A DNA stretch of 64,000 nucleotides from Basidiobolus meristosporus CBS 931.73 (Eukaryota > Fungi > Basidiobolomycota). The position numbers were made by a program, and so were the translations under genes. The stretch spans positions 62,001 to 126,000 of the forward strand of contig MCFE01000174.1 in the NCBI GenBank assembly GCA_002104905.1, in the 5' to 3' direction. A model generated the notes under the pieces. It was not told the origin of the DNA. It ran no database searches and saw nothing but the letters and a program-made list of their open reading frames with translations. This document shows positions 1 through 64,000 of the stretch, one piece after another (positions within the stretch are counted from its first letter, which is position 1; each line of letters starts with the position of its first letter).

Positions 1-100
1 CAAAAATTGGATTTGAGATTTTGAACCAAAACACCAGCTGAATACCAGCAAAATACCAGCTGAAAATCAGATGAGTCCTAAGTTTGGGATTATTCATAGG
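1..100 (+). mobile_element. Right end of a CCCTA-family MITE (runs off the window start)
   Basis: CCAGCWRAATA repeats and ...AATCAGATGAGTCCTAAGTTTGGGATTATTCATAGG match the right ends of the copies at 3465-3785, 10471-10764 and 32253-32603. Confidence 0.7.
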
Positions 101-681
101 CATCTCTTCACTGATGCAGTCATGATCAAATTCAGAATACTCAACAGTGCAAGGAACGCAGGTGAAGTCTTATAGTCTTTACATTTGTAATTGTAGTGCA
201 GAGACTTTAGAAAGAGAGGCTCTTATAATTTTTAGCTGGGGAAGTCACTTATTTGAAAATTCTGAAGGATCACAGTTTTTGGGCAATTGTGCAAGCAATA
301 CCCAGGATAAAAGCTAATATTTTGCAGTGGCACAGATTGGACATAGGCTCAGCATCTGTGAAAATATCACGCAAATTGATTGGCTAGTTTAAAAGTTACA
401 TGCAATCAAAGTCACCATAGTAATCCTAGCAATAGATGTATAGTAAATATGGTTATTAAGCTCTGTTGATCAAAACTCCTCAAGTACTGCGTCCAATGGG
501 CTGTAATTAGAATCATGTATCAACTACTAAGTGTTCTGCATGATATAATATTTTTAAGTGGATTGCTAGTCAGGGTCATGAGCTTTTGTCCTTCAAATTT
601 GAAATTTCTTGATCTTTCATTTGTGCATTACGATAGCAAAAGCAAAATAAAGAAATGGGTGCAATATTGGTTTTGAGAGAT

Positions 682-1275
682 TAGACCTGTTCTGTTGGAT
701 AGTGCTACATTGAGCCATGAGTGCCAAATGATGCCATAGTGTGCCAGAGAGGTCAAGTGAGCCTATAATTGGCCACAGAGTGTGAAACATAGCTCTGCAT
801 CTTCATGTAAAGCGGCCCCTGTGTTTCACCCATTGCGCAGGAGAAAATCCATTTTTTGACCTTTTTTAGTGGACCAATGTAGCTCAGGATGTGAAAAAGC
901 ACAGGAGAACTGAAGATATGCATCAGTTACTCAATACCCATGGCACTCCAAATCTAGCTCCTGTAGCTTGTATCATGTCACAAAAATGAATGGCACTATC
1001 TTGGTCCACTGGTACTATCTGGCACTTTATTTAAATATTAGCCCTAAAGTAAGATCTATACAAAGTACTTATAGTGGCAGATAGTACCAGTGTAAGGTCA
1101 AAAAATGGATTTTCACCAACACAATGGGTGAAACACACGGGCTGCTTTGCATGAAGATGTAGAGCTATGTTTCACACTCTGTGGCCAGGTAGAGGCTCAC
1201 TTGGCCTCTCTGGCACACTATGGCATCATTTGGCACGCATGGCTCAATGTGGCACTATCCAACAGAACAAGTCTA
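682..1275. mobile_element. Foldback/MITE with ~182-bp terminal inverted repeats
   Basis: 682-863 is the reverse complement of 1094-1275 (roughly 90% by eye); ends TAGAC...GTCTA; no coding capacity. Confidence 0.85.
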
Positions 1276-1879
1276 TTGTAGTGATGGAATACTTTTCATT
1301 ACTACAAATCCCTCAACAATAAATTATTTTCCCTTTTATTAGTTTACCAACTTGTTGATTAGTGTGATCACTGCTACCTGCTGCTACCTGAACTTCCAAT
1401 CCCAGACCACAGGACACTCCCTGGAAACCACCCTGACAGCCAACCAGCATTAGAGGCACTGCTGGTGAGGAACACTCATTGGAGGTATCATGGTATTGTA
1501 TTTGACAGTTTCCCAAGCTTGTTCTTGTACAGGCAAAGATACTTTTCACTCTTTGTTAATATTGACCACAGCTGCATTCTTACCAAATCCCTACTGGTGG
1601 AGTTTACTGTTTTTTAGACTTTAGAAGCTCTAGCACTGAGGCATCTCAAAGGATGCTGGACCCAGCACATACTTATGATTAGATGCTAGGCAAGTTGGGG
1701 ATTGTAGCTCAATAGTTTTCCCTTGACAAGCTTGTGGCTTTATTCTCCTTTACACTAGAGTAAAGACAGAACCCAAGTATTCCCAGCAAGCTTTTGCCAG
1801 AGGTTATTGCATGCAGTGAATACTCCAAGCACATAACACTTAAGAAGTACTGAACATATCCCTTCTTTGAGCTTTTAGA

Positions 1880-2051
1880 TCAGACCCATGATCCCTTAAT
1901 TATTCCCCAATATTCCTTACTTAGTGTTACTGTTGTATTACTTCTACAAAGGTATAAATTCTGAGCTTTGTTATGAATAAACAACAGACCAATTATTATC
2001 ACTATTTCTTGATAAGTTCTTTATGTTCAACATACTTCTTAATGTGCAACA
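1880..2051 (+). repeat. Internally deleted, diverged LTR remnant of copia family A
   Basis: CTTAGTGTT...CTTCTACAAAGGTATAAAT...GAATAAACAACAG...TGCAACA matches the 3' half of LTR 5663-6031. Confidence 0.8.
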
Positions 2052-2289
2052 CTTCTCTCATAAATGCCAACATTATCACTAGATTTCCTTTTGACACAGT
2101 AAAGGAGATCTGTACCAAGTACTACAGCCATCTACCCAATCCACTCCAGAAGATCCCTTGTCAAGCATCTTTACTATCACAACACCAATGCCCTATACAG
2201 TCTCATTCTGGCATGCATGGCAACAGAGTCCCAGAAGCTGTCATTCCCAGCTGTCAGCAATAGAGTGCCACCTTGCGGAGGCTATAAAT

Positions 2290-2560
2290 GACTAGGTACA
2301 AGCTTGGAATACTTGGTTCAGATGCTTCAATAGACTTTCAAATCCCTGTGTGTTCAGCATCAGGTTCCATATCAGGAGCATCTTGATACCTTCCCAGTTG
2401 AGACTCATAGTCCTTCTTAAGGGCAGAGATACTTTTATTCTGGCAAATACATGGCACACTGGACAAAGTTTCAAGCACTGTCTGACATTGAGGGTAACAA
2501 CATCTGGTTTAGTGGGTTATCTGCTAGAAGTAGGATTGACAAAGAACCTTGGATAAAGTA
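2290..2560 (-). pseudogene. Possible DNA-transposase fragment
   Basis: LLIWNLMLNTQGFESLLKHLNQVF loosely resembles the helical N-terminal segment of CACTA-type transposases; weak. Confidence 0.2.
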
Positions 2561-2989
2561 TCTTCCAGAACTCAGTAGAGGGGAGAAATGTATGGCCATT
2601 CTAGCTTATATAAGAGAGGGTTGTTAGATTAGAATATATCACAGCTTGTAGGAAGCCAAGGAATGGTGTATGCAGCAGGAGGCAGAGGCTCCAGAATGAG
2701 ATATTTCTTTGTATGAGAGTGGTGGAGCATATATTTTACTATTTGAAGATATTTAGCCTATTGGCAGGCCAATACAGTGGAAAGTACTTCATAGGAGAAT
2801 GCAGCAGAATAGGTAAAAGAGCAGGGATACTTGTTAATTCACATTATACTCTTTCAACAAATTATCCACTGTGAGGAATATGTCTGGAAAATTATGAAGA
2901 GTCAATAAAGCAAGAAAAGTACTGTTTTGGCAACATAATTACAATTGATTAAAAATACTTGCAACTGTGTCCTACCACTGGCATCAAGG

Positions 2990-3424
2990 TGAATAGCACA
3001 GGTCCAGATAATGCCACATGGAGACATGAGTACCATATATTGCCATGCTGTGCCTGAGAGATAGGGGAGCCCTATACTTGCCTCAGAGTGTGAAACTAAG
3101 TTGTATATGTTCATGCAATATGGCCCCTGTGCTTCACCAATAGTTGTGGAGATAATTTATTTCTTAACCTTGATTGGGAACCATGTTGTGTATGACTTGG
3201 GTGCTTTTGTATTCTCACACATCCTGCATAACATTGTTTCAAAAAAATCAAGAAATGGATTTTTCCAACTCAGAAAGTGAAGCATAGGGGCTGCATTGCA
3301 AAAAGATATATAACTATGTTTCACACCATATGGCCAAGTATAGGTCTGCTCTTCTGCTCCAGCACACAATGGGCTTCTTTGACACTCATGGCTTAGCAAG
3401 GCACTACTCAATGGAGTAAGTCTG
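2990..3424. mobile_element. Diverged second copy of the long-TIR foldback element (boundaries approximate)
   Basis: Arms contain CAGAGTGTGAAAC...GGCCCCTGTGCTTCACC and the inverse AAATGGATTTT...GTTTCACAC...GGCACTA...AAGTCT, as in 682-1275. Confidence 0.7.
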
Positions 3425-3464
3425 ATGTATATCAGTTATAAAATATATCACAGGGGTATCTTAC

Positions 3465-3785
3465 CCCTAAGAAAAAAAATTGAGAAAAAGCCAGCAAAAT
3501 GCCATCATAGTATCAGCTGAATTCCAAGTTTCTCAAAATTGACAACTCTCATTATCTCTGTTCTGAGCTACTGCACAGGCAAGCAAACAAGTTTGCTAGG
3601 AGGAGACTAGGCAAACTAGCTTCCATGCCAAGTTTGGTAATTAGCTGCCCATTTATTCCATCAAAAATTGCATTTGAAGTTTGGAACCCAAAACATAAGC
3701 TGAATACCAGCAAAATACCATTAGAATACCAGCAGAATACCATCTAAAAATCAGATGAATTCCAAGTTTGAGATTTTTCAAAGGG
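3465..3785 (+). mobile_element. CCCTA-ended MITE with 3-bp TSD TAC
   Basis: Starts CCCTAAGA and ends TTTCAAAGGG; TAC at both 3462-3464 and 3786-3788; subterminal ATACCAGC repeats. Confidence 0.8.
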
Positions 3786-4169
3786 TACATTTGACTGAAT
3801 TACAATCTACTTTGCCCAAAAAAGCTGATTATCTTGCCGATGGATGGGTTATCCAGATGCAGATAATAATATGCACTTTTACATGGCCTCCATCAGCAGA
3901 CAAATCAGCAGATCTTTGTCAGACAGAAATAGATATATTTAATAGGATCTAATTAGGTGATGATGATGCAAGTAAATGAATCATCACCCACAACCAACAT
4001 TAGTAAATACAATTTGTCAGCATGTGATCTGGTAAAATGTATGTATGGAGCTATTGGAACCACTATTAAAGTCAGTACAAGTTATAGTAAATACAATATC
4101 AGTTGAATCCCTATTCCTATACAATTCTTCAATTATGACTTGTAAAAGTGACAAATTGATTCATGAGTG

Positions 4170-4858
4170 GCAAGTAACACCATGCAGTGCCTGAGAGGCA
4201 ATTTGGATCTATACTTGGCCACAGAGTGCTAAACAGAGCTTGAAATCATAATGCAAAGCTGCCCCTATGTTTCACTCACTGGGCTTAAGAAAATCCATTT
4301 TTGAGCTTATATTTGGTATCAGTACTGTGCATGAAATCTAAGAGCACATCAAGAAAGAGAACATTCATTTGATACTCAATACCCATGGCACTCTTATTCT
4401 TGCTACCCAGGTTTGTAGCTCTTGACAAAAAGGCAAGTCATTATCTTGGTCCACTGGTACTTTCTGGCACCATATTTAAGCATCAGTCCTAGAATACAAC
4501 CCATACAGCACATTTAATGCCCCAGATAGTAACAGTGAACCAAGATAGTGTCAAGCATTTTTGTGAATGATACAAACCTATGCATCTAGACTCAGAGTGA
4601 CACAGATATTGATTACCAAATGCAGGACTTCTTGCCTTCTATACTTTTGCACATCAACTATAATATTGATCTAAAAAATAGTCAAAAAATGGATTTTCTC
4701 AGGCAAAGTAAGTGAAGACAAGGGTAGTCTTGCATAAAGATGTAAAATTACTTCTCAAACTCTGCAGTCATATATAGACTGTTATTGCCTCTCTGGCGCA
4801 GTGTGGCATTATTTGGCACACATGACTCTATATGGCCCTATCTAACATAACAAGTCTA
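4170..4858. mobile_element. Third copy of the long-TIR foldback element (left end eroded, internal insertion)
   Basis: Shares arm motifs and the internal CTCAATACCCATGGCACT and TATCTTGGTCCACTGGTACT blocks with 682-1275; ends ACAAGTCTA. Confidence 0.75.
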
Positions 4859-5662
4859 ATTAGTGGCTACCCAGATTTGCTGGGAAGGTACTTAAATAAT
4901 ACAGATCCATCTTGTGGGACAATAAAAATATGACTTTACAAACTTTTGAGGTAGCCTTGGTTTCTAAGTTGCTTATGCTGCTTGCAAATGACTATATCAG
5001 AGTTGTACATATTTGATTGATACTAGGTATATTAACTTGAAACTTCACAAAATCTGTTGGACCACATGGGTCACCTTAGATAGAGTATTACTGGAATTCA
5101 TCTGAGCTGTTTACAATGTTTTCCTTATAGGGGGGTAGATTTCTCAGAGGTTGTTTATCTTGCAATGGTGGCACTCTCTGATATGAATGCTATGCAACTG
5201 TCAGCCCATGCTGGCATTGGGACAGTCTCTTGGCTACATGGTGCCTGTTGCATGACAGTTCTCAATTTGCATCATAGACATGGTAACTTGCATTCTGAAA
5301 GGCTCTGGTGGGCAGTGGCGGTAAGCTCTCAGCTCCCCCAATACTGATACTGGCAGAAACTACCACTTCCCAAGCCCAAACATGTCATTATTCACCAGTA
5401 TCCAAATTCCTGTTCTCATTGGGCTCTATAAGCTATTCTTGGCAATTTCAGCAGGTATTTTCTGGCTGCATATCCATTGGTGAGCCTCTTCTCCTTGGCT
5501 ATCACTTTACAGGCCATATTCTGATGGCAAAATTGCTAAACCTTTTCCCCTATCTACTTTCAATTGAGAGATAGAGGGTAATAAAAACTGTAATGGGCAA
5601 CAGGAAGTTAAGTTATAATCTCAGAGATAATGCCTGTGAAACAGCTACCACATCCCAGGAAG

Positions 5663-6031
5663 TGCTGAAATATTGGACTATTTGGTATCATTCAGCAGCT
5701 AAAAATTTACTTAACAATTCTAGGCTAGTCTCAGTCACTGTAGGACTCATTTACTGCCTTAACTTTGCCACTTTCTCCAGATATATGATCTTATGATTAT
5801 TCCCCTATAGTCAGGATCAAATTAGCACTATTACCAAACATTATGTACTAACCCTGAAACTGTTACAGAATGCTCCTGAATATTGAGAAACCCTCCCTTC
5901 TTAGTGTTGCAGCTGTATTACTTCTACAAAGGTATAAATACTGAGCTTCTTTATGAATAAACAACAGTTCAACTATTATCACTATTTCTTGATAAGTTCC
6001 TTACATCCAAATCACTTCTTAAATTGCAACA
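5663..6031 (+). repeat. 5' LTR of copia A
   Basis: TGCTG...CAACA, TATAAATA, AATAAA; followed directly by the PBS. Confidence 0.97.
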
Positions 6032-6043
6032 GGTTATGAGCCC
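6032..6043 (+). other. Primer-binding site complementary to the tRNA-iMet anticodon stem-loop
   Basis: GGTTATGAGCCC immediately after the LTR is the reverse complement of GGGCUCAUAACC; also at 15875 and 35539, and degenerate at ~14938. Confidence 0.9.
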
Positions 6044-6067
6044 CAATTGCCTTAATCTATTCTAAAG

Positions 6068-9000
6068 ATGACTTCTACCAGCAAACAAAGCAATACCAAC
6101 ATCTTCCCTGTAAAGGAGAGGTTTGATGGGAAGAACTACAGACTTTGGAGAATCAAGATGCAGATCCACCTTGAGGAAAGAAAGCTTTGGAATATAGTAA
6201 CAGGAAAGGAAGTTGAGCCCAAAGGAACAGCAGAAGATGTGGAGAAGTTTCAAGAGAAGGAGAGAAAGGCCTTCAATGCAATATGCATCAATGTGCAAGA
6301 CTCCTTCATTGGACAAATCCATGCCTCAAATACTGCCAAAGCAGCATGGGAATCCTTAGAGAAGATCTTTAGAGCAAAGTCAGTATCAAGCAAGCTTTAT
6401 TCGAAACGAAAGTTCTTCAACATGAGAAAAAAGCCAGATGATGACATGCTACAACTCATTACCAGAATGGAGACACTTGCAGAAGAACTTTACAGTATTA
6501 ATGCTGGTGTAGATGATGAAGAAAAGATACTCTGTCTGCTTTGCAGCCTACCAGACAAGTATGAGCCACTCATACTTTCTTTTGAAAGCAGAGAAGACAA
6601 CTTGACTTTAGACTATGTCAAAGGAAGACTTCTCCATGAAGAACTCAGACGTAATGATCAAGCAGAGAAAATTGAAGATAATGCTTTATTCAGTTCAGAA
6701 AGGCATACAGAAAAGAAGGGAAAGCAACAAAACCAAAGAAAACCTGGCTGCTGTAACTACTGTAAGAAGCCAGGACACTGGGCAAGAGAATGCAAGAAGA
6801 AACAAGCAGACGAAAAACAGAAACTAGAGCAGGCAAACCATATAACTACTGATGAACAGTTATTTGTCACTGTACAAGAGAGTGCAAGTAACCAAAGTAA
6901 TGAATGGTATATTGACTCTGGAGCATCACAGCATATTTGTGGTATAAAGGATTGGTTCAGCAACTTAAAGACTATTCCCGTAAGAAAGGTTTATCTGGGA
7001 GATAACTCTGCACTGGAAGCTACCGCTAGTGGGTCTATACAACTAAATATGAGTGATAACTCAGGGGCAACAACAGCAAAACTGACTGACGTACTCTATG
7101 TACCTGGAATAGCTAAGAACCTACTCTCAGTCAGTAAAGCAACTACTCAGGGACTGAAATTCGTTTTTACTAAGCTGAGCTGCTCAATATTGAGTGAAAA
7201 TGGACAAAAATTAGCTTTGGGAATCAGAGATCACAATATATACAAGTTACAATGCAAGATTATTGTACCTGAGTATGTCAACATTGCTGAAACTGATGAA
7301 ACCAACTGGGAGACGTGGCATAGGAGGCTAGGACACATAGGGGAACAGAAAATGAGCCAATTGGTAAAAAATCAGCTTGTTTTGGGCCTAAAATACTCAA
7401 TTCCGACCAAATTGAATGTTTGTAAGGGATGTTCATATGGCAAACAAGCTAGGCAACGTTTCAAGAGCTCAGAAGGCATTAATACCACCAAAATATTGGC
7501 TATTGTACACTCAGACATATGTGGCCCCATGAGAACACTGTCCTTTGGAGCCAAGAGATACTTTATGACGTTTATTGATGACAAGACAAGATATACATGG
7601 GTGTACTTCCTCAAAACAAAGGATGAAGCTTTAGAGACGTTTAAGCACTTCAAGAACGTGGCAGAAACACAAACTGGGTGTAAATTGAAGGTACTACAAA
7701 GTGACAATGGAGGAGAATACTGCTCAAAGGAGTTTGCAAAATACTGCTTGTCTACTGGTATACTTCAACAGACCACAGTTCCTCATACTCCACAGCAAAA
7801 TGGAGTAGCAGAACGTGCAAATAGAACAATAGTAGAGATGGCAAGATCTATGCTACATGATAAGGGAATGGACTACAAGTTTTGGGCTGAATCTGTTGCT
7901 ACCGCTGTATACATCAAGAACAGATGCCCAACAACAGCACTGCGTGATTCTACACCCTTTGAAGCATATACAGGCAAAAAACCAGATCTCCAGCACCTCA
8001 GGATCTTTGGCAGTGATGTTTTTTATCACATCCCTGACAAAAAACGCTCAAAGTTGGAACCAAAGAGTAGAAAAGGATCTTTGTTGGGTATTGTGAAGAT
8101 ACTAAAGGGTATAGAGTGTATGATGGCAAAATTCAGAAGCTGATCAAGAGCAGGGACGTTGTATTTGAGGGGAATTCAGATCAGAAAGCCACAGAAATCA
8201 TTGGCCAGCTGCCTGATGATGCAATCAACACAAATGAAGAAGATACGTACCAAATCCAGCCAGAGATGCAAGATACTTCTACCAGTTCCAGATCAGAACA
8301 GATTATCCCAGTTAGGAGATCTACCAGAATAAGAAATGCCCCTGGATCCTGGTGGCAGACATCCAATGATCATGAAGAAGCTTATCTTGCCTTATGTGCC
8401 AAACCTCAGAATCTGGAACAGGCAATGCAAGGTCCAGATGCTACTAAGTGGCAACAAGCCATGCAGGAGGAGTACCAATCACTGATCAAGGCAAAAACGT
8501 GGGAACTGGTAGATTTACCAAATGGGAGAAAGCCAATAGGATGTAGATGGGTCTACAACATCAAGATAACCTCAAATGGTGCCGTTGATAAGTACAAGGC
8601 TAGATTGGTAGCTAAAGGCTATTCCCAGATCCAGGGACTAGACTTTAAGGAAACATTTGCTCCGGTTGCCAAGTTTAACTCTGTTAGGACAGTTCTAGCC
8701 CTGGCAGCTGTACACAGTCTAGATCTACACCAAATGGACGTCAAAACAGCCTTTCTAAATGGGGACTTGCAAGAAACTATATATATGGAGCAACCAGAAG
8801 GTTTTACCGTTCCAAAAAGCCCCCATAAGGAGTGCAAACTTAGAAAATTGTTGTATGGGCTTAAGCAGGCACCCAGAGCATGGTATAACAAGATTGACAC
8901 ATATCTAGAGGAAATTGGGTTCTCTCGTAGCACTGCAGATCACAGTATATATGTGAAACAGCTCAAAAAGGGTGTGATCATCCTAGTTCTTTATGTGGAC

Positions 9001-9984
9001 AACCTAATTATAGCTACAAGTGATCAAGAGGCACTTAAACAGACAAAATCAGATCTCTTCAGCAAGTTTGAGATGAAAGATCTTGGAAAATTGAGCTATT
9101 TTCTTGGAATTGAGGTCAAATTTGACATACCAACGCAGAAAATTGTGCTGAATCAGTCTAAGTACATCAGGGACATTCTTAGACGCTTCAAAATGGAAAA
9201 TTGCAAGCCTGCAGCAACCCCTATGGACAATAAGCTGAAATTAAGCAAATCTCAGCCAGTTATGGATGAAAACAGCTCAAATATGGACCAAAACTTTCCC
9301 TATCAATCAATGGTCGGTAGCCTAATGTACTTGATGGTGTCTACACGTCCAGATATTGCAGTAGCAGTTGGAATAGTCAGTCAATTCATGCAGAATTATG
9401 GATCAGATCAAATTGCAGCAGTTAAGCGGATTTTCAGATATCTACAAGGTACCATAAATATGGTACTGGAATACTCTGGAGCAGCTAATAGGCCAAAATT
9501 TGATGGTTATAGTGATTCAGATTGGGGTAGAGATCTGATTGACAGACGCTCTACCACATGCTATGTATTTCTTTATGCTGGTGCAGCTATTACTTGGAAT
9601 TGCAAGAAACAACCAACTGTGGCACTATCTACAACTGAAGCCAAATATATGGCTGCATGTCAAGCAACTAAGGAGGCTATATGGCTACAAAAATTATTCA
9701 AAGACTTAGGTTTTAATTCAGGTGAACCAACATGTATTTACAAGGATAATCAAAGTTGTATTTCATTAGCTAGAAAACCTACTAATCATGCCAGAACTAA
9801 GCACATTGATTTACAGCATCACTTTGTGAGGGAAGCTGTAGAAAATAACTTAGTAGAGCTGGTTTACTGCCCAACTGACAAAATGGTGGCAGACATATTG
9901 ATAAAACCACCAGCTAGGCCACAGTTTGAGATCCTTAGAGAGAAATTGGGATTAAGAAATTATTTCGTTGAGGGGGAGTGTTGA
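6068..9984 (+). pseudogene. Copia gag-pol polyprotein with one frameshift (~8075) and mutated RT/RNase H motifs
   Basis: Zinc knuckle CNYCKKPGHWAREC, protease WYIDSGAS, GAG-pre-integrase WHRRLGH, integrase HSD/SDNGGEY/NGVAER, RT YKARLVAKG and YVDN, RNase H EAKY. AAAGGATC here versus AAAGGGATC in the sibling copies is a 1-bp loss (mutation or assembly error). Confidence 0.95.
9970..9978 (+). other. Polypurine tract of copia A
   Basis: GAGGGGGAG directly before the 3' LTR. Confidence 0.9.
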
Positions 9985-10347
9985 AATATTGGACTATTTG
10001 GTATCATTCAGCAGCTAAAAATTTACTTAACAATTCTAGGCTAGTCTCAGTCACTGTAGGACTCATTTACTGCCTTAACTTTGCCACTTTCTCCAGATAT
10101 ATGATCTTATGATTATTCCCCTATAGTCAGGATCAAATTAGCACTATTACCAAACATTATGTACTAACCCTGAAACTGTTACAGAATGCTCCTGAATATT
10201 GAGAAACCCTCCCTTCTTAGTGTTGCAGCTGTATTACTTCTACAAAGGTATAAATACTGAGCTTCTTTATGAATAAACAACAGTTCAACTATTATCACTA
10301 TTTCTTGATAAGTTCCTTACATCCAAATCACTTCTTAAATTGCAACA
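9979..10347 (+). repeat. 3' LTR of copia A
   Basis: TGTTG...CAACA, identical to the 5' LTR except at position 3. Confidence 0.97.
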
Positions 10348-10470
10348 GGAAGGCAGCAGGCATACAAATTACCCAACTTTGACACAGGGAGGTAGTGACA
10401 ATAAATAGCAATACAGCTCTCTTTTGTGTCTTGTAATTGGAGTGATTACAACCTGTATTTCCTCAACAAA

Positions 10471-10764
10471 CCCTAAGAAAAAATTTAAGGAAAGGCCAGC
10501 AAATACAACTGGAATAGCATCTGAGTTCCAGGTTTCTCAAAATCTACAATCTCAATATCTGTAATGTTGGCTGATAGCCAGGCAAGCAAACACATATCCA
10601 GGAGGAGACTAGACCAAGCAGAATACATCACAAATTTGGTAATTAGCTGCCCATTGCTTTGATCAGAGATTGCATTTGAAACTTGGGCCAAAAACTTCAG
10701 CTGATTACCAGCATAATTTCAGCTAAAAATCAGATGAATTCAAAGTTTGAGACTTTTTATAGGG
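10471..10764 (+). mobile_element. CCCTA-ended MITE
   Basis: CCCTAAGAAAA...GACTTTTTATAGGG; flanks AAA/AAG; internal sequence homologous to 3465-3785. Confidence 0.75.
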
Positions 10765-10989
10765 AAGGAACAACTGGAGGGCAAGTGTGGTACCAGCAGC
10801 CATGGCAGGAACTGCTCCAATAGCATATATTAGAGTTGTTAAAATGAAAAGCTTGTAGTTGATTTGGGACCTTGGACAGATGGTTTGCCTTTGAGTACAT
10901 ACTAGACTTGCTCTAGGGGGATAGTGCCACATAGTACCAGATCAGTTGTTATGATCTGCCACTTGAATGTTTAAGCTAGATCAGCTTTT

Positions 10990-13950
10990 AGTCAAATCAG
11001 TTAGTTTTATACTTAGCCTATCAGGTAAGCTTCAAATGTCATTGCCATAAAATTTGCTCATCTATTGGATAGGTTCTCTACAGGGCATCCAAACTTGTGA
11101 AGGATCTCATGGCAGATAAAACTTGCAACTTCTTGTTTGCTGGCTATAGGTACAACTTTAGTCACTGGCCATTTAGTGGCAAGATCAATTGCTACTAGAA
11201 TCTAACAGTTGACTTTCCCGGTAGTTGGCAGTCTTCCAATAAAGTCAATTCCCTATCTTTCAAGTGGTCTTGCAGGCTCCAAGGAAAAGAGTTCAGCAAT
11301 TCTCTATGGTTGGCCTTGGTTGGTTTAGCTATTTGGGCATGAATTCACTAGCTTCTCAATGTCATGTTTCATTCTGGGCCAGCATGCTCTGGCTTTCACA
11401 AGGCTGTAGGGTCCTTCAATTCCAGTATTTCCATATCTATTGTGCAGCTTATGTATTAAATCCAGGCAAGCAACATAAGGGCAATAGGTAATAGGGCTTC
11501 CATCAACAATTTGGTAGAGTGTTTTATCCTGAACTATAATTTGCTGGCTTTATCCCAGATTATCTTCTAGATATCTTCATCCACCTCATGAGGAATGGCT
11601 TGGTCCTTAAAGTACTTTGGTGATAGGCTAGGCCAATCTGATTAATGCACCAAGTTGAGTTGTGCAACTTGTTCTAATCTTGATAAGGTGTCAGCGACCA
11701 TGTTGTTTTTTCCAGGGCAGTAGACAATCTCCAAATCAAACTGCTGAATGTATTTACACCATCTTGTCATTCTTCTAGAGAGTACCTTCTAAGTAAATAT
11801 ATACTTGAGGAAGGCATGGTCAGTCTTCACAGTGCATTTGACTCCTTCAATGTAGCATCTCCATGTCATTAAACAGTGTATTATAGCATACATCTCCTTC
11901 TCATGCACTGCATAGTTTTGTTCTGCTGAGCTCAGGTTCTTGGATTCAAAGGCAACATGGAAGTCCTTTCCCTTGTGTTCTTGGCTCAACACTCCACCAA
12001 TTGCATAATCTGGAGCATCTCTGCACAGAGTAAACTCCCTTCTGAAGTTAGGTATCTTAAGCTTGGAAGCTTAGCAAGTTTTTTTGAGCGTCTGGAAGGC
12101 AGTCTCACAAGCTATGTCCAACCTGAAGGTCTTGTCTTTCTTGAGGATATCAGTTAAAGGGGCTGCAACACTTGCAAAGGACGTGACAAATCTCCAATAA
12201 TAGGAAGCCATCCCAAGGGATGATCTGAGCTCTGATATGCAATGGGGCTGCTTCAGATTCTTGATAACTTCAGCCTTCTTATGGTCTAAGGTTGTGCCTG
12301 TGCTAGTCACTCTGTGTCCCAGATATTCAATTAGTTCCTTGAAGAATTCACACTTGAGTAGCTTGCCATAAAGCTTGTTCTCTCTTAGCTTCTTCCCAAC
12401 CTTTTTGATGTTCACCAAGTGATCCTCTTTTGTCTTGCTGTGTATCAATATATCATCTAGATAGATTATCACAAATTTGTCTAAGAACTCCTGGAAGACA
12501 GTCTGCATCAGGGTCATGAATGTGGCAGGGGCATTGGTGAGGCCAAACTCATGACTAAATACAAGAAATGTCCATATATGGTCCTGAATGCTGTCTTAGG
12601 GATATCTTCTAGCTTCACCCTAATCTGCTTGTATCCTGACATGAGGTCAATCTTACTGAATATAGTGCATCCATTGAGTGGTCCAAGAGCTCATCAATCC
12701 AAGGTATGGGGTACTTATTCTTCACAGTGACTGAGTAGAGGGCTCTGTAGTTAATGCAAATCCTAAATGTTCCATCCTTCTTCTTCACAAAAAGTACTGG
12801 TGCTCCTCAAGGTGACTTGCTGGGTCTGATATATCCTTGCTCCAGTAACTGATCTATTTGTCTCTTTATCTCTTCCAATTCCAATGGACTCATTCTGTAG
12901 GGTGTCTTACTCACTGGAGGGCCATCTGCTGTTTCAATGGCATGATCAACGTCTCAGACTGTGAGTAGACTTACAAGCATATTCAGGAAATACATCTGAA
13001 TTTTCCTACAAAAGAGTCTGGAACTTGCAGGGTACTGGAGTAGAGGAATCCTCATGTAAAACTGCCATAAAGAATATCTGGGTGCCTTTTCTTAGTGCTC
13101 CAAAGAACTGTGTCTTGCTGAGTTCACTTGTTTCACACACACTGGAATTGACCAAATAAAAATCCAGTCTGGCAGGTAATAGCTCCTAGGTCTTGTTGTC
13201 CTTCTTGATCTAAGTAGCATGGGTTTGCCAGTTGATTGATGGATTACAACAAAATAGCCAGGTTTTCCTAAGTACAAGGTCAAACTTGCAGTCCCCAAAT
13301 ATATAAGCTGGTAGATCTTCTGTCTAGTCATTGATATTCATCCTACTGGCTGAGTAATATAGTTGATTATGTGAGAGTTCCCATCAGCTGCTTAGACTGA
13401 AGTTGAATTGGTGGGTTCCAAGTTAACTCCAGATTTGAAAGCAAATTGCTCTGATATGTACTCATGCAATGCTCCTGAGTCAATCATAATCTTGACAGTT
13501 ACTTCATTGATTGCTCCATTCAAGTATAATAGCTTTCCTGAGTTTGAAGTCATCTGAGATAGGTATTCTTCTGTCATATGGAAGGTGAGTTCTGAGTCTT
13601 CTTCAAGTTCATCCTCCATGTCACTATGCTGCAGGGCCTCAATATTGTTGAAGGTTCTTGATAGCTGGTGTCCATTTCTTCTCTGAGGGCAGTACTTTAC
13701 AATATATCCCTGTTGGTGCCAATTGAAGCAAAGTCCTTTCTTCTTGAATTCTTCTAAGGTAGGATTCTTCTGCATAGCATCTGTTTCCATTGGCACTGCT
13801 TCTGATTGTCTTCTTTCATAGTGATTATATTGTCTCTAATTAGTCATTGTGGGCGTCCCAACTCCAAACACAGCTGAGTCATAGTCAATGGCAATCTTGA
13901 TGGCTTCTTCACTAGTCTGAGGTCTTTAAAAATTCACTTCCATATAAGAA
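10990..13950 (-). mobile_element. Degenerate Ty3/gypsy internal region (gag-PR-RT-RNH-IN), no LTRs seen
   Basis: Knuckle-like GLCFNWHQQG, protease IMIDSGA, RT IIYLDDILIHS, RNase H NYAVHEKEMYAIIH, integrase remnants; many stops and frameshifts. Confidence 0.92.
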
Positions 13951-15505
13951 CCCACGCTACTCAGATCCTGAAGGATTACAAGACCTATGAGCTATTATCT
14001 AACAGACTGGACTTCAATTTGCTCAATTCCAGTGTGTGTGAAACAAGTGAACTAAGCAAGACACATTTCTGTGGAGCACTTAGAAAAGGTATGCTGATGT
14101 TCCTCATGATAGAACTACAGGATGATAATTCTACTCCAGCATCCCAGTAGGTCTGAACTCATTTGAATGAGTACTCAGATGTGTTGCCAGATGAACCTAT
14201 AGGCCTACCACCAGTCAGAGACATGGATCATGCCATTGACTCAAGAGACAGCCCTCCACTGAGTAAGGCACTTCAGAGAATGAGTCCATTGGAGTTGGAA
14301 GAGATGAATAGACAGATAGATCAGTCATTTGAGCAAGGATATATAAGCCCTAGCAAGTGACTGTGGGGAGCATATGTACTCTTTGTAAAAACAAAGGATG
14401 TAATACTCAGGGTGCGCATTTATTACAGAGCCCTCAACTCAGTGGCTGTAAAGAATAAGAACCCCATACCTTGGATTAATGAGCTTTTGAGCCTATTCAA
14501 TAGAGCCACTTTGTTAAGCAGATTTGACCTCATGTCCGGATACAACCTGATCAGCTTGAAACCAGAACACCGCCAAAATATTCAGCTATTTTGTATCATT
14601 CAGCAGCTAAAAGTTTACTTAGCAATTCTAGACTAGTCTTAGTCACTGAAGGACTTATTTGCAGCCCCAACTTTGCCAGTTTCTTCATATCTAGGATCCT
14701 ATGAATACTTCCTATAGTGAAGTTCAAATTAACACTTTTCCAAACACTATGTACTATCCATGAAACTGTTACAGAATGCTCATGAATGCTAAGAAACTCT
14801 GTTTACTTAGTGTTACTGCTGTATAACTTCTACAAAGGTATAAACATTGATCCTCTTTATGAATAAACAACAGTTCACCTATAATCTTTATATCTTGATA
14901 GGTTTCTTATACCAAATTACTTCTTAAATTGCAGCAGGTTATGAGCCTTGATTGCCTTGATCTATTTCAAGGATGACTTCTACTAGCAAACAGAACAATA
15001 CAAACATCTTCCCTCTAAAGAAGAGGTTTGATGAGATGAACTACAGACTTGGGAGAATCAAGATGCAGATCCACCTTGAGGAAAGAAAGCTTTGGAATTT
15101 AGTGACAGGAAAAGATGTTGAGCCCAATGGAACAGCAGAAGAAGTGGAGAACTTTCAAGAGAAGGGGAGAAAGGCCTTTAGTGCTATATGTGCTAATGTG
15201 CAAGATTCCTTCATTGGACATATACATGCATCAAATACTGCCAAAGCAGTATGAGAGTCCTTAGAGAAGATCTTTAGAGCAAAATCAGTATCAATCAGGC
15301 TTTATTTAAAAGAAAAGCTCATCAACATGAGGAAGAGGCCAGATTATGACATGTTATAACTCATTACCACAATGGAGATGCTAGATATCTATGATCCTAT
15401 GATTATTCCCCTAAAATGAAGTTCAAATTATCACTTTACCAAACCTTATATTCTAACCCTGAAACTGTTACAGAATGCTCATGGAAGTTAAGAAACCCTC
15501 CTTAC

Positions 15506-18500
15506 TGTTGAAATATTGGACTATTTGGTATCATTTAGCAGCTAAAAATTTACTTAACAATTCTAGACTAGTCTTAGTCACTGTAGGATTCATTTACTGC
15601 CTTAACTTTGCCACTTCCTCCAGATATATGATCTTATGATTATTCCCCTATAGTCAGGATCAAATTAGCACTATTACCATACATTATGTACTAACCCTGA
15701 AACTGTTACAGAATACTCCTGAATTTTGAGAAACCCTCCCTACTTAGTGCTACAGCTGTATTACTTCAACAAAGGTATAAATACTGAGCCTCTTGATGAA
15801 TAAACAACAGTTCAACTATTATCACTATTTCTTGAAAAGTTCCTTATATCCATATCACTTCTTAAATTGCAAAAGGTTATGAGCCCCAATTGCCTTAATC
15901 TATTCTAAAGATGACTGCTACCAGCAAACAAAGCAATACCAACATCTTCCCTGTAAAGGAGAGGTTTGATGGGAAGAACAACAGACTTTGGAGAATCAAG
16001 TTGCAGATCCACCTTGAGGAAAGAAAAGTTTGGAACATAGTCACAGGAAAGGAAGTTGAGCCCAAAGGAACAGCAGAGATGTGGAGAAGTTTCAAAAGAA
16101 GGAGAGAAAGGCCTTCAATGCAATATGCATCAATGTGTAAGACTCCTTCATTGGACAAATCCATGCCTCAAATACTGCCAAAGCAGCATGGGAATCCTTA
16201 AAGAAGATCTTCAGAGCAAAGTCAGTATCAAGTAAGCTTTATTTGAAACAAAAGTTCTTCAACATGAGGAAGAAGCCAGATGATGACAGGCTACAACTCA
16301 TTACCAGTGAGGAGACACCTGCAGTAGAACTTTGCAGTATTAATGCTGGTGTAGATGATGAAAAAAAGATATTCTGTCTGCTTTGCAGCCTACCAGACAA
16401 GTGTGAGCCACTCATACTCTTTTGAAAGCAGAGAGGACAACTTGACTTTAGACTATGTCAAAGGAAGACTTCTCCATGAAGAACTCAGACGTAATGATCA
16501 AGCAGAGAAAATTGAAGATAATGCTTTATTCCGTTCAGAAAGGCATACAGAAACGAAGGGAAAGCAACAAAACCAAAGAAAACCTGGCTACTGGAACTAC
16601 TGTAAAAAGCCAGGACACTGGGCAAGAGAATGCAAGAAGAAACAAGCAGACATAAAGCAGAAACTAGAGCAGGCAAACCAGATAACTACTGATGAACAGT
16701 TATATGTAATTGTACAAGAGAGTGCAATTAACCAAAGTAATGAATTTTGCATTGACTCTAGAGCATCACAGCATATTTGTGGTATAAAGGATTAGTTCAG
16801 CAACTTAAAGACTATTCCCGTAAGAAAGGTTTTTCTGGGAGATAACTCTGCATTGGAAGCTACTGCCAGTGGGTCTATACAACTAAATATGAGTGTTAAC
16901 TCAGGGGCAACAACAGCAAAACTGACTAACGTACTCAATGCACCTGGAATAGCTAAGAACCTACTCTCAGTCAGTAAAGCAACTACTCAGGGACTGAATT
17001 TTGTTTTTACTAAGCTGAGCTGCTCAGTATTGAGTGAAAATGGACAAAAATTAGCTTTGGGAATCAGAGATCACAATATATACAAGTTACAATGCAAGAT
17101 CATTGAACCTGAGTATGTCAACATTGCTGAAGCTGATGAAACTAACTGGGAGACATGGCATAGGAGGCTAGGACACATAGGGGAACAGGAAATGAGCCAA
17201 TTGGTGAAAAATCAGCTTGTTTTGGGCCTAAAATACTCAATTCTGATCAAATTGAATGTTTGAAAGGGATGTTCTTATGGCAAACAAGCTAGGCAATGTT
17301 TCAAGAGCTCAGAAGGCATCAATACCACCAAAATATTGGCCATTGTACACTCTGACATATGTGGCCCCATGAGAACACTGTCCTTTGGAGCCAAGAAATA
17401 CTTTATGATGTTGATTGATTACAAGACAAGATGTACATGGGCGTACTTCCTCAAAACAAAGGATGAAGCTTTAGAGACATTTAAGCACTTCAAGAACATG
17501 GCAGAAACACAAACTGGGTGTAAATTGAAGGTACTACAAAGTGACAATGGAGGAGAATACTGCTTAAAGGAGTTTGTAAAATACTGCTTGTCTACTGGTA
17601 TACTTCAACAGACCATAGTTCCTTGTATTCCACATCTAAATGGAGTAGCAGAGCGTGCAAATAGAACAATAGTAGAAATGGGAAGATCTATGCCACACGA
17701 TAAGGGAATGGAATACAGGTTTTTGGCTGAATCTGCTGCTACCACTGTATATATCAAGAACAGATGCCCGACAAAAGCACTATGTAACGTTACACCTTTT
17801 GAAGCATATACAGGCAAAAAACCAGATCTCCAGCACCTCAGGATCTTTGGCAGTGATGTTTTTATAACATCCCTGACAAAAAACGCTCAAACTTGGAACC
17901 AAAGAGTAAGAAAGGGATCTTTCTTGGGTATTGTGAAGACACTAAAGGGTATAGATGTTGCAATTTAAGAAGTGATTTGGATGTAAGGAACTTATCAAGA
18001 AATAGTGATAATAGTTGAACTGTTGTTTATTCATAAAGAAGCTCAGTATTTATACCTCTGTAGAAGTAATACAGCTGCAACACTAAGTAGGGAGGGTTTC
18101 TCAATATTCAGGAGCATTCTGTAACAGTTTCAGGGTTAGTACATAATGTTTGGTAATAGTGCTAATTTGATCCTGACTATAGGGGAATAATCATAAGATC
18201 ATATATCTGGAGAAAGTGGCAAAGTTAAGGCAGTAAATGAGTCCTACAGTGACTAAGACTAGCCTAGAATTGTTAAGTAAATTTTTAGCTGCTGAATGAT
18301 ACCAAATAGTCCAATATTTCAACAATAGAGTGTATGATGGCAAAATTCAGAAGCTGATCAAGAGCAGAGGCGTTGTATTTGAGGAGAATTCAGATCAGAA
18401 AGCTACAGATATCATTGGCAAGTTGCCTGATGATGCAATCAACACTAATGAAGAAGATATGTACCAAATCCAGCCAGAGATGGAAGATACTTCTACCAGT

Positions 18501-20560
18501 TCCAGATCAGAACAGATTGTCCCAGTTAGGAGATCTACCAGAATAAGAAATGCCCCTGGATCCTGGTGGCAGACATCCAATGATCATGAAGAAGCTTATC
18601 TTGCCTTATGTGCCAAACCTCAGAATCTGGAACAGGCAATGTAAGGTCCAGATGCTACTAAGTGGCAACAAGCCGTGGAGAAGAGGTACCAATCACTGAT
18701 CAAGGCAAAAACGTGGGGTCTGGTAGATTTACCAAATGGGAGAAAGCCAATAGGATGTAGATGGATCTACAAGATCAAGATAACCTCAAATGGTGCCGTT
18801 GTTAAGTACAAGGCTAGATTGGTAGCTAAAGGCTATTCCCAGATCCAGGGACTAGATTTTAAGGAAATATTTGCTCAAGTTGCCAAGTTTAACTCTATTA
18901 GGACAGTTCTAGCCCTGGCAGCTGCACACAGTCTAGATCTGCACCAAATGGACGTCAAAACAGCCTTCTTAAATGGGGATTTGCAAGAAACTATATATAT
19001 GGAGCAACTAGTAGATTTTATTAATCCAAAAGGCCCCCATAAGGTGTGCAAACTTAGAAAATTGTTGTGTGGGCTTAAGCAGGCACCAAGAGCATGCTAT
19101 AACAAGATTGACACCTATCTAGAGGACATTGGGTTCTCTTGTAGCACTGCAGATCACAGTATATATGTGAAACAGCTCAAAATGGGTGTGATCATCCTAA
19201 TTCTTTATGTGCATAACCTAATTATAGCTACAAGTGTCCAAGAGGCACTTAAACAGACAAAATCAGATCTCTTCAGCAAGTTTGAGATGAAGGATCTTGG
19301 AAAACTGAGCTCTTTTCTTGGAATTGGGGTCAAATTTGACGTACCTACGCAGAAAATTGTGCTGAATCAGTCTAAGCAGATCAGGAACATTCTTAGACGC
19401 TTCAAAATGAAAAATTGCAAACCTGCAGCAACCCCTATGGACAATAACCTGAAATTGAGCAAATTTCAGCCAGTTATAGATTAAAACGGCTCAAATATGG
19501 ACCAATACTTTTCCTATCAATAAATGGTTGGTAGCCAAGTGTACTTGATGGTGTCTACACGTCCAGATATTGCCGTGGCAGTTGGAATAGTCAGTCAATT
19601 CATGCAGAATTACGGATCAGATCAAATTGCAGCATTTAAGCGGATTTTCAGATATCTACAAGGTACCATAAATATGGTACTGGAATACTCTGGAGCAGCT
19701 AATAGGCAAAAATGTGATGGCTATAGTGATTCAGATTGGGGTAGGGATCTGATTGACAGACACTCTACCACAGGCTATGTATTTCTTTATGCTGGTGCAG
19801 CTATTACTTGGAATTGCAAGAAACAAGCAACTGTGGCACTATCTACAACTGAAGCCAAATATATGGCTCCATGTCAAGCAACTAAGGAGGCTATATGGCT
19901 ACAAAAATTGCTCAAAGACTTAGGCTTTAATTCAGGTGAACCAACTTATATTTACAAGGATAATCAAAGTTGTATTTCATTGGCTAGAAATCCTACTAAT
20001 CATGTCAGAACTGAGCACATTGATATACAGCATCACTTTGTGAGGGAAGCAGTAGAAGATAACTCAGTGGAGTTAGTTTACTGCCCAACTGACAAAATGG
20101 TGGCAGACATATTGACAAAACCACTAGCTAGGCCACCGTTTGAGATCCTTAGACAGAAACTAGGATGAAGAAATTATTTAATTGAGGGGGAGTGTTGAAA
20201 TATTGGACTATTTGGTATCATTCAGCAGCTAAAAATTTACTTAACAATTCTAGACTAGTCTTAGTCACTGTAGGATTCATTTACTACCTTAACTTTGCCA
20301 CTTTCTCCAGATATATGATCTTATGATTATTCCCCTATAGTCAGGATCAAATTAGCACTATTACCAAACATTATGTACTAGCCCTGAACTATTACAGAAT
20401 GCTCCTGAATATTGAGAAACCCTCCCTACTTAGTGTTGCAGCTGTATTACTTCTACAAATGTATAAATACTGAGCCTCTTTGTAAATAAACAACAGTTTG
20501 ACTATTTTCACTATTTCTTGATAAGTTCCTTATATACAAATTGCTTCTTAAATTGCAACA
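15506..20560 (+). mobile_element. Copia copy B (family A), pseudogenised; its two LTRs probably come from different insertions
   Basis: LTRs 15506-15874 and 20193-20560, PBS 15875, PPT, collinear with copy A; flanks CTTAC/GAACT do not match. Confidence 0.92.
17956..18324 (-). repeat. Solo LTR of family A inserted antisense in copy B
   Basis: 369-bp reverse complement of the A LTR (about 3 differences); TSD ATAGA at 17951-17955 and 18325-18329. Confidence 0.96.
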
Positions 20561-22953
20561 GAACTCAGTCATAATGATCAAGCAGAGAAATTGAACACAT
20601 AGCTGCATTCAGCTCAGAAAGGCACAAAGAAAAGAAAAGAAAGCAACAAAACCACAGAATACTTGGTTGCTGTAATCACCGTAAGAAGCCAGGACACTGT
20701 GTAAGAAAATGCAAGAAGAAATAGGCAGACAAAAACAGAAACTGGAGCTGGCAAACCATATACCTACAGATGAACAGTTATTTGCAGCTCTACAAGAGAG
20801 AGCAAGTAACCAAAGTAATGAATGATATTTTGACTTGGGAGCATCACAGCATATTTGTAGTATAAAGGAATGGCTCAGCAACTTGAAGACTATTCCCATT
20901 AGCTAGGTTTATCTGGGAGACAACTATGCACTGGAAGATACCACCAGTGGGTCTATACTTCCAAATGTGAGTGATATCTCAGGGGCTTTCAGCAGCAAAA
21001 CTGACTGAAGTACACTACATCCCTGGAGTAGCTAAGAACCTACTCTCAGTCAGTAAAGCAACTGCTGAGGGACTGAAACTTATTTTTACTAAGCTGAACT
21101 ACTCAATATTGGGTAAAAATGGGCAAAAATTAGCTTTGGGAATCAGAGATCACAATTATTACAAGTTACAGTGCAATATCATTGTACCTGAGTATTCCAA
21201 TATTGCTAAAAATGATGAGACCAACTGAGAGACATTACAAAGGAGGCTTGAACATACTCCACATCAAAATGGAGTAGCAGAACAAGCAAATTTATCAATA
21301 GTAGAGATGGGAAGAACTCTGCTTTATGACAAGGCAATGGACTAAAAGTTTTGGGCTGAATCTGTGACTACCATGATAAACATCAAGAATAGATGCCTAA
21401 CAACTACACTGTGTGATTCTACAATCTTTGAAGCATATACAGGCAAAAAACCAGACCTCCAGCCCCTGAGGATACTTGGCAGTGATGTCTTTTATTACAT
21501 CCATGACAAATAACTCTCAAAGCTGAAACCAAAGAGTAGAAAAGGGATCTTGCTTGGGTATTGTGTTGATACTAGTGGGTATAGAGTGTATGATGACAAA
21601 ATTGAGAAGCTGATCAAGAGCATGGATGTTGTATTTGATGAGAATTCAGATTAGAAAGCCACAGAAATCATTGGCCAGTTGCATGATGATGAACTCAACA
21701 CTAGTGAAGAAGACATGTGCCAAATTCAGCCAGAAATGGAACAAAATTCTACCAGTTCCAGATCAGAGCAGATTATTCCTAAGTCTACCAGATTAAGAAA
21801 TGCCCTTGGATCCTGGTGGCAGACATCCAATGATCATGAAGAAGCTTATCTTGCCTGATGTGCCAAATCTCAGATTCTGGAACAGGCAATGCAAAGTCCA
21901 GATGCTTCTATGTGGCAATAAGCCATGCAGGAGGAGTCCCATCACTGATCAAAGCAAAAATGTGTGCACTGGTAGACTTATCAAATGGGAGAAAGCCAAT
22001 AGGAAGTGGATGGGTCTACAAGATCAAGATAACTTCCAATGTTATTGCTGATAAGTACAAAGGTAGATTGGTGGCTGAAGGCTTTTCCGCAATCCAGTGA
22101 ATGTTGACATACATATGCAGCAAATTATGCCAAGTCAGTCTAAGTACATCAGGGACATTTTAGAAACTTTAAATCAAAATTGCAAGCCTGCAGCTACCTC
22201 AATGGACAATTATCTAAAATTGGGCAAATCCTAAGTTTTAGGTGAAAACTGCTCAAATATGGACCAAAACTCTCCCTTTCAGTCAATGGTTGGGAGCCTG
22301 ATGTACTTGATAGTGTCTGCATATCCTGATATTGCCGTGGCAGTTGGAATAGTCAGGCAATTCATGCAGAATAATGGATCAGATCAAAATACAGCAGTTT
22401 AGCAGATTTTTAGATGTCAGAGTGGTACCATAAATATGGCACTAGAATACTCTGGAGCAGATAATGGGTAGAAATTTGATGGTTATAGTGATTCAGATCA
22501 GGGTAGAGATCTGATTGCTAGATGCTCTACCATTGAGTATGTATTTCTTTATGCTGGTGCAGCTATTACTAGGAATTGCAACAAACTGGCAACTGTGGCC
22601 CATTCAATAACTGAAGCTGAATATATGGCTGCTTGCCAAGCAACTAAGTAGGCTATAGGGCTATGGAAATTATTCAATGACTTAGGCTTTAATTCTGATG
22701 GACTAACATGTATTTACAAAGATAATCAATGATGTATTTCATTAGCTATGAATCCTACTAATCATGCCAGAACCAAGTATATAGTTATAGAACACCATCT
22801 TGTGAGGGAAGCTGCAGAAAATAACTTAGTAGAGTTGGTATACTGTTCTTATCACAAAATAGTGGCAGATATATTGACAAACCCACTAGCTAGATCACAA
22901 TTTGAGAATCTTGTGGAGGAATAGGATTAAGAAATTGTTTAGTTGAGGGGGAG
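20561..22953 (+). pseudogene. Deleted and degenerate internal region of copia D (gag end to RNase H)
   Basis: Collinear with A from GAACTCAG onward, with large deletions in IN and RT and many stops; ends in a PPT. Confidence 0.88.
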
Positions 22954-23321
22954 TGCTGCAGTATTGGACTATTTGGTATCATTCAGAAGCTAAAAACTTA
23001 CTTAGCAATTCTAGACTAGTCTTGTTCACTGTAGGACATATTTGCAGCCCCAGCTTTGCCAGTTTCTTCATATCTATGATCCTATGATTATTCCCCTAAA
23101 ATGAAGTTCAAATTATCACTTTACCAAACCTTATATTCTAACCCTGAAACTGTTACAGAATGCTCCTGAATATTGAGAAACCCTCCCTACTTAGTGTTGC
23201 AGCTGCATTACTTCTACAAAGGTATAAATACTGAGCTTCTTTATGAATAAACAACAGTTCAACTATTATCACTATTTCTTGAAAAGTTCCTTATATCCAA
23301 ATCACTTCTTAAATTGCAACA
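22954..23321 (+). repeat. Chimeric LTR (D-type 5' part, A/B-type 3' part)
   Basis: First ~210 bp match the D LTR (TTTGCAGCCCC, TATCTATGATCCTATG); the rest matches the B 5' LTR (CTTGAAAAGTTCC); followed by CTAAC and the remaining D LTR, 23327-23457. Confidence 0.85.
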
Positions 23322-24059
23322 CTAACTTAGTGTTAGAGCTGTAATGCTTCTACAAAGGTATAAATACTGATCCTCTCTATTAATAAACCACGGTTCAACT
23401 GTTATCACTTTATCTTGATAAGTTCCTTATATCCAAGTCACTTCTTAAGTTGCAACAAACACATCATTCAGGAACAGATATGAGCATTACAAGTACTTAG
23501 TCATGAATTTTAGTTTTACCAATGCCCCTGCAGCATTCATGACCGTCATGCAAACAGTCTTTGATGAGTACTTTGACAAGCTTGCAGTAATATACCTAGA
23601 CAATATATTCATATACAGCAAGACAGAAGAGGGATGCTTGGTGCATATTGAAAAGGTCTTGAAGAAGCAAAGAGACAACAAGCTTTATGGCAAGCTAGTA
23701 AAGTGTGAATACCTGTAAGAGCATGTTTAACATCTGGGACACACAGTGATTAGCACAGAAGTTACCTTGGACCCAAGAAAGCTGAGGTTGTTGAGAATTT
23801 GAAGCAGCTCTATAGGATATCAGGTCCCAGATCATTCCTTTGAATGGTCTCCTATTATTGGAGATTTATCAAGTCCTTTGCAAGTATTGCAGCCCCTTTA
23901 ACTAATATTCACAAGAAAGTCAACACCTTAAGGTGGTCCATAGCCTGGGAGACTGCCTTATAGATGCTCAAGCATGAACTTGCTAAGCTGCCAGGCTTAA
24001 AAATCCCAGACTTTACAAAAGAGTTTACTCTGTGCACAATGGATATGGACATCTTGAAA

Positions 24060-24860
24060 TTGAAGGAATTAATAACCTTGTCAAAGTCACAGCATGGTGA
24101 CCCAGAATCCAACAACATATTGAGAAGCTAGTAAAACATGCACAAGCTGCCAAATTAGACAAGGTTATGAACTTGAAGAAGGCTCAGAACTCACCTTCTA
24201 TATGACAAAAGAATTCTTATGCTAAATGAACTCAAACTCAGGAAAACTATTGTAGTTGAATATAGTACCTGCCAAGATCATTATTAACTCAGGAGCATCG
24301 TACAAGTACATGGCAGAGCACCTTGTCCTGAAAGCTGGAATTAACTTGGAGCCTACAAAACAAATTTCAATCAAGAGCCAGAGTATGGTGGCCCTGAATG
24401 TAACAAGATATTGAGAAGTTAGTGAAAACACACCTAAATTGCCAAATTAACTAAGGCCTACTTCAGAGAATTGCTGAGCTCCTTCCCTTGGAGCTGCTGA
24501 GACCATGGAATAACTTTTTTGGATGACTGCCAACCACCAGAAAATACAGCTGTTGTATTCCAGTAGCAGTTGACCATGCCACCAATGGCCAGTGGCTAAA
24601 GCTATATATGTAGCTGGTGTGTAAGAAGTTCCAAGTTTTATCTACCAAGAGATCCTTATGAAGTGGGGATGCCCTGTGGAGATTTTATATGATGGAGGAG
24701 CAAACTGTGTGACAAAGAAATTGAAAGCTTACATGGAAATGTAGCAGGTCAGACACTTCCAAACCTTGGTATATCATCCTAGAATCAATGCAGTCACAAA
24801 GCAATTTAATGGATTAATGGGAATAATGCTGACTAAGTATGCAAATGGAGTTGTCAGCAG
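24060..24860 (+). pseudogene. Ty3/gypsy protease and integrase fragments
   Basis: NSGKLL..KIIINSGASYKY...INLEPT is homologous to 13392-13796; integrase-like KWGCPVEIL segment. Confidence 0.7.
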
Positions 24861-24879
24861 ATGGGAAAGTACCCGCATT

Positions 24880-25420
24880 TCACACCTAGCTTATGCTTCT
24901 GCCATGTTTTTGAAGTGTTTAAACATCTCTAAAGCCTTATCCATTACTTTAAGGAAGTACTCCCTTGTAAATCTTGTCTTGTGATCCACAAACTTTTTAA
25001 AGTACTTCTTAGCTCCAAATGACAGTGTTCTCATGGCCTCACATATGTCTGAGTGTACAACAGTCAATATATTGGTGGTGTTGATGCCTTCTAAGCCCCT
25101 GAAATGTTGCCTAGCTTGTTTGCCATATGAACATTCCAAATAGACACTCAGGTTGATTGGAATTGAGTAATTTAGCCCTAAGACAAGCTGGTTCTTCACC
25201 AACTGGCTCATTTTATGTTCCTCAATGTGCCCTAGCCTCCTATGTCTTTTCTTGCAGTTGGTTTCATCAGTTTGAGCAATGTGGGCATACCCAGGTACAA
25301 TGATCTTGCACTGTAACTTGTAAATACTGTGATCTCTGATTCCCAAAGCTAATATTTATCTGTTTTCACACAATATTGAGCAGCTCAACTTGGTAAAGCC
25401 AAATTTCCATCCCTGAGCAG
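24880..25420 (-). pseudogene. Copia family A fragment (GAG-pre-integrase/integrase N-terminus)
   Basis: GIRDHSIYKLQC...RHRRLGH...VHSDIC homologous to 7220-7660. Confidence 0.9.
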
Positions 25421-26790
25421 GCATATATATTTGAGAACTGCAAGTTTGACCTTGTACTCGGGATAGCCTGGCTATTTTACCCTTATACATCATTCAACTG
25501 GAGAACCAATGCTACTCAGATCCAGAAGGACAAGAAGACCTATAAGCTATTACCTGCCAGACTGGATTTTAATTAGGTCAATTCCAGTGTGTGTGAAGCA
25601 AGTGAACTTAGCAAGGTACAGTTCTGTAGAGTACTAAGAAAACACACCAGATGTTTCTCATGGCAGTAATAAAAGAGGATTCCTCTACTTCAGTACCCCA
25701 GAAGGTCCTGACTCTTTTGAAGGAAAATTCAGACGTATTTCCAGATGAGCTTGTAAGCCTACCACCAGTCAGAGATGTGAATTATGCCATTGACACAGGA
25801 GATAGCCCTCCAGTAAGTAAGACACCTTACAGAATGAGTCCACTGAAGTTGAAAGAGAAGAAGAGACAAATAGATCAGTTACTGGAGCAAGGACATATCA
25901 GAACCAGCAAGTCACCTTGGGGAGCACCAGTACTTTTTGTGAAGAAGAAGGATTGAGCACTTAGGATGTGCATTGACTACAGGGCCCTCAACTCAATTAC
26001 TGTGAAGAGTAAGCACCCCATACCTTGGATTGCTGAGCTTTTGGACCAACTCAATGGAGCCCCTATTTTCAGCAAGATTGACCTCATATTAGGATACAAC
26101 CAGATTAGGGTAAAGCCAGAAGAAATCCCTAAGACAGCATTTAGGACCAGATATGGACATTTCATGTACTTAGTCATGAGTTTGGCCTCACCAATGCTCC
26201 TGCCACACTCATGACTCAGATGCAGACTGTCTTCCACAAGTACTTAGACAAATTTGTGATATATACCTAGATGACATATTGATATACAGCAAGACAGAAG
26301 AGGATTATATGGTGCACATTGAAAAGGTCTTAAAGAGGCTCATAGAGAACAAATTTTATAGGAAGCTAGCCAAGTGTGAATTCTTTAAGGAGCACGTTGA
26401 ATATCTGGGACATATAGAGACTAGCTCAGGAGTAACCTCAGACCCTAAGAAGGTTGTCGTCATCAAGAATTTGAAGCAGCCCCATTGCATATCAGAGCTC
26501 AGATCATTCCTTGGAATGGCTTCCTATTATAGGAGATTTGTCAAGTCCTTTGCAAGTATTGCATCCCCTTTGACTGATATCCTCAAGAAAGACAATACCT
26601 ACAAGTGGGACATAGCTTGTGAGACTGCCTTCCAGATGCTCAAGAATGAACTTGCTAAGTTACCAAGCTTACAAATACATGACTTCAGAAAAGAGTGTAC
26701 TCTGTGTACAGATGCTTGCAATAATACACTGTTTGATGACATGGAGATGCTATATTGAAGGAGTCTAATTCACTGTGAAGACTGATCATG
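25420..26790 (+). pseudogene. Ty3/gypsy RT-RNH fragment
   Basis: [48 protein letters not shown]. Confidence 0.92.
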
Positions 26791-27249
26791 CCTTGTTCAG
26801 CTATATATTAGACTTGTTCTATTGTACTGTGCCAGGGTACGTGGCGCAATCCACGGTTGTAAAGAACAATTGGGCGCAATATTATAGCTACCAGAAGGCA
26901 GGATTGTTCTTGGACAATTTTGCACTATGCCGGACAATCTTGCACACTATGGCACAATTGGACACAATGAGGTTGGCACGGATGATTGCGCCAACTTGTA
27001 ATATTTGCATCACATGCGCAATTGGATACCACTATTATGGCAGGTAAAATCCGGTATTTGGATATGTTTCTTTGATGTAAATGGAAATAAATGTATATCA
27101 CACCATAAAATACACTGATACTTACCATTTTGGTTACCCTCACTCCAATTGGACGGTATCCCAGTGGTTAATTGGTCCAAAAGTATCCTGAAGCTGGCAG
27201 CCCCCAATTGGCTCATTGACTACTAAAAAAGCTACCTGATTTGCCATCA

Positions 27250-27800
27250 AATATCCCATTTTGCCCATTGAGCAAGTAAATCCCTGATCTTAGTGATTGG
27301 ACAAGGTGTCATAGCTAGCACCCAAGCAATTGTGTAGGTGCAAAGCAGATCCAATAGCTGCACTGGTATTACAGATGACATATATATATATCAGAATGCT
27401 GAGGTGAGCCTAAAGGCGTCACAAACTCACCTGACTCAGTTTGCACAAGGTGACAAAGACGGCCAGGTGCCAATATAGAAGTATCAACTGGCCTGCAAGA
27501 TAATGTTGGTACAGTAGTGACCAATGAATGGTCAAATATGACTTGGGTGGCAAATACTGGCCGTGATCCTTGTAATACTTCCTATGCTGTCTATGTGCTT
27601 CATGGCTGAGAGGCTTGCCACAGTAGCCACATGGTCTTTTTTCTCTTCTCTTATGGCGTTGAGTCAAAGTAGTCTTGTTCATGGGGCAAACAGTTTCACC
27701 TTCAACAATGTAACGCTATTATATCACTTTTTGGCTGATACTCACATGAACTTACAACAGTCTTGTATTTGAAACATTGCACCTACATGAATGTAAGATT
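27250..27800 (-). pseudogene. CxxC-containing ORF fragment of a repeated element (probable CACTA/EnSpm-like transposase N-terminus)
   Basis: KRPCGYCGKPLSHEAHRQHRKYYKDH; homologous copies at ~31590 (+) and ~40660 (-). The family assignment is inference. Confidence 0.5.
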
Positions 27801-27904
27801 CAATGATGACCTGCCATACCAAGTGTTATAAATAAAGTTGTGGCACCACATACACACGTACATGTAACAATATTTCCCCTTTGGTTAGACTCACTTCCAT
27901 ATAT

Positions 27905-29974
27905 ATGCCGCCAAAAAATAAAGCAAAGTTGTCTGGCTCTCAACCAAACCCCACCGCTGATGGCCACAGAAGAATGGTTGCACAACAGCTTGCTTTGACA
28001 TTCAGTGCAACAAGTGGGGCTACATCCAAAAAAAGGCCCTGTGGACAGTGTGCCCATTGAAGGTAATAATGCGGACTCCTCAGGCTCTCAGTCAAGTAGG
28101 CAATTGAGAACCTCTGCAGAGCCACAAGCTGACTGTTATGCTCAGGCAGATGAGGATGTAGCAAACGCAGTACCCTCTGTTGAAGATCAGCAAGTGGCCA
28201 TGGTAACATCACTGCCACCCATATTAGCAAGTATGTTGTCAGCTCATACCAAAGCATTAATGAAGCAATTAGGTGCAGTGGCTGATAGGATAGATGCATA
28301 GGCCCAGAGAAATCAGGAAGTAGTCCAGAAACAGAATGAGCAGATAATACATGTAGAGCAATCAGTATCCCAGGTAGAGAAAGCAGTATCTTTGCTGCAA
28401 AGAAAGAGTTCAAGTAGCTCAATGTCACAGCCAAGAATTGAGCCATTTCCTGATGTAACAGCAGAGGAACACCATACAGTCTCTGAAGCACTACAACAGT
28501 GCCTAAAGATAAAGCCCACAGAAAAACCTATCACAGCATGGGAGGGAGACAATGTGGTGTTTATACCAAAGCCTCAAAGTCAACAGACATTGAAGATCCA
28601 TAAAGCTGTTGAGTGAAATAATGAAGAGTGGGCCAATATACAAGAGGCTGTCAGAAGTCTAGCACGCCATCACCTTAAGGCTGGCATACCATGGGACCAT
28701 CAGGAACTCAAGGCCAAGCAGAATGCACTTGACTTGTTCCATGAGCTTTATCTGGGACTCAAATGGGCAAACTGATTTTGGGTCAGCATTGGTATGCTAA
28801 GAAAGTATCTTAAGAATAGCAGAAACTATCAAAGGCAGAAGAACAAGGGTGCCATGGCTAAAAACCAGCAGCTTTCTCAAGAGCCTGTTACAAGCAGGGC
28901 CAAAAGCTCCAGAGAAGTGTCAAAGAGACATCAGGCAGCAGGAAGAGTGCCAATTAAGGACAAGCAGGCAGACATGGATGCACCAGCGCAACATTTATCA
29001 AGGAAAAGCGTAGTACCACTCAAGAAGCACCCAGTCAAAGTAGCAGTGAAGGACCTGGCAGTGATAAAAACCAGCTGCTTTTACAGGAGCCTGTCACAAC
29101 TACGGTTGAGAGCTCAAGACAAGCTAAAAAGAAACAACAGGTTGCCAGAAGAGTGCCAGCAAGGGACAAGTAGGCCAATGCAAATGTGTCAGAGCAGATT
29201 TTATCCAGGCAAAAATGTAGTTCTTTACAAGAAGCACTCAGACAAAGTAGCAGTGAAAGACCTGGAAGTGATAAAGGAAAAGGTAAAAGGATAAATGTCT
29301 ACTCAAGCCTGAGACAGGGAGGCATGCAAAAAAAGCTGCAGTTCTTGCCAATAAGCACTGGAAGCCAGGAACAGACTGAATCCCATCAAAGCCAAGAAGA
29401 ATTACCGACAAGAAAATTGCTGTTTTCACAAGAGTTGGAAGCATAGCCAGTTGAGCTACACTCCAGCAAGGTAGATGAGTTTGCTGAAAAAGGCAATTCA
29501 TCTACCACAGCCTCCACTGCCTCCATTGTTGACAAAGTGGAGATCCCACTGACAGACAAGGCTACAATGTCAAGAGCTCAAAAGACTATCACAATGCCTT
29601 CAGTGGAGTTTTGGAACATTAATAGGCACACCAAGAGGTTGCAGCACTTCTTCAAGAGCAGTGCTCAAGAAAATGCACTGGAATATTGCAAGGATTTATT
29701 GCAAAGACTGGCAGATGAGGAGCTAGACCTTGCAGTGCTGGCTGAAGACCAGGATGTGTGGGAACCAGTGAATCAACAGTGGCATAAAGCCATTGGGTTC
29801 CCGCCAAAGTTACGGAACCAGAGTGTTACAGCAGAAATACTTACTGAGTGGTGGATTTTAATGGAGTTACTTGTAGAGTGTAGGGTTGGGCTTAATGTTA
29901 GTGTAGGGTATAGAGACTTGTATAGGTCAATACAATTGGCAATTGAGGTACAACTGAAGTTTCAACAGAAATAA
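27905..29974 (+). pseudogene. Interrupted long ORF, probable DNA-transposon accessory protein
   Basis: ATG at 27905; coiled-coil-like segment; EEWANIQEAVRSLARHHLKAGIPWDHQ...LRKYLKNSRNYQR; acidic/basic repeats; scattered TAG/TGA stops and frameshifts. Confidence 0.5.
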
Positions 29975-30309
29975 ATCAATTTGTATGCATGAAAAGTAAG
30001 AGAAACGGTTGAGTCAGGAAGTAAGGGGTGTGAAAAAGAGGCAATAGCCAATCAATTCACACAAATGTATGAGGCAATAGAGTGTCTGGGATCAGAAAGT
30101 GAGCAAATTGGCAGGGAACCAATCAAAAGCCACTTATACATTGTTGTGATGAAAAATTTTGAAGAAGTTTTTTGTGAAATCTGAGGTACAATTATTTTTC
30201 AACAGTCTCTGGACGGTGTCCTGACATGATCAGTACCTCTCAGTCACAGGACATTAACTTTGCGATGGCCTTTTGACAGGATCATCTCAATAATTTCTCA
30301 TAGGGAGCT

Positions 30310-30700
30310 GTTTTCTGAAGAGTTGGAAGCACAGCCAGATGAGCTACACTCTGGTGAGGTAGAAGAGTTTGCAGAGAAAATCAATTTGTCTACCACTGCC
30401 TCCACATCTTCCGTTGTAGAAAATGTGGAGATCCCACTGACAGAAAAAGCAACAATATCAAGAGCACAAAATAATATCACAATGCATTTGGAGGAATATT
30501 AGAACATTGATAGGCACACCAGGAGGTTGCAAGCCTTCTTCAAGAGCAGTGCTTAGGAAAATTCATCCAAATTTTGCAAGTGCCAGCTGAAGACCAGGAT
30601 GTATGGGAACTGGTGAATGAACAGTGGCATAAAGCTGCACAGTTCCCACCAAAGTTGTTGAAAATGGGCAATACATCAGAAATACTTATTGAATGGTGTA
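30310..30700 (+). repeat. Diverged direct duplicate of ~29421-29860
   Basis: GAGTTGGAAGCA..GAGCTACACTC..GTGGAGATCCCACTGACAGA..TTCTTCAAGAGCAGTGCT present in both. Confidence 0.85.
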
Positions 30701-30834
30701 TCTTTAATTTGTGACAGCTTTGTGAGGGGATCAACACAATTGTTTCTCATAGGGCCCTAGTACAGTTATATCTCAGCATGAGGTCATTCTTGCCAAATTA
30801 GGTGACCCATGAAGTTTCTTTTGGAGGACCTAAC

Positions 30835-31183
30835 TGTTGGGAAAATTTGTAATTCCACCTAAATATTCACCTAACTTAGTCACTTAGATCATTATCTTCA
30901 AATCCTAGAGAACACTGACCAAATTCCTTATTGGGATTTACTTATAATATTTTCACCAAAATACCAAGTACCCAGAACATAAAAATTAAATAAGTCATCC
31001 AAACATCCCCAAACTTTGCACACATGCTCTTGGGACCTTCCTTAGCCTATGCTATGTGTTTGTTATGCCAAGACCTTGTGAAAGTATAAATACTACTTTT
31101 ACATTCAATAAATCATTAAGTAAAAACCATGTAATATACTTGTTCTCATAATCACATCCAATATCTCCAAGACACTTACAACA
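30835..31183 (+). repeat. Solo LTR of copia family E
   Basis: TGTTG...TTACAACA homologous to 35191-35538; flanks CTAAC/CTGAC (TSD with one transition). Confidence 0.9.
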
Positions 31184-31589
31184 CTGACTAACCAACATAT
31201 CCAATTGCCTTATATTGCCAAATGCTTGACAGATCTTTGACAGTCTTCTTTGAGACCTCCATTGGCATTATAATGCAGAATAGCTGCCTACAGCTCAATC
31301 TCTAAAATACTACCACAGCAATTTATTAAATGGTACTATCTTTTCTACTATGCTTGCACCATTTGTATACTCCACTGTGGAATCACCCCTCTTTATTTGT
31401 TTACCTACTACTACCTTAGGTATTCCAAACACAGTTTGAGTCAAAAAACTATAGCCATATCCTTGCTAAACTCTACATATGCACACACCTGCTGCAATTG
31501 GCACACTTCTATCACCTCAGCTTTACGGCTTTCAGTAACCAGCTGATTGCCCCATGGACAAGACTTCTTTGATACAACCCTTTCAGAGA

Positions 31590-31900
31590 ATGGGAAAATG
31601 ATCATGTGGATATTGTAGCAAGCCTCTCATTCATGAAGCATGCAGATGGCATAGGAAGTATTAAAAGCATGATGGCCAGTGTCTTGCTACACAAGACATC
31701 TTGAGCTTTCATTAGTCACTGCTGATCCAGCATAATCTTTCTGTCCACTTGATACTTTCATAATGGCACCTAGCTGTACTTGTCACCTTGTGCAAACTGA
31801 GTCAGGGTAGTTTGTGACACTTTTAGGCCTACCTTAGCCTTCTGAATACGGCCTGCAAAGTGATAACTCTGAAGAAGAAGGATCATTGATGGATTGTAGG
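31590..31900 (+). pseudogene. Second copy of the CxxC ORF fragment
   Basis: CGYCSKPLIHEACRWHRKY*KHDGQ; GTGCAAACTGAGTCAGG block shared with ~27420-27455. Confidence 0.7.
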
Positions 31901-32252
31901 CCTATCTCTTCTATCAACAGAACCCTACATGAACTGGGCAAGATTGTAATGTGCAATGAGATAACACTGAAGGAAAAAATTTCCAAAGATACTTTATGTT
32001 GCTAAGTGAGCCCAAATATGCATTTATTGGTGATGTAACTTACTATGTGATTGACACAAGTGGAAAACTGGCATGCAGCTGGTAAAATATAACCCAGACA
32101 CTGTCCTGATATCACCTTATGTTAGTATTTGCATGGAATTCACATCAGAAACTGCCATCATTGCAAGGTGTCAAGCTTCTCAGGAATCCACTACAACAGG
32201 AGAAAAATATTTTCCACACTCTGGACATATTTCAGAAATACCCAATCCAAAG

Positions 32253-32603
32253 CCCTAAGAGCAAGAATTATAAAAAGGATAGTTGAATGGCATTATAAAA
32301 TCAGCAGAATTCCAATTTTCTTAAATCTGACAATTATAATTATTTCATGTTCTAACAGTTGGGCAGAAAAGCAGATATATTTCTGAAGAGGAGACTATGC
32401 CAACCAGAAGTCATGCTAAATTTGGAGATCAGCAGCCAACTACTTCCATCAAAAATTGCACCTGGATATGTGAACAAAAAACAGCAGCTGATTACCAGCA
32501 AATACCATTGCAAAACCAGCCAAGTACCGGCAAAATACTGTTAGAATATCAGCAGAGTACCAGCTGAAATCAGATGAATTACAAGTTTGAGACTCTCATA
32601 GGG
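32253..32603 (+). mobile_element. CCCTA-ended MITE
   Basis: CCCTAAGAG...GACTCTCATAGGG; flanks AAG/AAA; ACCAGC repeats. Confidence 0.75.
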
Positions 32604-33834
32604 AAAGAAGTCTATGCAGTCAAACAAGTAACTAGATGCTACAAAGTACTTCACACAGTATCAATCAAGCAAAAACTTTTCCATTATATATCTGATGGCA
32701 AACATTGCAAACAGCTAAGAAGCAAGGGCTGTGAGTACTAAATGCAGTACCCACTCTTTGCCCAAGAGTTCTCCCCAGAGTCCTACCCAAAGTCCCCCAG
32801 TACCCTCCCTATGATTCCCCCACGCGTCCTCCCTCCTATCCCTGCCCTTATCTAGTTAGAACACTTACCATAATAGGAAGGTGTTCACACCCCTATTTTA
32901 TAACACATTGTCTATTTTCTAAGCCCCCAAGTGATATATATCTACCCAATTGAACCAAGCAAGGGAATGAGGAGATTTGGGACAAAATAAACACAAGTCT
33001 TTATTACCTTACTACCTCCTATTGGAAACTATTCTGAACCAAGTGGTACTGACTTGACCTACAAGCTCTCCCACTCACCAAGTACAGTCAGTAATAACCC
33101 ACAAGGGCCACTTTGAAGGTGTGCATTACCAAGCCTTGCATTAGAACTTGATAGAGTCTCACTAAAGAAGTACTCCGCCAGCTAATCCTGCTGCCTATTG
33201 GTTGTCATCAACCTGAATCTGCTGCCAATTTTACAGTGCCAGTGTAGAAATCTGATGGTAGTCTTACCAATATCTGAGCCTCAATCTCTGTCCAGCCTGG
33301 ATAGCTGCTTGTATTCATTGCTAGATGAACTTTGTATGCTATCCAGTGGGATACCAGCAAATCACTGACATGTTAAGGTGCATATTGTCATTAATATTGG
33401 AGATACCCTAACCCTCAGCAAGACAGCCAGCTTTTCTGGGCACATTGGACAGTATTGCTGTTGGATGGGTGTAAAATAGGGGATTCACTCCATAACTCAC
33501 ACACATTAATATTATCCAAACATCTATTCTGAGATCATCATCTGTCCCACAGAGAGAATGTTCAGAAGCCCACATGCAGTTGCAGCAAGGCAGAAAGCTG
33601 TAAGCTACATGTCAGAATATGGAATTAATCAAGAACAGAAGATATTAAAGATAGAGGGAAATTGTGGGGGTAAAAGCTTTCCACTGAAGGTAGTGCATTT
33701 GTACTCCAATAATATCTCTATACTAAGGACCAAGTTGTACAAGGGGCATATCAAGTGAGCCCTTTATGATACTGGAGAAATTTGATTGAATTGGCAGGAA
33801 ATTAAAGAATATAGAATACCCAAAATATTTCTCA

Positions 33835-36800
33835 CATGCCATACACACACCCTCCGAGAAGTACTCTATGTACCCAAAATAGCAAAGAACCTACCATCAG
33901 TAGGCAAGGCCACTGTAGAAGGACTCAGTTTTTGCTTTGTCAATACTTGATGCATGATTACTGATCAAAATGGGGCCTATATTGTGTTGGGTATCAGAGA
34001 TCAGAATCTATACAAGTGACTTATGTTCCATCATATCTAGAAGCCAATATAAGTCACTTAACAGAAGAAACACCAATGCTTTGGCACAGGAGATTTGGAC
34101 ACAACAATTTTGATTAGTTGTGCAAAATAATCAAAGATCAGCTAATTTCCAGAGTAAGAATTGATCACCTAGCTGATTTAGAGCACTATGAAGCCTGCTT
34201 ATATAAGAAAACAGCCAGAGTATTGTCCAAGATCTCTGGGCTAATTAAAGCTAAGAAATAATCAGATCTAACTCACTGAGATATGTGTGGACTTATGCAT
34301 AATTTGCCCTTAGGTGGGATGAAGTATCTATCACTTTTGTTGATGATTATACAAGATACGCATAGGTTTACATCATGGAAAGAAAGGAAAGAGCTTTGTT
34401 CAAGATCAGGGAGCTCAAAGCCATGGTGGAGAGAGAAACTGGTGAAAAAATCAAGAAAATATGCTCTGACAATGTTGGAGAATACACCTCAAAGCACTTG
34501 ACCCACTTCTGCAATATTCATAGGATAAAGCAGGAGACTTTTGTACCATACTCTACACAGCAAAATGAAGTGGCACAACATGCCAACAAATCAATAATTG
34601 GTATCACAAGATTTATGATCCAAAATAAAAAGTTATCCTATGATAAAAAAAGTGTAAAATGCATAGTGTTGAGCTACTGCAATGAGAGTAAAGCATTCAG
34701 ATTCTACAATACAAAAGCAAAGAAGCTGATCCAGTCCAGTGATGTGTTGTTTGATGAAGATTCAAATTCTCACAGAAAATGACATCAGATGATGACAAAA
34801 ACTTAATCTCAAGTCCACCAATAGTTGGGATTGAATTGGAACAGAACAATGAAAAAATTTTCACTCTCAAGAACTCCTCAATCATGGTTCAGGCCAAATC
34901 AGTGCTAAGGAATATCCCAGAGGTGATCATGTCAGTATCAAATACCAGGAGATCCAACTGGGCACAAAATAGCCCAAATCACTCTATCAGTGAAGGTACA
35001 AACTTAGCCTATGCATATTCAGCTCATATTGATGAGCTCCACACTGTAAAAGTGGCCCTAAATAGCCCTCAGACAAGGTTTTGGAGATCCTTAAAGACTA
35101 AGGAATATCAGTCTCTGATGGAAAATCAAACTTGGGACTTGGTCATATAACTAATCAGCCAAAACCAATTGGATGCAGAGAGGTCTTTAATGTTGTAAAA
35201 ATTTGTATTTCCACCTAAATATTCACCTAACTTAGTCACTTAGATCATTACCTTCAAATCCTAGAGAATACTGACCAAATTCCTTTTGGGATTTACTTAG
35301 AATATTTTCACCAAAATGCCAGGTACCTAGAACATGAAAATTCTCAAAGTTGTCCAAACAGCCACAAACTTTGCACACATGTTCTTGGGACCTTCCTTAA
35401 CCTATTCTACGTGTTTGCAATGCCAAGATCAGGTAAAAGTATAAATACTACTTTTACATTCAATAAATCATTAAGTGAAAACCACATAATCTACTTGTTC
35501 TCCCAATCACTTCCAATATCTCCAAGACTCTTACAACAGGTTATGAGCCCCAAGCTGTCACTCTCTGCAATGTCTACTACTGCTATTACTGGAATTTTTC
35601 TCTCTGCTGAAAAGTTGGATGGATCTAACTACCAAGTGTGGAAGGTGAAGATGAAGATGCTGCTACAAGAAAGAGGCCTTTGGGATATTGTCATGGGAGA
35701 AGAATGCCCTCCTAAAAGTGTGGGAGAGGAAGCCTTAAAGTACCAGAAGAAAGAACAAAGTGCCTTTAACTGCATTTGCCTTAATGTTAAGGATAAATTG
35801 CTAATTCAATGCTCAAGTGCAAAAACGGCAAAGAATGCCTGGAAAGCATTAGAAGACACCTACCAGTCATGTTCAGTTGCTAAGAAGATGTATCTGAGAC
35901 AAAAACTCTTTACTACAAAGATGCTGCCAGGAGAAGAAATGAAAAATCTAATTAACAAAATTACCCTGCTGGTAGATAAGATTGAATCTGTGGGCGTACC
36001 AACTACTGATGAGGATGTGATAGTTACCATCCTGAATAGCCTGACAGACAAGTTTCAGGGCCTTGTATCAGCCCAAGAGTCCAGAACTGAAGACTTGACC
36101 TTAAATTACATATATAGAAGGCTCCTGGATGAAGAATTAAGGAAATCAAGCGCCAATAAGAAGGAAGAAGAAAATGCTTTAATAAGCAATGATAGCCAAC
36201 AAAGGAGATACCCAAGACCCTACAAAGGCAACAGCAACCTATTCTGCAACTACTGCAAAAGGAAAGGACACACATCAGACCGGTGTCTCAAAAAGAGAGA
36301 TTATCAGCAAAAGAAGCCTGAATATGGAAATGCTGCAACAACTGAAGATAGACTATTCATATCTGCACTAAATATGACCACAAACAAGGATTCTCAGACG
36401 TGGTATATTGACTCTGGAGCTTCTCAACACTTTACACACCAAAAAGAACTTTTTACCCAATATCAAGAAATTCTAATTAAGAAGGTTTTGATGGGTGACA
36501 ATAAAGCACTTGATGCAGTGGGAGAAGGAAATATCCGAGTAAACCTTAGAAGCAGTGAAGGAAGCCATACACTGACCTTTAAAGAAGTACTCTATGTACC
36601 AGAAATAGCCAAGAACCTACTCTCTGTAAGCAAGGCCACAGCAGAAAGACTCAGTTTCAGTTTTAACAATTCTGGATGCAGGATCACTGATCAGAATGGT
36701 GCCCATATTGCTTTGGGCATCAGAGATCATAATCTATACAAGTTGACTTATATTCCATCATATCTGGAAGCCAATATAAGTAACCTATTTACCTCAAAAC

Positions 36801-39800
36801 TCTTCATCCACTTCTGCAAAATTCATGGGATAAAGCAAGAGACTACTGCACCATACTCCCCACAGCAAAATGTAGTAGCAGAATGAGCTAACAGACCAAT
36901 AATTGATATGGCAAGATCTATGATCCATGATCAAAAATTATCCTATGATTTTTGGGCGGAATCAGTTGCCAATGCTGTATATCTTAAAAATAGGAGTTAT
37001 AACAGAATACTTTGAGATTCTACTCCATTTAAAGCATGGTATGGATACAGACCAAGTACAGAACATCTAAGAATATTTGGGTGTACAGCATATGCCAAAA
37101 AACAGGCCGGAAATCAGTCAAAATTTGAGCCAAAAAGTTTAAAATGCATATTTTTGGGCTACTGCAATGAGAGTAAGGCATACAGACTCTACAATACTAA
37201 AGCAAAGAAGCTTATCAAGTCCAGGGATGTGTTGTTGGATGAAAATTCAAAATTTTCACAAAAAAAGACATCAGACAATTACAAAAATTTGATCTCAAGT
37301 CCACCAATTGTCAGGATTGAATCAGAGCAAAACAATGAAGATTTTCTCACTCCAGAGGACTCTACAACTGTGGTTCAGCCAGAATTAGTGCCCAGGAATA
37401 TCCCAGAAGTGATCATTCCAGTATCAAATACCCAGAGATCCAATCGGACAAGAAATAGCCAAAATTACTACATCAATGAGGGTACAAACTTAGCCTATGC
37501 CTATTCAGTCCATATTGATGAACCCCAGACTGTAAAAGAGGCCCTAAATAGCCCTCAGACAAAGTTTTGGAGATCTGCAATGACTGAGGAATATCAGGCC
37601 CTGATGGAAAATCAAACTTGGGACTTAGTCAAATTACCAATCAACCAAAAATCAATTGGATGCAGATTGGTCTTCAAGACAAAATACAAGGCTGATGGTA
37701 CAGTTGAAAGATACAAGGCAAGACTTGTAGCCAAAGGATACTCTCAAACAAAAGGACTTGACTATACTGAGACCTTTGCACCGGTAGCCAAGTTTAATTC
37801 CATCAGTTTAATATTGGCTAATGCAGCCAAATATAAGTTTTTTATTCATCAAATGGATGTAAAAACTGCATCTTTGAATGGAGAACTTGATGAGGACGTG
37901 TATATGGACCAGCCTGATGGTTTGTTGACCAAGATAACCCCCATTTGGTCTGCAAGCTTAAAAAGTCACTATATGGTCTCAAACAATCACCAAGAGCCTG
38001 GAATTGCAAGATAGATTCTTATTTGGAATCTTTGAGTTTCAAGAGAAGTAATGCTGACTATAGTATATACTATAAGCCAGATAGAGCAAATCAAGTTCTA
38101 TTAGCTCTACATGTGGATGATCTTATTATAGCCGCCAATAACCTAGAAACATTGGAAGAGACTAAATCCAGCCTATGTAAGGAGTTCAAGATGTCTGATT
38201 TAGGAGAACTTAGTTACTACTTAGGGATTAAGTTCTCCATAAACAGAAGTACCCAGACTATTACCCTAAGCCAATCCAAGTATATTCAAGATATACTAAA
38301 GAAGTACAAAATGGAAGACTCTAAACCGGTAGCTACCCCAATGGAGACAAACCTTAACTTGGTCAAAACTCAACCAAATCAAGAGAGCTTGGTGCCATCT
38401 GAAAGCCCTGACATTCCTTATCAATCTATGGTCGGCAGTCTGATGTATATCATGCTTGAAACATGTCCAGATATCTCATATTCAGTGGGAGTTGTCAGCC
38501 AACATAATCAGAACTATGGATCTGATCATATTGCAGCAGTTAAGCGGATTTTTAGATACCTAAAAGGAACTGCTGATATCTGCTTAAGATACACTTATAA
38601 GGACTCAGAACAAGATCTTGTGGGACACTCTGATGCAGATTGGGGACAAAACTTAGAAGACAGAAGATCCACCACAGGATACACCTTTCTTTACTGTAAA
38701 GGAGCAATTTCATGGAATTCAAGAAAGCAACCAGCTGTAGCACTTTCCACCACAGAGGCAGAGTATATGGCAGCCTGTGAAGTTACAAAAGAAGCAATGT
38801 GATTAAGAAAGCTGTTTACAGATTTAGGCCTATGTCAAAAACGCCTATTACTTTATTTCAAGATAATCAAGGATGTATCAATTAGGTAGAAATCCAACTT
38901 TTCCTGCTAGAACCAAGCACATAGATATTAGACATCATTTCATACGTGAAGCTATAGAGAATAACTTAGTTAGCTTAGCTTACTGTCCTACAGATGAAAT
39001 GATTGCAGACATACTTACCAAACCATTAGCTAGAGACAAGTTTGAATATCTTAGGTCAAAATTAGGACTAGTCAGTATGAACATTTGGCTGAGTGGGAGT
39101 GCTGTAAAAATTTGTATTTCCCCCTAAATATTCACCTAACTTAGTCACTTAGATCATTACCTTCAAATCCTAGAGAATACTGACCAAATTCCTTGTCAGG
39201 ATTTACTTAGAATATTTTCACCAAAATACCAGGTACCTAGAACATGAAAATTCTCAAAGTTGCCCAAACAGCCCCAAACTCTGCACACATGTTCTTGGGA
39301 CCTTCCTTAACCTATTCTACGTGTTTGCAATGCTAAGATCAGGTAAAAGTATAAATACTACTTTTACATTCAATAAATCATTAAGTGACAACCACATAAT
39401 CTTCTTGTTCTCCCAATCACTTCCAATATCTCCAAGACTCTTACAACATTTAAGACAAAACACAAGGCCAGTGGTACAACTGAAAGATCAAAGCAAGACC
39501 AGTGGCCAAAGGATACTCTCCAGCAAAAGGACTTGACTGTACTGAGACCTCTGCACTGGTAGCCAAGTTCGATTCCATTAGATTCATATTGGCTTTTGCA
39601 GCCCATTATATGTTTTTTATATATCAAATGGATGTAAAAGCTGCATTTGTGAGTAGAGAATGGTATGATGATGTGTATATGGACCAGCCTGATGGGTTTG
39701 CAGTCAAAGATAACACACATTTGGTCTGCAAGCTTGAAAAGTCTCAATGTGAACTCAAACAATTGGCAGGAGCATGGGATTGCAAGATAGATTCTTATTT

Positions 39801-40636
39801 GGAATCACTGTATTTCCAAAGGAGTGATACTGACTATAGTGTATACTATAAGCCAGATAGAGCAAATCCATTACTATTAGCTTTATATGTGGATGATCTT
39901 ATTATAGCTGCCAAGAACCCTGAAACATTGGAAGAGACTCAGAGGTAGAGTATATGGCAGCCTGTGAGGTTACAAAAGAAGTAAGATGGCTAAGAAAGCT
40001 TATTAAAGACTTAGGTTTATGTCAAAAAATGACTATTACTTATTTCAAGATAATGAAGGATGTATACAATTAGGCAGAAATCCAACTTTTCATGCTAGCA
40101 CTAAGCACATAGATACTAGACATCATTTCATACATGAAGCAATTGAGAACAACTTGGAGAACTTAGCTTACTGTCCTACAGATGAAATGATTGCAGGTAT
40201 ATTTACCAAACCATTAGCTAGAGACAAGTTTGAATATCTTAGGTCAAAATTAGGACTAGTCAGTATGAACATTTAGTTGAGTGGCAGTGTTATAAATATT
40301 TGTAATTCCACCTAAATATTCACTTGACTAAGTTATTTGGATCAATACCTTCAAATCCTAGATAATATTGATCAAGTTCCTTATTTGAATTTACTTGGAA
40401 TGTTTTCATCTAAATATCAGGTGCCCAGAACATGAAAATTCTCAAAGCTGTCCCAACAGCCCCAAGCTCTACTCACAAGTTCTTGGGATCTTCCTAAACC
40501 TATTCTACATGTTTGCTATGCCATGACCATGTAAAAGTATAAGCACTACTTTTACATTCAATAAATCATTAAGCAAATACCACTTAATCTACTTGTTCTT
40601 ACAGTCACTTACAAGATCTCCAAGACTCTTACAACA
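33835..40636 (+). mobile_element. 5'-truncated older copia copy F (family E), host of copy E
   Basis: PR end, IN, and an RT split at TTTAA by copy E (KPIGCREVF|KTKHK), LYVDDL, RNase H end, 3' LTR 40288-40636. Confidence 0.88.
35191..39448 (+). mobile_element. Ty1/copia copy E (second family), both LTRs present, internal deletion in integrase
   Basis: LTRs 35191-35538 and 39100-39448 (about a dozen differences); TSD TTTAA; PBS 35539-35550; PPT GAGTGGGAG; gag CNYCKRKGH, PR WYIDSGAS, RT HVDDL; GAG-pre-integrase and IN N-terminus missing at ~36780. Confidence 0.95.
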
Positions 40637-40649
40637 CAAAATGACCTGT

Positions 40650-40900
40650 GTGGGAAATCACTGGTCATGATCTTTGCAATACTGCTTATGCTGAATACAT
40701 CCCTCATGGCTGAGAGGCTTGTTACAATAGCTACCTGGCCTTCTTTCTCTTTGTTTATGGTATTTAAGCAAAGTAGTCTTCTCCATAAGGCAAACAGCTT
40801 GATATTCAGCAATGTAACAGAATTATATCACCTTTTGTCAATATTGGTGTAAGTTTAAGATGGTTTGGTATAGGAAACAATGCTCCTTCATGAATGCAAC
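40650..40900 (-). pseudogene. Third copy of the CxxC ORF fragment
   Basis: CATGGCTGAGAGGCTTG and CAAAGTAGTCTT blocks homologous to 27600-27680; translates to SYCNKPLSHEGCIQHKQYCKDH. Confidence 0.7.
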
Positions 40901-42537
40901 ATTAAATGAAGACCCACTATAGCAAGCACTATATACAAAAAAGTGATACCACCTAAACATATATGTGTGACACTTATTCCCATATCTTAAGTGCAAGTGG
41001 GGTCATTTACTTTCATTTAGCAACTCATTGTATGTAGAAGTTGTATCTGTTCTCTTTTCTTGGCAAAGCAAACATCCATCATATGCCTAAAAAGCTCACA
41101 CCAGTATATGTGTAGACTTGGGCTTTTGGACTTCATTGAGAGTTTGCATGTCCTGGGTACCAAAATTTTGGTCAGCTATTCTAAGCAAGCCCCATCAAAG
41201 AATAGGGGCAAGATATTCTGATATTTACAATTTTGATCTAAGCAAATAAGTAAGTGAAATATTTAGGTATAAATATGCAATGTGCCACCAAAGAAAATCT
41301 TTATGTAAGAGGTGGAATAACTGGTACAACAAAGCATACCATATATTCTCACAATACTCTTAACAGTATCTTCTCCCAAAAGTAGTCACAGTCAAAAGAC
41401 TCATTACACAGGTAAGCAAAAGCAATAAATGCCTTACACATTGTTTCATACATCCTCCATACAAGCTCATCAATTGACCTATCATGAATAGAGACACTTT
41501 GTTAGAAATCTGAATATATGTAGTCAATGCCAGTCCATTATATGGGATTTGGAGTATATGAAGTGCATTGTTGACAGCAGTATGCAACAGGTACTCTGCA
41601 AAATCCTAGTTGAGGTCCTAGGAGTCCTATGTGAAGAGCTCAGCAATAGATCTTAGCATTAATCACCAATGTGGGTGATTTACAATGAAAAACTTTGGAT
41701 ACAGAGTGGACTGGATCCAATGGGACGTGGATAGCTGAAAACTGGTTCAATCTTTACTGGACTTCTGGAGAATTCAGAAGATTTGTGGCTCCAGGTTATT
41801 TTCAAATTGATATAGCTTGAAAAAGGGACATAAGTGATTAAGGACACACCAATCACTTTTTACTGTTTTGATCATCCATTCACTATTCTCCACAAACAGT
41901 GGTTGCAACGTTCAAGGCCTTGCCAATGGGGGAATATCTTGATGGTAATACAATTCCCAAGGCCGGCATTAGATGTCAGGAAATCAACCACAATGTCATA
42001 TACATGACTGATCCACGGTAATCTTTGATTTTCACAACGTTTCTTGCTTCCGTTGCTTTGCAGTGGATGATAGGTGTGCGAGAATGCTTAGGATGAGGGG
42101 ATATGGAAACTGACAATACAAGGCTCATCATAGCCCATTTTGCCACTACCACCTTACCATTCTATGGGAACCGAGCCCTTTCCTATAATACTCTAGAACG
42201 CACCAGCTTTTACTTCCCTCCCCAAAGGGCACCTGCGGTCCCCACTTTGCGGTTTTTCATGTCACTTCTGTGAACAACGTCCACTAGGCAGTGAATGCTT
42301 TTGCTGAAAGTCACCACCCACTGATTATCATGATTGAGTGAATCATTGACGTGGTACAACGGCGCCTACTTTATCTGGATTGTTCGTGTTTCATCCTACC
42401 ATCTATCCGAGCCTTAGCTCCCTGTAATTGGACCCGATCACCGAGAACCATGTCACCTGGTGTAGAGATCATCTCTTCCAGTCACGTGATCAGGGGTTTC
42501 CACTAAAAGATGTCATATTAGAGGATCACTCCGAACC

Positions 42538-42866
42538 ATGGAACCTGGCAAGCAACAGCAACTGTTGCTTTTTCTCAAGCTGCTAAACGAGCGATACAAC
42601 CAAACCCGACGATGGAAGACGACTTTTGAGCAGAAATTCAACCACCTACTGTTCTCCCAAGAGGATCACCTGCTTCAAACGCGACTGGTGAGCGCACTCC
42701 TCTCCCTGGAGCTGATAACCACTGAGATGGAGGAGCCGGACATTGAACATGTAGGAGTGAATCCAACCACCTCCCTTCAGATGTACCACCCCCACTAACC
42801 CGTTGTACTTTTCAGTCTCCAGCCACCGAGCGGCAGCGAAAAGCGCCGCTTACCGGGCTCACCTAG
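42538..42866 (+). CDS. Small hypothetical protein, probably two exons
   Basis: ATG ORF MEPGKQQQLLLFLKLLNERY...; downstream CTAAC branch point and TTTTCAG acceptor at 42815; CpG-normal context. Confidence 0.35.
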
Positions 42867-44086
42867 CGAAGTTCTCACCCTCCCCTCCTCATCCCTTCCC
42901 AGGACTTTAGCGCGTTGCACCGTGCCCACGTGAGCGGTGGAAATACATCCCACTCAGCATACCCACCCTCACAAGCTCGAACGAGAATTCTCCTTGGAAT
43001 AAAATGGATGCACTCGAGACATAGCGCATGAGAATGAACCTGAACATGAACACGATTCCCTCATCGACTGATAATCATGCCTAGAGATATCTATCACGAC
43101 GCCGCTTGTGGACGTAGGTAGGAGGTTATGGTCGTATTTAGCAGTCTTTGGTATCGGTATCGCCCAATGGTGGCTAGGAATCATAATCGATCTGATGCCA
43201 TCTACCATTTGGATTCATCTTGTTACCAATCCAAGGGTCACACTAGATCTTCTCTGGGTTGGGGATCCATTTACTGGCCAACATGCGCAGACACAGGTGG
43301 AGAGGATCTGGATGTGTAATGGTGGTAGTGTCAGTAGACGGTGTTGGCGGTAGTAGTGTCGGTGGTAGTGGCAGAGGTGGCGTCAGTGGAATCTAGTGAG
43401 ATTCGCTAATGTTAACAGCCGCGCTAAACATTCGATTGGATTGTGGTGTTGACAAGTGGCTTGCGGGCATGAGCGACAGGGGGCGAGGCTCATATGCATC
43501 TCATGTCCAAAACAGTGGACCACCCGGTGAGAGCCGATGAAACAGCCGAATAGTGGCTCCAGAATGGAGTCAGCAGAAGTAGGGAAGGCACCGGGAGTGG
43601 CTTTCTTTGACACAGATTTTATTATGGCTTCATGTACGATGGACTACTTTGGCCGCTTCCGATGTTTAGGGGACAGATCTAACAAAAGACACGAAGATCT
43701 GTTGCAATCCAACGTGTTTCGGTACAGCTGGCCAATGATCGAGGGGATGGATCTTCTGCATTAGCATCGTCCACCTCGAGATGGATTGTTGAATATTGGT
43801 CTGGTTGCGCTGGTTCATATTACAGCAGTGGCTTTGGTGCGGGTTGGCTGCAGATGTGTTTCTTGCCGAATACCTCACTCCATCCCTCGACCAATCATAC
43901 CCACCTCAAGTCAGCCCAAGATGGCCGTTTAGAAATGAGAATGCACCGCTTGCAAGCTCGCCGAGGGGAAGATGGTTTGATTTTCAAGGGAAATTCCCCT
44001 GCATCGGTTCCATCAGGAACATTTCTGACCTTCAATACCGTCAAAGGAGTCAATTAAACCAAACCAACCGGTGTTTCGAGCGAAGT

Positions 44087-44094
44087 TATAAAAG
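44087..44094 (+). promoter_or_regulatory. TATA box of the Gly-rich protein gene
   Basis: TATAAAAG 86 bp upstream of ATG 44173. Confidence 0.6.
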
Positions 44095-44172
44095 CGTGAC
44101 TGGCGATCCCCAGTAGAGCATCTTTCTATCCTATTTTGAAGACGATTGATTCTCAATTGAACTTTCCCAACC

Positions 44173-47100
44173 ATGAAAATCTCCGCCCCAAAGCTTTTGT
44201 TCATTCTTTCCGGAATTTCCGCCATCAGTGGTGCTGCTCTGCAACGCCGTCACAATGGTGAAATTCACGAAGTAACAAAGCCCGCATACGATATCAATGA
44301 TATCCTGGGTAACGGAGGAGGCGAAGGTCCGGGATCGAATTCTGGCAGCAACGGCGATTATGGCAAAGCAGGCAACGGTGCCGGCAAAGGTGACGAAGAA
44401 GAATGTGCAAACGGTCACGGAGAAACTGGGGGTAATGGAGGAGGTGCAGGTCCAGGTCCAGGATATGGTGCAGGACCTGGGGCCGGTGGAAACGGCGGCG
44501 GGTCAGGGCCTGGTGGTAATGGAGGTGGTGAAGGACCTGGATATGGCGCCGGCCCCGGAGCTAGCGGAAATGGCGGTGGTGCAGGTCCAGGATATGGTGC
44601 AAGCCCAGGAAATGGAGGAGGCGTAGCACCTGAAGGTGGAGCTGGTGGAAGCGGCGGGCCAACAACTTATGACACTGGAAATGGCGCTGGATCAGGCCCA
44701 GGTGGTAACGGTGGTGGAGCTGGTGGCAACGGAGGTGGCGAAGGTCCAGGATACGGTGCCGGTGGAAATGGTGGTGGTACTGGACCAACATCATATGATA
44801 CAGGAAGTGGTGCCGGATCTGGACCAGGAGGAAATGGTGGTGGTGGTGAAGGACCAGGATATGGCTCTGGCTCTGGGGCCGGTGGAAACGGAGGCGGTTC
44901 TGGTCCAGGATATGGGGCCGGACCTGGAAATGGTGGCGGCATAGCTCCTGGAGGCGGAGCTGGCTCAAGTGGTGGACCAACTTCATATGATACCGGAAGC
45001 GGTGCTGGCTCTGGACCGGGGGGTAATGGAGGCGGTGAAGGTCCAGGATATGGCTCTGGCCACGGGGATAGTGGAAATGGTGGAGGTTCCGGACCAGGTT
45101 ACGGTGCTGGCCCCGGAAATGGTGGTGGTGGTGGACCTACCTCATATGATACCGGAAGTGGTGCTGGTTCAGGACCTGGCGGCAATGGAGGCGGTGAAGG
45201 GCCAGGATATGGCGCTGGCCCCGGAACTGGCGGAAACGGCGGTGGTGAAGGGCCCGGTGGCAATGGAGGAGGTTCCGGACCAGGTTACGGTGCTGGCCCC
45301 GGAAATGGCGGTGGTGCTGCACCTGGTGGTGGAGCTGGTGGGAGTGGTGGACCTACTTCATATGATACCGGAAGTGGTGCTGGTTCAGGACCTGGCGGTA
45401 ATGGAGGCGGTGAAGGGCCAGGATATGGCGCTGGCCCCGGGACTGGTGGAAACGGTGGTGGTGAAGGGCCCGGTGGCAATGGAGGAGGTTCTGGACCAGG
45501 TTACGGTGCTGGCCCCGGAAATGGCGGTGGTGCTGCACCTGGAGGCGGAGTCGGCAGCAGCGGTGGACCAACTTCATATGATACCGGAAGCGATTCTGGA
45601 TCAGGGCCAGGTATTAGCGGCGGTGAGGGACCAGGTGCTGGTGGCAATGGAGGAGGCTCCGGACCAGGTTACGGTGCTGGCCCCGGAAATGGTGGTGGTG
45701 TAGCACCTGGTGGTGGAAGTGGTGGACCTACTTCATATGATACTGGCAATGGTGCCGGATCAGTACCAAGTGGTAATGGTGGTGGTTCTGGACCAGGATA
45801 TGGCTCTGGACCCGGGAATGGTGGTGGAGAGGCACCTGGTAGTGGTGCTGGAGGAAGTGGTGGACCAACTTCGTATGATACTGGCAATGGTGCCGGATCT
45901 GGACCGGGATATGGCGCTGGCCCTGGGGCTAGTGGAAACGGCGGAGGATCTGGACCGGGATATGGCGCTGGCCCTGGAGCTAGTGGAAACGGCGGAGGAT
46001 CTGGACCGGGATATGGCGCTGGCCCTGGAGCTAGTGGAAACGGCGGAGGATCTGGCCCAGGTGGTAATGGTGGCGGTTCTGGACCAGGATATAGCGCTGG
46101 ACCCGGAAATGGCGGTGGAGCTGGCGGAAGTGGTGGACCTACTTCGTATGATACCGGTAATGGTGCCGGATCAGGACCAGGTGGTAATGGCAGTGGTGAA
46201 GGGCCAGGATATGGCGCTGGCCCTGAGGCTGGTGGAAACGGTGGAGGATCCGGACCTGCTGAGAATGGAAGTGGTGAAGGACCAGGATACGGCGCTGGCC
46301 CCGGAAATGGTGGTGGTGTCGCGCCCGGTGGAAGTGGTGGGCCAACAAGCTATGATACTGGAAGCGGAGCTGGATCAGGACCAGGTGGTAATGGCGGTGG
46401 TGAAGCTCCTGGATATGGAGCTGGCCCTGGAGTTGGTGGAAACGGCGGAGGATCCGGACCTGGAGGGAACGGAGGTGGTGAAGGACCTGGATATGGTGCT
46501 GGACCCGGAGCTGGTGGAAATGGTGAAGGTGTAGCACCTGGAGGTGGGGCTGGTGGAAGCGGTGGGCCAACAAGCTATGATACTGGAAGCGGAGCTGGAT
46601 CAGGACCAGGTGGTAATGGCGGTGGTGAAGCTCCTGGATATGGAGCTGGCCCTGGAGTTGGTGGAAACGGCGGAGGATCCGGACCTGGAGGGAACGGAGG
46701 TGGTGAAGGACCTGGATATGGCGCTGGACCCGGAGCTGGTGGAAATGGTGAAGGTGTAGCACCTGGAGGTGGGGCTGGTGGAAGCGGTGGGCCAACAAGC
46801 TATGATACTGGAAGCGGAGCTGGATCAGGACCAGGTGGTAACAGCGGTGGTGAAGGTCCTGGATATGGAGCTGGTCCTGGAGTTGGTGGGAATGGAGGTG
46901 GCGAAGGACCTGGATATGGCGCTGGACCCGGAGCTGGTGGAAATGGTGGAGGTGTAGCACCTGGAGGTTGGGCTGGTGGAAACGGTGGGCCAGCAACTTA
47001 CAACACTGGAAGTGGCTCTGGGACAGGACCTAGTGGTAACGGTGGTGGTGAGGGACCAGGATACGGAGCCGGTCCTGGGGCTGGTGGAAATGGCGGAGGT

Positions 47101-47277
47101 GAAGGACCCGGTTATGGCGCTGGTCCAGGAGCTGGTGGAAACGGAGGCGGTGAAGCACCAGGATACGGGACTGGTCCAGGAGCCGGAGTTGGGGGTAACG
47201 GAGGCGGAGTAGGACCCGGAGCTGGAGCTGGAGGAGGCTTCTACGATACCTCCAACGTGTTTGATATCGACTTCTAG
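44173..47277 (+). CDS. Secreted 1034-aa glycine-rich repetitive structural protein (resilin/flagelliform-silk-like composition)
   Basis: Single uninterrupted ORF; hydrophobic signal peptide, then QRR; GGNGGG(E/S)GPGYGAGPG repeats with 12 GPT(S/T)YDT spacers; variation concentrated at third codon positions. Confidence 0.93.
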   Translation: MKISAPKLLFILSGISAISGAALQRRHNGEIHEVTKPAYDINDILGNGGGEGPGSNSGSNGDYGKAGNGAGKGDEEECANGHGETGGNGGGAGPGPGYGAGPGAGGNGGGSGPGGNGGGEGPGYGAGPGASGNGGGAGPGYGASPGNGGGVAPEGGAGGSGGPTTYDTGNGAGSGPGGNGGGAGGNGGGEGPGYGAGGNGGGTGPTSYDTGSGAGSGPGGNGGGGEGPGYGSGSGAGGNGGGSGPGYGAGPGNGGGIAPGGGAGSSGGPTSYDTGSGAGSGPGGNGGGEGPGYGSGHGDSGNGGGSGPGYGAGPGNGGGGGPTSYDTGSGAGSGPGGNGGGEGPGYGAGPGTGGNGGGEGPGGNGGGSGPGYGAGPGNGGGAAPGGGAGGSGGPTSYDTGSGAGSGPGGNGGGEGPGYGAGPGTGGNGGGEGPGGNGGGSGPGYGAGPGNGGGAAPGGGVGSSGGPTSYDTGSDSGSGPGISGGEGPGAGGNGGGSGPGYGAGPGNGGGVAPGGGSGGPTSYDTGNGAGSVPSGNGGGSGPGYGSGPGNGGGEAPGSGAGGSGGPTSYDTGNGAGSGPGYGAGPGASGNGGGSGPGYGAGPGASGNGGGSGPGYGAGPGASGNGGGSGPGGNGGGSGPGYSAGPGNGGGAGGSGGPTSYDTGNGAGSGPGGNGSGEGPGYGAGPEAGGNGGGSGPAENGSGEGPGYGAGPGNGGGVAPGGSGGPTSYDTGSGAGSGPGGNGGGEAPGYGAGPGVGGNGGGSGPGGNGGGEGPGYGAGPGAGGNGEGVAPGGGAGGSGGPTSYDTGSGAGSGPGGNGGGEAPGYGAGPGVGGNGGGSGPGGNGGGEGPGYGAGPGAGGNGEGVAPGGGAGGSGGPTSYDTGSGAGSGPGGNSGGEGPGYGAGPGVGGNGGGEGPGYGAGPGAGGNGGGVAPGGWAGGNGGPATYNTGSGSGTGPSGNGGGEGPGYGAGPGAGGNGGGEGPGYGAGPGAGGNGGGEAPGYGTGPGAGVGGNGGGVGPGAGAGGGFYDTSNVFDIDF

Positions 47278-47803
47278 ACTTACGTTACCCATTCCTCTCC
47301 CCCCTCCTCCTGAATTATTCAGTGCTTACCTATATTCCATACTTATCCAAATTCCAACATTTCGAGATATCATAGATAGAAATAAATTACTTCTCAGCGT
47401 CTATCCCTGCATCAGTTTGAGCTCAGCCTATTACCCCTGTTGGTTGACTGGCCCTGCCAGGTGTGGCTCGTCCTTTCAAGAGTATTTCCGGAAACGCCAA
47501 GCTGGGTTAGGTTATGGAGGATTTTATCATGGGTTGTTTACTTTTGGGTTAGATTGTTGGGTGTGGACAAGGTTAAAGGAATTGTGATAGGTGAGACAGT
47601 AGGAATTAAGGGCGGCCGGATGACGTCATGATTCAGGTGGGGAAGGGGGTGGATTACAACAATTAAATTCAGTTGATATTACAATGTGACTAGTGATTCC
47701 AAAATGAAGTATGTTACAGGATTTCCAATTGATATGTACAAATTAATATGGATATTTTTGTGTATGTACCAGGTGCATGAAGATAGTGATAGGGTTTCAA
47801 GCA

Positions 47804-48815
47804 TTAGTAGCACGGCGGTGTCTCCATGGATTGCTCGTAGCATGGCAAGGAGCGTACGGCCTCCAACGCTTCCGCGTCAACAAACTGGAGCGATGTTCGG
47901 ATTACGATCCGCTTTCGAATGGTGTCACCTTTGACGAGCAGGATGCTTATGTTCAGTTCGTGATGGACGGACACATAATCGTTATCCCTATCGGAGAGCA
48001 CCTTCTCGGTGTCTTTGTTGGCGGGCAGTACGATCGGCTGGATCCACATCTTGCCGCATGATTTGGTGTTCCACTTGCTGGAGGTTTCCCGGATCTTGGT
48101 TCTCTTCGTTTTGGGCTTCCCATTCTGGGTGGGGGATCTGGCTACTTCGTAGATGGTCGCTTTGATCTCGCTCGCTTTCAGGTCGGTCTTGAAGGAATCA
48201 ACGCCGATTTGAATGGGAATCTCGTTGTCTGGACTGTATACCACAGAGGGGGAAAAGATACAGAAGGCCAATTCTGATTCGAGCTCACCAAATCTTAGAA
48301 GGGATTGGGACTCTTCAATCTCTGTGGTCGGCAGGGTTAGCCGTAGAACCTTGACCTCCCTGGTGTCTTTGAGGTTCTTGGCGAGTCCGTTCCGCTTGGC
48401 CACTGCGGAGATTTTGTATCTGACGCTTGCTAGGGAGGAGCCCGTTGTTTCGGGAAGGTCCCCAGGGAATGGAATTTCAAAGTGGTAGATGTAATGACCG
48501 GGGGAGAAATCTTTGGCCACTTCAATGGTTCGTAAAAACTCCACCTCCTTGTGGTAGAAAATATCGTGGTTCGGCTTGAGATCTAAGGTAAGGATTAGTG
48601 CGCTGGAAGCAGAGGATCAAGTGGCCATCAAGTTGCTTACGTTGGTTGGATGCTACGCCCTTGAACACAACTGTGATTGAGGAGATCTTGGTTCGGCACT
48701 GGATATCGAGATGGACGGAGCCTCTCAGCATCTGTCCAGGCGCGGAATCGTTGGCACCGTGGAGTACGATGCTGTCGCTTTGGAGTTGAAGACTGATTGA
48801 GTTGTTGTACCACAT
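47804..48815 (-). CDS. Alpha-arrestin (ART-type ubiquitin-ligase adaptor), 2 exons
   Basis: LRGSVHL..KISSITVVFKG, YHFEIPFPGDLPET, VRYKISA; C-terminal LPCY/PPCY PY motifs; intron 48583-48640 (GTAAGC...TAG). Confidence 0.85.
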
Positions 48816-49360
48816 ACTTGACTTTGGAAATGCTGCTTGTGCAGGTCGATGGCCCACTCTTTTATAACCGATGGCTCTGTCAAACACAATGTGGAGAATA
48901 GAGGAACTGGTCTCAATTTATAGGTTTAATTTGGCTTGGAACATCCCGAAATTGAAACCCTATGCTTACAATTCAATTTCCACCCTCCAGCACTTGGCAA
49001 ATCGATGCCGGCCGAACTTATTGGCAGACGACCACCCAATCCATCATAGCTTACCCGCTACCTGTGATTCGCATAAACTATCCATCACTCCACTCACACC
49101 CGCTCCAAGCCCAACTAACATCGCATTAGGCTCAATAAGGCCCATCAACCAATCGCCGGGCTAGCTGTGCGATGAGACCTACTGCAGAAACATATGAAAT
49201 AACAGGCTGGTCAATGACACAGAGAGTTGCAAATGATACCCGTCTGGATCGTCTGCATGGTTATCATAATGGATTAGCACATATCTGGGTGTTGATCGAT
49301 GAATGCCTAGAGGTTCTATATTTATTATATCATAATGGTACATCTAATGACGGCCTGCAA

Positions 49361-50832
49361 TCACTCTAGGTCACTTGCTTCACTCTGTTCCTCATCGGAC
49401 ATCTCGCTCTCCTCCACAGCATCAGAGTCGTCCTCCGATGTCTCTGACTCTTGGTCGTCGTCAAGAAAGGAGAAGTCCATCTTTTCGGTTGTCTAGATGA
49501 GAGGTGAGAAAGGTCAGCAGACTGGTGTATTGGTGATCGCCAGCTCCACCAACCTGGCTCGCAGAGCTGCTCGGCGTCTGCGTGTTTCTGCGGCTGGCCC
49601 GTGTTCGTCGTCCGAATTTTTCCTCCTCCTCGATAATGTTCTCTTTACTTAAACCTAAAAATAGATGAACCCTGTGGCTATTGGTTCGTCGGAGTAAAAT
49701 GATGAACTTACTCTCTCGCTCAGCCCGTAACTCACGTGCCGCCTGGATTTTCTTGCATTTCTCGATGGTCGGACGTCCTGGAGGAATGTTAGACCGGTAC
49801 GTGTCCATGGCCAGCTGGGCCAAGAGTACGCCGATGCCTTACTTACCGGACATGCCCAGCTCCGCAAGAATCTCCTTCAGCTTCTTGATTTGTTGTTTAG
49901 GCTGGTCCTCAATACCCTTAAATTCTCTGAACCTACACCATGGCATCCCTTAGCAGTCTACTTCCCAATGATAGTGTGAAGAAACAACCGCAAATACCAC
50001 ATCTTTCTGACGCCGCATTTCCCAATGTACATTTTTAGATTCTTGATCGTTTCTTGATCTTTTTCCTACACGAAGTCAGAAAATTCGTGAGCCCCCGTTA
50101 CATAGACGCTGCGTGTAGTTGCGCTGGATTCCTACCGATATGGAGGTGGTACTATTTTGTGTTGTTGCGGGCTTCTTATTGGTCTTGGATGGCTTCTTGG
50201 ATGGCTTCGTGGGGGAGAAATCCTCCACTTCGCTGGTTCCAGACTCCTGTGTGTCCTCGTGCACCTCTGGGCTGTTTTGAGACTCGGTTAGTTTATCAGG
50301 AGAGGAGCTGTGAGGATCTTCCTTTTGCTCCGCCGCCGTCTCTTCAGGTTCCAGGGTAGCCACAGGGTCGTTCTCCTCGTCGCTGTCTTCGATTATAGCC
50401 CCGCGTTTCTTGACTCGCTTGGGGACCACCTCAGGTTCAGAGGGTTGTGCTTTACGTTTCGGTAGGTTGGTGTCCGGCACGGAGGAATCTGCGGTCTGGA
50501 GAACCTCTGACTACATTCATGATGTCAGAAAACAATAGAAGTGTCGAACAAAGTGAAGCAACCAAACACCAACTGTGATGCGTTCCGAGATCTCCCGGAT
50601 GTATTTTCGCCATTCCGAAGTTTCCAGGGCATCCTCTTCTAGCTCAAGATTGACTTGCAACTTGTTACGAATTATACGAGGAGTAAGTACGCTGAGGTTT
50701 CGAGCAGGGTCGGCTCGTTAGTGAAACACGCTATGACCAACCAAAAGAATCATCCCGTACAAACCTTAGATCTCCGCCTCGGATAATTTTCTCACACTCT
50801 ATGTTCAACTTTTCTTTTAAGTCTGAATTCAT
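49361..50832 (-). CDS. HIRIP3-like histone chaperone (DEK-C-like N-terminus, CHZ-like C-terminal domain), multi-exon
   Basis: Spliced: DLSVLTPRIIRNKL; acidic/basic linker; IKNLKMYIGKCGVRKMW...LKEILAELGMSGRPTIEKCKKIQAARE; acidic tail. Confidence 0.75.
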
Positions 50833-51445
50833 ATTCCCGAGATGCACGAGCTGGCTCAAGTCAAAACGTGTAGGTAGACTTGGATAACTAACGCTTTATT
50901 TTCCTGTCAATGGAATCAGGCTTGGGATCCAATCAGATCTCAGCTATTTGTGATAAATAATCAACAACCCACCCATTTCAGAGCTGAATTCCAGTACGTA
51001 CTGTGGACGGTCGGCACCCAAATGCCCAATGTTATTGGATTTGGATTGCTCTTAATTGCTGGAATGTCCCGAGTTGTCCCGTAAACAACCATCTTATCGT
51101 GACTGTCCATGGCAATTAATCCACAGCAACTATAATTATTGGCATCATATATATAGGATCATTGGATGCGAAAATCGGGCCATCTCAGTCACTGTTGTGT
51201 GAATTGGACGGACCAATAACAGGCCGCCTATGGTGTTTATGCTTCAACTAGAGGGAGAAAACAAACAATTGGGACTGACAGGTCGAAATCACTATTTATG
51301 TGGAGGGGGGTTCGTTGGAGGATTACATCGTTCCTCGGAGTGTCATCTTTTGAAAGCGCCACCATTTCCTTTTGGCATATCTGACTTGGCCGTAGACCAC
51401 CCCGCTATCTTGGCAACCCTTTCATTGGTTTCTTCCTGCTACAGA

Positions 51446-54141
51446 ATGTCCACGTCCCCTGCTGCAGTTGCACAGCTCAAGTCCTTGGTTTGGTATCACT
51501 TGGACCAAGACCTGATAGAGAATGCCACCTTTTTTGCCGAGCGTCTGTACGCGTACACAGCTCTAGACGAGGAATCACAATATCTTCTGGCCAAGTGTTT
51601 AGTTCGATGCAAGAGATACAGCAGGGCGTATCATATTTTGCGCAACCCAACCACCTATTTCGCTCGATTTCTGCTCGCCAAATGCTGTATACATCTAGGC
51701 CAGTTGGAGGAGGCTGAGAAGCTGCTACTCTCTCTTTTGGAGGACAAGAGCATTCATTACGAGAAGATAAATATAGGTAGGGTTGACTATGCTTGTGACA
51801 CCTGTGTCGGTTGACGTTGCTTGACTGACCGGTTGGTTGCTTTTTCAGGCTGGGTTGGCCCCCACGAGCGGTTCCATCGCCCAGATAGAAGTGCAGTGCA
51901 TTTTCATCTTGGTTCGGTGTACAGGTAGGCGGATCCAACGTTTCTGCGTCATGTGATGGTGCTAACGAGTCCGTACGGAAAACATTAGAAAAACAGAGCG
52001 TCTGGTAGAGGCGACGAAGCATTTCTCTACCTGCCTAGAGCTCAATCCATTCCAGTGGGCCGCTTTCGAGGCGCTTTCTTCTTCCAGCAAGGGTATGTTG
52101 AAAATTTGGTCACTGCAACTTACGGACAGCCTAATAACATGCAACCCAGGGAGTGGTATCGATATCAACTTCATTTTCGATCCGAACAAAGCCCATCAGA
52201 TTATTAAACGCTTTGCTAACACTGCACCCACCCACAACCATGACCTCAGCCTGGCCAAGTCAGTTCCTGCGATAGCCACAACCGTCCAACCTAGAGCCTC
52301 GCTCCTGACTGGCCAGGAAAATGAAGAGAAGGTATGATCTCTCCCGGCTCGTATACTGCATTGGATCCAAGTAACGTTTTGTGTCCAGACAGTTAGACTT
52401 GCCTATTGCTGCTCTCCGATGTTAGAAAAGAACCATGTAGCCAGACTAGAAATCGAGAGAATAGATTCACCATTCCTTTCGTATCCACTATCATCACCCA
52501 CTAGATTGAGACAGGCCCTTAAGCTAATCAAGCACAAGAACAGCATCAGCATCACGAGAACATACACAGTAAGCTCTTTGGTATGCGTTGTCAATCTCCA
52601 GTACTCATCTAGATGCTCCTATAGGAAAACAGCCCAACCACCGCCACACAACGAGCAAAGCGAGCTCGATTTGAGAGCACGAAGTGGTCGAATAAGGCTG
52701 AAGTAGAGAAAAGAATCAAAATCGAGATGGTATGCAATCCGAGCCACTCCTTCGTCCTATACGCTTTATTAATGACCGCCCTTAGATCACTCCATCGCGG
52801 GATGATGGAATCACAAGAACCGAGTCCAGCAAGTCATGCCTGGAGGAGCTTGCTCAAAGAAAAGGCACCGCCACCATCATCGAGCTATTACGCAAAATCG
52901 GGCAATCGGTCGTGTATCTACAGGCCTACAACTGCCCCAAAGCCCTGGAAACTTTTGCATTACTCCCCACCTCGCAGTTTAACACGGGGTGGGTACTCGC
53001 CCGCGTCGGAAGAGCCTATTTCGAACTGGCCAAGTACAAAGAGGTGAGCAAGCGTCCTTTAACCCCTCAGTATCCTCACCCCGACTAAGCTTGTTTCCTG
53101 TTAGGCCAAAGAAAAATTCGAGCAAATGAGACAACTTGAGCCTCATCGCTTGGATGGTCTTGAGATCTACTCGACCACTTTGTGGCATTTGAAAGAGGCG
53201 GTGGCCCTTAGCCACGTTAGTCGCGAGTTGACGGCGATGGACAAGGATTCTCCACAGGCCTGGCTGGCTTCCGGCAATTGCTATAGTCTAGAACAAGATC
53301 ATAAATCGGCAATTCGAAGCTTCAAGCGGGCTATTCAACTGGATCCCAACATGGCCTATGGCCATACATTGTGCGGGCACGAGTACATTGCAGTAGAGGA
53401 TTACGATAATGCCATGGTTCACTTCAGGAGCGCCCTTCGCTTAGATCCGAACCATTACAACGCCTGGTAAGTGATGCCCCGGAATAACCACCCTCGGTCC
53501 CGGATTCACTCATCATTGCGGTTAGGTATGGCATGGGCATCATCGCCTTGAAAACAGACAACCTTCCCACGGCCAAATACTACTTCTCCAAAGCGGTGGG
53601 CATCAACCCGACGAATCACGTTCTGCTCTGTTGCGTTGGCACGGTAGGTTCACCCACGTCACGATTCAAGTGGATGGCACTCGGATTAACCTATAACCAA
53701 ACCCCTAGGTCTTGGAGAAATCTGGGAAAATGGCCGAGGCACTCCGATGGTATCAGGCTGCGCAGAAGCATAGCCCGGAAAGTCCAATCCCGAAACTGAA
53801 GACAGCGAAGGTGTTGATGACACTTGAAAGATACGAGGTAACTGAATTCCTGCTTGACATGACCACTGGGCTGGATCAGAGTCTGACCAAATTCGTAGGA
53901 AGCGCTTCCTCTGTTCCAGCATCTGAAGGAGATATATCCTCAGGAGGCGGGAATCCGTTTTCTTATGGGCCAGGCCCTCAAGAAGCTAGGTAACACCACT
54001 GACGCATTGATGGAGCTTACCAAGGCGCTCGACATGGATTGTAAGAATACCAATATCATAAGGAGCGCTATTGAAATGCTCCCGTCTAGGGAGATTGGTG
54101 TAGGCGATAGGTGCGAGGATGGAATGGTCAAGGTGTATTAG
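51446..54141 (+). CDS. CDC27: Anaphase-promoting complex subunit 3 (TPR protein), multi-exon
   Basis: ENATFFAERLYA N-terminus; LEPHRLDGLEIYSTTLWHL...SPQAWLASGNCYSLEQDHKSAIRSFKRAIQLDPNMAYGHTLCGHEY...HYNAW. Confidence 0.96.
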
Positions 54142-54989
54142 CTTGTAGATTGGTGCGAGGATTTTGGTTCAAGTGTAGTGTTTTTTGGCTTCTCATCTCA
54201 TTTCGGTTGGGATATGTATATAATCTTGTCATTTACTCCATTTTGGTTGCACTGGCCCTGCTTTCGTCCCCTGCGCATGTCCACTTTCCCATTCTGTGTA
54301 TATTGTCTTCTGGATTCCATTCACTTGTGCCGTATGTGCCATGAATCTAAACCAGACTGTAGATTGCTATAATAAACAGCGATGACATGAGAGCGCGGAC
54401 TTCCAGTGTTGACCTGGCCTTCATCACGTGACAAACAAGGTACCCCTCACGCCCGGATTTCCTCTTATGGGCCCGCCTGATTTTCCAGCCTAGGGGAATT
54501 GGGACTTTTCCAACCTCGATCGGCGTACCGTACCGCATAATTGGATATAAATCTAGCCTTGACGAATATGGGAAACCTTTTTCAGCTGAGCCAACAATAT
54601 TCCCCGGCAAGGTTCAATATAGCAAAGTGTCAGCTTATGACACCCCGAGGAGGTTTGTGATACGTGACGTCGATGGCGTATCCAAATTCATCTATTGATA
54701 GCAGGAACACGAGGGAACAGGAACAAATCGTCGATTGATTCAATGGGTAGCTTTAGATACCGGGGGGATTCAATGGCGAGCCAACGGTTGCATAGGCGCT
54801 AGTCTTCTTGAGAACTGTCTAAAAGTACAACGGAGAGTGTTCATTGATGCGCATTACCTCGGTATAGGCCCAAGGATTAACATCTACCAAGTATAATGGA
54901 TGGAATAAGTGGATTTCCACCACATAACTACATCGGCGCAGCCTTTAATTGTTCCCTAGCCAGAATAGGCATCTGGAATTCATCACCAA

Positions 54990-55783
54990 CTATGACATTC
55001 CGGTCGAGTAAATCATTTGCAGTGAATCGATCAACAGAGCTTCGTGCATTAATATAACTAACCGTAAACTCGCTGTGATCAGCCACCGTTTCAACGGGTT
55101 ATCAAGAAGGTTCTGGTCGTCATCTGCTGTGAAGGTGCAGCTATAGTGGGCTGCTACGACGTTGCATTGTCGCCCGGGTACCTGTGGTTGGGCCCAAATC
55201 CTAAACGAGCTTAACCTGATGGTTTCGCGCCGCACAGCCTCTTGCGATAAGCTTAAGCTACATCTCCATGGCGGAGATCATGGTTTTGCCTGGCCAATCA
55301 GGCACATTTTCCTTGACAGCAACCTCGACCACATACTCTGAAGGACTGTGAACTGTCTTTTCGGGATGATTGATACATATTCCAATGAGGATATATGAGA
55401 TGCAAGTGCTGCCATGTGAACTGCCTTGAGTCACCGAGCCCAGCATAGAGCACCATGGGTGCACGCTGCCCGGTCCCCGAGGATTGCGATACTCTATGGT
55501 GGGACCCCATAGGTTGCAAGTGTCTATGCCAAAATGAATCCTGCAACTACATAAACAACAGTACACCTATTGACCTGAATGGCAACAGCCAAACAGATAC
55601 AAAGGACAACATTCCCGCGAATCCAAAGGATAGTGCCAATACCTCTTCCGGTATTTCTGCCTCTTTGCGGGTCTCATTAATCCCTCTACTTGGCCTACTA
55701 AACGGCCATTGGTAAGCCACCATTGTAGAATTTGGGACACGCTCGTATAGCCTCGATGCGTATTCCTTGACCACTACCTTCAT
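54990..55783. CDS. Unresolved hypothetical gene (strand ambiguous)
   Basis: Minus strand has ATG 55783 and T-rich GT..AG intron-like tracts; plus strand has a Cys-rich ORF 55455-55715 with a hydrophobic tail. Confidence 0.35.
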
Positions 55784-56045
55784 GATTAGTACCTTATGGT
55801 CATTCAGTCAATAAATATCGAGATTCGAAAACGAGTTCAATGGGTGATTTAGTACTTTCCCAATAGTGGATCATCATTCGGCGCTGATGACTTAATTAAT
55901 CAGTTTAAATTGATGAATAGTTGGGCAAAGTTATCATACACACGTGAGGGTGGACCAGCTATTGACTTGCCAAATAAATCAGACCAAGCAAGCTTCAACA
56001 CCTCGAAGCATTCCACTGCAACACACACCAAAACCACTGTTCACC

Positions 56046-57866
56046 ATGTCGGAGGAAGACCTAAAAGAATGGAGGGCCTCTCGTCAGACCTTTTCAGAGA
56101 ACATCCGGGAGAAAATTCGGAAGCGTAATTTAATCGGTTCGTCGCAAGCAGCCGACGAGGAGGAGACGGAGTCGCCGTGGAAACTGGAACGGACCAGTAC
56201 ACATCAGAGTGGCAACCTACCTGAATACAGCATACGACCGAAATCTACCTTGAAAAATCTGAAATACATCACAAGCTCTATTGAATCCGGAGATCTGGTA
56301 ACCCTTCGCTTACTTTGTCACCTAACCTATAGATCCATCTCTACACACACACTTTACAAGTAAGAAGTTGACCCGGGTTTCATAGGAAGACCGAATGGCC
56401 AACGTCTACAACGATTATGCACAGCATTTCATTGATACTAGCAAACGACCCCAAAACTTTGTTCGTGACGCGGGCCTGTCGCAGCGCTTCGATGAGTCAG
56501 TTGAGTGTATGGGAAGTTCAATTGCAACATGCCGCTCAAACAACCGTCGTTTAATCTAGATACCCCAAGCTCAAAGAACTGGCCAAGCTGAAAAACCAAC
56601 TGGTCGCAGAGCGGGCGACCCCGCCTATGTATCTACAGGCGGACTTGAGAACTTACGACCTACGTCTTTTGGACACGAAATTCGATGTGATCCTGATCGA
56701 CCCGCCGCTCGAAGAGTAAGTCCGGATTTTTCTGCCACCGCGCCACGCCCCGCGCACGCTGACCTTTTCAAAGATATTGCCGTCGGTCCCCTATGATTGC
56801 TGGCACGAACCGAGACTTCTGGACATACGAAGAACTAATATCCTTTCTGCGAAGTTCTGCTTGTCCCGTCAATGGGCCACATTTGTTCACCGTATGCCTT
56901 AACACACATCTAAGCGAGCCTCCGCATTGAAGAGATCGCCGCCAACCCATCGTTCATCTTCATATGGTCGGGGAGTGCCGAGGGGCTTGACCTCGGTAGA
57001 AGGCTGCTCTCCAAGTGGGGCTATCGTAGATGCGAAGATATCGTTTGGACCAAAACGAACCGAACCTGGGAGGTATGTGATTAAGCTACGCAGGCCTTCG
57101 ATCTGGATGGATGACTCAACTAGTCCCCAGGGAAGCCGCTTTGTCGAAGGGAAGTCCGTTTTTCAACACACGAAGGAGCATTGCTTAATGGGCATCAAGG
57201 GAACGGTGCGCAGAAGCACCGACGGGCATTTCATCCACTGCAATGTCGATACGGACATCATCATCTCCGAGGAGCCCTCTCATGGAAGTAAGTTGCGCTA
57301 AACAACGCTGCCTCATCTCTCCCGAGTTGATGTCCATTCAATGCTAGGTACGGCCAAACCCGAGGAGATCTATCACATTATAGAGCATTTCTGTTTGGGC
57401 AGACGTAGACTTGAGCTCTTTGGAGAGGTAATACATCAGCATAACGTGACATCGGATCGAATCTCACACCGGAATGCTTCCGTAGAACCACAACATCCGA
57501 CCTGGCTGGGTCACGGTGGGGCAACGCATCACTGGCTCCAACTACAACTCGACCAAGTTTAACTCCTACTTCGCCGGCACCAACGGGCACTTGCTTGGCG
57601 GCACTCCAGGTAATCTTCACGCTGGGCATGGCATAAGCTTGTATCTCACCGGAACCTTAACCATCCCTCGTCCAGAAATCGAGTCCCTTCGGCCACGCTC
57701 ACCGCCACCTCGAGATGGCTCCAACAAGTCAACCCCAAAGAAAAAGATGAATAACAACATGAATCCCCCCGGGAACCCGAAATACAACATCTCCCCATCA
57801 AACCACCCGGGCTTCAAGAACAGCCCTGGAGGGATGAATCGACCCTATGGTGGGTCCAGGTGGTAG
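56046..57866 (+). CDS. METTL14: m6A mRNA methyltransferase complex subunit, METTL14/KAR4 clade (MT-A70 family), multi-exon
   Basis: [111 protein letters not shown]. Confidence 0.95.
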
Positions 57867-58264
57867 GTAGCACGCCACCGCTGCTCTACATTATGTGCAC
57901 TTTCCCCTTTACCTTGTTTTTCATGGATGGTGCTGCATTGATGGTAGGTATCTCCCTCTGAAATGCCATGGAATCGATTCAAGAAGCCCATGTATATTAT
58001 CTCGAAGTGGGTTACTCTTCATTTTGATTTTAATAAACGCTAACGAAACCTCAGTCTGGCTGAGCAATGAGAGGGGGGTCGACATGGGAGGGAAGGTTTG
58101 GCGCACTGTGATGTTTCAATGAGCATAGGAAACATTGACTGGTGATCTTATTTACAGGCAGAGCGTGAGCTAAGCTGGGTGTGTTCGCATGTGTATAAAT
58201 ACAAGAAGATGCACAGACAGCCCATCAACTGTGCAGTAGATTATGCTTGGCGGACAGCGTAGGC

Positions 58265-60454
58265 CTACGCTGTGCTAGCACTTTCTACAAGATTGCTTGG
58301 GCCCTTCATATCCGCCTCTACCAGAGCGACTCTTTCATTAATAGGGGTTCTACAAAATGGACAACTAGCAATAAGAATAGCGCATAGGGAACAGAGTCCG
58401 TCGTGTTTACAAGGGTATAGGGTGACCGTTGAGTGACCATCAAAGCATATTGAACAAGGGTTGGCATGGTCGCTGTAGTCAGGCGTGGCGGCTTCTTGAG
58501 ACGAACGGAGTTCCGAATCCAGCTTGGGATATACACTGGTGAGATAAAGACACTCCGGCAGTCTCCCATAGTCGTTGAATGCTCGGAAAGGCTGGTCTGG
58601 TGGGTACCTTTGAGACGAGAGGACAGCGTGTTAATATTCTCGAGGTCCCCTGACGAAGCAATGAAGCATTACCTGAAAGGATCTTTGCCAAAATTGACAT
58701 TCACCTGTTGGAAGGAAGTGAGCGAAATGGCCGGATAGAAGCCACCCTCCTCCTCAAATCGCAGCAGCTGTCGGGCACTAAACTCGAAGGCGGAGCCCAG
58801 GTCCTCCCCGTTGAGGAAGAATCGGATCACGCCGTAATCCATATCCAGAAAGATGCCTAGTATGTCTCCCTCAGTCCACGAATTTGCACCACCGTACGGA
58901 ATAGGATATCCTTCTGACTGATATTCATAAATGGATTAGATGGCAAATTTCCTGGGAACTTTGTGGTTGTGATCGGGATGCTTACCCATGCCAGCTTCCT
59001 TCGCCCATCGAATGCAAACGAGTGGTCGTCGTCCCCTACTCCGACCCCTTCTTCAGGTCGAAAGGCCGTATACTTGGTTGCCCACCCGATTTGCATGATT
59101 CCGGCGGTCAGCAATTGCACCTCGTAGTACCAGGTTCCCTCTTTCGCACACATCGTTCCTCTAACCGATTCGAAGGTGGTGCTATCATTTCGAATCTAAA
59201 ATCGCCCGTCCGTTTAGCCAAGCTCCGTGCAATGAGCACATGCATAGCAAGCCAGCCATCTCTTACCTCTAACCCAGTGGGAAGCCACTTCAGTCGTGGC
59301 GTCGCATCCAGCCAGTTCAACGTAACATTTACCCCGTCTAGTGCCTCTCTAGTATCCCGAAGATCTTGATCTTGGTAACGAAGTAGGATTTCGCGGTCAG
59401 CTAAGAAATCGGTTACAAACTGACCATAACACCGCTCGACTCTTCTGCAATATATTCATACACATACCAAATGCATGGCGTAGCGACCAGGGGGCGCACA
59501 AGTCCAACTCACGGAAGCAATGATCTGTTAGGTTGTAACTGTCATGAGATGGCTTGGTCTGTCTCTTCGCCACATCGCAGACATGCTTGACAACATCTGA
59601 TCTTAGAATTTTGGCTTTATTGTCACCTACAAGCCGGTTAGAGGTGGCAAATTCTCGGAGTAGTGTGTGGAGCAAGAGGTTTACCTGTCATGGAAAATTT
59701 CTCTAACGCGATCAGGGAAGCAAGCTTGACTTTCTCGTTGTCATCCAGCAATCCTTGAATCAAACTGTCCAGGACTTCTTCTGTGAATATCATGGCGCTC
59801 ACTTTCCCTAGAAAACGGCTCAGCATCGCATCCTTTGAAAACATCTCCATGGAAACAACCATACCTGCAAGGCGCTCGGCCAACACGCTCCATACAATGT
59901 AGGCGTTGATTCTGTATCTTTCACGAAGATGTGGTCTAAATAGTGGGGCTGGGACGAGACTCGTTACTTTTGATGGAGGCTTGACTATATTATTCCGTTT
60001 ACTTACTGGTTCTAGTTTTTTGAAGTAGGTAGTAATTGATCCTATGAGCTGTCCTAACAGAGGGTAGAGCTGCAAGTTCTACGATAGATAGCAGGTCAGT
60101 ACGTAGGATGAGTAGTAAAAAACTATGAGCTTGCGGTAATCACCAATTATGTGACATAGGAAGGCTGAGGACAAAGGGTCCTCCTCTTCTAGTACCTCTA
60201 CCATGGTGAGAACAATCTCAATGAATTCGTTTTCTACAGAAGGCACCTGGTTACGGGAATTTTCAACAGAGGCTCCAAAACGATTGTGGCTTACCATCCT
60301 GAGACAGAGCAATGAGGATGTCGGTGGCTTCGGAGAGCGCCTCTTTTTCGCTCTCGGGATTCATGCTTTTGCATGCCTCCTTAATTAAACGGACGTAACG
60401 AGTCCGCATGAACGAACCAATTAGGGATCCACTCAATAACCGACGAAGTCCCAT
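58265..60454 (-). CDS. RSPRY1: RING finger and SPRY domain protein (RSPRY1-like E3 ligase), multi-exon
   Basis: VLAERLAG, LIALEKFS, SPRY GTWYYEVQLLTAGIMQIGWAT...GVGDDDHSFAFDG, C-terminal RING CSICFDG...PCKHDGLCSLCA...CPFCR; stop at 58265. Confidence 0.88.
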
Positions 60455-61364
60455 CCCGGCTATATGTATCCAAGCTGAGGGGACAAGCAGTTACAAAGCT
60501 TAGGAGTGCCAACGAGGGAACTAATAACTGGGGCTGCTTAAAGGTGGATATGGTTATCCCTGTAAGCCCAATGATACACTCAGGTCAAATAGAGGTAGTC
60601 TTCGAAAGGACCTAGAATCCGAGGATAAACTTGCGGGGCTGTGGAATCCTCAATCTTTTACTTCACAAAAAAAGGCAATAAGGGGGTCCTCGCTGGAGGG
60701 ATGAGCTGATTATATAGCAGGCCTCGGAATGTATTAGGCGATGTAGATCCCAGGAATCGTCAGTAAACCGAGTTTTAAGAGCAGACGAACTAATGGAACC
60801 AATAGAGATTAAGGCGAATGCGTCGGGAATCAAGTGAACAGAATACGTATTACGTTTGAGGTTTCAGTGATGTGACAAAATCGGGTTAGACAAGTGACGA
60901 AAGGGAATCCAGGTTGATTAGGCGGAAGCAAAATAGATGTTGCGAAAATACCCCATGAAATCTAGGCGGGTTCGCGTTACTTTTCCAAACAAATCTGCTC
61001 CCTCAAATTCGTTTTAGACACCGAGCTGCAAACTGTCTCAGACTGCAGAAGCAAGAAGAATCGGGCACCGGGCGAGCCCTTTGGGGGAACTATATATAAC
61101 GGAGCCATGTCTACATTGGCAACGCATTGGCCTGTAACAGTGGTGTCGGGCTGGCTAACCACTCCGTTCGCACTTGCAAATCACTGCGCGCGCTTCTGAA
61201 TGGAAGCCCTGGCTGTCGAATCATTTGGTCCGAGTGCCCATTTTGAAACGAAATCAATCGAGATCGGCATGCAAGCGGAATGAGGATATTAAATCCAGCG
61301 AGAATTAATTAAGGGCTGGCCAATTGCATCCGACCCACTGATTTCATATATCGATCTCCACTGC

Positions 61365-62207
61365 TTAGCGGCTCAGCCTAATTCTTCGGTCGAATGGATA
61401 GTCGTTTCTGGCCATTCCACGAATTTGTCGCTTCAGCAGAAGATCAGGGTGTGCCAAAGATCGGTGGCCTTCGGATATCGTGGAAAAATGGTCCGTCTGG
61501 CCAGATATGCCCATCCAATGCCAGAAAGGGCGGCTTTCTTTTGTAAAACCGCCTGTATGCTCCAATGAGCACCCGGCTTCTACCATTAGCCGACGTAGGC
61601 GTTTCGCCTATGGATTTGAGTCGACTTTCTGGATTCATTTAGCGTACATTGAGCGGCTTGCAACAACTCGTCGACGCGAGGTTTGTGGGCCTCGCCAACC
61701 GCAATGCAAATGAATCGATGGCCAGTGAAACGACTCCGTGCATTGTGTTTCCAATGGGGTTTCGAACCCATCCAAGAGCGTGTGCATGCTCATAACCTGC
61801 GTATGGCACTCGCTGTTGAGTTCGCTGTACAGTTTCAGGAAGCAACTATGAAAGCCCACCACCCATTCATAATGTCTCTTGACATTAGGTCTCCTACATA
61901 TTTACTCTGGGTGCGTGATCGGGCCGCCACAGTAGTCCAGGACAAAGCATGTCTAATCTCTTGTCTCCATGCGCCTGCAGTTGAAGAGGATCGAGGATCA
62001 ATCGCTAATTAGCACCATCAATTTAACTATACCTTGCCACGATCGATGACGAAAGATAATCGAAGCATCTAATGGAGTTACTTCGCAGCTCCCGTTGGCG
62101 CTTGCGCTAGACGTAGCCCCTATTTGCGATACGTAGACTGCATTGGAGTAAGGATCCTGAAAATAGAAAAGAGTGGGGTCTGCTGGCCAGCTCTGGGGAG
62201 ACTCCAT
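61365..62207 (-). CDS. Possible hypothetical gene, not resolved
   Basis: ATG ORF MESPQSWPADPTLFYFQDPY followed by a GT..AG tract; no consistent downstream frame recovered. Confidence 0.25.
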
Positions 62208-62879
62208 GGTTTAAAATTACTGCCCTGGCGCGATTTTGCATAAACCATCCTGGTAAATAGAGTATTTGCAGCTTTCATGTATTCATATAAACGCTATGTA
62301 AGCATCCTACCGGAAAGCCTTGCCATTTCATTTGGTCAGCGAGTGTGGTCTTCGAATCCTCTACCCACCTCAGTCTCGAAGATCAGTAGCGCTCCTTAAT
62401 TCTGTTTTGAGGTCAAGTTGACATCCCTGTGGATTCTACATGCCACACTATTGAGTTGGGGCATGCGTGAGTACCGGCTAGTAGAACTTGGATCTGACTC
62501 CAGGGTGAACCATTTCCTACCAATCGATCCCATCGTTTCATGGGGGCTCAATGCTCACATTATTCCCTGGACATCAATGCCATTCATCCGTTATCCTCCG
62601 ATATCTTGTTTCATACCTTCAGACATTGCACCTGTGAACCACGAATCAAATAGGAAAATAACAGGACATGGCAGAGGAATGATGAGACACAATGGTAATT
62701 TCCAGCGGATTTCTGGGATTTGATAGTGATTGCGCATGGTCGAAGCTAGGGAGTTGGTAGGATCAATCCATCCTTCAGTTACTGTATTCGAGGATCAGGG
62801 TTTGGATTATCCAATCAACCCACAGGCTTTACATCCGTACAGCATAATGAAGTAGCAGGATAGTTCACAAATCCATGGC

Positions 62880-63840
62880 GTGATTCATCAGGAGGTTCGC
62901 CGTTTGATGGTATGGTCTGAGAGAGGGCGCCATTTCCGCGGCCTGGAGAGTGAGGCAATTCCATCGGAAATACGTTTTAGGATCTGCCAACTTACTAGGC
63001 GCCTGGCCTATGATCAGGTGTGTCGTGTGAAGCAAAAGACTGCTACCAATCCTGGTCCATCTCGATCCATGCCTCGAGGCGGGCGCAAAATCGATCGGGA
63101 ATCTATGGCATGCAATGGGCTGTTGGCTGCTCGCTGGATCAGACCTTCAAGCTTGTGATCCACTGTATTCTGCACCACGTAGCATCGGCTACGTCCGGAT
63201 TGGCTTCCGTAGTAGCAATCGCTCCGCCTTGGGTTGGGGATCACTGGATGTCTTGGGAAGGCTCATATCATTCGTAAGCGGAAGGGAGCAGACATCAACA
63301 CTGATCATCGGCTACATGACCAAGTGCCTAGCGAGGCAAGTAAAGTAGCTGGGCTGCAGGAATGATCTGGCCGAGGCTGGCCTTACTATGGAAAAATCTA
63401 TCGTCTCCTTGATGGGAACACACGCGATCCTTCCTTTACGCTTGCACTCCAAGGCGTCGTACTTTGTCAAGCCGAGTGCGATTTCCTTATGTAGCCTAGG
63501 TGGATTAACCACATTGTGCAATATTGGTGATGGCAACTTAAAACACCATTCAGAAGAGATCCTAGGTTGTACTCAGACTCTAATTACACAATTAACAGCC
63601 AGCCTGTTAATCGTGGCTTCGCCATCTCCTGAGCATCCAGTATGGTGCACTTGAATACCATCTTCCGCCTAAAGTTTCCATGGCTTCTATTATTACCAAG
63701 CCTGCACAGGTTCAATCTGCCGTGCGGGAGAATCCTCATCAATACTGGTTTTCCAAAGAAGCAAGGCGGTACCGCCAAGAGGTTCCTGCACCACAGAAGG
63801 CTTCAGCCAAGAAGTCACACAATTATTCACGTTCGTAGAT
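62880..63840. other. CpG-normal sequence with protein-like ORF pieces, unresolved
   Basis: Several 70-90 codon open frames on both strands; no recognisable domain. Confidence 0.2.
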
Positions 63841-64000
63841 TGCTCTTATCGACCGTGACACCACACACTTGAATTTCCAGCAAATCACTTCATTGGCCCG
63901 CGGATGCTTCCCCAATCTAGCCTATCGTATCGTGGCAGCATTCTGTAAAATGTAGGGTGACCTGTCATAAAATAGTCTTTAGCTTCCAATTCTGCAGGTT

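Follow-up and report, generated by a model that had tools for sequence, protein, structure and literature searches.

A single-exon gene with conserved flanks

The DNA examined is a stretch of 64,000 nucleotides from contig MCFE01000174.1 of Basidiobolus meristosporus CBS 931.73, a frog- and lizard-gut fungus, and this whole stretch is referred to as the window in the following. In the ORF listing of the window, an uninterrupted ATG-to-stop frame at 44173..47277 on the plus strand encodes a protein of 1034 amino acids (1034 codons plus stop). This ORF had been noted in a preliminary description drawn up from the letters of the DNA, and it is confirmed both by the open frame itself and by NCBI, where a complete single-exon gene with an identical product is called at the same place in MCFE01000174.1. 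In 300 dinucleotide-preserving shuffles of the 3105 nt, the longest open frame reached 273 codons on average and 501 at most, compared with the 1034 observed. ORFs of 244-285 codons are present in other frames of the gene's DNA; these, like the ones that run antisense within it, were set aside as a side effect of the GGN repeats. The coding frame shows an excess of differences at the third codon position: among the 25 copies of the GPGYG unit described below, pairwise differences per site amount to 0.14, 0.11 and 0.51 at codon positions 1, 2 and 3, respectively.

Both flanks carry elements shared with the gene for a paralogue of 1369 amino acids. A proximal promoter block with the palindrome-like GGGAAATTCCCC (43980..44022, plus strand) matches the corresponding stretch in front of the paralogue at nearly every base, and it is conserved despite the saturation of synonymous sites between the two genes. 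A TATA box, TATAAAAG, resides at 44087..44094 on the plus strand, 86 nt upstream of the ATG, and GAGTTATAAAAGC is kept in both paralogues. On the other side, alignment with the 3' flank of the paralogue gene delimits the 3'UTR blocks TCCAAATTCCAA and ATATCATAGATA, followed by AATAAA (47346..47386, plus strand). The convergent neighbour, which serves as synteny anchor, encodes the arrestin-domain protein K493DRAFT_301445 (317 aa; 47804..48815, minus strand). Further neighbouring genes encode an unknown 336-aa protein, Cdc23/TPR proteins and a chitin deacetylase.

Composition and termini of the protein

Glycine makes up 49.3% of the whole protein and 52.4% of its repeat core, so that the earlier statement that more than half of the residues are Gly holds for the core only. 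Pro (10%), Ala (8.5%), Ser (8.3%), Asn (6.2%) and Tyr (4.4%, 45 residues) follow in the whole protein, and the core contains 10.7% Pro and 6% Asn. All five Lys, both Arg and the sole Cys fall within residues 1-78; Lys and Arg are absent after residue 72 and all three amino acids after residue 78, in full agreement with the preliminary description. The latter had also given the core as composed of G, P, N, S, A, E and Y, a list that has to be extended by 32 Thr, 14 Asp, 13 Val, 2 Ile, 1 His and 1 Trp. With a net charge of about -51, the protein is strongly acidic.

The N-terminus has a signal-peptide-like layout, as had been proposed together with a dibasic RR site, and suggests that the protein is secreted. 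Two Lys are followed by a hydrophobic stretch (residues 8-18, 9-residue Kyte-Doolittle mean up to 2.4), the small residues SGAA and RR at positions 25-26. The predicted signal peptide (about residues 1-21; 44173..44235, plus strand) is based on this n/h/c layout and on hydropathy, and 19 of its 21 residues recur unchanged in the paralogue. The RR pair (44245..44250, plus strand), likewise invariant in the paralogue, is a candidate Kex2-type processing site at which the chain may be cleaved. A short non-repeat segment (residues 27-46; 44251..44310, plus strand) follows, and the conserved N-terminus as a whole (signal peptide MKISAPKLLF.., RR, then HNGE..KPAYDI..DILG) is identical to that of the paralogue in 39 of the first 46 residues, with a dN/dS of 0.076. 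The sole cysteine, Cys78, is part of an EEEC motif (44395..44406, plus strand) whose residues E75-C78 are invariant in the alignment with the paralogue.

At the other end, the C-terminal tail (47230..47274, plus strand) closes with FYDTSNVFDIDF and contains a YDT[ST] element common to the paralogue and to Basidiobolus ranarum (..AYDTSNVYA). The C-terminus itself, ..SNVFDIDF, is polar and acidic. A hydrophobic end of the GPI type was not found, the maximum 19-residue hydropathy past residue 40 being 0.26, and a GPI-anchored wall protein was rejected because of the polar C-terminus.

Disorder prediction had been suggested as a check, and AlphaFold returned a model with a mean pLDDT of about 26.5 that lacks helices and strands, although the run was made on a single sequence, a setting that gives low confidence for many proteins. 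The protein is thus predicted to be fully disordered.

Repeat architecture

The repeat core spans residues 86-1019 (44428..47229, plus strand) and consists of 13 super-repeats, as delimited by motif parsing, TRF arrays, Gly periodicity and a pLDDT below 50 throughout. Each super-repeat starts with a SYDTG-type anchor, continues with one to four copies of the 17-residue unit GNGGGxGPGYGAGPGxG and closes with NGGGxAPGGGAGGSGGPT. The GNGGGxGPGYGAGPG unit had been recognised before, while the second module, the GGPTSYDTGSGAGSGPG anchor, had been overlooked. This anchor, [ST]Y[DN]TG after GGP[TA], occurs 13 times and bounds super-repeats of 42-91 aa. In motif counts, GNGGG is found 46 times, YGAGPG and GGNGGGxGPG 21 times each, and there are 70 GPG motifs, 15 GPGG and 25 GPGYG. 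The 45 Tyr lie 12-35 residues apart. TRF detects arrays of up to 225 nt x 2.5 copies with 98% identity; because repeat copies are 98-99% identical, the number of copies in the assembly may be incorrect. Autocorrelation of Gly is above zero at lags 2 and 4 but below zero at lag 3, i.e., the period is 2, which rules out a collagen-like or polyglycine-II arrangement with a period of 3.

Homologues at syntenic loci in Basidiobolus

Use of the termini as queries had been recommended for finding homologues. A word-index protein search with residues 1-90 proved blank, and homologues were found instead at syntenic Basidiobolus loci. The 1369-aa paralogue of B. meristosporus is encoded on the minus strand of MCFE01000438.1 (locus L003, 11481-15587), has the same architecture and adjoins an arrestin paralogue in a collinear duplicated block. 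In phmmer, the two proteins match with E = 1e-181 (scaled to the size of a large protein library). In B. ranarum, a fragment of the syntenic orthologue with the same units and tail is located at a contig end (JASJQH010006914.1, locus L004, 12055-12498). Synteny with a convergent arrestin gene, signal peptide, RR, EEEC, the GNGGGxGPGYGxGPG unit, the GGPTSYDTG anchor and the YDT[ST] tail are common to all three, which are true homologues. Within 10 kb of a third arrestin block (locus L005), no such repeat-protein gene is present.

The homologues differ from the 1034-aa protein in length and repeat number. The unit consensus is also gene-specific, with YGAGPG in the 1034-aa protein and YGSGPG in the paralogue, which suggests that the repeats of an array evolve in concert. 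A second Cys in an EEC motif near the C-terminus is present in the paralogue and in the B. ranarum fragment but missing from the C-terminus of the 1034-aa protein. Over 975 codons aligned with the paralogue, dN/dS is about 0.095, a value biased downward by the protein-guided alignment of low-complexity repeats, and with a pS of 0.68 synonymous sites are saturated. The ORF at 44173-47277 is a genuine, selectively maintained gene of B. meristosporus.

Beyond these loci, a Pfam scan of the whole protein, NCBIfam and a PDB sequence search (E up to 1) yielded no match. A word-index search with the full protein was likewise blank, and HMMER over 1.84 billion representatives returned a single match (E = 6e-4) to a metagenome bacterial CARDB/DUF6242 surface protein, rejected as compositional noise; such blank large searches say little about relatives of this kind because the collection contains neither the 1034-aa protein nor its paralogue. 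The sequence is present in the ESM Atlas, but without usable look-alikes or a model. Scans of bacterial and archaeal genomes for a source of horizontal transfer gave 600 pattern matches, none of which was confirmed, and none was confirmed in JGI metagenomes scanned with N-terminal patterns. A literature search on the repeat motifs and on glycine-rich proteins of Basidiobolus retrieved nothing pertinent. Judging from sequence, the protein belongs to a small unnamed family whose members have to date been observed in Basidiobolus alone. The preliminary description had recognised no named fungal family, in line with the absence of Pfam, NCBIfam and PDB matches, but a fungal precedent does exist in the repeat surface proteins of Glomeromycotina (PMC8786786).

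Possible functions

We consider the protein best explained as a secreted, disordered sticker-and-spacer polymer of this Basidiobolus family, which would most likely bear load or provide stickiness in the matrix of a wall or surface structure; we put the chance of this being correct at about one half. An N-terminal signal peptide would direct the product into the secretory pathway and trimming would probably occur after the conserved RR, releasing an acidic, intrinsically disordered chain of about 1000 residues without GPI anchor. Gly/Pro-rich spacers with GPGxG-type turns would keep this chain hydrated and unfolded, such that it opposes stretching entropically, and the 45 Tyr together with the one EEEC Cys could serve as sites for non-covalent association or oxidative cross-linking (dityrosine, disulfide) into an extracellular network. 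Secretion, cleavage at RR, cross-linking, mechanical role and location are all inferred here, and the protein probably helps to build an extracellular material that is elastic or sticky. Some findings count against this explanation: no wall-anchoring or chitin-binding domain was recognised in the Pfam scan, a GPI signal is likewise missing, and no oxidase or peroxidase gene is found among the neighbours. Candidate locations are the vesicle of the 'conidial rocket' conidiophore, the capilliconidial adhesive tip and the walls of spores. Basidiobolus biology includes both a rocket-type discharge of conidia and capilliconidia that are adhesive (PMC13370150). The earlier guess at an entomophthoralean organism came close, as Basidiobolus is placed in or near Entomophthoromycotina (PMC9391592).

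In principle, the same features could be read differently. The protein may form a protective or masking surface coat, i.e., an acidic, hydrated layer that would protect cells or spores against trypsin-like gut proteases, desiccation or recognition by host immunity in the manner of Metarhizium Mcl1. A core of about 950 residues without Lys or Arg, and hence without tryptic sites, the net charge, the passage of the organism through insect and herptile guts (PMC9391592) and the precedent of Mcl1 as a Gly-rich fungal coat protein (PMC9224550) all agree with such a role. On the other hand, neither a GPI nor another surface anchor was found, the 45 Tyr offer many sites for chymotrypsin and pepsin, and their regular spacing, which is kept across the paralogues, better fits a cross-linking or sticker role, so that a coat is tenable but unlikely. 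A fibre of the beta-sheet or amyloid type, similar to silk fibroin and built on the alternating Gly-X pattern, would match the autocorrelation peak at period 2 and the Asn content of the core, Gly/Asn-rich sequences being linked to amyloid behaviour (PMC8786786). Such packing is improbable in view of Pro residues that occur every few positions (70 GPG motifs) and break beta strands, of the high net negative charge that disfavours it and of an AlphaFold prediction free of strands. The combined Gly and Pro content also lies in the elastic zone: PMC8786786, citing Rauscher 2006, associates a region of high Pro+Gly with elastomeric rather than amyloid behaviour, and by sequence the core, with 52% Gly and 10.7% Pro, is within the elastomer-associated range given there.

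Two further readings concern the nature of the frame and of its product. Expanding GGN-rich repeats seldom contain stops, and the frame might be open for that reason alone while having little or no function. The ORFs in other frames and the shuffles that reach 501 codons give this idea some substance. It becomes very improbable when it is considered that both paralogues have maintained signal peptide, RR, modules and a full-length frame exceeding 1000 codons while synonymous divergence reached saturation, that promoter and 3'UTR blocks are conserved and that an orthologue fragment exists in B. ranarum. A polyprotein precursor processed into many small bioactive peptides, for which the dibasic site after the signal peptide could be cited, is scarcely credible: past residue 72 there is no Lys or Arg and hence no dibasic site, and only a short N-terminal propeptide could be released.

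Within the preferred reading of a secreted sticker-and-spacer polymer, a more specific and rather doubtful proposal is that Basidiobolus evolved its own resilin-like elastomer independently of animals, cross-linked via its regularly spaced Tyr and acting as a store or transmitter of elastic energy in the wall of the conidiophore vesicle that fires the 'conidial rocket' or as the glue of the capilliconidial tip. If true, ballistic spore discharge or adhesion in fungi would for the first time be linked to a protein elastomer, and a new sequence template for biomaterials would be at hand. As the life cycle of the fungus relies on explosive spore discharge and sticky spores, the gene points to a specific molecule of which these structures may be made, and it provides a simple new repeat design for recombinant elastomers.

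Comparison with known systems

Protein elastomers and silk-like materials occur in animals and plants, with resilin, elastin, flagelliform silk, abductin and glutenin as examples. On the fungal side, nothing but small Pro/Gly-rich proteins from the surface of arbuscular mycorrhizal fungi came up in our literature search (PMC8786786). In contrast to these known cases, the Basidiobolus proteins are very long, Tyr-studded Gly/Pro repeat proteins that bear a putative export signal and are under purifying selection. The Glomeromycotina proteins (AGL/IDP) are small (~200 aa or less), mostly GPI-anchored, tandemly repeated and Pro/Gly- or Gly/Asn-rich, and elasticity has been predicted for them (PMC8786786). 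They resemble the protein studied here in being fungal and lineage-restricted, in having an ER signal, tandem repeats and predicted disorder with elastic or amyloid properties, and in posing difficulties for assembly and annotation. They are defined by an ER signal, at least 40% Pro+Gly+Ala and tandem repeats (PMC8786786), and the Basidiobolus protein combines a signal-like N-terminus with about 68% Gly+Pro+Ala. It differs in its length of 1034 residues, in the lack of a GPI signal and of any hydrophobic stretch past residue 40, in its single exon, where in AGL/IDP genes an intron frequently follows the signal peptide, and in its regular Tyr. Metarhizium Mcl1, a collagen-like protein, is another secreted, Gly-rich fungal repeat protein of the surface (PMC9224550). 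Unlike Mcl1 and other collagen-like proteins, the Basidiobolus protein lacks the G-X-Y period of 3 and has a Gly period of 2. Mcl1 is, moreover, GPI-anchored, whereas a GPI signal is absent here.

The likeness to resilin and silk put forward in the preliminary description stands for motifs and composition, while the defining domains of both families are missing. Exon I of insect pro-resilin carries the repeat GGRPSDSYGAPGGGN, and flagelliform silk contains GPGGX motifs (PMC6393770). Like pro-resilin, the Basidiobolus protein is Gly/Pro-rich and hydrophilic, is predicted to be secreted and disordered, has Tyr regularly placed in P-S/T-x-S-Y and Y-G-A-P/G contexts and contains GGGN/GGNGGG runs. 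It differs from pro-resilin in that the Rebers-Riddiford (R&R) chitin-binding domain is absent (the Pfam scan of the whole protein being blank), and also in its fungal origin, a higher Gly content, repeats free of Arg, two alternating module types and the lack of detectable homology. In resilin itself, dityrosine and trityrosine cross-links go along with high resilience. With the flagelliform and MaSp2 silks of spiders (GPGGX/GPGXX beta-turn repeats), the protein shares GPG pentapeptide-like turns, very long arrays and signs of concerted evolution, but it is strongly acidic, comes from a fungal lineage, has neither poly-Ala nor spacer blocks and lacks the N- and C-terminal spidroin domains (no match in Pfam, or in PDB at E up to 1). 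On the strength of these sequence comparisons, the protein falls outside the resilin, spidroin and collagen-like families, and what it has in common with resilin and flagelliform silk is a matter of convergence in motifs and composition.

Architecture of the repeat protein

The gene at 44173-47277 on the plus strand is an uninterrupted ORF for a protein of 1034 aa, and the identical product is called as a single-exon gene on NCBI contig MCFE01000174.1 (assembly GCA_002104905.1). In dinucleotide-preserving shuffles of its 3105 nt, the longest open frame averaged 273 and never exceeded 501 codons, against 1034 in the real gene. Shorter ORFs in the other frames and on the antisense strand were discarded as by-products of the GGN-rich repeats. 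The protein consists of Gly (49.3%), Pro (10.0%), Ala (8.5%), Ser (8.3%), Asn (6.2%), Tyr (4.4%, 45 residues), Thr (3.4%), Glu (3.2%) and Asp (2.0%), among others. All five Lys, both Arg and the sole Cys reside within residues 1-78, and the mature chain carries 54 acidic versus 3 basic residues. The preliminary description of this repeat protein is confirmed with small corrections: a Gly content of more than half applies to the core (residues 86-1019; Gly 52.4%, Pro 10.7%) but not to the whole protein, and the core indeed lacks Lys, Arg and Cys, but Thr, Asp and Val had been left out of its residue list.

At the N-terminus, two Lys, a hydrophobic stretch (residues 8-18), the small residues SGAA and RR at 25-26 follow one another, the layout of a putative signal peptide and dibasic site, just as proposed before. 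The C-terminal tail is short, polar and aromatic and ends in ..GGGFYDTSNVFDIDF. Since no hydrophobic stretch occurs beyond residue 40, a GPI-type signal is absent.

Parsing yielded two module types: a 17-residue unit (consensus GNGGGEGPGYGAGPGAG), already noticed earlier, and an anchor (consensus GSGGPTSYDTGSGAGSGPGG, 13 copies), which had been missed. GPGYG occurs 25 times, YGAGPG 21 times and GNGGG 46 times. Anchor copies bound super-repeats of 42-91 residues, in which the anchor is followed by one to four units and a closing NGGGxAPGGGAGGSGGPT. Tyr residues are spaced 12-35 residues apart. The autocorrelation of Gly takes positive values at lags 2 and 4 but negative ones at lags 1, 3 and 5, and the chain reads as a Pro-broken Gly-X alternation; the negative value at lag 3 rules out a collagen-like G-X-Y pattern. 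Tandem Repeats Finder (TRF) detected nested arrays of 51 nt (3.2 copies, 99% identity), 216 nt (2.2 copies, 92%) and 225 nt (2.5 copies, 98%). Such nested, near-identical arrays indicate recent unequal exchange, and the assembled copy number therefore needs confirmation.

Paralogue, orthologue and synteny

Relatives were located via synteny with the neighbouring arrestin gene, which was queried as a single large exon ORF. This ORF is 100% identical to K493DRAFT_301445 of B. meristosporus CBS 931.73, a match that assigns the window to this strain, and also matched paralogues in the same species and homologues in Basidiobolus ranarum. On MCFE01000438.1 (locus L003), a gene for 1369 aa (11481-15587, minus strand) adjoins an arrestin paralogue in convergent orientation, as in the window. 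Its product not only has the same start as the 1034-aa protein (signal peptide, RR and short N-terminal segment), but also the EEEC motif, both repeat modules and a YDT-type tail. The unit consensus reads YGSGPG in the 1369-aa paralogue and YGAGPG in the 1034-aa protein, a signature of concerted evolution inside each array. On B. ranarum JASJQH010006914.1 (L004), a Gly-rich ORF with the same kind of units and the tail ..AYDTSNVYA comes after the arrestin homologue and is broken by the contig end. There, at 12055-12498, the contig ends inside the repeat array; the 173-aa gene call in the public record is a fragment and illustrates how repeat genes break assemblies. True relatives are thus this B. 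ranarum sequence and the 1369-aa paralogue, and the family, small and undescribed, is so far documented in Basidiobolus only.

The window is collinear with both other loci from 47.8 to 60.4 kb. B. meristosporus has three collinear, paralogous copies of this block of at least 12 kb, and B. ranarum has at least one (window 47800-60400; L003 1-11032; L004 1-11274; third arrestin block, L005, 5400-11039), with the gene order arrestin, 336-aa unknown, Cdc23/ANAPC8-like and TPR, chitin deacetylase, then MT-A70 or SPRY-RING. The copies are consistent with a large segmental or whole-genome duplication. The repeat-protein gene was kept in only two of the three B. meristosporus copies; no such gene lies within 10 kb of L005.

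Constraint on coding and non-coding sequence

When the 25 unit copies, anchored on GPGYG only, are compared pairwise, codon positions 1, 2 and 3 show on average 0.14, 0.11 and 0.51 differences per site, and 0.20, 0.16 and 0.51 without the anchor codons. In the called frame, most changes between copies are synonymous. Residues 1-46 of the two paralogues are identical at 39 of 46 positions (dN 0.11, dS ~1.5, dN/dS 0.076). Over 975 aligned codons dN/dS is ~0.095 and pS 0.68, with dN pulled downward by the protein-guided alignment of repeats; in the core (876 codons) there are 121, 136 and 524 differences at positions 1, 2 and 3.

Non-coding blocks are likewise common to both paralogues. A TATAAAAG box lies 86 nt 5' of the ATG in a shared TATA context, and a promoter block of ~45 nt including GGGAAATTCCCC is a candidate transcription-factor site. 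At 43980-44022 (counterpart upstream of 15587 in L003), this near-palindrome is followed by TGCATC..TCCA.CAGGAACAT. The 3'UTR blocks TCCAAATTCCAA and ATATCATAGATA precede an AATAAA-type signal. Because codon positions, a syntenic paralogue plus orthologue and conserved non-coding blocks all point the same way, we consider the gene real and constrained.

A single-copy block of 258 nt (42483-42740), located ~1.4 kb 5' of the gene, shares 71% identity with L003 16595-16851, which occupies the equivalent place ahead of the paralogue. Its open plus-strand frame (MEPGK.QQLLLFL..) is conserved over ~57 residues. The block could represent a small gene or exon that has escaped annotation, or else a distal regulatory element.

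AT-rich DNA (36-44% GC per 2-kb window, mostly 37-41%) makes up the first ~42 kb of the window and carries Copia-type retroelement ORFs (6068-8143, 8116-9984, 35411-36886 and 37154-38802). Within 1-42000 there are at least two LTR retroelement copies, whose gag/integrase and RVT_2 ORFs overlap by way of a frame change around 8116-8143. The gene-bearing part has 46-51% GC; the repeat-protein gene (59% GC) lies ~2 kb inside this boundary. Downstream follow genes for the arrestin-domain protein, a 336-aa protein without Pfam hits, ANAPC3/Cdc23-like TPR proteins and, farther away, chitin deacetylase and MT-A70 homologues. None suggests a functional partnership, and inspection of the neighbouring genes revealed no peroxidase, laccase or tyrosinase.

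Structure prediction and database searches

AlphaFold2 in single-sequence mode returned a mean pLDDT of 26.5, with no residue reaching 50 and neither helices nor strands. This model, made without an alignment, is consistent with disorder over the full length, a check that the preliminary description had proposed. Pfam, NCBIfam and PDB sequences gave no match, and neither the full protein nor residues 1-90 had a hit in a word-index protein search. The single match in an exhaustive HMMER search, a bacterial surface protein (E = 6e-4), is unrelated. Local phmmer, scaled to a big library size, gave E = 1e-181 for the paralogue and 2e-6 for the B. ranarum fragment (148 aa). Note that a collection of 15 billion proteins contains the arrestin neighbour but neither the 1034-aa nor the 1369-aa protein, although both are public gene calls. 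Protein libraries thus seem to lack such repeat proteins, and blank searches do not imply absence outside Basidiobolus. Proteins of very low complexity may be systematically absent, which would render blank searches for such queries uninformative. No confirmed relative emerged when bacterial and archaeal genomes and JGI metagenomes were scanned, which argues against a recent bacterial origin.

Possible function and comparison with known material proteins

As read from its sequence, the protein would be a sticker-and-spacer polymer. The spacers would be Gly/Pro-rich, hydrated and non-folding, with GPGxG turns; GPGGX turn motifs make up about 90% of flagelliform silk (PMC6393770). The stickers would be regularly spaced Tyr in contexts resembling the ..PSDSYGAPGGGN of resilin, whose Tyr form dityrosine cross-links (PMC6393770), and the sole Cys, in the acidic EEEC motif, could form a disulfide. 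In Basidiobolus, a turgid subconidial vesicle ruptures circumscissilely and fires the conidium, and the beak of the capilliconidium bears adhesive material (PMC13370150); both are candidate sites of use.

Other explanations have to be weighed. The ORF might be a non-functional frame; however, two frames that each stay open for over 1000 codons at saturated synonymous divergence cannot be neutral. A peptide precursor, for which the dibasic site would speak, is nearly excluded because no basic residue follows residue 72. The protein might instead be a beta-fibre; high Gly plus Pro content goes with elastic, not amyloid, behaviour in the form in which Rauscher et al. 2006 is used in PMC8786786, and the core (52% Gly, 10.7% Pro) comes close to some repeat proteins of AMF on that elastic-versus-amyloid graph (e.g., 62.5% Gly and 12.5% Pro). 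A protective or masking coat is a further rival reading of the same exported-type chain. The preliminary interpretation is partly supported. What stands is an exported and disordered Gly/Pro repeat protein with regular Tyr that converges on animal elastomers and comes from a fungus allied to Entomophthorales; roles as an elastomer, in cross-linking and in spore discharge are putative.

The protein may work or be built like resilin and GPGXX silks, but belongs to neither family, since Pfam found neither the R&R chitin-binding domain of resilin nor spidroin terminal domains. By description, the closest fungal analogues are the AGL/IDP surface proteins, signal-bearing, with Pro/Gly- or Gly/Asn-rich tandem repeats and described as unique to Glomeromycotina (PMC8786786). 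These are small and mostly GPI-anchored, whereas the Basidiobolus protein has 1034 aa and no GPI-type signal. Compared with the literature, it would represent a hitherto undescribed form of a known type of material protein.
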